DNA from: Escherichia phage vB_EcoS-683R6
Reading direction: 5' to 3' (one strand)
Sequence record: ON470595
Length of the DNA: 55,739 nt
Under the pieces are notes generated by a model. It had not been told where the DNA came from and did no database searches. It was given only the letters and a program-made list of their open reading frames with translations. Below, piece after piece: positions 1-55,739 of this stretch. Within the stretch, counting starts at the first letter, position 1. The number at the start of each line of letters is the position of its first letter. A program made the translations under genes and the position numbers.

Positions 1-614
1 TGCGGATTGAACGCAGCCGCAGCCTCCGTGCTGATCCCCGACAGCAACACGTCGGTTGTGACAATCAGTAAATTAGCCGTAAAGCCGCAACCTACGCCTG
101 CAATGGCGGCAAGTAAACCTGCAACTGGATGCCTGCCCACCGCCAGAAAAATTAGCGCACCCATCGGTGGCATGATCACTAACGCCGCATCGGAAGAAAT
201 GTGGCTGAAAAAAGCAATAAACAGCACCATATAACTGGCGTAGCGGGCATTAACATGCGATGCCATTTTAACCATTAGCGCTGGTAGTAAGCCGACGCGC
301 TCCGCCAGACCGGCACCTAAAACCAGCGCCAGGATCGCACCAAGTGGAGCAAAACCGCTAAAGTTTTTAATAACATTGGGTAAAAACCAGTGTAATCCTT
401 CCACACTGAGCAGGTTTTTCACCACCACCGGCGTACCATCGGTCGGGTTTTTTGCACTGACGCCAAAGGCCGACAAAATTGCCGTCGTCACCATGAGTAC
501 GATAATCAAATAGATAAAGAGCAAAAAAGGATGGGGAACCTTGTTACCAATTCTTTCGACCCAGCCATAGAGCTTCCCGGATTGGGAGGACGACGGTATG
601 GATGACATACTCAT
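1..614 (-). CDS. abgT: aminobenzoyl-glutamate transporter AbgT, N-terminal part; gene runs off the window start
   Basis: Reverse-strand translation from ATG at 612-614 reads MSMSSIPSSSQSGKLYGWVERIGNKVPHP..., hydrophobic membrane-protein-like; lies directly downstream of abgB as in the abgABT operon. Confidence 0.75.
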   Translation of the reverse strand, partial: MSMSSIPSSSQSGKLYGWVERIGNKVPHPFLLFIYLIIVLMVTTAILSAFGVSAKNPTDGTPVVVKNLLSVEGLHWFLPNVIKNFSGFAPLGAILALVLGAGLAERVGLLPALMVKMASHVNARYASYMVLFIAFFSHISSDAALVIMPPMGALIFLAVGRHPVAGLLAAIAGVGCGFTANLLIVTTDVLLSGISTEAAAAFNP

Positions 615-650
615 GGGCATTCCTCGTTTGTTGTGTTTGCGTTGTTGTTG

Positions 651-2096
651 TTATTTTAAAGGTGACGGTGTCACGTTTTTCGGGATAGGGCAGTGATACG
701 GTTGCGTGTCCGTAACTTGCTGATGCTCTTGTTGGCATTCTTGCAATAGCCCTGAATCAATGAAGAGATTAAGTGTGGTTGCTGCCATAGTTTTCGCCGC
801 CAGCAGCATTCCTTTATGAGCAATAGATGTTCGCCCCTGGCTAACCAGTTGCCACGTATGTAGCGGGGTACCAACGGCAAAGCAGGGGCTGAAACACTGG
901 GCAACAGGCAGTTTCCAACTGACGTCGCCGACATCAGTCGATGCCGCAAGCACGTTATCGGTGGCGGCATATGGAGCGACTTCATTCGCCAGTACCGTTT
1001 CACGATGACGTAGTGCAAAAGCCTTGCCGTTTTCGCCACCGGTTGCAGCGATATTATTCAGACTGTTTTGCCGATCGTTGGGGGTGAGCGTAGCCTGAAT
1101 TTGTTTCGCAAAAGCCAGTTCTTCGCAGTTCCATTCCGGGGTACCAAAATGGGATAGGGCTCGGTACATGGCATTTTCTAAGGTGCGATTCGGGAGATAA
1201 CTGGAACAGGCTTTGTCGAAGCGGCATTCAACCGTGGTTTCGGTCATCAATGCCGCACCTTCGGCGATTTTGGCGACCCGATCATAAATATGCTGCACAT
1301 CGGTCATTTCGGGGGCGCGGATAAGATAAAGCACTTCTGCCTGCGCCTGGACCACGTTGGGCGAGATCCCGCCGCTATCTGTGATGGCATAGTGTACGCG
1401 CGCTTTTTCAATAATATGTTCGTTGAGGAAGTTGGTGCCAGTGGTCATCAACGTTACGGCATCAAGGGCGCTGCGTCCCAAATGAGGGGAATTCGCGGCA
1501 TGTGCTGCGATCCCTTTAAAGCGCCATGATGCCTGAATGTTTGCCAGCGTGCGGGTATTGAACATACCGGCAAAGGCTTCCGGGTGCCAGGTGAGTGCCG
1601 CATCCACATCATCAAATACCCCCTCGCGGACCATGAACGTTTTACCCGAGCCGCCTTCTTCGCCAGGACAACCATAAAAGCGCACCGTGCCGCCTTGCCC
1701 ATATTGTTCCAGCCATTTCTTGACGGCTATTGCAGCGGCAAAGGCGGCGGTTCCCAGCAAATTGTGTCCGCAACCGTGACCATTTTCACCGGGCGTCGCG
1801 GATGTAGGTTGCGCGCAACTTGCTTGCTGACTTAAACCTGCCAGGGCGTCATATTCCCCCAGCAGGGCGATAACCGGTTTGCCTTGACCAAACGAAGCAA
1901 TAAAGGCATTTGGGATATTGCCTACGTTGCGGGTAACGGTGAAGCCTGCAGACTCCAGCGCCGAAGCCAGATGCTCCGCTGACCAGAACTCTTCAAAACG
2001 TGTTTCTGGATGATCCCAGATTTGATCGGCAATATCGGTATAACGTTGGCGATCGGCTTCAATCGCATCGTCGATAAAACGATAGATTTCCTGCAT
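651..2096 (-). CDS. abgB: p-aminobenzoyl-glutamate hydrolase subunit B (M20 peptidase family)
   Basis: 481-aa ORF MQEIYRFIDDAIEADRQRYTDIADQIWDHPE...; recognised as AbgB; 1-nt overlap with upstream abgA. Confidence 0.9.
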   Translation of the reverse strand: MQEIYRFIDDAIEADRQRYTDIADQIWDHPETRFEEFWSAEHLASALESAGFTVTRNVGNIPNAFIASFGQGKPVIALLGEYDALAGLSQQASCAQPTSATPGENGHGCGHNLLGTAAFAAAIAVKKWLEQYGQGGTVRFYGCPGEEGGSGKTFMVREGVFDDVDAALTWHPEAFAGMFNTRTLANIQASWRFKGIAAHAANSPHLGRSALDAVTLMTTGTNFLNEHIIEKARVHYAITDSGGISPNVVQAQAEVLYLIRAPEMTDVQHIYDRVAKIAEGAALMTETTVECRFDKACSSYLPNRTLENAMYRALSHFGTPEWNCEELAFAKQIQATLTPNDRQNSLNNIAATGGENGKAFALRHRETVLANEVAPYAATDNVLAASTDVGDVSWKLPVAQCFSPCFAVGTPLHTWQLVSQGRTSIAHKGMLLAAKTMAATTLNLFIDSGLLQECQQEHQQVTDTQPYHCPIPKNVTPSPLK

Positions 2097-3421
2097 CAGA
2101 TACCTCGCGTCCAGGGAAAATTGAGCGCGGTGCGCGCCAGCGTTTCGACGGCAATAGCGAGAACCTGCTCGTCAAAATCGAATTTTTCGTTGTGATGACC
2201 TGCCGCCAGCTGTGTGCCAAACACCACGTAGGAGGCTTGCCCTTGATGTTGCTGCACGCGGGCCATCATTAATGTGGCATCTTCGGAACCCGCAGGCGCT
2301 TCAACACGTTCAATGGCTTGATTGACCCCCGGGACCTGAGCTGCCTGACTTTGCAACCATGCGACCCATTGCGGCGAAGGAGAACTGGCGGTAGCTGCAC
2401 CCATCAGACGAGTTTCAACGCCGACACCATACATGGTTGCTGCGCCCTGAATCGCTTGTTGTGCACGTTCAAAAACATATTGATTAATGACGTCGCTGGC
2501 CCCGCGTGTTTCCACTTTCAGCAACGCTGAGGCGGGAACAACATTACGACCGCTTCCTGCCTGCATAACGCCCACGTTTACTCTGGAAGCGCCTTCGCTG
2601 TGCGGGGCGATTGCATGCAGTGCAAGAGTTGCTTGTGCTGCCGCCAACAAGGCATTGTGACCGTCTTCTGGTTTTGCGCCTGCGTGAGCGGCGGTCCCGG
2701 TGAAGTGCGCGTCAAATTTGGTGGTTGCCATAAAATTATCACTGCCGCACACCACGGTGCCCGCAGGTATGCCAGTGCCAATGTGCACGGCAGTAAAATA
2801 ATCAACATCATCCACTACACCTGCATCGACCATCGCCCGCGCGCCACGCGTACCTTCTTCTGCAGGTTGAAAAATCAGTTTGATGACGCCATGTAGTCCG
2901 GACTCGAACTGTTTAAGGGTATGCGCCAGCCCAAGTCCAATGGCGGTATGTCCATCATGACCACAGGCATGCATCATTCCGGCGTTACATGACGCAAAAC
3001 CGTCGCGGTAGGGGCGATGGCTGACATCCCGTTCTTCACTGAGATCCAGCGCGTCCATATCGACACGGAAAGCCATCACCGGACCGGGGCGACCGGTATC
3101 CAGGGTAGCGACGATGCCAGTGAAACCGCCTTCAAAAGCCGCAATCCATTGTTCTAGCGCACCCTGTTGACGAGCGCGCTCGAATTCGCGTTGTAGAGTG
3201 AATTCATCAGGTAATCCCATCCGGCTACTTTCATTAACTACTTCGCGGCCCAGCGCCAGTGAATAACCGAGCTGGTGCAATTCTTCCGCAACAAGGGTGG
3301 CAGTGCGGAATTCCACCCAGCCAGACTCTGCATAGTGGTGAAAATCACGTCGCCAGTGCGATAATTTTGGGGCAAGCGAATTAATAAATTGATTCAAAGA
3401 CTCCATAACCTTTCCCGTCAT
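2096..3421 (-). CDS. abgA: p-aminobenzoyl-glutamate hydrolase subunit A (M20 peptidase family)
   Basis: 441-aa ORF; metal-binding HxD/HACGHD-type motifs; position upstream of abgB. Confidence 0.9.
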   Translation of the reverse strand: MTGKVMESLNQFINSLAPKLSHWRRDFHHYAESGWVEFRTATLVAEELHQLGYSLALGREVVNESSRMGLPDEFTLQREFERARQQGALEQWIAAFEGGFTGIVATLDTGRPGPVMAFRVDMDALDLSEERDVSHRPYRDGFASCNAGMMHACGHDGHTAIGLGLAHTLKQFESGLHGVIKLIFQPAEEGTRGARAMVDAGVVDDVDYFTAVHIGTGIPAGTVVCGSDNFMATTKFDAHFTGTAAHAGAKPEDGHNALLAAAQATLALHAIAPHSEGASRVNVGVMQAGSGRNVVPASALLKVETRGASDVINQYVFERAQQAIQGAATMYGVGVETRLMGAATASSPSPQWVAWLQSQAAQVPGVNQAIERVEAPAGSEDATLMMARVQQHQGQASYVVFGTQLAAGHHNEKFDFDEQVLAIAVETLARTALNFPWTRGI

Positions 3422-3581
3422 CAGTAAAAAGTGTGACCCGGTTCACGTAGCGATAGTTTTTACTTATCACTAACTGATTTTTCACAGTTTTAACCGTTCA
3501 TAAATTACCCTGACACAATCATCTGCATTAAAGTAGATGCCAGTTTCTTTGGTCTGATAAATAACGGTTATCGGTGGCGTC

Positions 3582-4490
3582 ATGGCTTTTCAGGTAAAAA
3601 TTCATCAAATTCGGGCTTTTGTTGAAGTGGCTCGTCAGGGCAGCATTCGCGGAGCGAGCCGAATGTTGAATATGTCGCAACCGGCACTGAGTAAATCTAT
3701 TCAGGAGCTGGAAGAAGGGTTGGCGGCACAACTCTTTTTTCGCCGTAGTAAAGGCGTGACGTTAACTGATGCCGGCGAAAGTTTTTATCAGCACGCCAGT
3801 CTTATTCTTGAAGAGCTGCGCGCAGCGCAAGAGGATATTCGCCAACGACAAGGGCAACTAGCAGGGCAAATTAATATCGGCATGGGGGCCAGTATTTCCC
3901 GCAGTCTGATGCCAGCTGTCATATCTCGTTTTCATCAGCAGCATCCGCAGGTAAAAGTACGCATTATGGAAGGGCAACTGGTATCGATGATTAATGAATT
4001 GCGCCAGGGGGAACTGGATTTCACCATCAATACCTATTATCAGGGACCCTACGACCACGAATTTACTTTTGAGAAATTACTGGAAAAGCAATTCGCGATC
4101 TTTTGCCGCCCGGGACATCCCGCCATTGGTGCCCGTTCGATCAAACAGTTACTGGACTACAGCTGGACAATGCCGACGCCACACGGCAGCTACTACAAAC
4201 ACTTGAGTGAATTGCTTGACGATCAGGCGCAAACGCCACAGGTCGGCGTAGTCTGCGAGACGTTCTCAGCCTGTATCAGTCTGGTGGCAAAAAGCGATTT
4301 TCTCAGCATACTACCTGAAGAAATGGGCTGCGATCCCTTGCACGGACAGGGGCTGGTGATGTTGCCGGTTAGCGAAATTTTACCGAAAGCGACCTATTAT
4401 TTGATTCAGCGACGTGATAGTCGCCAGACACCACTGACCGCGTCATTAATCACGCAATTTCGGCGAGAATGCGGCTATCTGCAAAGTTAA
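3582..4490 (+). CDS. abgR: LysR-family transcriptional regulator AbgR
   Basis: 302-aa ORF with N-terminal LysR HTH (MSQPALSKSIQELEEGL), divergent from abgA. Confidence 0.9.
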   Translation: MAFQVKIHQIRAFVEVARQGSIRGASRMLNMSQPALSKSIQELEEGLAAQLFFRRSKGVTLTDAGESFYQHASLILEELRAAQEDIRQRQGQLAGQINIGMGASISRSLMPAVISRFHQQHPQVKVRIMEGQLVSMINELRQGELDFTINTYYQGPYDHEFTFEKLLEKQFAIFCRPGHPAIGARSIKQLLDYSWTMPTPHGSYYKHLSELLDDQAQTPQVGVVCETFSACISLVAKSDFLSILPEEMGCDPLHGQGLVMLPVSEILPKATYYLIQRRDSRQTPLTASLITQFRRECGYLQS

Positions 4491-4496
4491 AACTGC

Positions 4497-4593
4497 ATAA
4501 AAAAATAGAGTCTGTCGACATCCGCCAGACTCTACAGTACACACAGCAGTGCATCCTCGTCTTAAATCCGGCCTGGGGTCCTGGTGACCGGTG
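4497..4593 (-). ncRNA. mcaS: small RNA McaS (IsrA)
   Basis: Reverse strand matches remembered McaS 3' half (..GCACUGCUGUGUGUACUGUAGAGUCUGGCGGAUGUCGACAGACUCUAUUUUUUUAUG) with intrinsic terminator hairpin plus U-run; lies between abgR and smrA as in K-12. Ends approximate. Confidence 0.55.
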
Positions 4594-4662
4594 ACAGTGT
4601 TATAACGGTTTTACCCATCCGTTGCCAATTTTCTTCAGTGACAGATTTCACGAAAATATAAG

Positions 4663-5478
4663 TTAAATCATTTGTCTTGTGATTGCATAATCATGCATCG
4701 TTAATCGACGAGTAAATTTACCGGGCGAGTAGCCCGTTCGACGCTTAAACATATTGCCGAACGATTCAGCTGAGGCATAGCCCAGACGATGGGCAATTTT
4801 GGTCAACGAATATCCATCATCAAGAAGCGTCACTGCAGAAATAACGTGCATTTGCTGAACCCAGTGGCGAAATGTTAATCCCGTCTCTTTAACAAATAAG
4901 CGCATGAGTGTACGGCTACTGACGTTAATTTTATCCGCTAGATTATCCAATGTTGGCAGATACCCTTGGTTGTTTAGCAAATTCTCACAAAGCTGCTGTA
5001 GCCGCTCATCATTTGGCCAAGGGAGTTCAAGTGACATTTTCACCCCCATTTTTATTTCCTGAAGTATCAGTGTCTCGAGGGCTGAAAAACGTAACTGTTG
5101 TTTATCTGTGGTACTTTGCGACGGTGGAAGTTGGTTAATTGCAATTAGTAATTCCCTTAACAGGGGTGAAATACCCGTCATGAAGCAAACTTTTCCCAGC
5201 GTTTCACTTTCCGCTTCTGAAACCAGTACGGTTTTTAAAAGTACGTTGCCTGTCGCAACAAACTTATGCGGCATTTGTGGGGGCAGCCAAAGCGCGCTGC
5301 TGGCATGCACTAGCCAGACGCTTTCTCCAGCCCATACACGAACGACTCCTTCAGCCGGGTAAAGCAACTGGGCATAGAGATGTTTATGCCAGGGAACTGT
5401 ACCTCCATTCAGATGTTCCGAATCCAGTCCGATAATGTGATGCCCTGGTGATGCTTTGGGTTGCAGTGTGATTGTCAT
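4663..5478 (-). CDS. AraC/XylS-family transcriptional regulator (cupin-like N-terminus, C-terminal HTH)
   Basis: 271-aa ORF; C-terminal AraC signature (KIAHRLGYASAESFGNMFKRRTGYSPGKF); divergent from the efflux pair. Confidence 0.8.
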   Translation of the reverse strand: MTITLQPKASPGHHIIGLDSEHLNGGTVPWHKHLYAQLLYPAEGVVRVWAGESVWLVHASSALWLPPQMPHKFVATGNVLLKTVLVSEAESETLGKVCFMTGISPLLRELLIAINQLPPSQSTTDKQQLRFSALETLILQEIKMGVKMSLELPWPNDERLQQLCENLLNNQGYLPTLDNLADKINVSSRTLMRLFVKETGLTFRHWVQQMHVISAVTLLDDGYSLTKIAHRLGYASAESFGNMFKRRTGYSPGKFTRRLTMHDYAITRQMI

Positions 5479-5571
5479 TTACAGTAGGTATTTTGTCAGA
5501 AATCATCAAATAAGCCATGTTAAATTTTAAATATGACGAATGCAAGTTTCCGGATATATACGGTGTAAAGA

Positions 5572-6603
5572 GTGATGATAATTTCTAAAAAACAGCTTAT
5601 TGGGGTGGTAGCGATCGGTATTATTTTAGCTGGCGTTGTCTTTTTTATCTGGTGGGTAAGCACAGGAAGATTTATACAGACGACGGATGATGCTTACATT
5701 GGTGGTAATATCACCACGGTGGCAAGTAAAGTTTCTGGTTATATTTCTGCTATAGAGGTGCGCGATAATCAGAGCGTAAAAAAAGGCGATATTATCCTGC
5801 GTCTCGATGATCGGGATTATCGTGCAAATGTCGCCAGGCTTGAGGCAAAAATAAAAAGTAGCAAAGCCAATCTCGAAAGCATTCAAGCCACTATTGCGAT
5901 GCAGCAGTCGATAATTCAAAGTGCCAGTGAAACATGGCAGGCAGTAAAACATGAGGAGCAAAAGCGCCTGCGAGATACTGAACGTTATGAAAAACTCGCA
6001 CAATCAGCGGCAATATCGCAACAAATTATTGATAACGCCAGGTTTGACTACCAGCAGGTCGCAGCAAAGGAGCGCAAAGCCGCGAACGATTTCCTGGTGG
6101 AGAAGCAACGGCTGGCAGTTTTATCTGCTCAGGAAGAAAACGTACGTGCGAGTATCGAAGAAGTTCAGGCCGCTTTGACTCAGGCACTACTGGATCTGGA
6201 ATATACCCTTGTTCGTGCGCCGATTGATGGCATTGTCGCAAACCGCAGCGCCCATACAGGCAGTTGGGTGGAAGGCGGCACATCGTTAGTTTCACTTGTA
6301 CCAGTCAGTGAGTTGTGGGTTGATGCAAATTATAAAGAAAACCAAATAGCGGGAATGAAGCCAGGAATGAAGGCTGAGATCCGTGCTGATATTCTCAAAG
6401 GGGAAGTGTTTCACGGTCACATTGAAAGCCTTTCCCCAGCGACAGGAGCCAGTTTCAGCTTGATTCCGATAGAAAATGCCACTGGCAATTTCACCAAAAT
6501 TGTTCAGCGTGTCCCGGTACGGATTGCATTTGACGACGCAAAGGAATTAAAGCAACTTCTTCGCCCGGGACTGTCCGTCACCGTCAGTGTTGATGAGAGA
6601 TGA
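5572..6603 (+). CDS. HlyD/EmrA-family membrane fusion protein (efflux pump periplasmic adaptor)
   Basis: 343-aa ORF; N-terminal TM helix, coiled-coil middle, HlyD-like beta-barrel C-terminus (LVRAPIDGIV); 4-nt overlap with downstream transporter. Confidence 0.8.
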   Translation: MMIISKKQLIGVVAIGIILAGVVFFIWWVSTGRFIQTTDDAYIGGNITTVASKVSGYISAIEVRDNQSVKKGDIILRLDDRDYRANVARLEAKIKSSKANLESIQATIAMQQSIIQSASETWQAVKHEEQKRLRDTERYEKLAQSAAISQQIIDNARFDYQQVAAKERKAANDFLVEKQRLAVLSAQEENVRASIEEVQAALTQALLDLEYTLVRAPIDGIVANRSAHTGSWVEGGTSLVSLVPVSELWVDANYKENQIAGMKPGMKAEIRADILKGEVFHGHIESLSPATGASFSLIPIENATGNFTKIVQRVPVRIAFDDAKELKQLLRPGLSVTVSVDER

Positions 6604-8114
6604 TGTCTATGCGTAAACATATTGCTTTCGCCAGTATGTGTATGGGATTATTTATTGCTCAGCTTGATATTCAAATTGTATCGTCATCCCTAAATGAAAT
6701 AGGTGGTGGTCTGTCCGCAGGTAAAGACGAAATGGCCTGGCTTCAGACCAGCTATTTAATTGCTGAGATTATTGTTATTCCGCTCTCTGGGTGGCTGTCA
6801 CGGGTATTTTCCACTCGTTGGCTTTTTACTCTATCCGCGGGAATATTTACTTTAATGAGTATCGCGTGTGGACTTGCATGGAATATTCAGATCATGATTT
6901 TGTTTCGTGCTTTACAGGGAGCGGCTGGCGCATCCATGATCCCTTTAGTTTTCACGACGGCGTTTATTTATTACCAGGGTAAAGAGTTGGGGTTGGCTGC
7001 TGCGGTAGTCAGTGCGCTGGCCTCACTGTCACCGACGCTAGGGCCAACTCTGGGGGGCTGGATCACTGATAACCTCGACTGGCGATGGCTATTTTATATC
7101 AATATATTACCTGGCATATATTTAGTTTTGAGTATTCCTTTTCTGGTTAATTTTGATAAACCTGATCTCTCTTTACTGAAAGTTGCTGATTATCCGAGTA
7201 TTATCCTGTTGGCCATGACACTGGGATGTCTGGAATATACTCTTGAAGAAGGAGCGCGCTGGGGATGGCTGGATGATAATACTATTTTGCTGACATCAGT
7301 TCTGGCATTGGTGAGTTTTATTTTATTTGCTGCGCGTACACTTACAATATCCAATCCGATAATGGATCTTCATGCTTTTAAGGATAAAAATTTCACGCTG
7401 GGATGTTTTTTTTCTTTTTCTGGAGGGGTTGGGATATTCTCTACTGTATATTTAATACCTGTGTTTTTGGGGCAGGTTCGCGGATTAAATGCCGAAGAGA
7501 TAGGTTTTGCCGTTTGCACAACAGGTATTTTCCAGTTATTTTCTGTTCCCTTTTACTTCTGGTTAAGTAAAAAAATAAATCTGCGATGGCTGTTGATGGC
7601 GGGGCTGGGTGGATTTGTGTTTTCAATGTATCTTTTTACCCCTATAACCCACGAATGGGGATGGCAGGAGTTACTGTTTCCACAGGCAATTAGAGGGATT
7701 TCGCAGCAGTTTGCGATGGCCCCCATCGTAACATTAACGCTGGGAGGAATTCCAAAAGAACGGCTGAAGTTAGCCTCTGGTGTATTTAATTTAACACGTA
7801 ATCTTGGGGGCGCGATTGGTATTGCCCTGTGTGGCTCTATTCTCAATAATCGAACTAATTTTCATTTTTCGAGAATGGGTGAAAAAATGGTTTCTGTTCC
7901 CCATACGGTGAATGACTTCATTTCCAGAAGTGCTTTGTTTTTTGATCGCAGTGGAAGTGACCAGACATCGGAAATACTGGCTTCAACCAAATTATTGAGT
8001 CAATTGATGCTGAGGGAGGCGCAAACTATGGCATTTTCGGATACCTTTCTGCTAATCAGTGGTCTGTTATTTATCGCATTTTTGTTGGTTCCTGCTATGA
8101 ATAAATCATCCTGA
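6600..8114 (+). CDS. MFS transporter, EmrB/QacA-like (14-TM drug:H+ antiporter family)
   Basis: 504-aa strongly hydrophobic ORF, translationally coupled to the HlyD-like gene. Confidence 0.8.
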   Translation: MMSMRKHIAFASMCMGLFIAQLDIQIVSSSLNEIGGGLSAGKDEMAWLQTSYLIAEIIVIPLSGWLSRVFSTRWLFTLSAGIFTLMSIACGLAWNIQIMILFRALQGAAGASMIPLVFTTAFIYYQGKELGLAAAVVSALASLSPTLGPTLGGWITDNLDWRWLFYINILPGIYLVLSIPFLVNFDKPDLSLLKVADYPSIILLAMTLGCLEYTLEEGARWGWLDDNTILLTSVLALVSFILFAARTLTISNPIMDLHAFKDKNFTLGCFFSFSGGVGIFSTVYLIPVFLGQVRGLNAEEIGFAVCTTGIFQLFSVPFYFWLSKKINLRWLLMAGLGGFVFSMYLFTPITHEWGWQELLFPQAIRGISQQFAMAPIVTLTLGGIPKERLKLASGVFNLTRNLGGAIGIALCGSILNNRTNFHFSRMGEKMVSVPHTVNDFISRSALFFDRSGSDQTSEILASTKLLSQLMLREAQTMAFSDTFLLISGLLFIAFLLVPAMNKSS

Positions 8115-8308
8115 TCGGAGCCTGTGCTGAATTAAACTCGGGCTAAACTGTTCGATACTGCTAACAGGCTAGTATAAAATGCCCCGCCTGCGCAGATACT
8201 CACAGGTATGAAGTAGAGTATTGTTTCAATCTGTGAAGGGAACGATGCAGTAAGTATGAACAATTAACCCGTCTGAATCACGACGTGTGAAGGTGCATAG
8301 GAGGTTAC

Positions 8309-8872
8309 ATGAACCTTGACGACAAATCGCTGTTTCTTGACGCCATGGAAGATGTCCAGCCGCTGAAACGTGCTACAGATGTCCACTGGCATCCAACGCG
8401 TAACCAACGTGCGCCGCAGCGTATCGACACGCTGCAACTTGATAATTTCCTCACCACCGGATTTCTCGACATCATCCCGCTAAGTCAGCCGCTGGAGTTT
8501 CGGCGGGAAGGGTTGCAACATGGGGTGCTGGATAAGCTGCGCAGTGGTAAATATCCGCAACAGGCGAGCCTGAATCTTTTGCGCCAGCCGGTGGAAGAGT
8601 GCCGCAAAATGGTGTTCAGTTTCATTCAACAAGCCCTGGCGGATGGTTTGCGTAATGTGCTGATTATTCATGGTAAAGGGCGGGAAGATAAATCGCATGC
8701 CAATATTGTCCGCAGCTATGTGGCGCGCTGGTTGACCGAATTTGATGATGTCCAGGCATATTGTACCGCGCTACCGCATCATGGCGGCAGCGGGGCGTGT
8801 TACGTCGCACTACGTAAAACGGCACAGGCAAAGCAAGAAAACTGGGAGCGCCACGCTAAGCGCAGTCGTTGA
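8309..8872 (+). CDS. smrA: Smr-domain endonuclease SmrA (YdaL)
   Basis: 187-aa ORF; C-terminal Smr domain (LIIHGKGREDKSHANIVRSYVARWL). Confidence 0.85.
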   Translation: MNLDDKSLFLDAMEDVQPLKRATDVHWHPTRNQRAPQRIDTLQLDNFLTTGFLDIIPLSQPLEFRREGLQHGVLDKLRSGKYPQQASLNLLRQPVEECRKMVFSFIQQALADGLRNVLIIHGKGREDKSHANIVRSYVARWLTEFDDVQAYCTALPHHGGSGACYVALRKTAQAKQENWERHAKRSR

Positions 8873-8892
8873 TCTCGAGACGCATCCGCGGC

Positions 8893-10125
8893 TTATGCCG
8901 CCAGCACGCGGTTGCGTCCATCATTTTTCGCCCGATACAAAGCATCATCAACGCGTTTAAACAGTTCATCGATGCTTTCATTTCCTTCGTGATGCGCCAC
9001 ACCAATGCTGACGGTAAAGCGTGGTAAGCCCGAAATACTCACTTTTGCCACGCTTACGCGGATAGTTTCAGCCAGCGAAAGCGCGGTATCCAGTGGGGTT
9101 CTTGGTAGCAATAAGACAAACTCTTCGCCTCCCCAACGAAACACCAAATCGCCTTTGCGAGCGCAACTTTCGAGAGTGCGGGCGAGGGTGCATAACACCT
9201 CATCACCTTTAGAATGCCCATAGAGATCGTTAATGTGTTTAAAACGATCGGTGTCGATGAGCAATAAGCTGTAATCCTGAGCGATGGCGAGGTGCTGCAT
9301 TTGGCCTGGCTCGGTAATGTGATAAAACTGTCGCCGATTCAGTAATCCGGTCATCGCGTCATGGTGGGCAGCATGTTCCAGCTGCTCCTCCAGCCGTTTT
9401 TGCTCAGTAATATCATGCACAATACATAACATGAGCTTGTCGCCATAAATTTCAATCGGACCGGCATAGGTCTGCACATGACGAGTCGAACCATCCGCCA
9501 GTTTATGAACAAAATTCAAAGGCTTATGGCCACCGGGTAAATGCGAAATTTCATGCATGATAGGCATGACGCGTCGCCCGAGCATATTTATTTCCCAGGT
9601 ATGTTTCTGGCACATCGTTTCATGGTTATAGCCATAGAAATTGAGCGCGGCGAGGTTAGCATCAACGATTTGGCCATCTCGTGAGGGGTCAATCAACAAC
9701 ATTGGTGCAGAGTTAGTCAGAAAAAAGCGCGCATAAAAACCTTGTTTTTTGCGCTGATAATTTGCCGAGCGACTGGCTTTTAAACCCAGCGTTGCCGGTG
9801 CTTCGATACCTTCGAAAATAATCACCGGTTCTGCTTCTGTCAGCTTTCGCAAAACAAGCCGACAACTCAATGCTGTTTCCTCTTCATTGCGCTGAACGGT
9901 GAGGATTTCGATAATATCGTGTTGGTTTTGCAGATCGGAGAGGTATTTCGGCAGTTCTTTTTGTGAGGAGACGGAATAGGGACCGGTTCGTAGCTGACTA
10001 AACGTGAGGTCTTGCATCAACAGTCGCGCCGCGCTGTTGGCATAAATTAACTGTTCCTCAAAGGGCGAAACGATCCAGACAGGACTGGTGAGTAAGTCCA
10101 GGGTATTGAAGTTGTGCGTAATCAT
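8893..10125 (-). CDS. dgcM: diguanylate cyclase DgcM (YdaM), PAS-GGDEF
   Basis: GGEEF motif (RWGGEEFVLLL) and PAS region; start placed at internal Met (MITHNFNTLDL) matching the ~410-aa K-12 protein; the frame is open to 10185. Confidence 0.85.
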   Translation of the reverse strand: MITHNFNTLDLLTSPVWIVSPFEEQLIYANSAARLLMQDLTFSQLRTGPYSVSSQKELPKYLSDLQNQHDIIEILTVQRNEEETALSCRLVLRKLTEAEPVIIFEGIEAPATLGLKASRSANYQRKKQGFYARFFLTNSAPMLLIDPSRDGQIVDANLAALNFYGYNHETMCQKHTWEINMLGRRVMPIMHEISHLPGGHKPLNFVHKLADGSTRHVQTYAGPIEIYGDKLMLCIVHDITEQKRLEEQLEHAAHHDAMTGLLNRRQFYHITEPGQMQHLAIAQDYSLLLIDTDRFKHINDLYGHSKGDEVLCTLARTLESCARKGDLVFRWGGEEFVLLLPRTPLDTALSLAETIRVSVAKVSISGLPRFTVSIGVAHHEGNESIDELFKRVDDALYRAKNDGRNRVLAA

Positions 10126-10358
10126 TGAGATCCCGTTATTTTTATCAATTTTTGTTGCTATCCGATCGCAAAAAAGCCACGTCATATGATCAGATAATTC
10201 TGATAATGATAGACGCTATTTAACACTTCACACGGTTTGTATATGGAAAAGCATTTTGCTTTTTGTATTCAATTTAGACAGAATTTTATTAATCATTTCA
10301 GGGTAATGGGGTGATGAGATGTTGCGTAACAGGGCCAGAAGGCTAGACTACAAAATAA

Positions 10359-11363
<1,005 letters not shown>

Positions 11364-11409
11364 CAAAAGCAATTTTCCCGGATGTCTGTATACAAAAACG
11401 CCGCAAAGT

Positions 11410-11423
11410 TTGAGCGAAGTCAA
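11410..11423 (+). promoter_or_regulatory. FNR-box-like site TTGAGCGAAGTCAA, centred about 42 bp upstream of the fnrS start
   Basis: Matches TTGAT-N4-ATCAA consensus at 8 of 10 positions; class II spacing relative to the fnrS 5' end. Confidence 0.6.
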
Positions 11424-11458
11424 TAAACTCTCTACCCATTCAGGGCAATATCTCTCTT

Positions 11459-11580
11459 GCAGGTGAATGCAACGTCAAGCGATGGGCGTTGCGCTCCATA
11501 TTGTCTTACTTCCTTTTTTGAATTACTGCATAGCACAATTGATTCGTACGACGCCGACTTTGATGAGTCGGCTTTTTTTT
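11459..11580 (+). ncRNA. fnrS: FNR-regulated small RNA FnrS
   Basis: Sequence GCAGGTGAATGCAACGTCAAGCGATGGGCGTTGCGCTCCATATTGTC...GCCGACTTTGATGAGTCGGCTTTTTTTT matches remembered FnrS; ends in hairpin plus T8; between zntB and dbpA. Confidence 0.8.
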
Positions 11581-11840
11581 GCCTGTTATTTATCAGCGTC
11601 TACCCTTTAAGAGTCCACCCAATGACCGGAGGGAAATATGACGACACTTATTTATTTGCAAATTCCTGTCCCTGAACCGATTCCTGGCGATCCTGTTCCA
11701 GTGCCCGATCCGATCCCTCGTCCGCAACCCATGCCTGACCCACCACCCGATGAAGAACCGATTAAATTGTCGCATCGTGAGCGTAGATCTGCGAGGATAC
11801 GCGCCTGCTAACTTTGCGTCGATGACCACGAGAATAGATT

Positions 11841-13214
11841 GTGACCGCTTTTTCTACCCTGAATGTTTTGCCTCCCGCCCAACTCACGAACCTTAATGAG
11901 TTGGGTTATTTAACTATGACGCCGGTGCAGGCCGCCGCGCTTCCGGCGATCCTTGCCGGAAAAGATGTTCGCGTGCAGGCGAAAACCGGCAGCGGCAAAA
12001 CGGCGGCTTTTGGCCTCGGCTTGTTACAGCAAATTGATGCGTCGCTATTTCAAACCCAGGCTTTAGTGCTGTGTCCTACGCGTGAACTGGCGGATCAGGT
12101 GGCAGGTGAATTGCGTCGGTTGGCGCGTTTTCTGCCAAATACCAAAATTTTGACGTTGTGCGGTGGTCAACCGTTCGGTATGCAGCGTGATTCGTTGCAA
12201 CATGCGCCGCATATTATCGTGGCAACGCCGGGCCGTTTGTTGGATCATCTGCAAAAAGGCACGGTATCACTGGATGCGTTGAATACGCTGGTGATGGATG
12301 AGGCCGACCGCATGCTGGATATGGGATTTAGCGACGCCATTGATGATGTCATCCGTTTTGCGCCAGCATCTCGACAGACGCTTCTGTTTTCGGCAACCTG
12401 GCCGGAAGCCATCGCCGCAATCAGCGGACGAGTGCAACGCGATCCTTTAGCGATTGAAATTGACTCAACAGATGCTCTGCCACCTATTGAACAACAATTT
12501 TATGAGACATCCAGCAAAGGCAAAATTCCGTTGTTGCAACGGTTATTAAGTTTGCATCAGCCATCCTCTTGCGTGGTGTTTTGCAATACCAAAAAAGATT
12601 GCCAGGCTGTCTGCGACGCGCTGAATGAAGTAGGGCAAAGTGCATTGTCGTTACACGGCGATCTGGAGCAACGTGATCGCGATCAGACCCTGGTACGTTT
12701 TGCTAACGGTAGCGCCCGTGTACTGGTTGCGACTGATGTTGCTGCGCGAGGTCTGGATATTAAATCGCTTGAGCTGGTGGTGAACTTTGAGCTGGCGTGG
12801 GATCCTGAAGTTCATGTGCATCGCATCGGTCGTACAGCGCGTGCAGGAAATAGCGGTCTGGCGATCAGTTTCTGTGCCCCGGAAGAAGCACAGCGGGCCA
12901 ATATCATTTCTGACATGTTGCAGATAAAACTTAACTGGCAAACGCCGCCAGTTAATAGTTCTATTGTGCCGCTGGAAACCGAAATGGCAACGTTATGTAT
13001 CGATGGCGGGAAAAAAGCCAAAATGCGCCCGGGTGATGTATTAGGTGCGCTGACAGGAGATATCGGGCTTGATGGCGCAGATATTGGCAAAATCGCCGTG
13101 CATCCGGCGCATGTCTATGTCGCGGTGCGTCAGGCTGTTGCTCATAAAGCATGGAAACAGTTACAGGGCGGGAGGATTAAAGGAAAAACGTGCCGGGTGC
13201 GGTTATTAAAATAA
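11841..13214 (+). CDS. dbpA: ATP-dependent 23S rRNA-specific DEAD-box RNA helicase DbpA
   Basis: 457-aa ORF, GTG start; motifs AKTGSGKT (Walker A), DEAD (VMDEADRMLD), SAT, HRIGRTAR. Confidence 0.9.
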   Translation: MTAFSTLNVLPPAQLTNLNELGYLTMTPVQAAALPAILAGKDVRVQAKTGSGKTAAFGLGLLQQIDASLFQTQALVLCPTRELADQVAGELRRLARFLPNTKILTLCGGQPFGMQRDSLQHAPHIIVATPGRLLDHLQKGTVSLDALNTLVMDEADRMLDMGFSDAIDDVIRFAPASRQTLLFSATWPEAIAAISGRVQRDPLAIEIDSTDALPPIEQQFYETSSKGKIPLLQRLLSLHQPSSCVVFCNTKKDCQAVCDALNEVGQSALSLHGDLEQRDRDQTLVRFANGSARVLVATDVAARGLDIKSLELVVNFELAWDPEVHVHRIGRTARAGNSGLAISFCAPEEAQRANIISDMLQIKLNWQTPPVNSSIVPLETEMATLCIDGGKKAKMRPGDVLGALTGDIGLDGADIGKIAVHPAHVYVAVRQAVAHKAWKQLQGGRIKGKTCRVRLLK

Positions 13215-13249
13215 TGAAATGTTGAATTGCCGGGTGCAAGAGTAAACAT

Positions 13250-13335
13250 CTTCTTCGGCATTGCCGGATGTGTCGCTGACCGCGTCTTATCCGGCCTCCA
13301 TAAGAGTAGCCCGATACGCTTACGCATCGGGCGCT
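13250..13335. repeat. REP-like palindromic units in the dbpA-ttcA intergenic region
   Basis: TGCCGGATGTGTCGCTGACCGCGTCTTATCCGGCC resembles the REP consensus (GCCGGATG...CTTATCCGGCC); a second palindrome GCCCGATACGCTTACGCATCGGGC follows. Confidence 0.5.
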
Positions 13336-13342
13336 ATCCGGG

Positions 13343-14278
13343 TTATTTCACTTCAACCACATTCAGCCGTAACTCATCCAACTGATTTTCATCTTCTTCA
13401 GGCTGCCAACCTGCCGGTTGTAGAGGGATCTCTTCGCGATCAAACGCCAGATCACCCCCGTTAACCACTTCAGAACCGTGGGTAATGCCTTTGAAATCGA
13501 ACAGGTTGGTATCGCACAGATGCGACGGCACCACATTCTGCATCGCGCTGAACATCGTCTCGATACGCCCCGGATAACGTTTATCCCAGTCACGCAACAT
13601 GTCAGCAATCACCTGACGTTGCAGGTTAGGCTGTGAACCGCACAGGTTGCACGGAATAATCGGGAACGCTTTTGCATCGGCAAAGCGCTGAATATCTTTC
13701 TCGCGGCAGTAGGCCAGCGGGCGAATCACGATATGTTTGCCATCATCGCTCATCAGTTTCGGAGGCATACCTTTCATCTTGCCGCCGTAGAACATATTTA
13801 AGAACAACGTTTGCAGGATATCGTCACGATGGTGACCCAGCGCGATCTTCGTCGCTCCCAGTTCCGTTGCGGTACGATAAAGGATACCGCGACGAAGACG
13901 AGAACACAGTGAGCAAGTGGTTTTGCCCTCCGGAATCTTCTCTTTCACGATACCGTAAGTGTTCTCTTCAACAATCTTGTACTCAACGCCCAGCTTTTCA
14001 AGATACTCGGGCAGAACGTGTTCCGGGAAGCCCGGTTGCTTTTGATCGAGGTTAACAGCCACCAGCGAAAAATTGATTGGCGCGCTTTGCTGCAAATTGC
14101 GCAGAATTTCCAGCATGGTATAGCTGTCTTTACCCCCGGAGAGGCAAACCATGATGCGATCGCCTTCTTCAATCATATTGAAGTCAGCAATGGCTTCGCC
14201 CACGTTACGACGCAGACGTTTTTGTAATTTGTTCAGGTTGTATTGTTCTTTCTTTGTAATTTGTTGATTTTCTTTCAT
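13343..14278 (-). CDS. ttcA: tRNA 2-thiocytidine(32) synthetase TtcA
   Basis: 311-aa ORF; PP-loop SGGKDS and CxxC motifs ([17 protein letters not shown]). Confidence 0.9.
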
Positions 14279-14329
14279 TATTTCAGTTCTCTGGTACTAA
14301 ATGGGGCAAATTGGGGGCAAACTTTGCAA

Positions 14330-15565
14330 CTACGATAACCGCGCATTCAACATGGCTACCTGTTCGTCGTTCATGTCATCAATCCACATACCGTAAATTT
14401 CATACACCATCTGCGCAGTTTCATGCCCCATCTGGCTGGCTATAAACGCCGGGTTCGCTCCTGCCGTCAACAGCCAGCAGGCAAAAGTATGCCGCGTATG
14501 GTACGGATTACGGCGGCGAATACCAGCACGTTTTACTGCTGCATTCCATCTCGCACCCAAACTGCTTACCGAGTAATAAGGTTTCTGTTTTCCGTTACAC
14601 ACTCTGGGCATGAAAACAAAATGCAGTTTTTGCTTTTCGGTTCTGCCGTACTCCCGATGATAAAAAGTGATTTCGCTTTTGCGATGATGCCCGGTCAGTT
14701 TGTATTGCTCCTTCAGTGCTTCAAGAGCAGGCTGCAGTAGTGTTACTGTCCGGATCCCGGCATTTGTTTTTGGGGGACCGAACATATCAAGTATCGTCAG
14801 GTTTCTTCTGACATTCACTATTCCCTTTTCGAGATCCACATCCTCCCACGCCAGAGCTGCCAGTTCCCCGTGACGAAGTCCTGAGTAAACGGCAAATTTC
14901 CACAAGTTCTGGCTCTGTCCTTTTTCACTTTCCATTAATGCATTGAATTCTGTTTTAGATAACGGATCAGGCTTTATTCTGTTTCGCTGTAATTTTTTTA
15001 CTCCTTCAAATGGTTTGGTTGATATAAATCCCGACTGATACGCAAAACGCAACAGCGAACAGAGCAGGGCGATATAGTTATCAACTGTGCGCACGGTTCT
15101 TCCTTTTTTGTTGGATCTTGGATTATCCAGGTAAAGCGTTTCTCCATGCAGCAGTTCATTCCGGTAGATTAAGATATCGCTATAACGAATATGTGATATC
15201 GGGGTACTTTCACAAATTATTATTCTGAGTGTTTTTAATTGTGATTTCGTTTTCTTCATTGTGTTTGTTGTTAACTCTGTCTCTTTAATTTTTGTCCAGA
15301 TATCACAAAGTTCTCCGAACGTTTTTATGACTCTCGTTGTCACCATTTTTGCCCCAGTGCTGGACTGGGGAAAACGTCTTAAATACTCAAATTCACCGGA
15401 GTTTATTTCATGAACTATCAGCGATCTTAAATTTCCGGCCTTTTTAATATTACTGTTTGTAATCTCCCAGCCTTTTAATGTTTCCCGACATCGTTTTCCT
15501 CGAAACATGAACCAGATGCGAATGTATCTACCTCTAATCTCGACACCTGTTGGTAATTTAGACAT
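14330..15565 (-). CDS. intR: tyrosine-type site-specific integrase (Rac IntR-like)
   Basis: 411-aa ORF; C-terminal tyrosine-recombinase catalytic region (..HTRHTFACWLLTAGANPAFIASQMGHETAQMVYEIYG); adjacent to ttcA. Confidence 0.9.
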   Translation of the reverse strand: MSKLPTGVEIRGRYIRIWFMFRGKRCRETLKGWEITNSNIKKAGNLRSLIVHEINSGEFEYLRRFPQSSTGAKMVTTRVIKTFGELCDIWTKIKETELTTNTMKKTKSQLKTLRIIICESTPISHIRYSDILIYRNELLHGETLYLDNPRSNKKGRTVRTVDNYIALLCSLLRFAYQSGFISTKPFEGVKKLQRNRIKPDPLSKTEFNALMESEKGQSQNLWKFAVYSGLRHGELAALAWEDVDLEKGIVNVRRNLTILDMFGPPKTNAGIRTVTLLQPALEALKEQYKLTGHHRKSEITFYHREYGRTEKQKLHFVFMPRVCNGKQKPYYSVSSLGARWNAAVKRAGIRRRNPYHTRHTFACWLLTAGANPAFIASQMGHETAQMVYEIYGMWIDDMNDEQVAMLNARLS

Positions 15566-15566
15566 A

Positions 15567-15782
15567 TCATGAGTCTTTGATAAACTGATTTATCTTTGGA
15601 TAGTTGTACCAGATAATCCCTCGCTTACTGTCTGGCTTCCCTAAAGGAGATACTCGTTTGAAGTGGAAGCCTTCCACCCAACAGTTCTGGCGGTATGCTT
15701 CAATTTGTCTGGCCCCCAGACCAGTGCGAAGCATCAGGCCGTATTCAACCATCCACTCTTCATTAAAGATTACTTGTGCCAT
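15567..15782 (-). CDS. xisR: excisionase-like protein (YdaQ/XisR-like)
   Basis: [44 protein letters not shown]...; immediately upstream of int; an upstream in-frame start at 15806 is also possible. Confidence 0.75.
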
Positions 15783-15881
15783 CGCATCACCTCTGGCAGG
15801 CGCCAATGTTAGACTGAAATTGACGCCCGATGTTGATTATTAATAATCAGCTATGAAGTTTTAATTTGAATACAATGCAAT

Positions 15882-16142
15882 TCACGAGGACTGAAGTCTC
15901 TCGCAATTAAAATTTATCAGTTTTACTTTCTGCTCTCTGGAAACGGCTGCTTCTTTTTTACCTGAGAGCATTTTTTCGCATTCTGATTTCGTTAGTTTAG
16001 ATTTTGAATATCTTGTCCAGTTAGTAGGAGTGCCACCTTCCTTTTCAATAGTGGCGGTAATTTTATACATGAACACCTCCATTATTATTTCCAGTGGTTC
16101 GTTTATTCCATCTTTCGAGTGCTTCTTTTTCACTTCCACCAT
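15882..16142 (-). CDS. ydaC: Rac prophage protein YdaC-like (DUF1187)
   Basis: 86-aa ORF containing ..MYKITATIEKEGGTPTNWTRYSKSKLTKSECEKMLSGKKEAAVSREQKVKLINF; true start probably internal. Confidence 0.55.
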   Translation of the reverse strand: MVEVKKKHSKDGINEPLEIIMEVFMYKITATIEKEGGTPTNWTRYSKSKLTKSECEKMLSGKKEAAVSREQKVKLINFNCERLQSS

Positions 16143-16257
16143 AACCGGTTCGGGATTCGCATCCGTTACACTTCGCTCGGTAATATCCTGAAATGGCTTT
16201 CACCGTTACTGATGGACAACCACAAAATGGACATGGTTTAACATTGTCATATCTCAT
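16063..16257 (-). CDS. ralR: restriction alleviation protein RalR (Lar)
   Basis: MRYDNVKPCPFCGCPSVTVKAISGYYRAKCNGCESRTGYGGSEKEALERWNKRTTG; Cys4 zinc-ribbon; overlaps ydaC in another frame. Confidence 0.8.
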   Translation of the reverse strand: MRYDNVKPCPFCGCPSVTVKAISGYYRAKCNGCESRTGYGGSEKEALERWNKRTTGNNNGGVHV

Positions 16258-16313
16258 AATTTTTCTCATAAAAAATATTTCAAGTTGGCGGTGCATTACA
16301 CCGCCAGACTGAA

Positions 16314-17123
16314 TTATTCCTCTGAATTATCGATTACACTGTATTCCCCGGTTAATACAGAGGAATCTGCAGGATCGATTGTCAGTGGTTCCTTTTCATC
16401 CATTGATACTGCACGCTGGATCTCAATTGATACGGGCAGATATTTGAACAGGCGACGAATAGCTGTTTTCTTTGCCATTTCTTCCCAGTGAGTTACCCAC
16501 GGCCCGTTATTACCAGCTTTACTCTGGCTGCGCACCAGCTCAATCTGTCTGCGCGTCATAACTTCAAACTGAGTACCTCCGTCTTTCAGTCTTGCGACAG
16601 CATAGACGTGGGTAACCGGGGCATCTTCGTTTTCTCCTGGGCGGTGTATTAACTTTTCATCAAGGCCAAATTCGAAATTAAATTCGTCACCTTCACGGAC
16701 AACACGGGCTGACAGGCTGGCGATTTGACCTGAACGGCGAGCCAGATCAATCATGCCGCGATAGCCAATGATTAGCTGAACGTTTTTTTTACCGCTCTTT
16801 TCGTTTTTATTACCAAAAGGCAGTAAATATGCATGACCGAGGGCGCTACCTGGCTCAAGTCCGAGCTGTGAACACTGTACGATTGCACTGACAAAACTCA
16901 TAGTGTCACAGTTTCCTAACGCCGGAACTTTACGAATTTCTGTGGTGGCGATACGGATCATACGTTCAGCCGTCATATGGCGTGGAAGAGCTGCTGCCAG
17001 TTGCTCTTTCATTGATGGCTGGTTAATAAAACTAATCACGTCGTTATTTTTAATTGCTGCTGGTGCACGGTTTTCCTGAGTTTTTTGCAGATCGGCTTTT
17101 GCGATTGGTGGTTGCTTAGTCAT
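16314..17123 (-). CDS. recT: recombinase RecT (single-strand annealing protein)
   Basis: [65 protein letters not shown]... matches remembered RecT; start overlaps the recE stop. Confidence 0.9.
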
Positions 17124-19781
17124 TTGCATATTCCTTAGCCCAGCGGGGCAGTGATAACGTCTTAATAGCTGGCCATTCATCGGTATTGAGGCAGTCAGCC
17201 AGGGTTCGCAGATTGCGGTGATATTCCAGCTGACCTGCTAGTTTTGCTTCTTCGCCCATCATGAAAATTTCAACCGGATAACGTCCGCATTCAATAGTTG
17301 TGCTGGCAACCAGAAAAACGAAAGTTGGCTGCACTCCAAACTGTGCTTCATAACCGTCACTGTAGAATGCATCCTGAACGTGATAGCGGTAGTCGTAATA
17401 AGCGGTTTTGAATCGTTGAATATCCGCCGTAGTTTTCACGTCCATGATCCAGTGAAATTCAGGGATAATTTTGTCCGGACGGCACCGACACAAAATTCCT
17501 GTTTCAGGATCTTCCCAGTAAATTGATGATTCAGCGTGTCCGGCGCTTTCAACAAGCCATTGCCCCAGCGGCAAAGCCATAACGCTTTGATACATCAGTT
17601 CAATTTTCCGGCCTTCTTCCGCAGTGATAACCATTTTTCCTGTGCTTGCGCATTCCATCAGAAACGCTTTCTCTTCTTCTTTTCCGGCGTTTGTACGGCG
17701 GTTAAATTCAGGTGCTACGATAAAGCGGTTACTGAATTCTTCCGGTTCAAGTACCCGGCAGTGGAAAGCGGTTCCTAAATCGAGCGTTTTTGTCTTTGTG
17801 GTGTCCACGGGGGCATTTTTACGCCACAAATACAGTGCCGGAGTATCAGCAATGTCATCGAGCTGAGACTTACTGACACCGGGACCTGCGTGGTAATTCT
17901 CATTCGAAATTCCGTAATAAATACCTGGCTCTATGTCTTCTACGATTACGGGATCTGCGACTTCGCCAGTTTCATCACTGCAATCGCGATGCGGATCGCT
18001 GCCAGCATTCTCATTGTGCGGATGTTCAGCGCCTTCCATTTCCTCCGGATCATTTTCCTTAGCTTCAACCTGATTCTCTTCATCGAATGTTTCCTGGTTT
18101 GTTGCGTCGCCCATCACCGCACCACAGTCAGGGCAGTTATCCCCGCCAGTCTGGCCGCAGGCATTNNNNNNNNNNNNNNNNNNNNNNNTTCCGGTTCCTG
18201 TTGCACTACTGGCTCAGGTTGTTTCATATCCGGGCTGGTTTTTTCCGTTTCTGGCTGGTTCTGGTACACAGAATCGCGAGTCTGGATCCCCTTAACCCAT
18301 TTCGGATCGTTCGGGTCGCTAATTCCGTCAACAAATTCACCACGTGATGCAGCAAGCAATTTATCGGCATCGACAGGATTTTTTGATGGAATGTTTTTCC
18401 GAGCTTCATGGAGTTCTGCCCGCAGTTCCTGATATTTCGCATCAACAGAATTTACCTGTGACTGAGCATCCAGCGGCTGCGTGTCCTGATGATGTTTAGT
18501 TGCGTCCGGTTCCATTGTTTCAGCCTCTCCCTGTTCATCTGCCGTTGTTCCAGATGGTTGCAGTTTTTCTTCATCATCCTGTTTTCCTTCTTCTGTTACT
18601 CGCTGCGGCATCGGGGCAGAGGAGCGACCGCAGGCAATATCCACGATTTCCGGATCAGGGTTGGCATGATCGGTTTCAGTCAGTACTTTGTTCAGATATG
18701 CAGTGACGTGAGCGGGGATGACCTCGATCCCAATTGGTGCTTCTTTCACGGACGCAACCACGATGGCGCGGGAATAATCCAGCCCGCCAGGCATGGTGAT
18801 GAATTTGTCGCGGAAAACAGAAAAGGGCGGTTTATTTTCAGCGATAATTTCCTCAATGCGTTTAGCGTGTGCCGGATGAAGGTTATAGATGTCCACGTCC
18901 ATTGAACGGGCCAGTACGCCAGTGGCTATATCGCGCGCCAGTGACGTCAGATCGTGGACGAAACCTTCGCCGCGATCTGTGAGGTTCCCGCCGCCAGCAT
19001 TAGCACCGGAAGCCGTGCGAGTGATGCGTGAAACACGATTCCCTTTTCGCCATTCTTTTGTCAGAAGACCGCGATCAATGTGTTCGGTATCCAGCCAGGC
19101 TGAAATGAAATTCTTAAATTCATAGGGCTGATGTTTTTTAGTGATAGAGAAAACTGCCTTAATTGCATCAGTCAGGCGGAGCAGGGCGGCATTATCCAGA
19201 GTTGTCGGTTCTGCCATGCCGCGTATGGCCAACAGCAGATTCTGGACATAGCTGTTTTCCTGATCCATCTCAAGAGCAGTAATGTGTTCGCGTTGTTCTC
19301 GGGTGGCATGATGCAGGTATTTCCGATCCCCGGCCGCATACGTAAAAATGTGCAGAAGACGCTGTGTGAACCGCAAAGTGGCTACAGAGACTTCGCAATC
19401 CTGGCAATCCTCGTGGGCGTCTGCCTGCGCGTTTTCTTCCTGGCCTCCCGCCAGTTCGTTGGTTTCTTGAGCATTATCCTGGTGGTGAACGTCGTCTGGC
19501 GCTGCTCCCGGTTTTAGTTCCCATGTCATGGAGTCTTTGCTGAGTTGATAGCGTTCACTCCAGGTAAAATCGATCTCACCTTCAGGGGGAAGGTCATTAA
19601 CGACAGGAAAATTTGTGGCAACAGCTTTAAAATAGTTGCTCAGTTTTTTACCTGACTTAACGATCAGGTAGTCCAGAGTGGCACAGGTCGATTCAAAATC
19701 GTCGCTTGCCCACAGGACGACGTCAGGTTCACCGGATGATTTTTTCGCTTTCCGTAACAGGAAGAGTGGTTTTGTGCTCAT
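17116..19781 (-). CDS. recE: exodeoxyribonuclease VIII RecE; appears as a 555-aa and a 333-aa ORF joined at an ATGA overlap next to the 23-nt N run (18166-18188)
   Basis: C-terminal 333-aa ORF carries the exonuclease region (..[31 protein letters not shown]..); the acidic N-terminal 555-aa ORF ends 15 codons after the N run; span length is not a multiple of 3. Confidence 0.75.
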
Positions 19782-19882
19782 TGTTTTTTAACCTCAACTC
19801 AGATTAAAATTCGTTTTGTTCAGTGAATGATCTTGCCGGATACACACTGTTCATAGCCTGCGCCATACGCAGGCTATTTCTT

Positions 19883-20158
19883 TCAGATTTCACCTTTTAA
19901 TTTCATTGCAATTAGAGTTGCCAGAAATTCGGCTTTTTTTTCTGCGGGCAGATTCTTTCCGGTATGCACCAGGCACATTTTTTTGACACCTTCGTGAAGT
20001 GTTTTAACGTTGCCTGATGGACCGTCGATATCAACCACAGTGAATGGGGTTTCTTTATTTTCTGTTTTAATCACGTAGCCAATACGCTTTCCTTCCAGAT
20101 TAACCTCGTGAACAATGTCATCAGTAGTTACAACAGTGGCTTCATAACTGGTAATCAT
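19883..20158 (-). CDS. racC: Rac prophage protein RacC
   Basis: MITSYEATVVTTDDIVHEVNLEGKRIGYVIKTENKETPFTVVDIDGPSG... (91 aa from internal Met; frame open to 20206). Confidence 0.8.
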   Translation of the reverse strand: MITSYEATVVTTDDIVHEVNLEGKRIGYVIKTENKETPFTVVDIDGPSGNVKTLHEGVKKMCLVHTGKNLPAEKKAEFLATLIAMKLKGEI

Positions 20159-20232
20159 GTTTTTCTCCTTAATTAAGGTTGAGCGAATCCCTGCCATTGC
20201 TGGCATAAATTCAGTTTCGCATAGTCAGTTAA

Positions 20233-20403
20233 TTAAAGTTCGTGTGCCATCTGGTCTTTTTCGGCACAACTTTCACTACAATATTTTTTCATTTCCGTCG
20301 TTTGGATAACTCCACGCATGAAATGAAGTGGTCTTTTGATACTTTTGCTTTCTTCAATTTCTTTATTGCAAAGGTGGTAAGCACATTTTATTTTCTTAGT
20401 CAT
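20233..20403 (-). CDS. ydaE: small Cys-rich protein YdaE
   Basis: Hand translation of reverse strand: M(VM)TKKIKCAYHLCNKEIEESKSIKRPLHFMRGVIQTTEMKKYCSESCAEKDQMAHEL; about 56 aa, below the ORF-track cutoff; start overlaps the kilR stop. Confidence 0.6.
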   Translation of the reverse strand: MTKKIKCAYHLCNKEIEESKSIKRPLHFMRGVIQTTEMKKYCSESCAEKDQMAHEL

Positions 20404-20624
20404 CACCATGACTCCGCCTTTACAGGTAAACCATTACGACCGAGGAAGACTTTAATCATGCAGTCAGTAATGCATGTTTTTGTGGTCAGGTTACGAATAT
20501 AAAGTTTTCGCTTTTTAATATTGTTTGCCGAGGCAATATATGTCCGGCCTTCATGAAGAACATAGTCACCAGGAGTCACACACTGACGTGGTATTTCATC
20601 AGTTCCGAAGTGATGTGCAATCAT
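20403..20624 (-). CDS. kilR: killing protein KilR (FtsZ inhibitor)
   Basis: [73 protein letters not shown] matches remembered KilR (73 aa). Confidence 0.85.
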
Positions 20625-20804
20625 AATTATCTCCATTTTTACAAATGAACTTTGTTGATGCGGTGCCTGGTGCCTCCAGGTGACTGCAACCAGTTAACAA
20701 TTACAGTCGGCTTTCCCACCCAAACCAATAAGGACTAACATGACTTTTAACTGTGCCGCGTGCGCTTAGCCGCATTCACCGCATCACAAAATTCACTTTA
20801 AAAA

Positions 20805-20850
20805 GGGCGGGCATCAGTCGAACTTCAAGAAAAAACTGATGCCGCCAAGA
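20805..20850 (-). terminator. hairpin (GGCGGCATCAGT...ACTGATGCCCGCC) followed by CTTTTT on the reverse strand; possible leftward-operon terminator (tL-like)
   Basis: 12-bp near-perfect inverted repeat with 15-nt loop and downstream U-tract on the minus strand, between ydaF and kilR. Confidence 0.35.
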
Positions 20851-21044
20851 CTACACATAGCAGTGTTGTTATCCACAACCGGAGGCGCACTCCCACCATT
20901 TAAATTTAACAGACAAGACCGACTCTTTATGGATATCGGAAATGCGCCTTCGTGTTGTGCCCGGTTTTATTTCACCACCTCCGGGCTTTGGTGGTTTCTG
21001 CTATACCCCTACAGCGAGAATATTGAATTAATCCAAATAATGGA

Positions 21045-21197
21045 TTAGCAAGTATTTCTGGCAAGCCAGCGACGTGCGCCTGTTTCTGTTTTAAATGTTT
21101 TGCTTTTGGTATACGTCATAGCAGTGAACGTTCCATCTTGGTTAGGGAACACGCCGCACACCATGGATTCGTTATTGCCGAGGTCGATTTTTTGCAT
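21045..21197 (-). CDS. ydaF: small protein YdaF
   Basis: Hand translation: MQKIDLGNNESMVCGVFPNQDGTFTAMTYTKSKTFKTETGARRWLARNTC (50 aa), below the ORF-track cutoff. Confidence 0.6.
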   Translation of the reverse strand: MQKIDLGNNESMVCGVFPNQDGTFTAMTYTKSKTFKTETGARRWLARNTC

Positions 21198-21207
21198 TTT
21201 TCGCACC

Positions 21208-21342
21208 TCACATCTTGTTGTTGCGGATAGAGGCTTCTGCTTGCCAGAGATCCCAGTCGTTGCTACGTAAAGCCTGCACAGCCTGGCTGTAAGTGATACC
21301 GCAACAATCCATCAAATACTGAACTACTTCGTAATGCACCAT
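21208..21342 (-). CDS. ydaG: small protein YdaG
   Basis: Hand translation: MVHYEVVQYLMDCCGITYSQAVQALRSNDWDLWQAEASIRNNKM (44 aa). Confidence 0.55.
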   Translation of the reverse strand: MVHYEVVQYLMDCCGITYSQAVQALRSNDWDLWQAEASIRNNKM

Positions 21343-21504
21343 CTTATCTCTCCCCTTAACGCCGGGTGGCGGAACTAACTGCTGCACTGCAAAATTTGAA
21401 TCCCGCCGTCATGTTCATACGCCTCGGGCTGGCTACTTAACCCCTGACCACTGCCTGGTAACTCGAAGTATTGCCTGGCGTTCTGTGGGGCGGGGTGGGT
21501 GGTA

Positions 21505-21560
21505 TGCTGGAACTATAGGTAATGCCTAATTGATTGTCAATAGGCTATGCCTAATGTTTT
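21505..21560. promoter_or_regulatory. operator-like palindromic repeats (TAGGTAATGCCTAAT / CAATAGGCTATGCCTAATG) downstream of racR; OL-like
   Basis: Shares the ATTAGGC-N-GCCTAAT half-site motif with the racR-ydaS intergenic sites, in inverted orientation. Confidence 0.45.
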
Positions 21561-21650
21561 AAGCGTAACCTAATAGGTGATGGCGACTGGAGAAAGTGAT
21601 GGGGGGGTTAAATAACGGAATCCAGGAGTTTTCCGTCAGACCATATAAGT

Positions 21651-22127
21651 TTAAGTTCCAGTTTTTGTGATGTTCTGGCTTTTCCGTTCAGATTCTAGAG
21701 CTTTCAGATACTTACCCACTTTCATTTCCATCGCTGCTATGTAGGCGCGAACATCGTGGTCAACCCAATCTGGTTCTGTAGCATTTCCAGATAACAGGAA
21801 AGCTACAATCGCTCTTATTTCATCAGAGGCTGCTTGATAAAGGTTGTTTATATCTAAAAGTTCACTTTTTGTATCTGGATTGGTGGGGGTTGGTATGGGG
21901 TATTCGTTAAGCCCCCAATGCTCTGGACCAACAACATCAGCAAAGAAACGCCATAATTCTGGAAGTTTATCTTTACTTATGGAGCCTTTCTTAATCCAGT
22001 CATAGATTGATGGTGGTTGGACTTTGAAGTGGCGTGCGACCTCCGCCTTTGATTTGACGGATCCCGATGCGATTTTTTTGTTAATGGCCTGCTCTATCGC
22101 TCGGCCTAAGTCTTTACCACTAAGCAT
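21651..22127 (-). CDS. racR: prophage repressor RacR (CI-like HTH protein)
   Basis: 158-aa ORF with N-terminal HTH (KSKAEVARHFKVQPPSIYDWIKKG); divergent from ydaS. Confidence 0.85.
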   Translation of the reverse strand: MLSGKDLGRAIEQAINKKIASGSVKSKAEVARHFKVQPPSIYDWIKKGSISKDKLPELWRFFADVVGPEHWGLNEYPIPTPTNPDTKSELLDINNLYQAASDEIRAIVAFLLSGNATEPDWVDHDVRAYIAAMEMKVGKYLKALESERKSQNITKTGT

Positions 22128-22139
22128 TGCTTAATATTC

Positions 22140-22220
22140 TCCTATGCTCATTGCATTAGGCAATCCCTACTCTCATTGTATTAGGCATAGCCTATTGACA
22201 TTTGTATTAGGCGTCGCCTA
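22140..22220. promoter_or_regulatory. racR/ydaS divergent promoter-operator region with three ATTAGGC-containing palindromes (OR-like)
   Basis: CATTAGGCAATCCCTA, ATTAGGCATAGCCTATT and the perfect palindrome ATTAGGCGTCGCCTAAT lie in the 123-bp divergent intergenic region. Confidence 0.55.
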
Positions 22221-22250
22221 ATATCTCTGTGTGTTTTTGGAGTTCATTCG

Positions 22251-22547
22251 ATGAAAAAAGAGAACTATTCATTCAAGCAAGCTTGTGCTGTTGTCGGTGG
22301 GCAAACAGCAATGGCTAGGCTTTTAGGTGTATCACCTCCAAGCGTAAATCAATGGATCAAAGGGGTACGTCAATTGCCTGCCGAGAGATGTCCAGCAATT
22401 GAACGTGCAACAAGAGGTGAGGTGCTGTGCGAAGAACTTCGTCCTGATATTGACTGGTCATATTTACGACGTTCGGCATGTTGTTCGCAGAATATGTCAG
22501 TGAAGCAACTAAATGACAGTAACAAATCCTCATTTGATCATACCTGA
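22251..22547 (+). CDS. ydaS: Cro-like HTH protein YdaS
   Basis: 98-aa ORF MKKENYSFKQACAVVGGQTAMARLLGVSPPSVNQWIKG... (HTH); first gene rightward of the repressor. Confidence 0.85.
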   Translation: MKKENYSFKQACAVVGGQTAMARLLGVSPPSVNQWIKGVRQLPAERCPAIERATRGEVLCEELRPDIDWSYLRRSACCSQNMSVKQLNDSNKSSFDHT

Positions 22548-22569
22548 AACATCAAGAGGCAAATGATTC

Positions 22570-22992
22570 ATGAAAATCAAGCATGAGCACATCGAATCGG
22601 TGTTGTTTGCCCTGGCAGCCGAAAAAGGGCAGGCATGGGTAGCCAATGCAATTACTGAAGAATATCTGCGCCAGGGGGGCGGCGAATTGCCCCTGGTTCC
22701 AGGCAAGGACTGGAACAATCAGCAGAATATCTATCACCGTTGGTTGAAAGGTGAAACGAATGCGCAAAGGGAAAAAATTCAGAAGCTGATCCCAGCAATT
22801 CTGGCAATCCTTCCGCGCGAGCTGCGTCACCGACTCTGCATCTTCGATACCCTGGAACGCCGTGCATTACTGGCGGCGCAGGAAGCGTTAAGTACGGCAA
22901 TTGATGCGCATGATGATGCAGTCCAAGCCGTTTACCGGAAAGCGCATTTCAGCGGCGGCGGGTCTTCCGACGATTCTGTCATTGTTCATTAA
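22570..22992 (+). CDS. ydaT: Rac prophage protein YdaT (CII-position protein; toxic when derepressed)
   Basis: 140-aa ORF matching remembered YdaT length and position. Confidence 0.8.
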   Translation: MKIKHEHIESVLFALAAEKGQAWVANAITEEYLRQGGGELPLVPGKDWNNQQNIYHRWLKGETNAQREKIQKLIPAILAILPRELRHRLCIFDTLERRALLAAQEALSTAIDAHDDAVQAVYRKAHFSGGGSSDDSVIVH

Positions 22993-23004
22993 GCAAAAGT
23001 TTTC

Positions 23005-23862
23005 ATGCTGTTTGTGCTTATTCTAAGCCACCGGGCAGCATCATACGGGGCAATTATGGCCGCATTACCATACATGCAACTGTACATAGCTGATTACCTG
23101 GCTGACACCATGCATTTGTCAGCAGAGGAGCATGGTGCGTATTTGTTGCTGATGTTCAATTACTGGCAAACAGGAAAGCCAATACCTAAAAACAGGCTGG
23201 CAAAAATTGCCCGTCTGACTAACGAGCGATGGGCTGATGTTGAACCATCCTTGCAGGAGTTTTTTTGCGATAACGGCGAGGAATGGGTGCATCTTCGGAT
23301 TGCGGAAGATCTGGCATCAGTCAGGGAAAAATTAACCAAAAAATCAGCCGCAGGAAAAGCATCTGTTCAGGCCAGAAGAAGCAGAAAGGAAGCAGATGTT
23401 CAAACAAAACAAGAGAGAAATTTAACAGGTGTTCAAACAGATGTTGAAGTGGTGTTTGAACATGATGTCAACACAAAGGCAACTAATAAAGATACAGATA
23501 AAGATCTAAAAACAGATCCCCCCCTAAATCCCCCCCGGGGGAATCGAGGTGTCAAAAAGTTTGACCCTCTGGATATTGCTTTGCCGAACTGGATTTCTGT
23601 CTCGCTTTGGCGTGAGTGGGTTGAATTTCGCCAGGCATTGCGAAAACCGATTCGAACGGAGCAGGGCGCTAACGGGGCGATACGGGAGCTGGAAAAATTC
23701 CGCCAGCAGGGTTTTTCACCTGAGCAGGTGATTAGACACAGCATCGCCAATGAATACCAGGGCTTGTTCGCGCCGAAAGGTGTTCGACCTGAGACGTTAC
23801 TCCGACAGGTTAACACCGTCTCGTTACCGGATAGTGCGATCCCGCCAGGCTTCAGGGGGTAA
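23005..23862 (+). CDS. ydaU: replication initiation protein, O-like (YdaU)
   Basis: 285-aa ORF at the lambda O position, followed by a DnaC-like loader gene. Confidence 0.75.
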   Translation: MLFVLILSHRAASYGAIMAALPYMQLYIADYLADTMHLSAEEHGAYLLLMFNYWQTGKPIPKNRLAKIARLTNERWADVEPSLQEFFCDNGEEWVHLRIAEDLASVREKLTKKSAAGKASVQARRSRKEADVQTKQERNLTGVQTDVEVVFEHDVNTKATNKDTDKDLKTDPPLNPPRGNRGVKKFDPLDIALPNWISVSLWREWVEFRQALRKPIRTEQGANGAIRELEKFRQQGFSPEQVIRHSIANEYQGLFAPKGVRPETLLRQVNTVSLPDSAIPPGFRG

Positions 23863-23868
23863 CTGTCC

Positions 23869-24615
23869 ATGAAAAATATTGCGACAGGCGACGTTCTTGA
23901 ACGTATCCGCAGACTGGCCCCGTCACATGTAACCGCGCCATTCAAGACGGTAGCGGAGTGGCGCGAGTGGCAACTTTCCGAAGGCCAGAAACGTTGTGAG
24001 GAGATCAACCGTCAGAATCGTCAGTTGCGGGTGGAAAAAATTCTGAATCGCTCTGGCATCCAGCCATTGCACCGCAAATGCTCGTTTTCGAATTACCAGG
24101 TGCAGAACGAAGCGCAGCGATACGCGTTGAGTCAGGCGAAATCCATCGCTGATGAACTGATGACCGGGTGTACAAATTTTGCGTTCAGCGGAAAACCTGG
24201 TACCGGGAAGAACCACTTAGCGGCAGCTATCGGGAATCGCCTGCTGAAAGACGGTCAGACAGTGATTGTGGTTACCGTGGCTGATGTTATGAGTGCCCTG
24301 CACGCCAGCTATGACGATGGGCAGTCAGGCGAAAAATTTTTGCGGGAACTGTGCGAAGTGGATCTGCTGGTTCTTGATGAAATTGGCATTCAGCGCGAGA
24401 CAAAAAACGAGCAGGTGGTGCTGCACCAGATTGTTGATCGCCGGACAGCGTCGATGCGCAGCGTGGGGATGCTGACAAACCTGAACTATGAGGCCATGAA
24501 AACATTGCTCGGCGAGCGGATTATGGATCGCATGACCATGAACGGCGGACGCTGGGTGAATTTTAACTGGGAGAGCTGGCGTCCGAATGTCGTCCAGCCA
24601 GGAATTGCGAAGTGA
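23869..24615 (+). CDS. ydaV: DnaC/IstB-like AAA+ helicase loader (YdaV)
   Basis: 248-aa ORF; Walker [10 protein letters not shown], Walker B LLVLDEIG. Confidence 0.85.
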
Positions 24616-24637
24616 TTTTTACCGGGAGGAAATTTTA

Positions 24638-25423
24638 ATGGAGACTGTTTTTGACGCACTGAAAGCAATGGGAAAAGCCACGTCGGTAGAACTGGCTGCG
24701 CGACTTGATATCAGTCGTGAAGAGGTACTGAACNNNNNNNNNNNNNNNNNNNNNNNNNAGCTGTGGGAGCTGAAAAAGGCTGGTTTCGTTGATAAAAGCG
24801 TATACACCTGGCGTGTGGCTGATAACAACGTTCAGCAGGAACAGCCAGAGCAGGCAGAACCGCCGGAAGAAACCACCACGGCAACAGTCGCGAAAATTTC
24901 GGAGTGCGATTTAACTGCGACGATTGAACAACGTGGACCACAAACGGCGGATGAGTTGGCTACATGGTTCGGTACCACATCACGCAAAGTGGCTTCAACG
25001 CTGGCAATGGCAATCAGCAAAGGTCGTCTGATTCGCGTTAATCAGAACGGTAAATTTCGTTACTGCATACCGGGCGATAATTTACCAGCAAAGCCGAAAG
25101 CTGCATCGGTAACGGAAACTGATTTTAAAGCCTTTCCTCAGCCAGCAGATGTTGCGTTACCAGTACAGGAAGCTGCAACACAGGAAGATATTAAAACAGA
25201 AACTGTGGCGGACATTGTGCAGTCGCTGCCATCGTTTACTGAAACGCGAGCTGATGACCTGATTTTGCCATCGCTGCATATGGCAAACCGCGAACTGCGT
25301 CGGGCGAAAAATCATGTCCAGAAGTGGGAGCGAGTCTGCGCCGCGCTGCGGGAGCTGAACAAGCACCGGGATATTGTTCGACAGATTGCTGATTCTTCCC
25401 GCCGTGTTGTATCGGAAAAGTGA
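24638..25423 (+). CDS. ydaW: YdaW-like prophage protein (contains a 25-nt N run at 24734-24758)
   Basis: ORF with GGAGG RBS upstream of ATG 24638; N-terminal winged-helix-like region; reading frame appears preserved across the Ns. Confidence 0.6.
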
Positions 25424-25438
25424 TTGCCGGAGGCGCTT

Positions 25439-25870
25439 ATGGCAAAAGTATTTACACAAGAAGAGCGGGAAAAAATTAAAGGGCAGGTTGTTGAGCTAGT
25501 ACGCCGGAGTGGACGCGAGACGTTACGACAACTGGAGGCCAAGACAGGTGCGACAAGATATCTGATGAGCGTTCTCGCCAGAGAGCTGGTTGCCAGTGGC
25601 GATGTATACAACTCTGGTTACGGGTTATTCCCGTCTGAACAGGCTCGTAAGGACTGGCAAAATGCCCGCAAAAAACTATCCAGGGCAAAGGTGAAGAAAC
25701 CATCTGTGGTTGATCCGGACCTTATCTGGTCATTACCAGACGGAGAAATACGCCGCTACGACAGGCGTCTGAACATAATCTGTCGCGAGTGCCGGAAGAG
25801 TGAAGTTATGCAGCGTGTGCTGGCGTTTTATCAGAATGGTTTTCGAGAGAGGCTTGGAGATCAGGGATGA
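25439..25870 (+). CDS. hypothetical prophage protein (basic, about 143 aa)
   Basis: ORF with GGAGG RBS 7 nt upstream of ATG 25439; no recognisable motif. Confidence 0.5.
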   Translation: MAKVFTQEEREKIKGQVVELVRRSGRETLRQLEAKTGATRYLMSVLARELVASGDVYNSGYGLFPSEQARKDWQNARKKLSRAKVKKPSVVDPDLIWSLPDGEIRRYDRRLNIICRECRKSEVMQRVLAFYQNGFRERLGDQG

Positions 25871-26063
25871 ATAGAACGATGAAGGATGGAAGCTACATAT
25901 TCTCGGTACTAAGATTTATTTTTCTGACACAAAATGACCATTTGGCGTTACATAATCCCAAAAAAACGTATCAAAAATCTCAAAATGCGTTACGATTAGA
26001 GAGTATTTTGATTCTGCGTGCTCATTTTTTGATTGCTGTGGCTTTTTGTTGTGGGAGTGTTGA

Positions 26064-27218
26064 ATGGATTATTTATCAGAAGTGTTAAAAATCATTGAAG
26101 GTGCAACAAAGGCAAATGCTTCGATGGCTAGTAATTATGCTGGGTTGCTGGCAGATAAGCTCGAACAAAAAGGGGAGGTCAAGCAAGCCAGAATGATAAG
26201 AGAAAGGTTGCTTAGAGCTCCCCAGGCGTTGGCAGGAGCTCAAAGGGCTGGAGGTGGGATATCTCTGGGCTCATTACCGGTAGATATTGATAGTCGACTC
26301 AACACTGTTGATGTCAGTTATCCTAAATTAGACAGTTCAGAGATTTTTCTGCCTGCAGCAATCAGTACCCGTGTTGAAGAGTTTATCACTAATGTTCAAC
26401 GTTATGATGAGTTTGTTAAAGCTGATGCAGCATTGCCGAGTCGTATGCTCGTGTATGGAAAGCCAGGAACAGGTAAGACTATGTTATCTAAGTACATCGC
26501 TACCCGCTTAGATTTTCCACTTCTTACAGTGCGTTGCGATACTTTGATTAGTAGTTTATTGGGACAAACCAGCAAAAATCTTAGACAGGTTTTCGATTAT
26601 GTAATGCAGAGGCCATCAGTGCTTTTTTTAGACGAATTTGATGCTTTAGCTGGAGCAAGAGGTAATGAGAGAGATATAGGTGAGCTTCAGCGAGTTGTCA
26701 TTTCACTATTGCAGAATATGGATGCGGCATCAGAGGATACGGTAATTATTGCCTCAACTAACCATGAGCAACTTCTGGATCCTGCAATCTGGAGGCGATT
26801 TAGCTTCAGAATTCCAATGCCTCTGCCTGACATACATCAGAGAGAGTTAATTTGGAAAAATCGTTTAAAGAATATGATATGTAGCGATCTAGATTTAAGT
26901 GATTTATCAAGAAAATCGGAAGGATTATCCGGAGCAATAATTGAACAGGTGAGCTTGGATGCACGTAGGGATGCAGTTATTGAAGGTGCAAGTGTGATAA
27001 ATCACCATAAATTGTATAGGCGTTTGTATCTTGCTCAATCGCTTATGGAAGGTGTAAATTTAAGCACTTACGAAGATGAAATTCGTTGGTTACGTTCTAA
27101 AGATAAAAAATTATTTTCTATCAGAGTTCTTGCTAATTTGTACAAACTTACATCAAGAGTAATTTCAAACATTCTGAAGGAGTCAGGAGCATATGAGCAG
27201 AAGGGGTACACAGTTTAG
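26064..27218 (+). CDS. classical-clade AAA+ ATPase (candidate defence-module component)
   Basis: 384 aa; Walker A GKPGTGKT (about 26458-26481), Walker B VLFLDEFD, sensor-1 ASTN, SRH-like DPAIWRRFSF; AT-rich codon usage unlike flanking phage genes. Confidence 0.8.
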   Translation: MDYLSEVLKIIEGATKANASMASNYAGLLADKLEQKGEVKQARMIRERLLRAPQALAGAQRAGGGISLGSLPVDIDSRLNTVDVSYPKLDSSEIFLPAAISTRVEEFITNVQRYDEFVKADAALPSRMLVYGKPGTGKTMLSKYIATRLDFPLLTVRCDTLISSLLGQTSKNLRQVFDYVMQRPSVLFLDEFDALAGARGNERDIGELQRVVISLLQNMDAASEDTVIIASTNHEQLLDPAIWRRFSFRIPMPLPDIHQRELIWKNRLKNMICSDLDLSDLSRKSEGLSGAIIEQVSLDARRDAVIEGASVINHHKLYRRLYLAQSLMEGVNLSTYEDEIRWLRSKDKKLFSIRVLANLYKLTSRVISNILKESGAYEQKGYTV

Positions 27219-29457
27219 TAACGCAAAAGTTACAAACCCAATGTTAAGAATCCCTTTTTCCAGTAGTGACTTGGGTGCAATAGTAAACGCTGGCGGTGGG
27301 GCAAAGGTATTGGTTGATGTAACAGCCGAATATAGACAAGGGCTAGTAAGAAATTTAACAACCAGTAAACATTATTTAGAATCCAAACTTTCAGAGTACC
27401 CTGGAAGCTTGGGTACTTTGGTTTTCAAATTAAGAGACCAGGGAATAGCCAAAACGCATAGGCCGAACAAAATTGCTCAAGAGGCTGGATTGCAAAATGC
27501 CGGTCATGCCAAAATAGATGAAATGTTGGTTGCTGCTCATGCCGGCTGTTTTGACGTATTAGAGTCAGTCATTTTACATCGGAATATTAAAGCGATTTTG
27601 GCTAATCTAAGCGCGATTGAGCGCATTGAACCTTGGGATGAGAATAGGAAGGTTCCAGGAGGCACTGATGGTTTGTTTGAATCATCAAACATCCTTGTAC
27701 GACTATTTGAGTACACAGGTGAAGATGCAACTTACAACAACTATGAAAACGTTATTTCTATATTAGAACAACACGGAGTTAAATATGATGAGATTAGACA
27801 AAAATGTGGTCTTCCCTTATTAAGGATAATGGATTTATCCCCAAATGATAGATATATATTAGACATTCTCATTGATTACCCGGGTATAAGAACGTTAATT
27901 CCTGAACCAAAATATTCAGCATTCCCGGTTAGTGTAAGTGATTCTGTTGGCATTGAAACAAATAGCTTTCCCGTACCATCAGAAGAATTACCCATTGTTG
28001 CTGTATTTGACACTGGGGTAAGCCCCATCGCGGCAACAATTACTCCTTGGGTAGTGAGTAGGGAAACATACGTAATTCCTCCTGATACGAGTTATGAACA
28101 TGGGACTATGGTGTCTTCATTGATATCAGGCGCTCATTTTTTAAATGACAATCATCCATGGATTCCTGATACAAAATCTAAAATCCATGATGTTTGTGCC
28201 TTAGATGAAAATGGATCTTATATATCAGATTTAATTCTGAGGCTAGCAGATGCTGTAAATAAAAGACCAGATATAAAAGTCTGGAATTTGTCTTTGGGAG
28301 GCGGACCATGTAATGAGCAGACGTTTAGTGATTTTGCGATGGAGTTAGATCGGCTCAGCGATAAATTTGGTATTTTGTTTGTAGTTGCTGCAGGTAATTA
28401 TGTAGATGAACCTATACGTACATGGCCAAATCCTGATCCGCTTGGAGGTGCTGATTTAATTTCCTCTCCTGGAGAGTCAGTCCGAGCACTAACAGTTGGT
28501 TCAGTTTCTCATATGGAAGCTAATGATGCTTTAAGTGAAATTGGAACACCGACACCATATACTCGTCGTGGCCCTGGGCCTGTATTTACTCCAAAGCCAG
28601 ATATAATCCATGCTGGCGGTGGGGTTCATAGACCTTGGAATGTAGGAGCAAGCAGTTTAAAGGTCGTAGGGCCAGATAATAGGCTTTGCTCTAATTTTGG
28701 TACTAGTTTTGCTGCTCCAATTGTGGCAAGTTTAGCTGCGCATACATGGCAGAGAATAGCCACTAATACAGACTTTAATGTTTCACCATCATTGATTAAA
28801 GCATTATTAATTCATTCCGCTCAATTATCTTCTCCTGATTACTCGCCAAGTGAAAGACGCTATTTGGGAGCGGGAATTCCTAATGAAGTTATTGAGACCT
28901 TATATGATAGTGATGATAGGTTTACTCTGATTTTCCAAACATTCTTGGTTCCTGGGGTGAGGTGGAGAAAGGATAACTATCCCATACCATCGGCACTTAT
29001 TCAAAATGGAAAATTTAAAGGTGAGATTGTAATTACTGCTGCATATGCACCACCACTGAACCCTAATGCCGGCAGTGAATATGTTCGCGCGAACGTAGAG
29101 CTAAGTTTTGGCTTAATTGAGAATAATACTATAAAAGGAAAAGTGCCTATGGAAGGAGAAAACGGTCAATCTGGATATGAGAGAGCTCAAATTGAGCATG
29201 GTGGAAAGTGGTCACCAGTAAAAATTCATCGCAAGGCATTTAATAAAGGAATTACTTCGGGTAACTGGGCTCTTCAGGCTAAAACAACGTTGAGAGCGAA
29301 TGAACCGGCCTTAATGGAGCCTTTACCTGTAACTATTGTAGTAACTTTAAAATCATTAGATGGAAACACACAAGTTTATGCTGATGGCGTAAGAGCTTTA
29401 AATGCTAATAACTGGGCTCACTATCCATTGCCTGCTCGTGTGCCAGTTTCCGTATAA
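27193..29457 (+). CDS. subtilisin-like (S8 family) serine protease, multi-domain (candidate defence-module effector)
   Basis: 754 aa; catalytic triad in D-H-S order: AVFDTGVS (about 28006-28029), YEHGTMVSS (about 28093-28119), GTSFAAPIVA (about 28699-28728); overlaps the ATPase ORF by 26 nt (alternative ATG at 27238). Confidence 0.8.
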   Translation: MSRRGTQFSNAKVTNPMLRIPFSSSDLGAIVNAGGGAKVLVDVTAEYRQGLVRNLTTSKHYLESKLSEYPGSLGTLVFKLRDQGIAKTHRPNKIAQEAGLQNAGHAKIDEMLVAAHAGCFDVLESVILHRNIKAILANLSAIERIEPWDENRKVPGGTDGLFESSNILVRLFEYTGEDATYNNYENVISILEQHGVKYDEIRQKCGLPLLRIMDLSPNDRYILDILIDYPGIRTLIPEPKYSAFPVSVSDSVGIETNSFPVPSEELPIVAVFDTGVSPIAATITPWVVSRETYVIPPDTSYEHGTMVSSLISGAHFLNDNHPWIPDTKSKIHDVCALDENGSYISDLILRLADAVNKRPDIKVWNLSLGGGPCNEQTFSDFAMELDRLSDKFGILFVVAAGNYVDEPIRTWPNPDPLGGADLISSPGESVRALTVGSVSHMEANDALSEIGTPTPYTRRGPGPVFTPKPDIIHAGGGVHRPWNVGASSLKVVGPDNRLCSNFGTSFAAPIVASLAAHTWQRIATNTDFNVSPSLIKALLIHSAQLSSPDYSPSERRYLGAGIPNEVIETLYDSDDRFTLIFQTFLVPGVRWRKDNYPIPSALIQNGKFKGEIVITAAYAPPLNPNAGSEYVRANVELSFGLIENNTIKGKVPMEGENGQSGYERAQIEHGGKWSPVKIHRKAFNKGITSGNWALQAKTTLRANEPALMEPLPVTIVVTLKSLDGNTQVYADGVRALNANNWAHYPLPARVPVSV

Positions 29458-29471
29458 CAACTATATAAATC

Positions 29472-29500
29472 AAACCCGCTGTAGCGGGTTTGATTTATTT
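29472..29500 (+). terminator. intrinsic terminator immediately after the protease gene
   Basis: AAACCCGC-TGTA-GCGGGTTT hairpin followed by GATTTATTTG. Confidence 0.7.
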
Positions 29501-29870
29501 GTGGGTGTGTTTTATAAAAATACCGCCCATACACAACAAAATACAAAAAGTATTATAGATAAAAAAGGAACGTAATGTGCAGATTTGTTGTTTTCCATAT
29601 TTACTCACCTTAATATGATTAACCCTGATAGGGTTGTTATTTCAGCGGTTTTCAAATGAGATATTATGGTGATCTGGCAGATTTGCATAACATTAAAATT
29701 TAATTTGTTTAACCGCTTTTAATAATAAGCGTTGTTTGTATCCCAGCAATCTGTTTTTTGGTTTTTATTCCATTAAGGTGGGGCTTTACACTGGAGCCAG
29801 TTTATTTATACTTCATACGTCAGCCTGAACAACTGGCATCTGCTGCGCTGCGCCATCGAGAGATTAAGAA

Positions 29871-30470
29871 ATGGCGCATATACAACTGGTCAAACAAACC
29901 TCTTCCGGATTACTTCTCCCGGCGACGCCGGAGAGTTGTGATTTTCTGCATCAAATCAAAATAGGCGAGTGGATACACGCAGACTTTAAGCGTGTGCGTA
30001 ACTACGCATTCCACAAGCGTTTTTTCAAACTCCTGCAACTGGGATTCGATTACTGGACTCCGGTCGGTGGGGCGATCACGCCTCGCGAACGAGAACTGCT
30101 GTCTGGTTTCGTTGATTACCTGTGCGAATCAGTTGGTCGGGAACACACGCCAGCCCTGAGTGATGCCGCAGAGCAATATCTGAATACAGTTGCGACACGC
30201 AGAACCCGGGATACGGCATTGCTAAAGTCGTTTGAGGCTTTTCGCGAGTGGGTAACCATTCAGGCTGGATTTTACACCGAACATTTTTATCCGGACGGTA
30301 GCCGCGGGCGTCGGGCAAAATCTATCGCTTTTGCGAATATGGACGAAACCGAGTTTCAGCAGGTTTATAAATCTGTTCTGAATGTGCTGTGGAACTGGAT
30401 TCTGTTCCGTAAATTTTCCTCTCCGGAACAAGTCGAAAATGTGGCCGCGCAGCTGCTGGAGTTTGCGTAA
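29871..30470 (+). CDS. nin-region phage protein (DUF1367-like; identity uncertain)
   Basis: 199-aa ORF upstream of a YbcO-like gene, at the lambdoid nin position. Confidence 0.5.
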   Translation: MAHIQLVKQTSSGLLLPATPESCDFLHQIKIGEWIHADFKRVRNYAFHKRFFKLLQLGFDYWTPVGGAITPRERELLSGFVDYLCESVGREHTPALSDAAEQYLNTVATRRTRDTALLKSFEAFREWVTIQAGFYTEHFYPDGSRGRRAKSIAFANMDETEFQQVYKSVLNVLWNWILFRKFSSPEQVENVAAQLLEFA

Positions 30471-30760
30471 TGGTGGATTTACGTAAAGCGGCGCGGGGGC
30501 GGATGTGCACCGTCAGAATTCTTGGCTACTGCAATCACGATCCGGAAACGTCTGTGCTGGCGCATTACCGACTGGCGGGAACGTGCGGAACAGCGACAAA
30601 ACCACACGATATGCAGGCGGCGATTGCCTGTAGCTCATGCCACGATTTAATCGACGGGCGGGTAAAAACAAGCGATTACACCAAAGAAGATTTACGCCTG
30701 ATGCATGCAGAAGGTGTTTTTCGCACGCAAGAAATCTGGAGAAAGGAAGGTTATTTATGA
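30470..30760 (+). CDS. YbcO-like putative nuclease (DUF1364)
   Basis: 96-aa ORF MVDLRKAARGRMCTVRILGYCNHDPETSVLAHYRLAG..CSSCHD, resembling DLP12 YbcO; Cys/His cluster. Confidence 0.65.
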   Translation: MVDLRKAARGRMCTVRILGYCNHDPETSVLAHYRLAGTCGTATKPHDMQAAIACSSCHDLIDGRVKTSDYTKEDLRLMHAEGVFRTQEIWRKEGYL

Positions 30761-31299
30761 TTTACCCAACAAATACAGGCAAAAGCGGGGAACACCTTCG
30801 TCTCACCACGCTGGAAAGTGTCTGGATTCAGGGAAAACTGCGCATGTGGGGGCGCTGGTCGTATATTGGCGGCGGTAAGACGGGGAATATGTTCAACCAG
30901 TTGTTGGCCTCTAAAAAGCTGACAAAAACGGCAATTAACGAGGCGCTCCGGAGGATGAAAAAAGCAGGTCTGAACAAGTCTGAACTTGAGGCTTTTTTGC
31001 GGGATATGATTAACGGTAAGCAAAAGAGCTGGCTGGCGCATTGTACTGATGCAGAGGCGTTATGTATTGATCGGGTCATAAGTGAGGTGCTGGCAGAGCA
31101 TCCAGGATTGATTAGCGTCCTTCGGCAACGGTATGAGGGGCGGGGGATGACCAAACGCAAAATGGCTGAATTGCTAAATGATGCACACCCAGAGTGGTGT
31201 TTTAGCACATGCGAAAAGCGAATTGCTAATTGGTTGGCCGTTGCTGAGTATGCGCTATACATTCCCATGCGAGAATCATTCGCTCAAAAAACGGCTTGA
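30757..31299 (+). CDS. putative late-gene antiterminator (Q-position protein)
   Basis: 180-aa ORF overlapping the upstream stop; last gene before an AT-rich region, tRNAs and the lysis cassette; assignment is positional. Confidence 0.45.
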   Translation: MIYPTNTGKSGEHLRLTTLESVWIQGKLRMWGRWSYIGGGKTGNMFNQLLASKKLTKTAINEALRRMKKAGLNKSELEAFLRDMINGKQKSWLAHCTDAEALCIDRVISEVLAEHPGLISVLRQRYEGRGMTKRKMAELLNDAHPEWCFSTCEKRIANWLAVAEYALYIPMRESFAQKTA

Positions 31300-31384
31300 T
31301 TTTTTACGCATAAACTGCTTCAATTTTGCTACGCTTCGCAAAGCTGTATCGCGAGGCGAATCAAGCGCAATTAAACTTTAATAG

Positions 31385-31415
31385 AACCCGCCATCGAGCG
31401 GGTTTTGTTGTTTCT
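31385..31415 (+). terminator. hairpin (ACCCGC-CATCGA-GCGGGT) followed by TTTTGTTGTTTCTG downstream of the Q-position gene
   Basis: 6-bp GC-rich stem plus T-rich tract. Confidence 0.4.
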
Positions 31416-31652
31416 GTGGTGTGATATCAGAAACGACATTTAATCATCGCCTTCAAAATAAATTTATTTATATGTTGTTGTATATATTTTAAGTGAAAGT
31501 GAATTATTCACATAAAATAAAAACATATAAATAAATTTACATAACTTGACGCAAAGTGTTGTTGCGATTGGAATATTAAATCGTATTATCGAAAACGGTT
31601 CTGAGGGGGAACTCTTCTTTGCTCGGTGATATCGCTCCCCTGAAGAACCAAT

Positions 31653-31728
<76 letters not shown>

Positions 31729-31731
31729 TAT

Positions 31732-31806
<75 letters not shown>

Positions 31807-32164
31807 GAGAAACAAGCCTTATTGTATCGTGGCACTGGCGTATTTTTTATTACGTGGGGTGGGTTGTTTTAAAAAGACAATCCGTTCTCTGACTATGATT
31901 GGAGGTCGGTTGTAGTCACAGTGCTAATTTTTTTACGGCAGCAGAATGGTGCATTATCGGTGGAGATTTTGTATTTCCTGGCAGGGTCGGTGATGCATCA
32001 TTCTGGTGTTGTAAAAGCACCGCAGAGGTGTTCCTCAGTGCGAGGGTGGTTTAGATAGTGGTTTGGCGGGGAATCACAATATCTGTTGTAGAGATGGATA
32101 TTTCGGGAGGCACCCGACACCTCGATTCTTATTACAATAAAATGATTTATCTCATGCAGTGACC

Positions 32165-32191
32165 AACCGCCATATTTGGCGGTTTTTTTTA
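32165..32191 (+). terminator. strong intrinsic terminator upstream of the lysis genes (tR'-like)
   Basis: AACCGCCA-TATT-TGGCGGTT hairpin followed by T8. Confidence 0.7.
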
Positions 32192-32580
32192 TTCCTTCCT
32201 CAGGACAAAAAAAGACACGAGCATCCTGGAATACTCGTGGGACAAAGTCCTTTAGATAGCAATTTGCGAGAGGGTGAAAAAGTAGCGCGGTCGTCGGATT
32301 AAGACCGCGGGACAAAGTCCATGAAGAATAATAAGTATTGGCCCCCTTCTGGGGACATGTTCATACTACTAAGCTTCAGAAGTGGTTTAAATCATCAAAT
32401 TGACCTTAATTTTCGATAAGTCTTATTTCATTTCTTTGCGCCACATCTGGCGCGCATCAAATAACGCCACGCAAAGGGCATCTGCGGATGCCGGTGCTTT
32501 TGACGGGGTGTTTTTTACGGGCCGCTGGTGGCCATTTTTTGTTTCCATTACACAGCGCCCGCATCTGCGAGGTGGGGGTT

Positions 32581-32796
32581 ATGAAATCCATGGATAAGTT
32601 AACAACGGGTGTCGCCTATGGCACCTCCGCAGGCAGTGCTGGCTACTGGTTTTTACAGTTGCTCGATAGAGTAACTCCGTCACAGTGGGCTGCAATCGGT
32701 GTGCTGGGTAGTCTGGTATTTGGCCTGCTGACGTACCTGACAAACCTTTATTTCAAGATTAAAGAAGATAAGCGCAAGGCTGCGAGAGGTGAATAA
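32581..32796 (+). CDS. pinholin, phage 21 S21-like, with dual-start motif M-K-S-M
   Basis: [71 protein letters not shown] closely matches remembered S21 (71 aa). Confidence 0.85.
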
Positions 32797-33293
32797 TGCC
32801 TCCATCATTACGAAAAGCCGTTGCTGCTGCTATTGGTGGCGGAGCAATTGCTATAGCATCAGTGTTAATCACTGGCCCAAGTGGTAACGATGGTCTGGAA
32901 GGTGTCAGCTACATACCATATAAAGATATCGTTGGTGTATGGACTGTATGTCACGGACACACCGGAAAAGACATCATTCCCGGTAAAACGTATACCGAAG
33001 CAGAATGCAAAGCCCTCCTGAATAAAGACCTTGCCACGGTCGCCAGACAAATTAACCCGTACATCAAAGTCGATATACCGGAAACAACGCGCGGCGCTCT
33101 TTACTCATTCGTTTACAACGTGGGTGCTGGCAATTTCAGAACATCGACGCTTCTTCGCAAAATAAACCAGGGCGATATCAAAGGCGCATGTGATCAGCTA
33201 CGTCGCTGGACATATGCTGGCGGTAAGCAATGGAAAGGTCTCATGACTCGTCGTGAGATTGAGCGTGAAATCTGTTTGTGGGGTCAGCAATGA
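32796..33293 (+). CDS. SAR endolysin (R21-like lysozyme with N-terminal signal-anchor-release domain)
   Basis: 165 aa; N-terminal Gly/Ala-rich weakly hydrophobic SAR segment ([20 protein letters not shown]); lysozyme-like body; follows the pinholin. Confidence 0.85.
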
Positions 33294-33754
33294 ACAGAGT
33301 AACCGCGATTATCTCCGCTCTGGTTATCTGCATCGTCGTCTGCCTGTCATGGGCTGTTAATCATTACCGTGATAACGCCATCGCCTACAAAGAACAGCGC
33401 GACAAAAATGCCAGAGAACTGAAGCTGGCGAACGCGGCAATTACTGACATGCAGATGCGTCAGCGTGATGTTGCTGCGCTCGATGCAAAATACACGAAGG
33501 AGTTAGCTGATGCGAAAGCTGAAAATGATGCTCTGCGTGATGATGTTGCCGCTGGTCGTCGTCGGTTGCACATCAAAGCAGTCTGTCAGTCAGTGCGTGA
33601 AGCCACCACCGCCTCCGGCGTGGATAATGCAGCCTCCCCCCGACTGGCAGACACCGCTGAACGGGATTATTTCACCCTCCGGGAACGACTGGTAATGATG
33701 CAGGCCCAACTTGAAGGTGCTCAGCAATACATAACCGAGCAGTGTTTAAAGTAA
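33278..33754 (+). CDS. i-spanin Rz
   Basis: 158 aa; N-terminal TM helix then coiled-coil-rich periplasmic region; overlaps the endolysin end. Confidence 0.8.
33510..33695 (+). CDS. o-spanin Rz1 (lipoprotein) embedded in the +1 frame of Rz
   Basis: 61 aa; lipobox LVVVGC; proline-rich ([15 protein letters not shown]); lies entirely within Rz. Confidence 0.8.
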
Positions 33755-33891
33755 AATCTTAACTACAATATGATTCATTTTGATGATTGTTTCATAAGGA
33801 ACAGTGAAGTAAGATCTAAGAGGAGTTAAATTTTATACAGTATAATCATAATATTGCAGCAAGGTGGTTATAATTGAAAGAATATTTAGAT

Positions 33892-35349
33892 ATGAATACA
33901 TCTCATGTAAGAGTTGTTACTCATATGTGTGGGTTCCTGGTTTGGCTCTATAGTCTTTCAATGTTGCCACCAATGGTTGTAGCATTGTTTTATAAAGAAA
34001 AAAGCCTGTTCGTTTTCTTTATAACTTTCGTTATATTTTTTTGCATTGGTGGCGGAGCGTGGTATACAACTAAGAAATCTGGCATTCAATTACGTACCCG
34101 TGATGGGTTTATTATAATTGTAATGTTTTGGATTTTGTTTTCTGTTATTAGTGCATTCCCTTTATGGATTGACTCAGAACTTAATTTAACGTTCATTGAT
34201 GCTCTGTTTGAAGGGGTTTCTGGAATAACAACAACAGGAGCAACTGTAATTGATGATGTTAGTTCATTACCTCGGGCATATTTGTACTATCGGTCACAGT
34301 TAAATTTTATAGGTGGTTTAGGAGTTATTGTTCTGGCGGTTGCTGTATTGCCATTATTGGGTATTGGTGGTGCAAAGCTTTATCAGTCAGAAATGCCGGG
34401 GCCATTTAAGGATGACAAACTCACTCCCCGCCTGGCCGATACGTCACGGACACTGTGGATAACTTATTCTTTATTAGGTATTGCTTGTATTGTCTGTTAT
34501 AGACTTGCAGGAATGCCTTTGTTTGATGCTATTTGTCACGGGATTTCCACAGTTTCGCTTGGTGGTTTCTCAACTCATAGCGAGAGTATCGGATATTTTA
34601 ATAACTATTTGGTTGAGCTGGTGGCTGGTTCTTTTTCCCTGCTATCGGCTTTCAACTTCACTCTTTGGTATATTGTTATTAGCAGGAAAACGATAAAACC
34701 TTTAATCAGAGATATTGAACTTCGTTTCTTTCTGTTAATAGCCTTAGGGGTGATCATTGTTACCTCTTTCCAGGTCTGGCATATAGGTATGTATGACTTG
34801 CATGGAAGTTTTATTCATTCGTTTTTTCTTGCCAGCTCCATGCTCACTGATAATGGTTTAGCTACGCAGGATTATGCAAGTTGGCCCACGCACACGATAG
34901 TGTTTTTGCTGTTGTCAAGTTTCTTTGGGGGATGTATAGGTTCAACTTGTGGTGGAATTAAGTCACTTCGATTTCTTATACTTTTCAAACAAAGCAAACA
35001 CGAGATAAATCAGCTTTCTCATCCCAGAGCGTTGTTGAGTGTAAATGTAGGAGGGAAGATAGTTACAGATCGTGTAATGAGGTCTGTATGGAGTTTCTTT
35101 TTTCTTTATACTCTCTTCACGGTGTTTTTTATACTGGTGTTAAATGGTATGGGATATGATTTTCTTACATCATTTGCAACAGTGGCTGCATGTATTAATA
35201 ATATGGGATTAGGTTTTGGGGCTACTGCATCGTCATTCGGAGTGCTTAATGACATTGCAAAATGTTTAATGTGCATAGCTATGATTCTTGGTCGCCTTGA
35301 AATTTATCCTGTTATTATATTGTTTTCAGGTTTTTTTTGGCGCTCCTAA
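33892..35349 (+). CDS. trkG: potassium uptake protein TrkG (TrkH family)
   Basis: MNTSHVRVVTHMCGFLVWLYSLSMLPPMVVALFYKEKSLFVFF... matches remembered TrkG; very AT-rich. Confidence 0.9.
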   Translation: MNTSHVRVVTHMCGFLVWLYSLSMLPPMVVALFYKEKSLFVFFITFVIFFCIGGGAWYTTKKSGIQLRTRDGFIIIVMFWILFSVISAFPLWIDSELNLTFIDALFEGVSGITTTGATVIDDVSSLPRAYLYYRSQLNFIGGLGVIVLAVAVLPLLGIGGAKLYQSEMPGPFKDDKLTPRLADTSRTLWITYSLLGIACIVCYRLAGMPLFDAICHGISTVSLGGFSTHSESIGYFNNYLVELVAGSFSLLSAFNFTLWYIVISRKTIKPLIRDIELRFFLLIALGVIIVTSFQVWHIGMYDLHGSFIHSFFLASSMLTDNGLATQDYASWPTHTIVFLLLSSFFGGCIGSTCGGIKSLRFLILFKQSKHEINQLSHPRALLSVNVGGKIVTDRVMRSVWSFFFLYTLFTVFFILVLNGMGYDFLTSFATVAACINNMGLGFGATASSFGVLNDIAKCLMCIAMILGRLEIYPVIILFSGFFWRS

Positions 35350-35486
35350 TATATGGCTGATTTATAATTGTGAGTTTAATATTATGTTGACTCACTCATT
35401 GATCCAATACCTAACTTTACCAGCAACCCCTCCGTCCCCAGTAGCACTGGCTGCTGGGGTGCGTTTTATTCATAAAGCAAGGCTGT

Positions 35487-36278
35487 ATGAGCGAGAAATT
35501 AAAGATAGTCTATCGCCCATTACAAGAATTGTCACCGTATGCGCACAACGCCAGGACGCACAGCCCTGAGCAGGTGGCACAACTGGTAGAAAGTATTAAG
35601 CAATTCGGCTGGACTAATCCGGTGCTGATTGACGAAAAGGGCGAAATTATTGCGGGTCACGGTCGTGTTATGGCGGCTGAAATGCTCAAAATGGATTCTG
35701 TTCCGGTCATTGTTCTGTCTGGCCTGACGGATGAGCAGAAAAAGGCGTACCGCCTGGCAGATAATCGCCTGCCGATGAATGCTGGCTGGGATGAAGATCT
35801 GTTGCGGATGGAGCTGTCGGACCTAATCAATGCTGATTTTGATGTCTCCCTGACAGGCTTCATCCCGACAGAAATTGATGAACTGTTGACGGATGTTTTG
35901 CCCGGTACAGGAAATGAGGAGGAGCCGTATACGACGAAAATTGATACGCCTGTTTATGAGCCGTCGGGCGGTAAACCGGATATCAGTGAACTGTACGACG
36001 ATACGAAAACTCAGGAGCTGATCAGCCGGATACGTTCGGCGTCCCTTGAGCCTGATATTGAGAAATTCCTCCTGTGTGCGGCAGAACGTCACACGGTGTT
36101 TAATTTCAGCAGAATTGCGGACTATTACGCTCACGCCCCCTCTGAAATTCAGTGTTTTTTCGAGGAGTCGGCGCTGGTGATCATTGATTATCAGCAGGCT
36201 ATTGAAAATGGATTTGTCCGGATGACGCAGCGCATGGTGGAGATCATGCATGGTGGTGAGGAGGAGGAATATGCGTGA
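35487..36278 (+). CDS. ynaK: ParB-like nuclease domain protein (YnaK-like)
   Basis: 263 aa; ParB N-terminal-domain motif (IAGHGRVMAA); acidic C-terminus. Confidence 0.65.
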   Translation: MSEKLKIVYRPLQELSPYAHNARTHSPEQVAQLVESIKQFGWTNPVLIDEKGEIIAGHGRVMAAEMLKMDSVPVIVLSGLTDEQKKAYRLADNRLPMNAGWDEDLLRMELSDLINADFDVSLTGFIPTEIDELLTDVLPGTGNEEEPYTTKIDTPVYEPSGGKPDISELYDDTKTQELISRIRSASLEPDIEKFLLCAAERHTVFNFSRIADYYAHAPSEIQCFFEESALVIIDYQQAIENGFVRMTQRMVEIMHGGEEEEYA

Positions 36279-37203
36279 TGATTTTTGCGCCTTTATTCTG
36301 ACTCACGGGCGACCGGACAAAGTTCTGACTTACCGGACGTTGCGTCGTGCTGGCTATACCGGGAAAATTTTTATCGTTGTTGATGATGAAGATAAGACAC
36401 GGAATCAGTACATGGCTGAATTTGGTGAACAGGTGCTGGTGTTTTCCAAAGCCGATATCGCCAGTCGTTTTGACGAAGCCGATAATTTCTGTGACCGCCG
36501 CTCAATTTTTTACGCCCGTAATGCCTGTTTCGACCTGGCAAAACTGGTCGGGTGTAAATACTTCATTCAGCTCGATGATGATTATCACGAGTTCCAGTTT
36601 CGGGTGGATCGCAACTATGACCAGGCCTATTTTCCGATAAGGAAACTGGATGCGATCCTTTCTGAAATGCTGGCGTACTACGAATCAATACCTGCTCTTT
36701 CCATCGCTATGTCGCAGGGCGGGGATTTTCTTGGTGACAATGGCGGCCATGCTTCGTGGGTGAAACGCAAGGCAATGAACAGCTTTATCTGTTCGGTTGA
36801 TCGACCGTTCTCATTCATGGGGCGCATTAACGAGGATGTGAATACGTACACGAATCTCGGTCGCTGTGGTGAATTGTTTATGACGATCGGTGCTGTCCAG
36901 TTAGGGCAGAAACAGACGCAGAAAAACAGCGGCGGAATGACCGAGCTGTATCTGGATTCCGGAACCTACGTTAAAAGTTTTTACTCCGTCATGTATGCGC
37001 CGTCGTGCGTAAAAATCTCACTGATGGGTGCCAGCCATAAACGCATTCACCATCAGGTCACCTGGAACAACGCTGCAGTAAAAATCCTTCACGAAAAATA
37101 CAGGAAGAAGACACCCTGCATATCAATGGGGGTGACAAATGATTCCGTATTCGAAAGTCGAGTCTCTGGCAGCGTGCCGGATGACTGCACAACAAATCGC
37201 TGA
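36271..37203 (+). CDS. hypothetical prophage protein at the YdaY position; possible nucleotide-sugar-transferase-like fold (speculative)
   Basis: Strong RBS GAGGAGGAGGAA before ATG 36271; acidic DxD-like motif (IQLDDDYHEF); no firm family assignment. Confidence 0.5.
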   Translation: MRDDFCAFILTHGRPDKVLTYRTLRRAGYTGKIFIVVDDEDKTRNQYMAEFGEQVLVFSKADIASRFDEADNFCDRRSIFYARNACFDLAKLVGCKYFIQLDDDYHEFQFRVDRNYDQAYFPIRKLDAILSEMLAYYESIPALSIAMSQGGDFLGDNGGHASWVKRKAMNSFICSVDRPFSFMGRINEDVNTYTNLGRCGELFMTIGAVQLGQKQTQKNSGGMTELYLDSGTYVKSFYSVMYAPSCVKISLMGASHKRIHHQVTWNNAAVKILHEKYRKKTPCISMGVTNDSVFESRVSGSVPDDCTTNR

Positions 37204-37390
37204 CGTTCTGGATGTTGATCTGAACCGACTGAAAGAAAATCGGGAAGCAATGACAGATTTTTATGCGGCCATCCGTAAGGGCAGAGCGAAAGGTGAAGCC
37301 GAGTTACGAGCGGCATTGTTTAAGCTTGCCAGAAAAGGGGATGCCTTTGCTCTGCGCGAACTACTCAGGGTGGATAAAAATCAGGACTAA
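37139..37390 (+). CDS. small phage protein upstream of terminase (83 aa)
   Basis: ORF with helical/HTH-like character; function not assigned. Confidence 0.4.
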   Translation: MIPYSKVESLAACRMTAQQIADVLDVDLNRLKENREAMTDFYAAIRKGRAKGEAELRAALFKLARKGDAFALRELLRVDKNQD

Positions 37391-37393
37391 CTG

Positions 37394-38488
37394 ATGAGCA
37401 GACCGGACTGGGGGGCGTTGCAGCAGGAGTATATTGCTGAATACACCCGCTCCGGTATATCTCCGGTGGCATGGTGTGAAGCAAGGGGACTGAATTACGC
37501 AACAGCCCGTCGTTACATCAAAAAAACTCCGAAAAATGCGCAGACAGAAATGTGCAAAACTGCGCAAAAAAGTGCGCAGAAAAAATCTGCGCAGACTGCA
37601 CAAAAGCGGAACGAAAAATCTCAGGAAAAAAAGCCAGTATTCGATGCGGGCCTGAATGAGGGCGACGCGGAGGAATTTTCGTTCTGTCCCGATGAATTCG
37701 GCATTTCTGACCAGCAGGCTAAGTTTGCGATGCTTGTTGCTCAGGGTAAAAAGCCGACAGAGGCGTACCGACTAGCCGGTTATGAGGGGCAAGGTGCGAC
37801 AGCTAACAGCAACGCCAGTCGTATGCTTAGAAATGCCAGGGTTTTTCGCGCTATCAGCTACTTCCGCAATCAGTACCAGAAACGCTATACCGCAGACCTG
37901 GATTTACTAGTGAGTCAGTTGATGGCTATTGTCCTGGCCGACCCCAATCAGCTTGCACAATTTCGCCGTGTTAACTGCCGTTATTGCTGGGGCGAGAATC
38001 ATCTCTACCAGTGGCGCGATATAGCAGAATTCGACAAGGCAGCGGCGCAGGCTTCCAGAGATGGCAAACCCGAACCGGAATATGGAGGCCTCGGCTTTGT
38101 TGATAACGCCATACCCAATCCGGACTGCCCGAAGTGCTGCGGTGAGGGAACGGGACAGCTTTATATGGCTGATACCACTCTGCTTGATGGGGATGCGCGG
38201 CAATTATATGCAGGGGCAAAATTCGGAAAATTCGGCGTTGAGATCCTGCTGGAGGATAAGGCTGCCGCCCGGCGTGAATTGTTGCGTTTGCTTTCTGCTG
38301 GCGGGGATTTATGTGCAGATAAGCGGCTACAGGAACTGGAAATTGAACGGCGCAGAATGGAAAACCAGAAGCTGCGCAAAGAGATCGAAACGGTGGAAGA
38401 TAATGAACATCCCCAGCCTGTGGCGATCAATATTAATGTGGTTGATGCCAGAGTAAGGAGTGATGAAGATGATCTCTCCGACGCTTAA
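37394..38488 (+). CDS. putative terminase small subunit (DNA-recognition component)
   Basis: 364 aa; N-terminal HTH-like region; precedes and overlaps the large terminase gene. Confidence 0.55.
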   Translation: MSRPDWGALQQEYIAEYTRSGISPVAWCEARGLNYATARRYIKKTPKNAQTEMCKTAQKSAQKKSAQTAQKRNEKSQEKKPVFDAGLNEGDAEEFSFCPDEFGISDQQAKFAMLVAQGKKPTEAYRLAGYEGQGATANSNASRMLRNARVFRAISYFRNQYQKRYTADLDLLVSQLMAIVLADPNQLAQFRRVNCRYCWGENHLYQWRDIAEFDKAAAQASRDGKPEPEYGGLGFVDNAIPNPDCPKCCGEGTGQLYMADTTLLDGDARQLYAGAKFGKFGVEILLEDKAAARRELLRLLSAGGDLCADKRLQELEIERRRMENQKLRKEIETVEDNEHPQPVAININVVDARVRSDEDDLSDA

Positions 38489-39770
38489 TGTGCCTCAGGC
38501 GCGATTTCTTTCAATGCCCCATAAATTTAAAGCCTATATTGCTGGTTTTGGCTCGGGCAAAACATGGGTTGGGTGTGGCGGCATATGCAAGGGGATTTGG
38601 GAGCATCCAGGTATAAATCAGGGATATTTTGCGCCAACGTATCCCCAAATTCGCGATATTTTTTACCCTACAGTGGAAGAAGTTGCTGCTGACTGGGGAT
38701 TGAACGTAAAAATTAATGAGGGAAATAAAGAGGTTCACTTTTATTACGGACGCCAGTATCGGGGAACCACTATCTGCAGATCGATGGAGAAGCCACAAAC
38801 GATCGTCGGTTTCAAAATTGGTAATGCGTTGGTGGATGAACTGGACATTTTGCCGAAGGAAAAAGCCAGAACGGCGTGGCGCAAGATAATTGCGCGTATG
38901 CGTTATAAGATTGATGGACTTCGCAACGGTATTGACGTTACAACCACGCCGGAAGGATTCAAATTTGTCTACGAGCAGTTTGTTAAAGCCGTGCGTGAAA
39001 AAACAGAGCTGGCCTCACTGTATGGTCTGGTGCAGGCATCTACTTTCGATAATGAAAAGAACCTGCCAGCAGATTACATTCCTTCGCTTCTTGAATCATA
39101 CCCTCCAGAGCTGATTAAAGCCTATCTGCGAGGACAGTTTACTAACCTGACAAGTGGTACTGTTTACCATCAGTTTGACCGGAAACTGAATAATTGCGAA
39201 GAAGTGGAGCAGCCAGGGGAGCCGATTTATATTGGGATGGATTTTAACGTTGGAAAGATGGCGGGAATCGTCCATGTGCTGCGTTTGGGGCTTCCATGTG
39301 CGGTAACTGAAATCATCAATGCCTACGATACGCCGGATATGATCCGCATCATTAAAGAACGCTTCTGGCTGTATGATGGGAATGATTACCGGAAAGTGAG
39401 GGAAATTTATATTTATCCAGATGCTTCCGGGGATTCCAGAAAATCAAGTAACGCAAGTACGACGGATATAGCCCAGCTTAAGCAGGCTGGTTTTAACGTT
39501 GTGGTGAACAGCTCGAACCCGCCAGTAAAAGATCGCGTTAACTCAATGAATGCAATGTTCTGCAATGCCAATGGTGAGCGTCGCTATAAAGTTAATGTGA
39601 AGCGTTGCCCGTTATATGCCGAATCTCTGGAGCAACAGGTCTGGGATGAGAAGGGGGAGCCTGATAAAAAATCTGGCAATGATCACCCGAATGATGCCGG
39701 AGGTTATTTCATCGTTAAGCAATTCCCTATTGTCAAACCGACCGGAAGAGTCACATCACTTCGGATTTAA
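38460..39770 (+). CDS. terminase large subunit (ATPase/nuclease)
   Basis: 436 aa; Walker A-like AGFGSGKT near the N-terminus; position before the portal gene. Confidence 0.8.
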   Translation: MMKMISPTLNVPQARFLSMPHKFKAYIAGFGSGKTWVGCGGICKGIWEHPGINQGYFAPTYPQIRDIFYPTVEEVAADWGLNVKINEGNKEVHFYYGRQYRGTTICRSMEKPQTIVGFKIGNALVDELDILPKEKARTAWRKIIARMRYKIDGLRNGIDVTTTPEGFKFVYEQFVKAVREKTELASLYGLVQASTFDNEKNLPADYIPSLLESYPPELIKAYLRGQFTNLTSGTVYHQFDRKLNNCEEVEQPGEPIYIGMDFNVGKMAGIVHVLRLGLPCAVTEIINAYDTPDMIRIIKERFWLYDGNDYRKVREIYIYPDASGDSRKSSNASTTDIAQLKQAGFNVVVNSSNPPVKDRVNSMNAMFCNANGERRYKVNVKRCPLYAESLEQQVWDEKGEPDKKSGNDHPNDAGGYFIVKQFPIVKPTGRVTSLRI

Positions 39771-39772
39771 TT

Positions 39773-41179
39773 ATGGCTGATATATCAACACCCAACCTCG
39801 ACTATAACGATATGCTGGAGGCGTGGGATATTAACGACGCACTGATGGGCGGTACGCTTGAAATGCGCAGGCAGGGGGAAAATTATCTCCCAAAATGGCC
39901 TAACGAAGATGAAGACGCTTATAAAAAACGCCTGTCTGTGGCTACGCTACTTCCTGTGTATGAAGAAAGCATCAAGCAAAATATTGGGCGCATATTTGCA
40001 GAGCCGACAGTATTGAGTGAGGAAACGCCGGCAAAAATCAGGGAATATGCAGAAAATATCGACATGGAGGGAAGCCGACTGGATGTGTGGGCGCAGCAAT
40101 TTTTCAGCCTCGCATTTCAGTATGGTGTGGCACATGCGCTGGTGGACTATCCACGAACGGATATGAAAGAGATTCGGACAAAAGCCGATGAAAACGCGGC
40201 CGGTAGTCGTCCGTACGTTACGATGCTGAATCCACGCCAGGTTATTGGATGGAAATCGAAAGTTGAAAAAGGGAAAGTTGTTCTCACTGATTTGCGTATA
40301 AAAGAGGTCATCATTATTGATGGTGATGATTTCGGGCAGAAGAAGGTGGAGCAGATCCGCCATATTATGCCCCGTCGAGTTGAAATTTATCGACGTAGCG
40401 AAGGCACTAATGGCGAATCTGTCTGGACGCTTCATGAGTCATGGAATACCAGCCGTGATGATATTCCTCTGGTAACACTGTACACGAAGAAAACAGGATT
40501 TATGCGTGGTACACCGCCATTGCTTAATCTTGGCTTGCTGAATATCAAGCACTGGCAAAGCCAGAGCGAGCAGGACAATATTCTTCATGTTGCCCGCGTT
40601 CCATTGCTGGTGGCCTACGGGCTGGACAGGAATGAAGAACTGACGGTTGGTGCATCCACCGCTACGATTTTTGAGGACAGAACAAAAAATGGCCTCGAAT
40701 ATGTTGAACATAGTGGCGCAGCGATAGAATCTGGCGAAACATCACTTGAGAAGCTGGAAAATCAGATGCGTCATGCCGGCGCTAAACTTCTGCGTGCTGA
40801 AAATACATCCACCAAATCTGTTGATCAGACTAATGAAGAGCGAATGCAGGAAAACTCGCCGCTTTATACAATGGCGAACTCCCTCGAAGATGCCCTCGAT
40901 AATATTCTCCAGATAATGGCGGAATGGATCGGAGAGAGTTGCGGTGGCAATGTGGATGTGCGCACTGAACTGGATGTATCTGCCCAGGTGTTTGACTCAT
41001 CCTCCGCGCTGGCTGTTCAGTCATTGCGTCAGGGCGGTGATATACGTCAGATTGATGCGATTCGGGTGTTGCAGGCGTTGAAATTTATCGATCAGGATTC
41101 CCGTCCAGAGGAAGTGATCGATGAATTAAAAAATCAGAGTGTAATGCTGATGGAAATCAATGATGCAAACCGTGAATGA
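39773..41179 (+). CDS. portal protein
   Basis: 468 aa ORF between terminase and head-morphogenesis genes. Confidence 0.7.
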   Translation: MADISTPNLDYNDMLEAWDINDALMGGTLEMRRQGENYLPKWPNEDEDAYKKRLSVATLLPVYEESIKQNIGRIFAEPTVLSEETPAKIREYAENIDMEGSRLDVWAQQFFSLAFQYGVAHALVDYPRTDMKEIRTKADENAAGSRPYVTMLNPRQVIGWKSKVEKGKVVLTDLRIKEVIIIDGDDFGQKKVEQIRHIMPRRVEIYRRSEGTNGESVWTLHESWNTSRDDIPLVTLYTKKTGFMRGTPPLLNLGLLNIKHWQSQSEQDNILHVARVPLLVAYGLDRNEELTVGASTATIFEDRTKNGLEYVEHSGAAIESGETSLEKLENQMRHAGAKLLRAENTSTKSVDQTNEERMQENSPLYTMANSLEDALDNILQIMAEWIGESCGGNVDVRTELDVSAQVFDSSSALAVQSLRQGGDIRQIDAIRVLQALKFIDQDSRPEEVIDELKNQSVMLMEINDANRE

Positions 41180-42275
41180 ACGGCTGCGTGATGAATCAAT
41201 TGCTCATGCAGTCTGGATATCCCGCTATAGCACTGGCGTGGCTGCCAGAATGGTGAAAATACTGAATGACAGCGATGCGGAACTTACTGCTCGCCTGCTG
41301 ATAGCACTGGACAGCCTCGATCCAGGTAGTTTTACCGTTAAGCGCCTGGAGTCACTTCTGGCGAGCGTCAGAGAGGTTAACCGCACTGCTATTAACAGCA
41401 TGTTTACCAGTCTCTCCGGAGAGCTGAACGAGCTGGCAATTTATGAGGCTGGTTATCAGTTAAGTCTGTTTGATTCTATGCTACCTGATTTTGTTGCTGA
41501 TGTTCACCCTCTGGTTGGTATCTCTCCTGATGCACTTTATGCCGCTGCAATGGCGCGACCATTTCAGGGACGACTGCTCAGTGAGTGGGCCTCAGATCTT
41601 GAGGCGGATCGGCTCAGACGCATAACAAATACAGTGCGTCAGGGTTTTTTGCTGGGGGATACCAATGAGCAGATCGCAAGAAAAATTCGGGGACATGTCA
41701 GTAAGGGATTTCAGGATGGTGCATTGCAGATGAGCCGGGCTAATGCGGCCAGCATTGCAAAAACAGCGGTTGGACATCTTGCTGCTACTGCCCGTGAGAG
41801 TTTTGCCAGCGCGAATAATGATTTGATTAAGGGTAAGCAATGGTTATCAACGCTTGATAATCGTACTACGCCACAATGTCGAATCAGGGATCGCCTCAAA
41901 TATACGCTGAATAATAAACCTGTAGGTCACAGCGTGCCTTATTTGCAGGGGCCGGGAAAAATTCATTTCTGCTGCCGCTCAACGGAAACGTTCATTCTGA
42001 AATCAGCGAAGGAACTGGGTATTGATGTTCGCGATATTTCCCCGGCTGAGCGGGCCAGCATGGATGGCGTGGTGGCCGGAGATACAACCTACAGGGAATG
42101 GTTTTTGCGTCAGCCTTACACCAGACAAAAACAGATTGTGGGGGAAACCCGAGCAAAGCTGATTCGGGATGGTGGTATGTCGCCAGATGAATTTTACACC
42201 GATAAAGGCGAATGGCTGACGCTGAAGCAGCTCCGTGAGCGTGATGCACAGGTATTCAGAAAAGCAGGGATTTAA
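41160..42275 (+). CDS. head morphogenesis protein (Mu F / SPP1 gp7-like)
   Basis: 371 aa; position after the portal gene; overlapping start. Confidence 0.65.
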   Translation: MMQTVNERLRDESIAHAVWISRYSTGVAARMVKILNDSDAELTARLLIALDSLDPGSFTVKRLESLLASVREVNRTAINSMFTSLSGELNELAIYEAGYQLSLFDSMLPDFVADVHPLVGISPDALYAAAMARPFQGRLLSEWASDLEADRLRRITNTVRQGFLLGDTNEQIARKIRGHVSKGFQDGALQMSRANAASIAKTAVGHLAATARESFASANNDLIKGKQWLSTLDNRTTPQCRIRDRLKYTLNNKPVGHSVPYLQGPGKIHFCCRSTETFILKSAKELGIDVRDISPAERASMDGVVAGDTTYREWFLRQPYTRQKQIVGETRAKLIRDGGMSPDEFYTDKGEWLTLKQLRERDAQVFRKAGI

Positions 42276-42294
42276 ATAAATCATTTATTACAAC

Positions 42295-42320
42295 AGGCTA
42301 CCTTCGGGTGGCCTTTTTTA
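42295..42320 (+). terminator. UUCG-tetraloop hairpin plus T6 between head-morphogenesis and scaffold genes
   Basis: AGGCTACC-TTCG-GGTGGCCT followed by TTTTTT. Confidence 0.5.
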
Positions 42321-42379
42321 TTGCTGCGATCCGGATGGTGAGCAGCGTAACTGTCGGAAGACTTAAACCAGGTACTAAT

Positions 42380-43144
42380 ATGAAACTGAAAACGGTCGAG
42401 ATTAACGGAAAACAATACGCAGAAATTGATACTGCTGGCCTGCCAGTTTATGTGCACGACGATGGTAAAGAAATTGGCTTCGATGCACCGCTGGCGACAA
42501 AAAAAATTACAGAGCTTAATAGCGAGGCAAAAAATCATCGCCTGGCTAAAGAAGCTGCAGAGGAAAAACTGGCTAAGTTTGCCGCTATCGAAGACCCGAA
42601 GAAGGCGATCGAGGCACTGGAAATGCTGTCAAAAATCGACCAGAAAAAGCTGCTCGATGCGGGACAGGTTGACCAGGTTAAGGCAGAAATTACGAAAAAT
42701 TTTCAGCAGCAATTAGATGAAGAAAAGCAACGCTCTCAGATGCTGGAGAAGCAGCTTTACGATTCTATGATTGGCGGTAGTTTTGCGGGTTCAAAATATA
42801 TTGCCGATAAAATTGCGATCCCGGCAGATTTATTACAATCACGCTTCGGGCAGGCATTCAAAGTGGAAGAAGGGAGGATCGTTGCTTATGACGCTTCCGG
42901 CAACAAAATTTATTCCCGCGCGAAGCCTGGCGAACTGGCGCAGTTTGATGAGGCGCTGGAGTTCCTTGTCGAAAATTACCCTCAGAAAGACTACATCCTG
43001 AAAGCCAGTGGCAACAATGGCGGCGGCTCCCGTCCGACACAGCATGATATTGGTCAGAAAACGATGAAACGCTCTGCTTTTGATGCACTGGATGTTGCAG
43101 GTAAGCAAAACGCATTGAAAGACGGTATCACAATCGTTGATTAA
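42380..43144 (+). CDS. putative scaffold protein
   Basis: About 254 aa from ATG 42380; charged, coiled-coil-like; directly upstream of the major capsid gene. Confidence 0.55.
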   Translation: MKLKTVEINGKQYAEIDTAGLPVYVHDDGKEIGFDAPLATKKITELNSEAKNHRLAKEAAEEKLAKFAAIEDPKKAIEALEMLSKIDQKKLLDAGQVDQVKAEITKNFQQQLDEEKQRSQMLEKQLYDSMIGGSFAGSKYIADKIAIPADLLQSRFGQAFKVEEGRIVAYDASGNKIYSRAKPGELAQFDEALEFLVENYPQKDYILKASGNNGGGSRPTQHDIGQKTMKRSAFDALDVAGKQNALKDGITIVD

Positions 43145-43242
43145 CACATTTGTCAGCTTCCGGATGGGAGCTGGTGTCAGGGCTGGATAGCTCATTACTC
43201 CATCTATTCACAATTACGCAAATTTTTAAGGAATATTTAATT

Positions 43243-44382
43243 ATGGCTGGAAATACCCTGACCGGGTTGATCCCGACTATTTATACCGCCCTGGATGTTG
43301 TATCCCGTGAGCAGGTAGGTTTTATCCCTGCGGTAGCAAAAAACGCAAAAGCTGACGCCGCAGCAAAAGATCAGACGGTAACCGCGCCAGTTGCGCCTGA
43401 GGCGAAAACCGAAGATATCGTACCGGGGCCGTCAGCTCCGAATACCGGTGATCAAAATATTGGCACTGTTGATGTAAAAATTACTAAATCCAAAATGGCA
43501 CCGGTTAAATGGAATGGTGAAGAACAACTGGCTCTTGGTCCTTCAGGGACTTACAACACCATTCTGGCTGATCAGTTCAAGCAGGCTTTTCGCGCCCTTG
43601 CAAACGAGGTTGAGGCTGATCTTGGTGCGTTGTATTTCGGTGCTTCCCGCGCCGTGGGAACCGCAGGGACAACGCCGTTTGGTGTTAAAGATGATCTTTC
43701 TGATGCTGCTCTGGCTCGTCAGGTTCTGGAGGATAACGGCGCACCGACAACCGATCTGCAGATGGTGCTTGGCTCCACTGCCATTGCTAATTTGCGCGGA
43801 AAACAGTCTGTATTGTTTAAAGTGAATGAATCCGGCACTGAACAGCTACTGCGTGAGGGCGTGTTGGGGCGTCTGGAGGGATTCAATATTCACAGTTCGG
43901 CAGGTGTGAAACGAGCGCCAAAGGTTGCTGCAACTGGTTATCTCGTGAATGGAGAGAAAAAAGAAGGCGATGTTCTTATTTCCATTGATACTGGTTCGGG
44001 GAGTATTTCTGCAGGTCAGATTGTTACGTTCGCTGGTGATCCGAATCAGTATGTTGTGGCAGCAGCGACCAGCAATCTGATTACTCTTGCAGCGCCCGGA
44101 CTGCGTCAGGATCTGGCCGATGATACTGCCATCACAGTTGTTGGGGCCTTTACTGCAAATATGGCGTTTGATCGCAACGCGTTTCTGCTGGCATCCCGTA
44201 CTCCGGCAATGCCGGAAGGTGGCGATAATGCTGATGATGTAATGAATGTTACGGACCCGATTTCAGGGATTACGTTCCAGATTGCACTGTATCGTCAGTA
44301 TCGCCAGGTGCGCTATGAAGTTGGACTGGCATGGGGTGTTTCATCAGTGAAGCCGGCACATGGTTGTCTGATTCTTGGTTAA
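43243..44382 (+). CDS. major capsid protein
   Basis: About 379 aa from ATG 43243 (AAGGA RBS); followed by a strong hairpin terminator, typical of major capsid genes. Confidence 0.7.
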   Translation: MAGNTLTGLIPTIYTALDVVSREQVGFIPAVAKNAKADAAAKDQTVTAPVAPEAKTEDIVPGPSAPNTGDQNIGTVDVKITKSKMAPVKWNGEEQLALGPSGTYNTILADQFKQAFRALANEVEADLGALYFGASRAVGTAGTTPFGVKDDLSDAALARQVLEDNGAPTTDLQMVLGSTAIANLRGKQSVLFKVNESGTEQLLREGVLGRLEGFNIHSSAGVKRAPKVAATGYLVNGEKKEGDVLISIDTGSGSISAGQIVTFAGDPNQYVVAAATSNLITLAAPGLRQDLADDTAITVVGAFTANMAFDRNAFLLASRTPAMPEGGDNADDVMNVTDPISGITFQIALYRQYRQVRYEVGLAWGVSSVKPAHGCLILG

Positions 44383-44392
44383 ACATTCAAAC

Positions 44393-44413
44393 GGGGCTTC
44401 GGCCCCATTTTTA
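44393..44413 (+). terminator. UUCG-tetraloop hairpin plus T-tract after the capsid gene
   Basis: GGGGC-TTCG-GCCCC followed by ATTTTTA. Confidence 0.55.
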
Positions 44414-44423
44414 ATGGGGGGCA

Positions 44424-44600
44424 TATGGCCGGATTAACTAAAGAGCAAAGAGCACAGCGTGAAGCCGCACAAAAAACGCAAATTGAGTTAGTGGTTATGG
44501 TGACCGATTATCAGATGTTTCCCGGCGCACCAACTATCGCTAATGTTCATCCTGATGAAGTTGACAACTGGAAGGCTATGGGCTGGAAAACTCAGGAGTA
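44424..44600 (+). CDS. small phage protein (58 aa)
   Basis: Hand translation: MAGLTKEQRAQREAAQKTQIELVVMVTDYQMFPGAPTIANVHPDEVDNWKAMGWKTQE; fills the gap between the capsid gene and the next ORF. Confidence 0.4.
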
Positions 44601-44604
44601 ACAC

Positions 44605-45000
44605 ATGATCACTTACGTGACCTGTGATGACGTTGATAATGCGTTTGGGAACGCCTGGACGAGTGAGAACGCTAAAAATAAAGCTGTTTTAATGGCTAAT
44701 GCCTGGCTTAATGGCTTCAACCTGAAAATTAACCCATCCCGTATTCCGGAAGAGGTAAAACTTGCGGGAGCATATGCAGCCAGAATTGCCTCATTTGGTA
44801 AGTTGTTTCAGCAGAAAAATGATTCTGGCGTTGTTATCAGTAAAGCCGTGTCGGCTGACGGGGTCAGTGTATCGAAATCATTTTCTGAGTTGCCAGCAAA
44901 CAGCACTGCATTGCTTGAACCCGATTTACAGCTTGCGATAGCACTGCTGAAACCGTACGGACTTAGTCGCTCACAAGTCAGGGTTGTGAGGGGGGGATAA
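44605..45000 (+). CDS. head-tail connector / head completion protein
   Basis: 131-aa ORF in the head-tail joining block; abutting neighbours. Confidence 0.5.
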   Translation: MITYVTCDDVDNAFGNAWTSENAKNKAVLMANAWLNGFNLKINPSRIPEEVKLAGAYAARIASFGKLFQQKNDSGVVISKAVSADGVSVSKSFSELPANSTALLEPDLQLAIALLKPYGLSRSQVRVVRGG

Positions 45001-45383
45001 TGGGGCTTCGTGAAGAGATTCAGTCAGAGGTTGCCGCTGCTTTTGATGAGGATTTAGCGGACGCCGTGAGTGATTTTTCTGGTTATTACGTTACGCACCG
45101 GCACTGGGATCCTGTGACGGAAACTGGCGGCGAATCCACCGCAATCTATACCGGGCGAGGCGTGTTGACACGTTATAAGCTGGGCAGAATTGATGGGATT
45201 AATATTTTGCATGGTGACCTTAAATTAACCGCTCTGGTATGCGAGGTTACGGATAAACCAGCTGTCGACCATATTATTGAGATTTATGATCCTGTATCAA
45301 GGCAGTTACAACGATACGAGGTAATTACAGCAAGTTTAGATCCTTCCGCATCAGTTTACTCTATCCAGTTAAGGAGAGCGTAA
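45000..45383 (+). CDS. head-tail adaptor protein
   Basis: 127-aa ORF, ATGA-type overlap with upstream gene. Confidence 0.5.
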   Translation: MGLREEIQSEVAAAFDEDLADAVSDFSGYYVTHRHWDPVTETGGESTAIYTGRGVLTRYKLGRIDGINILHGDLKLTALVCEVTDKPAVDHIIEIYDPVSRQLQRYEVITASLDPSASVYSIQLRRA

Positions 45384-45764
45384 ATGGCAAAGGCATGGGA
45401 TATAGAACCGTCAATATTTGCCGGGATGATTGAGGAAGATGTAGGGCTGAAGATTCGCTACATCGCTATGCAGATTCTTACTGCTATTGATATTGCTGCT
45501 CCGGTTGATACCGGACGTTTCAGAAATAACAACCTGGTGTCGTTACAGCATCCCGATTTTGGTATATCTGATAACGTGGATCCGAACGGTACGATTGCTG
45601 TTCAGCGTGGGATCGGGGTTATTTCGAAAGCTGCAAATTACGGGGTTATTTATATCCAGAATAACCTTCCTTATGCAGAGGCTCTTGAAAACGGTCATTC
45701 ACAACAAGCGCCAACTGGCGTGTATGCCAACGCTTTTTATGGTGTTTTACAGGCTTACAAATGA
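45384..45764 (+). CDS. tail component (head-tail joining block)
   Basis: 126-aa ORF, tightly packed. Confidence 0.5.
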   Translation: MAKAWDIEPSIFAGMIEEDVGLKIRYIAMQILTAIDIAAPVDTGRFRNNNLVSLQHPDFGISDNVDPNGTIAVQRGIGVISKAANYGVIYIQNNLPYAEALENGHSQQAPTGVYANAFYGVLQAYK

Positions 45765-46153
45765 AGTTTACTGAAATCAGAAATACGGTTATTTCCAGAA
45801 TGACGGCACAGACGATTATTGATGGAAAAGACGTATTGTATCCGAACGGGCCAACGTTCGATCCTTCCGGTAAGTTAATCTGGGCGCGGTTAAGTAATAT
45901 TCCCGGGCAGGCTGGGGTTAATGAAATTGGCGCGGGGCCGGTTGTTTATCGCACGGGGATAATCATTATTCAGTTATTTGTCCCCGCAGGTTCTGGTTCA
46001 AAACTCATTACTGAGACAGCCGATAAATTGCGGGAACTGTTTGAGTTTCAGGATGACGATCGTCTCAGTTACCAGGCTGTTTCCTCAATAGCCGTCGGCG
46101 AAAAGAATGGCTGGTTCCAGCTTAATCTTCAAATTCCATATCGCGCGCTCTAG
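45761..46153 (+). CDS. tail completion / tail terminator protein
   Basis: 130-aa ORF directly before the major tail gene. Confidence 0.5.
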   Translation: MKFTEIRNTVISRMTAQTIIDGKDVLYPNGPTFDPSGKLIWARLSNIPGQAGVNEIGAGPVVYRTGIIIIQLFVPAGSGSKLITETADKLRELFEFQDDDRLSYQAVSSIAVGEKNGWFQLNLQIPYRAL

Positions 46154-46179
46154 CGCAATTAATGACATAGGAGGCTTCT

Positions 46180-47142
46180 GTGAGTTCAGGTGCAAAGGTT
46201 ATCTCGGCATTTATCCGGGAGACAGTTGCAGGCACTACGCCAGCAAGTGGTGACTGGAGTTTATTAAAACGCACAAGCTGGGGAGTAAAACCCACCCAGA
46301 ATAAAGGCGAAAATAATGAGATTGGTGGCTCCCGGATGGCTCAGGGGGCGACGCCTGGCACTGTGGATGTCGGCGGTGATGTTGGTACCAAATTTCGCTG
46401 GGGTCAACATGATGATTTTCTTGCATCCTGTTTCGGCGCGGAATGGTCAGGCGATTCTCTGACAATGGGGAATGAGCGAATAACATTTTCTCTGGCGACC
46501 TATGCGTCCGATGTCGGAATTGCCTCTGTCGTCAGAGGAGCGCAGGTTGGCTCATGGAAAATGCAGATCCCTAACGACGGCGATATTACAGCGACCGTAA
46601 CCTTTGCCGGGCTGGGCTGGGAAACAAAGGCCGATGATACGAATTTTATCAAAGGCAAACCTGTGGATAGTGCAGGAAAGTTACGCTATTCGTTTAAGGA
46701 GGTTTCAGCAGTAAGCCTGAATGGTGTTGCCGGAGGTAACGGTTTTTGTATCGACAGTTTTGATATTCAGTTCGATAACAAACTCCAGACACAGCGTTGT
46801 ATCGGGACTGGCTCGCCTTATGCAGGAGCAAATATTCCGACTACTTTTACACCGTCCGGTACGGTGACGCTTTCATGGTCTAAAGCCGCGTGGGAAATCT
46901 GGAGTAAAACACTGACTGGAGAAACAGTTCCGTTCAGCTTCACGCTTTCGAATGGAGAGGGGGCATACACTTTCAGTTTCCCGAAGGTTCAGGTGTCAGG
47001 TGAATGGCCTGATGGGGGTAATACTGACATTATCCAGGTTCAATTGAGCATTACCGCAGCAGATGAAGCACCTACGATAACCAGAAAAAAATGCTCCCCG
47101 ACTGCCGTGATCGCAAAAGCCAGTGCTGATGCGATTAGTTGA
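46180..47142 (+). CDS. major tail tube protein
   Basis: 320-aa ORF (GTG start) preceding the G/GT chaperone pair and tape measure gene. Confidence 0.65.
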   Translation: MSSGAKVISAFIRETVAGTTPASGDWSLLKRTSWGVKPTQNKGENNEIGGSRMAQGATPGTVDVGGDVGTKFRWGQHDDFLASCFGAEWSGDSLTMGNERITFSLATYASDVGIASVVRGAQVGSWKMQIPNDGDITATVTFAGLGWETKADDTNFIKGKPVDSAGKLRYSFKEVSAVSLNGVAGGNGFCIDSFDIQFDNKLQTQRCIGTGSPYAGANIPTTFTPSGTVTLSWSKAAWEIWSKTLTGETVPFSFTLSNGEGAYTFSFPKVQVSGEWPDGGNTDIIQVQLSITAADEAPTITRKKCSPTAVIAKASADAIS

Positions 47143-47190
47143 TTTTCCGTTATTCCCCCTGTGGTACTGCACTACAGGGGGACGCATTGA

Positions 47191-47652
47191 ATGAGGTTAT
47201 GGATGTTTATTCTTAATCAGAAAATTATCATCGGTGGAGAACGCTGGTTTACGCCAATGAAGGACTTAAAACCTGTAGACGGGTTAAAACTGTTGGTGGC
47301 AAGCAGCGATAACGATCAGTATCGCTCCCGTAATGCATTAATCCGTCGTCACATTGAGAAAATGGATGCCAGTTTGCACGTCGGAACGAAGGAGTTTGAT
47401 ATTTCAAAGGTTTCCGAGGTAGATTCTGTTGATGATTTACTCATTGATAATGCTGCTCGTTATCTGCTGAAAGACTGGAAAGGGGTTGGTGAACTGGTTA
47501 ATGGTGCTGAGGTTGCACTGGAATATACGCCAGAACGAGGGATCGCGCTGCTTAAGCAGAATCCAGAGTTGTACTGGCAGATCCTTGCAGAAGCAGCCAG
47601 CATCGCCCAGGGTAAAGAGCAGCAGAAGCAGGATACGATAAAAAAGCCATAG
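47191..47652 (+). CDS. tail assembly chaperone, gpG-like
   Basis: 153-aa ORF ending just after an A_AAA_AAG slippery heptamer; position between major tail and tape measure genes. Confidence 0.7.
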   Translation: MRLWMFILNQKIIIGGERWFTPMKDLKPVDGLKLLVASSDNDQYRSRNALIRRHIEKMDASLHVGTKEFDISKVSEVDSVDDLLIDNAARYLLKDWKGVGELVNGAEVALEYTPERGIALLKQNPELYWQILAEAASIAQGKEQQKQDTIKKP

Positions 47653-47960
47653 CCGCCCAGCGGTGGTTATCGGAGTTCGGGGGAGAAAGGGGGGAAAAGG
47701 CAAGATGGAAGCGAGAAAAACTCAGGTTGCCACCGATACCGGAACCAGAAATAGACCCGGTGCTTAAGGAATTGTTGTACGCCTATTCGGTAATATCCCG
47801 TGCCCGACGTTATGCTGGAATGACCGGGGTGCCTTTGCCTTTATCTCTGACAGAGATAAATGAATATTTAGCCACTCATCCGGTATTGATTGAGCGCGAT
47901 GAGTTTGAAGCAGTGATCTTTGCACTGGATGACCAGTATTTTCAGGATCAGTGTGTGTAG
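47640..47960 (+). CDS. -1 frame extension producing a gpGT-like fusion chaperone (programmed frameshift at 47640-47646)
   Basis: The -1 frame is open from the heptamer through the 47727-47960 ORF with no stop (KKAIAAQRWLSEFGGERGEKARWKREKLRLPPIPEPE...). Confidence 0.6.
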   Translation, partial: KKAIAAQRWLSEFGGERGEKARWKREKLRLPPIPEPEIDPVLKELLYAYSVISRARRYAGMTGVPLPLSLTEINEYLATHPVLIERDEFEAVIFALDDQYFQDQCV

Positions 47961-48081
47961 TTGTTAATTACGTACACTCTGTTACAGAGATGTGATGGTG
48001 TCTTTAATTAAATCGATGATGCTCCTGGAGAAAAGCATTGCGTGGCCTCGTAATCGCTATATCTACTATTATGTCGCCTGA

Positions 48082-48107
48082 AACCCACTTCGGTGGGCTT
48101 TTTGTTG
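48082..48107 (+). terminator. UUCG-tetraloop hairpin plus T-tract upstream of the tape measure gene
   Basis: CCCAC-TTCG-GTGGG followed by CTTTTTGTTG. Confidence 0.4.
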
Positions 48108-48123
48108 TCTGGAGTTTTAATAA

Positions 48124-51100
48124 ATGGCAGAGCAAACCTCGCGTCTCGCAATAATTATTGATAGCACTGGAGCAAAAAATAATGCTGACAATCTGACCTC
48201 CTCATTAGTCAAAATGACGCAGGCCGGGGAAACTGCTGCAAATAGCGCAGGGAAAGTGACTAAGGCAACAGAAGATGAGAAGAACGCGCTCGCAAAATTA
48301 AAAGTAGCTATTGATCCAGTTGGTGCCGCAATTGATACTGTCGGTCGACGCTATTCTGAATTAAAGAAATTTTTCGATAAAGGGCTTATTGATAAAGAAG
48401 AATATGAATTTCTTGTCCGTAAACTTAATGAAACCACAGAGGAATTGAGCGGGGTTGCGCAAGCGCAGAGAGAAGCCGAGAAGGCCGGAAAACTTGCTGC
48501 CGCCCAGCAGGAAGCGCAGGCTCAGGCCTTTCAAAGAATGCTGGACAAGATCGACCCTCTGGCTGCGGCGCTAAGAAATCTTGAACAACAGCAGGATGAA
48601 CTTAATGCTGCGTTTGCATCCGGGAAAATAAATGGTTCTCAGTTTGAGAATTATAGCCGAAAAATACAGGAAACACGGCGAGAGCTTACCGGAGAGGCTC
48701 AGGCAGAGCGAGAAGCAGCAAAAGCGCATGATGAACAGGTTGCTGCTTTGCAACGTCTGATTGCTCAACTTGACCCTGTCGGAACTGCTTTTAATCGTCT
48801 GGTAGAACAACAGAAACAGCTCAATGAAGCAAAAGCTAAGGGGATGCTCTCTCCTGAAATGTATGAGGAACTTTCTGGAAAACTTCGTGCTATGCGGAGT
48901 GAGCTTGAGGTTACTCAATCTCAATTAAGCAAAACCGGAATGTCGGCAAAACAAACGGCTTTTGCTATGCGCATGTTGCCTGCACAAATGACGGATATTG
49001 TTGTTGGGTTGTCCACTGGTCAGTCGCCTTTTATGGTGTTAATGCAGCAGGGCGGCCAGCTAAAAGATATGTTCGGTGGGATTGGCCCGGCGATCAAAGG
49101 TGTTGGTTCTTATGTGCTGGGATTAATTAATCCTTTTACCCTGGCCGCAGCAGCCGTTGGCGTCTTAGGGCTGGCTTACTATAAAGGCTCTCAGGAGCAG
49201 GACGAATTTAATAAATCTCTTATTCTTACCGGAAATCAGTTGGGGACAACCAGCGGGCAATTGGCCGATATAGCTCAACGTGCCGGGAATGCGGCTGATT
49301 CGACAACTGGCGCTGCGGCGGCAGTATTAAACCAGCTTGTGCGTTCGGGAAAGGTAGCGAGCAGTTCGCTGGAGCAAGTGACGACAGCGATAGTAAAAAC
49401 GAGCGAAGTAACAGGAATATCAACCGAACAACTGGTTAATGACTTCAATGAAATTGCAAAGGATCCTGTCAGTGCCATATCAAAACTTAATGATCAGTAC
49501 CATTTTCTGACAATTGCGACTTATAACCAGATTAAGGCGCTACAGGATGAAGGGAACCAGCAGGAGGCCGCCCGCATTGCGACAGAAGCATACTCATCCT
49601 CAATGATCCAGCGCACCAACCAGATTAAAGAAAATCTTGGTTATCTTGAGACTGCATGGAAAGCTGTCGCAGACTCCGCAAAATGGGCATGGGATTCCAT
49701 GCTGGACATTGGCCGTGAGGCCTCCCTTGATCAAAAAATCTCAGATGTTCTCCGTCAAATTGATGAAATAGAAAAAAATACCCGACCCGGAGTTTTCGGG
49801 TTAGGTGGCATTGGAGATGGCGGAGCTCAAAATAAAAGGCTGGCACGATTAAAGCAGCAATTGGGCGTACTTCAAGCAGAAAAAATTGCTCAGGACGTCC
49901 TAAATTCATCAATAAACGATTACAACAAGCGACAACAGGAAGGAATTGAACTCAGACAGAGAGCAGATGCCTTTTCAAAACAATATCAGACCCGGGAGCA
50001 GCAGAGAGCTAGTGAACTTGCAAAACTGGAAAAGCTAAAGAGTCAGTATTCAAAGGAAGAATATAATAATTTTATCGCTCAAATAAATGAGCGTTATAAA
50101 GATCCAAAGCAACCAAAGGCGAAAGGTTATTCGGATGATGCTGCCCAACGAATGATTGATCATCTGAATCAACAGAATGCGTTACTAAGTTCACAAACTG
50201 AATTAACCGTTAAATTAAGTTCCTCTGAACAGGAACTGGTTAAGTGGCGTCAGCAGATTGCCGACCTGGAGTCACGACCGTCATCGAAATTAACCCAGGA
50301 TCAGAAATCGCTTCTCTTACACCGGGAAGAAATAACCGCGTTGATGGAGAAAAATGTTGCGATTGAAAAAAATAACAGGCTAATCAAGGAATCCGCCGAA
50401 ATAGCTGCATGGCGTGATTTATTGCAGGCTTCGATTGATAATCGTCAACAGGGGTATGATATTCAGATTGCTGGTTATGGGGTTGGCGATAAAAATCAGC
50501 AACGCCAGCAGGAATTACTGCGGATTGAACGTGAATATAACAATCAGCGTCTGCAACTTGAACGTGACTATGCAGATAAATCCCGTGGGATGTCAAATCA
50601 TGTTTTTCAGGAGAAAATGTAGGCTCTGAATGATGCTCTGGAACGAGAAAAAGAAATTGTCAGACAGAAAAACGAGCAGCTCGATATTCAGGCAGGAGAC
50701 TGGGTTAGTGGTGCCTCCCAGGGATTCAATAACTGGCTGGATGACACTAAGGATATCAGTGAGCAGATAAAATCAACCACGACTCAGATGTTTGATGGAA
50801 TGACCGATGCGCTGGGTGATTTTGTCACGACAGGCAAGGCAAATTTTCGTTCTTTCGCTACTTCCGTGATTTCGGATCTTAGTCGAATAGCATTAAAGGC
50901 TTCAATTACTGGGATTTTCGACAGCATTAGTAACAGTTCTTCGGGGGGGATTTTAGGAACTATCGGGAGTGCTATTAGTAAATTTATTCCGAATGCAAAG
51001 GGCGGTGTTTATGAGTCTCCGTCATTGAACACGTATTCGAACGGTATTTATGATTCCCCGCAATTTTTTGCTTTTGCAAAAGGGGCTGGTGTTTTTGGTG

Positions 51101-51357
51101 AGGCTGGTCCGGAAGCCATTATGCCATTAACACGAACATCCGATGGTTCTCTTGGTGTCAGAGCTATTAATAGTAAAAGTGGTAATGGAGGCGGAGATAT
51201 TACCTATGCCCCTGTATACCAAATCACTATTCAAAATGACGGCCAGAATGGAGAGATTGGCCCTCAGGCAATAAAAGCACTTATGGGGATGGTTGATCAG
51301 CGGGTGCAGGGCAATCTGTTAAATATGCGACGTGATGGGGGAATGTTAAGTGGCTAA
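48124..51357 (+). CDS. H: tail tape measure protein (lambda gpH-like) interrupted by a single in-frame TAG at 50620-50622
   Basis: 832-aa ORF and downstream 189-aa ORF are in the same frame with no other stop; coiled-coil-rich N-terminus; C-terminal region ..[27 protein letters not shown].. Confidence 0.8.
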
Positions 51358-51688
51358 TACGGAAGAATTTCACTGGTTACCAGAGGATGGAATGAAAACA
51401 GAAAATAAACCATCGATAAAAACTGTAAGATTTGGCGATGGTTATGAGCAACGAAGTCCAAATGGACTTAATCATTCTCTGCGCGTTTTCACCTGTGATT
51501 TCAAAGTTGAGGCGAATGAACGTGATTCATTTGAAAAATTTTTAGCCCGGCATGAAGGCTATAAATCTTTTTTTTGGCGCCCGCCTGGTATTAACAGAAA
51601 AATCAGAGTGGTGTGTCGAACGTGGTCAGCGACAGAACATATCACCTATACCGATTTTTCGTGTCAGTTTGACGAAGTGGTGATCTGA
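51350..51688 (+). CDS. M: minor tail protein M (lambda gpM-like)
   Basis: 112 aa [35 protein letters not shown].. matches remembered lambda M. Confidence 0.85.
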   Translation: MANTEEFHWLPEDGMKTENKPSIKTVRFGDGYEQRSPNGLNHSLRVFTCDFKVEANERDSFEKFLARHEGYKSFFWRPPGINRKIRVVCRTWSATEHITYTDFSCQFDEVVI

Positions 51689-52386
51689 TGCAGGACATAC
51701 AACAGGAAACGCTGAATGAATGCATTCGTGCGGAGCAGTCGGCCAGCGTGGTGCTCTGGGAAATCGACCTGACCGAGGTAGGCGGGGATCGCTACTTTTT
51801 CTGCAATGAGCAGAACGAGAAAGGAGAGTCTGTCACCTGGCAGAGTCGGCAGTATCAGGCCTATCCCATTCAGGGGAGTGGATTTGAGATGAACGGCAAA
51901 GGTGCCAGTGCAAGGCCAACGCTGAAAGTCTCTAATCTGCACGGCATGGTCACCGGGATGGCGGAAGACCTGCAGAGTCTGGTCGGCGGAACGGTGGTCA
52001 GGCGTAAGGTTTACGCCCGTTTTCTGGATGCGGTGAACTTCGTCAACGGAAACAGTGACGCCGATCCGGAGCAGGAGGTGATCAGCCGCTGGCGTATTGA
52101 GCAGTGCAGCGAACTGAGCGCGGTCAGTGCCTCCTTTGTACTGTCCACGCCGACGGAAACGGACGGCGCTGTTTTTCCGGGGCGCATCATGCTTGCTAAT
52201 ACCTGCACCTGGACCTATCGCGGTGATGAGTGCGGTTATCACGGTCCGGCGGTCGCGGATGAATATGACCAGCCGACATCCGAAATCACGAAGGATAAAT
52301 GCAGCAAATGCCTGAGTGGCTGTAAGTTCCGCAATAATGTCGGCAACTTTGGCGGCTTCCTTTCCATTAACAAACTTTCGCAGTAA
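51688..52386 (+). CDS. L: minor tail protein L (lambda gpL-like)
   Basis: 232 aa; C-terminal Cys cluster (CSKCLSGCKFRNN); position after M. Confidence 0.85.
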   Translation: MQDIQQETLNECIRAEQSASVVLWEIDLTEVGGDRYFFCNEQNEKGESVTWQSRQYQAYPIQGSGFEMNGKGASARPTLKVSNLHGMVTGMAEDLQSLVGGTVVRRKVYARFLDAVNFVNGNSDADPEQEVISRWRIEQCSELSAVSASFVLSTPTETDGAVFPGRIMLANTCTWTYRGDECGYHGPAVADEYDQPTSEITKDKCSKCLSGCKFRNNVGNFGGFLSINKLSQ

Positions 52387-52391
52387 ATCCC

Positions 52392-53086
52392 ATGACAGAG
52401 ACAGAATCAGCGATTCTGGCGCACGCCCGGCGATGTGCGCCAGCGGAGTCGTGCGGCTTCGTGGTGAGAACGTCGGAAGGGGAAAGATATTTTCCCTGCG
52501 TGAATATCTCCGGTGAGCCGGAGGAGTATTTCCGGATGTCGCCGGAGGACTGGCTGCGGGCAGAGATGCAGGGTGAGATTGTGGCGCTGGTCCACAGCCA
52601 CCCCGGTGGTATGCCCTGGCTGAGTGAGACCGACCGGCGGCTGCAGGTGCAGAGTGATTTGCCGTGGTGGCTGGTTTGCCGGGGAGCGATTCACAAGTTC
52701 CGCTGTGTGCCACATCTTTCCGGGCGGCGCTTTGAGCACGGGGTGACGGACTGTTACACGCTGTTCCGGGATGCTTACCATCTGGCGGGNNNNNNNNNNN
52801 NNNNNNNNNNNNNNNNNNNNNNNNNNNNNNNNNNNNNNNNNNNNNNGCGGCGCAGCCGGGCGATGTGCTGCTGTGCTGTTTTGGTTCATCGGTGCCGAAT
52901 CATGCCGCCATTTACTGTGGTGACAGCGAGCTGCTGCACCATATTCCTGAACAACTGAGTAAACGAGAGAGGTACACCGACAAATGGCAGCGACGCACAC
53001 ACTCCCTCTGGCGTCACCGGGCATGGCACGCATCTGCCTTTACGGGGATTTACAACGATTTGGCCGCCGCATCGACCTTCGAGTGA
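52392..53086 (+). CDS. K: tail assembly protein K (lambda gpK-like, JAMM/NlpC-P60 type); contains a 57-nt N run at 52790-52846
   Basis: N-terminal part MTETESAILAHARRCAPAESCGFVVRT.. with HSHPGG motif; C-terminal part in the 52865-53086 ORF; frame shifts across the Ns. Confidence 0.8.
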
Positions 53087-53631
53087 AAACGGGGTCCGAA
53101 GCCATCCGGGCGCTGGCCATGCAGATCCCGGCGTTTCGTCAGAAACTGAGCGACGGCTGGTATCAGGTACGCATTGCCGGGCGTGATGCAGGTGAAACTG
53201 AATTATCAGCCCGTCTTAATGAACCGCTGGCAAATGGTGCCGTGATCCACATTGTGCCGCGTCTGGCGGGAGCCAAAAGTGGCGGTCTTTTTCAGGCTGT
53301 GCTGGGGGCGGCGCTGATTGCGGTGGCATGGTGGAACCCTGCAGGTTGGTTGGGGGCTGCCGCAATTACAGGAATGTATGGTGCGGGGGCCAGTATGGTG
53401 CTCGGTGGTGTGGCGCAGATGCTGGCACCGAAAGCCAGAACTCCCCGTACACAGACAACGGATAACGGCAAACAGAACACCTATTTCTCCTCACTGGATA
53501 ACATGGTTGCCCAGGGCAATGTTCTGCCGGTTCTGTACGGTGAAATGCGCGTGGGGTCACGGGTGATTTCGCAGGAGATCAGCACGGCAGATGAAGGAGA
53601 TGGTGGTCAGGTTGTGGTGATTGGTCGTTGA
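52984..53631 (+). CDS. I: tail assembly protein I (lambda gpI-like)
   Basis: MAATHTLPLASPGMARICLYGDLQRFGRRIDLRVKTG.. matches remembered lambda I; overlaps the K 3' end. Confidence 0.85.
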   Translation: MAATHTLPLASPGMARICLYGDLQRFGRRIDLRVKTGSEAIRALAMQIPAFRQKLSDGWYQVRIAGRDAGETELSARLNEPLANGAVIHIVPRLAGAKSGGLFQAVLGAALIAVAWWNPAGWLGAAAITGMYGAGASMVLGGVAQMLAPKARTPRTQTTDNGKQNTYFSSLDNMVAQGNVLPVLYGEMRVGSRVISQEISTADEGDGGQVVVIGR

Positions 53632-53691
53632 TGCAGAATGTTTTGTGTGAAACCGCCTCAGGGCGGTTTTGTCGTTTCTGGAGCGTGAGGA

Positions 53692-55739
53692 ATGGGTAAA
53701 GGCAGNNNNNNNNNNTCCCGCGCGAAGCGAAGGACAACCTGAAATCATCCCAGATGCTGAGCGTGATAGACGCCATCAGTGAAGGGCCGATTGAAGGTCC
53801 GGTGGATGGATTAAAAAGCGTGCTGCTGAACAGTACGCCGGTGCTGGACAGTGAGGGGAATACCAATATCTCCGGCGTCACGGTGGTGTTCCGGGCAGGT
53901 GAGCAGGAGCAGTCACCGCCGGAGGGATTTGAATCCTCCGGTTCCGAGACGGTGCTGGGTACGGAAGTGAAATATGAAACGCCGATCACCCGGACCATCA
54001 CGTCGGCAAACATCGACCGTCTGCGCTTTACCTTCGGTGTACAGGCACTGGTGGAAACCACCTCAAAGGGAGACAGGAATCCGTCGGAAGTCCGCCTGCT
54101 GGTTCAGATACAGCGTAACGGTGGCTGGGTGACGGAAAAAGACATCACCATTAAAGGCAAAACCACCTCACAGTATCTGGCATCGGTGGTGGTGGGTAAC
54201 CTGCCGCCGCGCCCGTTTAATATCCGGATGCGCAGGATGACGCCGGACAGCACCACAGACCAGCTGCAGAACAAAACGCTCTGGTCGTCATACACCGAGA
54301 TCATCGATGTGAAACAGTGCTACCCGAACACGGCACTGGTCGGCGTACAGGTGGACTCGGAGCAGTTCGGCAGCCAGCAGGTGAGCCGTAATTATCATCT
54401 TCGCGGGCGCATTCTGCAGGTGCCGTCGAACTATAACCCGCAGACGCGACAATACAGCGGTATCTGGGACGGAACGTTAAAACCAGCATACAGCAACAAC
54501 ATGGCCTGGTGTCTGTGGGATATGCTGACCCACCCGCGCTACGGCATGGGGAAACGTCTTGGTGCGGCGGATGTGGACAAATGGGCGCTGTATGTCATCG
54601 GCCAGTACTGCGACCAGTCAGTGCCGGACGGCTTTGGCGGCACGGAGCCGCGCATCACCTGTAATGCGTACCTGACCACACAGCGCAAGGCGTGGGATGT
54701 GCTCAGTGATTTCTGCTCGGCGATGCGCTGTATGCCGGTATGGAACGGGCAGACGCTGACGTTCGTGCAGGACCGACCGTCGGATAAGGTGTGGACCTAT
54801 AACCGCAGTAATGTGGTGATGCCGGATGATGGCGCGCCGTTCCGCTACAGCTTCAGCGCCCTGAAGGACCGCCATAATGCCGTTGAGGTGAACTGGATTG
54901 ACCCGAACAACGGCTGGGAGACGGCGACAGAGCTTGTTGAAGATACGCAGGCCATTGCCCGTTACGGTCGTAATGTCACGAAGATGGATGCCTTTGGCTG
55001 TACCAGCCGGGGGCAGGCACACCGCGCCGGGCTGTGGCTGATTAAAACGGAACTGCTGGAAACGCAGACCGTGGATTTCAGCGTGGGCGCAGAAGGGCTT
55101 CGCCATGTGCCGGGCGATGTTATTGAAATCTGCGATGATGACTATGCCGGTATCAGCACCGGTGGTCGCGTGTTGGCGGTGAACAGCCAGACCCGGACGC
55201 TGACGCTCGACCGTGAAATCACGCTGCCATCCTCCGGTACCACGCTGATAAGCCTGGTTGACGGAAGTGGCAATCCGGTCAGCGTGGAGGTTCAGTCCGT
55301 CACCGACGGACTTAAGGTGAAAGTGAATCGGGTTCCTGACGGCGTTGCAGAATACAGTGTGTGGGGGCTGAAGTTGCCGACGTTGCGTCAGCGCCTGTTC
55401 CGCTGTGTGAGTATCCGTGAGAACGATGACGGCACGTATGCCATCACTGCCGTGCAGCATGTACCGGAAAAAGAAGCCATCGTGGATAACGGGGCGCACT
55501 TTGACGGCGACCAGAGCGGCACGGTGAATGGTGTCACGCCGCCAGCGGTGCAGCACCTGACCGCCGAAGTCACCGCAGACAGCGGGGAATACCAGGTGCT
55601 GGCGCGCTGGGATACGCCGAAGGTGGTGAAGGGCGTGAGCTTTATGCTTCGCCTGACCGTGGCAGCGGATGACGGCAGTGAGCGGCTGGTCAGCACGGCC
55701 CGGACGACGGAAACCACATACCGCTTCACGCAACTGGCG
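53692..55739 (+). CDS. J: host specificity / central tail fibre protein J (lambda gpJ-like), 5' part; contains a 10-nt N run at 53706-53715; runs off the window end
   Basis: Translation ..REAKDNLKSSQMLSVIDAISEGPIEGPVDGLKSVLLNSTPVLDSEGNTNISGVTVVFRAGEQEQ.. is near-identical to remembered lambda J. Confidence 0.9.

Follow-up and report, generated by a model that had tools for sequence, protein, structure and literature searches.

Among known systems, the gene analyzed here comes closest to H of phage lambda. Its product, the tape measure protein gpH, works as a single extended chain, each terminus of which defines one end of the tail, and in a sup0 host lambda H amber mutants make heads but no tails. 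In the lambda genome, H follows the tail tube gene and the G/GT pair of tail assembly chaperones, the latter expressed with a -1 frameshift, and is in turn followed by M, L, K, I, and J. In the lambda virion, gpH residues 818 to 842 form a three-helix coiled coil in the lumen of the tail tip, on the gpI trimer, and since this trimer supports the coiled coil, the C-terminus of the tape measure is placed in the tip (PMC10721106).

The other system with which the locus has to be compared is the Rac prophage of Escherichia coli K-12. We analyzed a stretch of 55,739 nucleotides (hereafter, the window) from Escherichia phage vB_EcoS-683R6 (record ON470595), which over its length is ~99.9% identical to E. 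coli 266917_2 (NZ_CP026723.1), IS and indel differences aside; all coordinates are window positions, and all features described lie on the + strand. By means of the annotation of a relative, Rfam, and blastn, we delimited an element adjoining ttcA at 14200..55739, the start being approximate and the window breaking off within gpJ, before the element ends. Its gene order is intR, xisR, ralR/RalA, recET, kilR, racR, ydaSTUV, iteAS, lysis genes, trkG, terminase, portal, capsid, and tail, with the RalA antitoxin sRNA at 15886-16064 (Rfam); the annotation of the 266917_2 prophage adds ynaK before the terminase and a capsid of the P22 type. The element is collinear with K-12 Rac in NC_000913.3 at 93 to 99.7% identity (blastn). 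Judged by the ttcA site, the intR-xisR-ralR-recET-kilR-racR-ydaSTUV-trkG order, and this collinearity, it is a Rac-type prophage of full length, related to that of K-12. The two share the ttcA-adjoining site and a collinear order that includes ynaK and ydaY, but K-12 Rac lacks the DNA corresponding to window 35741-47300 (terminase through tail tube), and its ynaA (the ynaA/tmpR remnant) is a deletion-truncated copy of the first 935 nt of the same tape measure gene (98.5% identity). In contrast, the window element keeps the whole late operon (gpK being unreadable under an N mask), its only damage being a single point mutation in the tape measure gene. Strain 266917_2 has an annotated frameshift in ydaU that the window does not share; its ydaU (23005-23862) is intact in the window.

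The surroundings of the gene reproduce the lambda arrangement. Upstream lie a tail terminator gene, an intact tail tube gene (46180..47142; Pfam and frame check), and the equivalents of gpG/gpGT, namely, ydaY and the ORF downstream of it (47191..47960; Pfam and slippery site), with a slippery heptamer A AAA AAG at 47640-47646 from which the -1 frame is open to 47960. On the 3' side we found gpM-, gpL-, gpK-, gpI-, and gpJ-like genes, in agreement with near-identical annotated loci; the gpM-like (51350-51688; Phage_min_tail) and gpL-like (51688-52386; Phage_tail_L) tail tip genes are intact by Pfam and frame check, and gpJ is cut off by the right edge of the window. With a G/GT pair containing a -1 slippery site on one side and tip genes (gpM/L/K/I/J) on the other, the gene lies where a gpH-type gene is expected. 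A candidate second defect in gpK (a 188-aa ORF at 52392-52958) was rejected as an artifact of the masked N run at 52790-52846. Apart from the tape measure gene itself, all readable late genes of the window are uninterrupted, gpK being obscured by the N run. The original prediction, made from the letters of this DNA alone, had described a single nonsense codon in an otherwise intact tail operon, and this description holds for the readable late genes and for the G/GT frameshift site.

Translation of 48124-51357 in a single frame yielded 1,078 codons with one internal stop and the terminal stop. More specifically, an ORF of 832 sense codons starts with ATG and ends in TAG (48124..50622; 5' part of the gene), and past the TAG the same frame is open from 50623 for 244 codons, up to a stop at 51355-51357 (3' part, 50623..51357); the residues around the internal stop read ...FQEKM*ALNDALE... 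(asterisk, stop). The joined product comprises 1,077 codons. The uninterrupted single frame of a functional gpH-type gene is therefore broken in the window by the TAG at 50620-50622, and the 3' part is now untranslated. A second ORF of 189 aa (50788..51357) had been listed separately, and the prediction that it shares its frame with the 832-codon ORF, that the TAG is the sole stop between them, and that the uninterrupted gene would have about 1,077 codons was confirmed by this translation and by relatives carrying one continuous gene of 1,077 codons.

Profile searches and a structural relative identified the product. Judged against Pfam gathering scores, all three domains found lay above the cut-off: TMP_2 (residues 267 to 471; 274.6 bits versus 30.2) and TMP_4 (residues 671 to 748; 86 bits versus 27) upstream of the stop, and Tape_meas_lam_C (50695-50919; 95.2 bits versus 23) downstream of it. 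The intact allele of a relative matched lambda gpH in the solved lambda tail (PDB 8iyk_H) with an E value of 1.2e-70, the alignment being collinear from query residues 268 to 1077 against gpH 55 to 850, that is, up to the last residue of the query. The C-terminal ends correspond (...RRDGGMLSG here and ...MRDGGLFSG in lambda gpH), and the last 35 residues (51250-51354) align to gpH 816 to 850, tip-anchoring coiled-coil helix included. The joined 1,077-codon product is therefore a tape measure protein of the lambda gpH type, homologous and collinear to the C-terminus though larger (1,077 aa versus 853 aa), and the sequence downstream of the TAG is tape measure C-terminal sequence, as had been predicted.

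To establish the status of the TAG, we compared alleles. In alignments with relatives, the sole difference at this codon is T versus C, giving TAG instead of CAG (Gln833), that is, a C-to-T transition at 50620. As a chance test is inapplicable to a single base, reproducibility across independent assemblies served as the criterion. Alleles were counted with 41-mers carrying the variable base at position 20, such that every 28-base megablast word must span it. The TAG 41-mer matched 33 complete E. coli genomes, and the CAG 41-mer matched 672. The same TAG allele was present on four metagenome contigs, and the exact 832-aa product occurred on 293 public contigs (NCBI, ENA, JGI, and Logan). Four GenBank "phage" records (vB_EcoS-606R9, 689R7, 611R4, and 885R8) also contain the TAG and show the gene as two CDSs, both called "tape-measure protein H"; these are PHASTER predictions from Illumina draft genomes of carbapenemase-producing isolates, not virion DNA, and were for this reason rejected as evidence of packaged virions.

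The carriers are closely related. Over 3,234 nt, 32 of them differ from the window by at most 1 substitution, plus one 1-nt deletion. Three carriers (266917_2, 28Eco12, and NMBU_W05E18) have been published as ST38, and one TAG-carrying record is named simply "strain ST38." The intact ancestral allele is extant: that of strain 144 (WP_016231723.1) is two bases off the window (V61A and Q833*). Strain 266917_2 has C at 48305, so its TAG allele differs from the strain 144 intact allele at 50620 alone, which puts this pseudogene one base from an intact gene. By the allele counts and the near-identical intact allele, the TAG is a genuine, clonally inherited C-to-T transition, neither an error nor the natural end of the gene. 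Secondary lesions of the tape measure gene were found in 3 of the 33 TAG carriers: IS elements interrupt it in ECSC054 (IS5) and in EC2 (IS1), and 28Eco12 has lost 1 nt near window position 50943. This suggests that the gene is no longer under selection, and the TAG lineage may simply be young. Related carriers, an extant intact allele, and secondary lesions together describe a lineage-restricted nonsense pseudogene, to which strain EC2 is the exception discussed below.

We consider the following course of events the best explanation overall, with a probability of about 0.88. By a C-to-T transition, the Gln833 codon CAG became the amber codon TAG in the tape measure gene of a Rac-type prophage; the mutation has been clonally inherited in a lineage of E. 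coli to which ST38 belongs, and the gene is now a pseudogene. In a non-suppressing host, translation would stop after residue 832, and the truncated product would be without its last 245 residues, i.e., without Tape_meas_lam_C and the C-terminal tip-anchoring helix; the helix formed by gpH 818 to 842 aligns to residues ~1043 to 1077 here, 210 residues past the stop. A tape measure lacking its C-terminal end could not be expected to enter the complex that initiates the tip; polymerization of the tail tube would therefore fail, and induction would give at most DNA-filled heads without tails, like those of the classical lambda H amber mutants. The prophage is thus likely unable to build tails, because the lost part holds Tape_meas_lam_C and the tip-anchoring helix, and because no suppressor, recoding structure, or restart was found in the searches described below; the mutation itself, its ancestral state and distribution, the domains that it removes, and the lack of the common suppressor alleles are read from sequences, and the tail-less phenotype is what we infer from them. 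The lesion is of the same kind as in the lambda H mutants, an amber codon. The lambda H ambers, however, are laboratory conditional-lethal mutants, whereas the amber codon described here occurs naturally, in a resident prophage, and has become fixed within a bacterial lineage.

One oddity is EC2 (NZ_CP058571.1), a non-ST38 strain with the same C-to-T change and TAG at the same codon. Its gene differs from that of the window at 43 positions over 2,647 nt but from that of Salmonella phage SPF_0923, which has the CAG allele, at only 9; the T is flanked by haplotype-specific SNPs at distances of 10 nt (upstream) and 26 nt (downstream); and neither the flanking chromosomal DNA nor the Rac immunity region of EC2 is like that of the ST38 type. 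The EC2 allele is not a one-off error, because the exact EC2-type 832-aa product was found on 23 contigs. Given 122 routes to a stop in this gene by transition and 454 by single substitution, a second hit at the same site has an a priori chance of about 0.2 to 0.8% per event. The recurrence may reflect an independent identical mutation (by coincidence or at a hot spot), a conversion patch of <36 nt, or selection.

One could accordingly ask whether the site of codon 833 is a mutational hot spot, or whether truncation at residue 832 has been positively selected. The divergent haplotype of EC2, its SNPs close to the T on both sides, its different host flanks and immunity region, the 23 contigs, and the low a priori chance of a repeat hit all speak for such a reading. 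We nevertheless regard it as unlikely: there are two occurrences only, and coincidence cannot be priced without the number of independent nonsense events across E. coli; selected inactivation would not require this codon; a short gene-conversion patch is an alternative; and inspection of the site revealed neither a known methylation context nor a quasi-palindrome, Dcm (CCWGG) deamination and quasi-palindrome correction being rejected as causes because the surrounding sequence does not suit them. Unlikelier still is the fuller version, in which CAG changed independently to TAG at codon 833 on two divergent Rac haplotypes (ST38 and EC2) through a hot spot or selection, and leaky Gln readthrough may still give rise to rare virions. 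Were it true, the lineage might benefit, for example, by silencing tail production while keeping prophage cargo such as the iteAS defense, trkG, and recET.

A second possibility is that ribosomes pass the stop, whether with the help of a suppressor tRNA encoded by the host or the prophage or through readthrough of a programmed or leaky kind, and that enough full-length protein is made for tails. UAG can infrequently be read by near-cognate tRNA-Gln, which would put the wild-type residue back, and small amounts of full-length protein may be made in this way. Either this tRNA or a supE-type suppressor would repair a CAG-to-TAG change exactly to wild type, and the rest of the gene and operon is intact in most carriers. 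Moreover, few tape measure copies are needed per virion, lambda gpH having been modeled as a trimer (PMC10721106). Our searches, however, argue against this possibility. No suppressor tRNA was found in the window, in which the sole tRNAs are Thr(UGU) and Gly(UCC). For the host side, we built suppressor 41-mers with a CUA anticodon from K-12 glnV/X, tyrT/V, serU, and leuX; the screen covered the supE, supF, supD, and supP alleles. As a positive control, it recovered C600, DH5alpha, DH1, JM109, HB101, XL1-Blue, and TG1, among others. The supE allele matched 157 records, and those listed were K-12 laboratory derivatives and one pig ETEC isolate; no TAG carrier with the supE allele was present among the records listed. 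The supF, supD, and supP alleles were confined to two laboratory strains and absent from the TAG carriers. In WP9-S17-ESBL-11, a TAG carrier whose gene is 100% identical to that of the window, the metT-glnX tRNA operon was located, and both glnV and glnX have the wild-type CUG anticodon.

Likewise, the surroundings of the stop offered no sign of recoding. Counted from the stop, the first 100 nt have a predicted fold no more stable than that of shuffled sequences (z = -0.17), which leaves no stimulatory RNA structure in that stretch; near the stop, no Rfam element matched, and neither a terminator nor a promoter was found. Programmed readthrough needs a stop that is conserved among relatives, whereas TAG stands against CAG here in 33 versus 672 complete genomes. 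Thus, within the tRNA types and RNA searches run, neither a cognate suppressor tRNA nor a stimulatory RNA element was detected, and IS insertions or a frameshift have accumulated in the gene of some carriers. Readthrough sufficient for tails is, in our assessment, very unlikely, and suppression, which the original prediction had kept as an escape route, is disfavored by the wild-type glnV/glnX of a carrier and by the absence of TAG carriers among the suppressor-positive records listed.

The gene might also be naturally split, such that the tape measure would consist of an 832-aa protein plus a C-terminal protein translated on its own. An in-frame ATG at 50788 does open the 189-codon ORF, and two CDSs named "tape-measure protein H" appear in some annotations. 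According to the ORF list and Pfam, however, this ORF is the remainder of the tape measure frame counted from its first in-frame ATG; the ATG falls within the Tape_meas_lam_C domain, no Shine-Dalgarno-like sequence was seen before it, and no usable restart site was found after the TAG. No separate gene corresponds to the 189-codon ORF. Close relatives beyond the two TAG lineages all encode one continuous gene of 1,077 codons, and two pieces would lose the ruler function, which depends on a single extended chain. A split tape measure is accordingly highly improbable; had related phages naturally ended the gene at this point, the original prediction would have fallen, but relatives have CAG and a continuous gene. 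Finally, the sequencing or assembly error that had been proposed as an alternative (true base C at 50620, gene intact) differs from the common allele by only a single base, but has next to no probability, as the identical TAG recurs in 33 complete genomes from many groups and methods, in the four PHASTER-derived records, and on the four metagenome contigs, 293 contigs encode exactly the truncated protein, and the site is neither a homopolymer nor a Dcm CCWGG site.

An inherited amber codon that truncates the tape measure thus remains our preferred reading, and it describes ordinary prophage decay. RefSeq/PGAP already labels the gene in TAG-carrying genomes as a pseudogene ("phage tail tape measure protein, internal stop"), and nothing material sets the case apart from the generic prophage pseudogenization that NCBI PGAP marks as "internal stop"; the decay is publicly annotated, and its mechanism is without novelty. 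Its importance is small beyond bookkeeping. PHASTER-derived "phage" records containing the stop were deposited with two tape measure CDSs, and the T at 50620 can serve as a simple lineage marker. The amber allele represents one early step on a path of decay, of which the K-12 Rac remnant is a later stage. ST38 is a globally spread clone, and the Rac-type prophage of the E. coli lineage that includes it probably makes no infectious particles, though prophage-finding software calls it "intact."

We observed the amber codon of the tape measure gene on a second haplotype as well. In E. coli EC2 (NZ_CP058571.1), a CAG-to-TAG change is present at positions 3520-3522 of locus L008, the counterpart of window 50620-50622. 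The EC2 tape measure haplotype differs from that of the window at 43 positions, yet it carries the identical change, with haplotype SNPs on either side of it (-10 and +26 nt); the chromosomal flanks of EC2 are also unlike those of the window. The 832-aa product of EC2 type, ending ahead of the premature TAG, is carried by 23 public contigs. The EC2 TAG codon reflects either a recurrent mutation or the transfer of a very short conversion patch.

Separately, we detected a supE-type tRNA-Gln gene with a CUA anticodon at 3933394-3933434 of NZ_CP122768.1 (E. coli ETEC1738, a pig isolate with a genome of 5.58 Mb). Among the matches listed, ETEC1738 is the only supE-type carrier that is not obviously a K-12 laboratory derivative, and its CUA allele may represent a natural amber suppressor, or else a transferred or laboratory allele.

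The Rac prophage of K-12 and the window are collinear, except that K-12 has no counterpart of 35741-47300, the stretch from terminase to tail tube. Window 47301-49058 is matched in K-12 by ydaY and ynaA, and ynaA therefore corresponds to the initial 935 nt of the tape measure gene. The gpG-like chaperone open reading frame (ORF), ydaY, carries at its end a canonical signal for programmed -1 frameshifting, the heptamer A AAA AAG (window 47640-47646, within 47191-47960). The -1 frame stays open after this slippery site up to 47960, and a -1 shift there would generate a gpGT-like fusion; in existing annotations, the part downstream of ydaY is given as a separate "hypothetical protein."

Four runs of masked N are present in the window (18166-18188, 24734-24758, 52790-52846, and 53706-53715). 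The third falls within the gene for gpK (C40 peptidase), and it is because this run interrupts the gene that gpK seems truncated (188-aa ORF, 52392-52958). The run comprises 57 N, versus 107 nt at the same place in related loci.

The early region of the prophage carries as cargo an intact iteA/iteS pair (26064-29457), encoding an anti-phage ATPase and an S8 peptidase, with gene names as assigned by PGAP in a genome that is 99.9% identical; different genes occupy this position in K-12 Rac and in EC2. The prophage also bears two tRNA genes, tRNA-Thr(UGU) and tRNA-Gly(UCC), at 31653-31806, with the DUF1133 (Q-like) gene on one side and the lysis cassette on the other. Rfam matches identified three sRNAs, namely, McaS (4497-4592, minus strand) and FnrS (11459-11576, plus strand) in the chromosomal flank, and RalA (15886-16064, plus strand) in the prophage, opposite ralR.

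Other carriers of the prophage exhibit further lesions: an IS5 insertion in the tape measure gene of ECSC054 (around window 50010), a 1-nt deletion in 28Eco12 (around window 50943), and, in 266917_2, a frameshift in ydaU together with an IS3 element inserted between abgA and abgR. These lesions are additional, strain-specific decay of one shared prophage.
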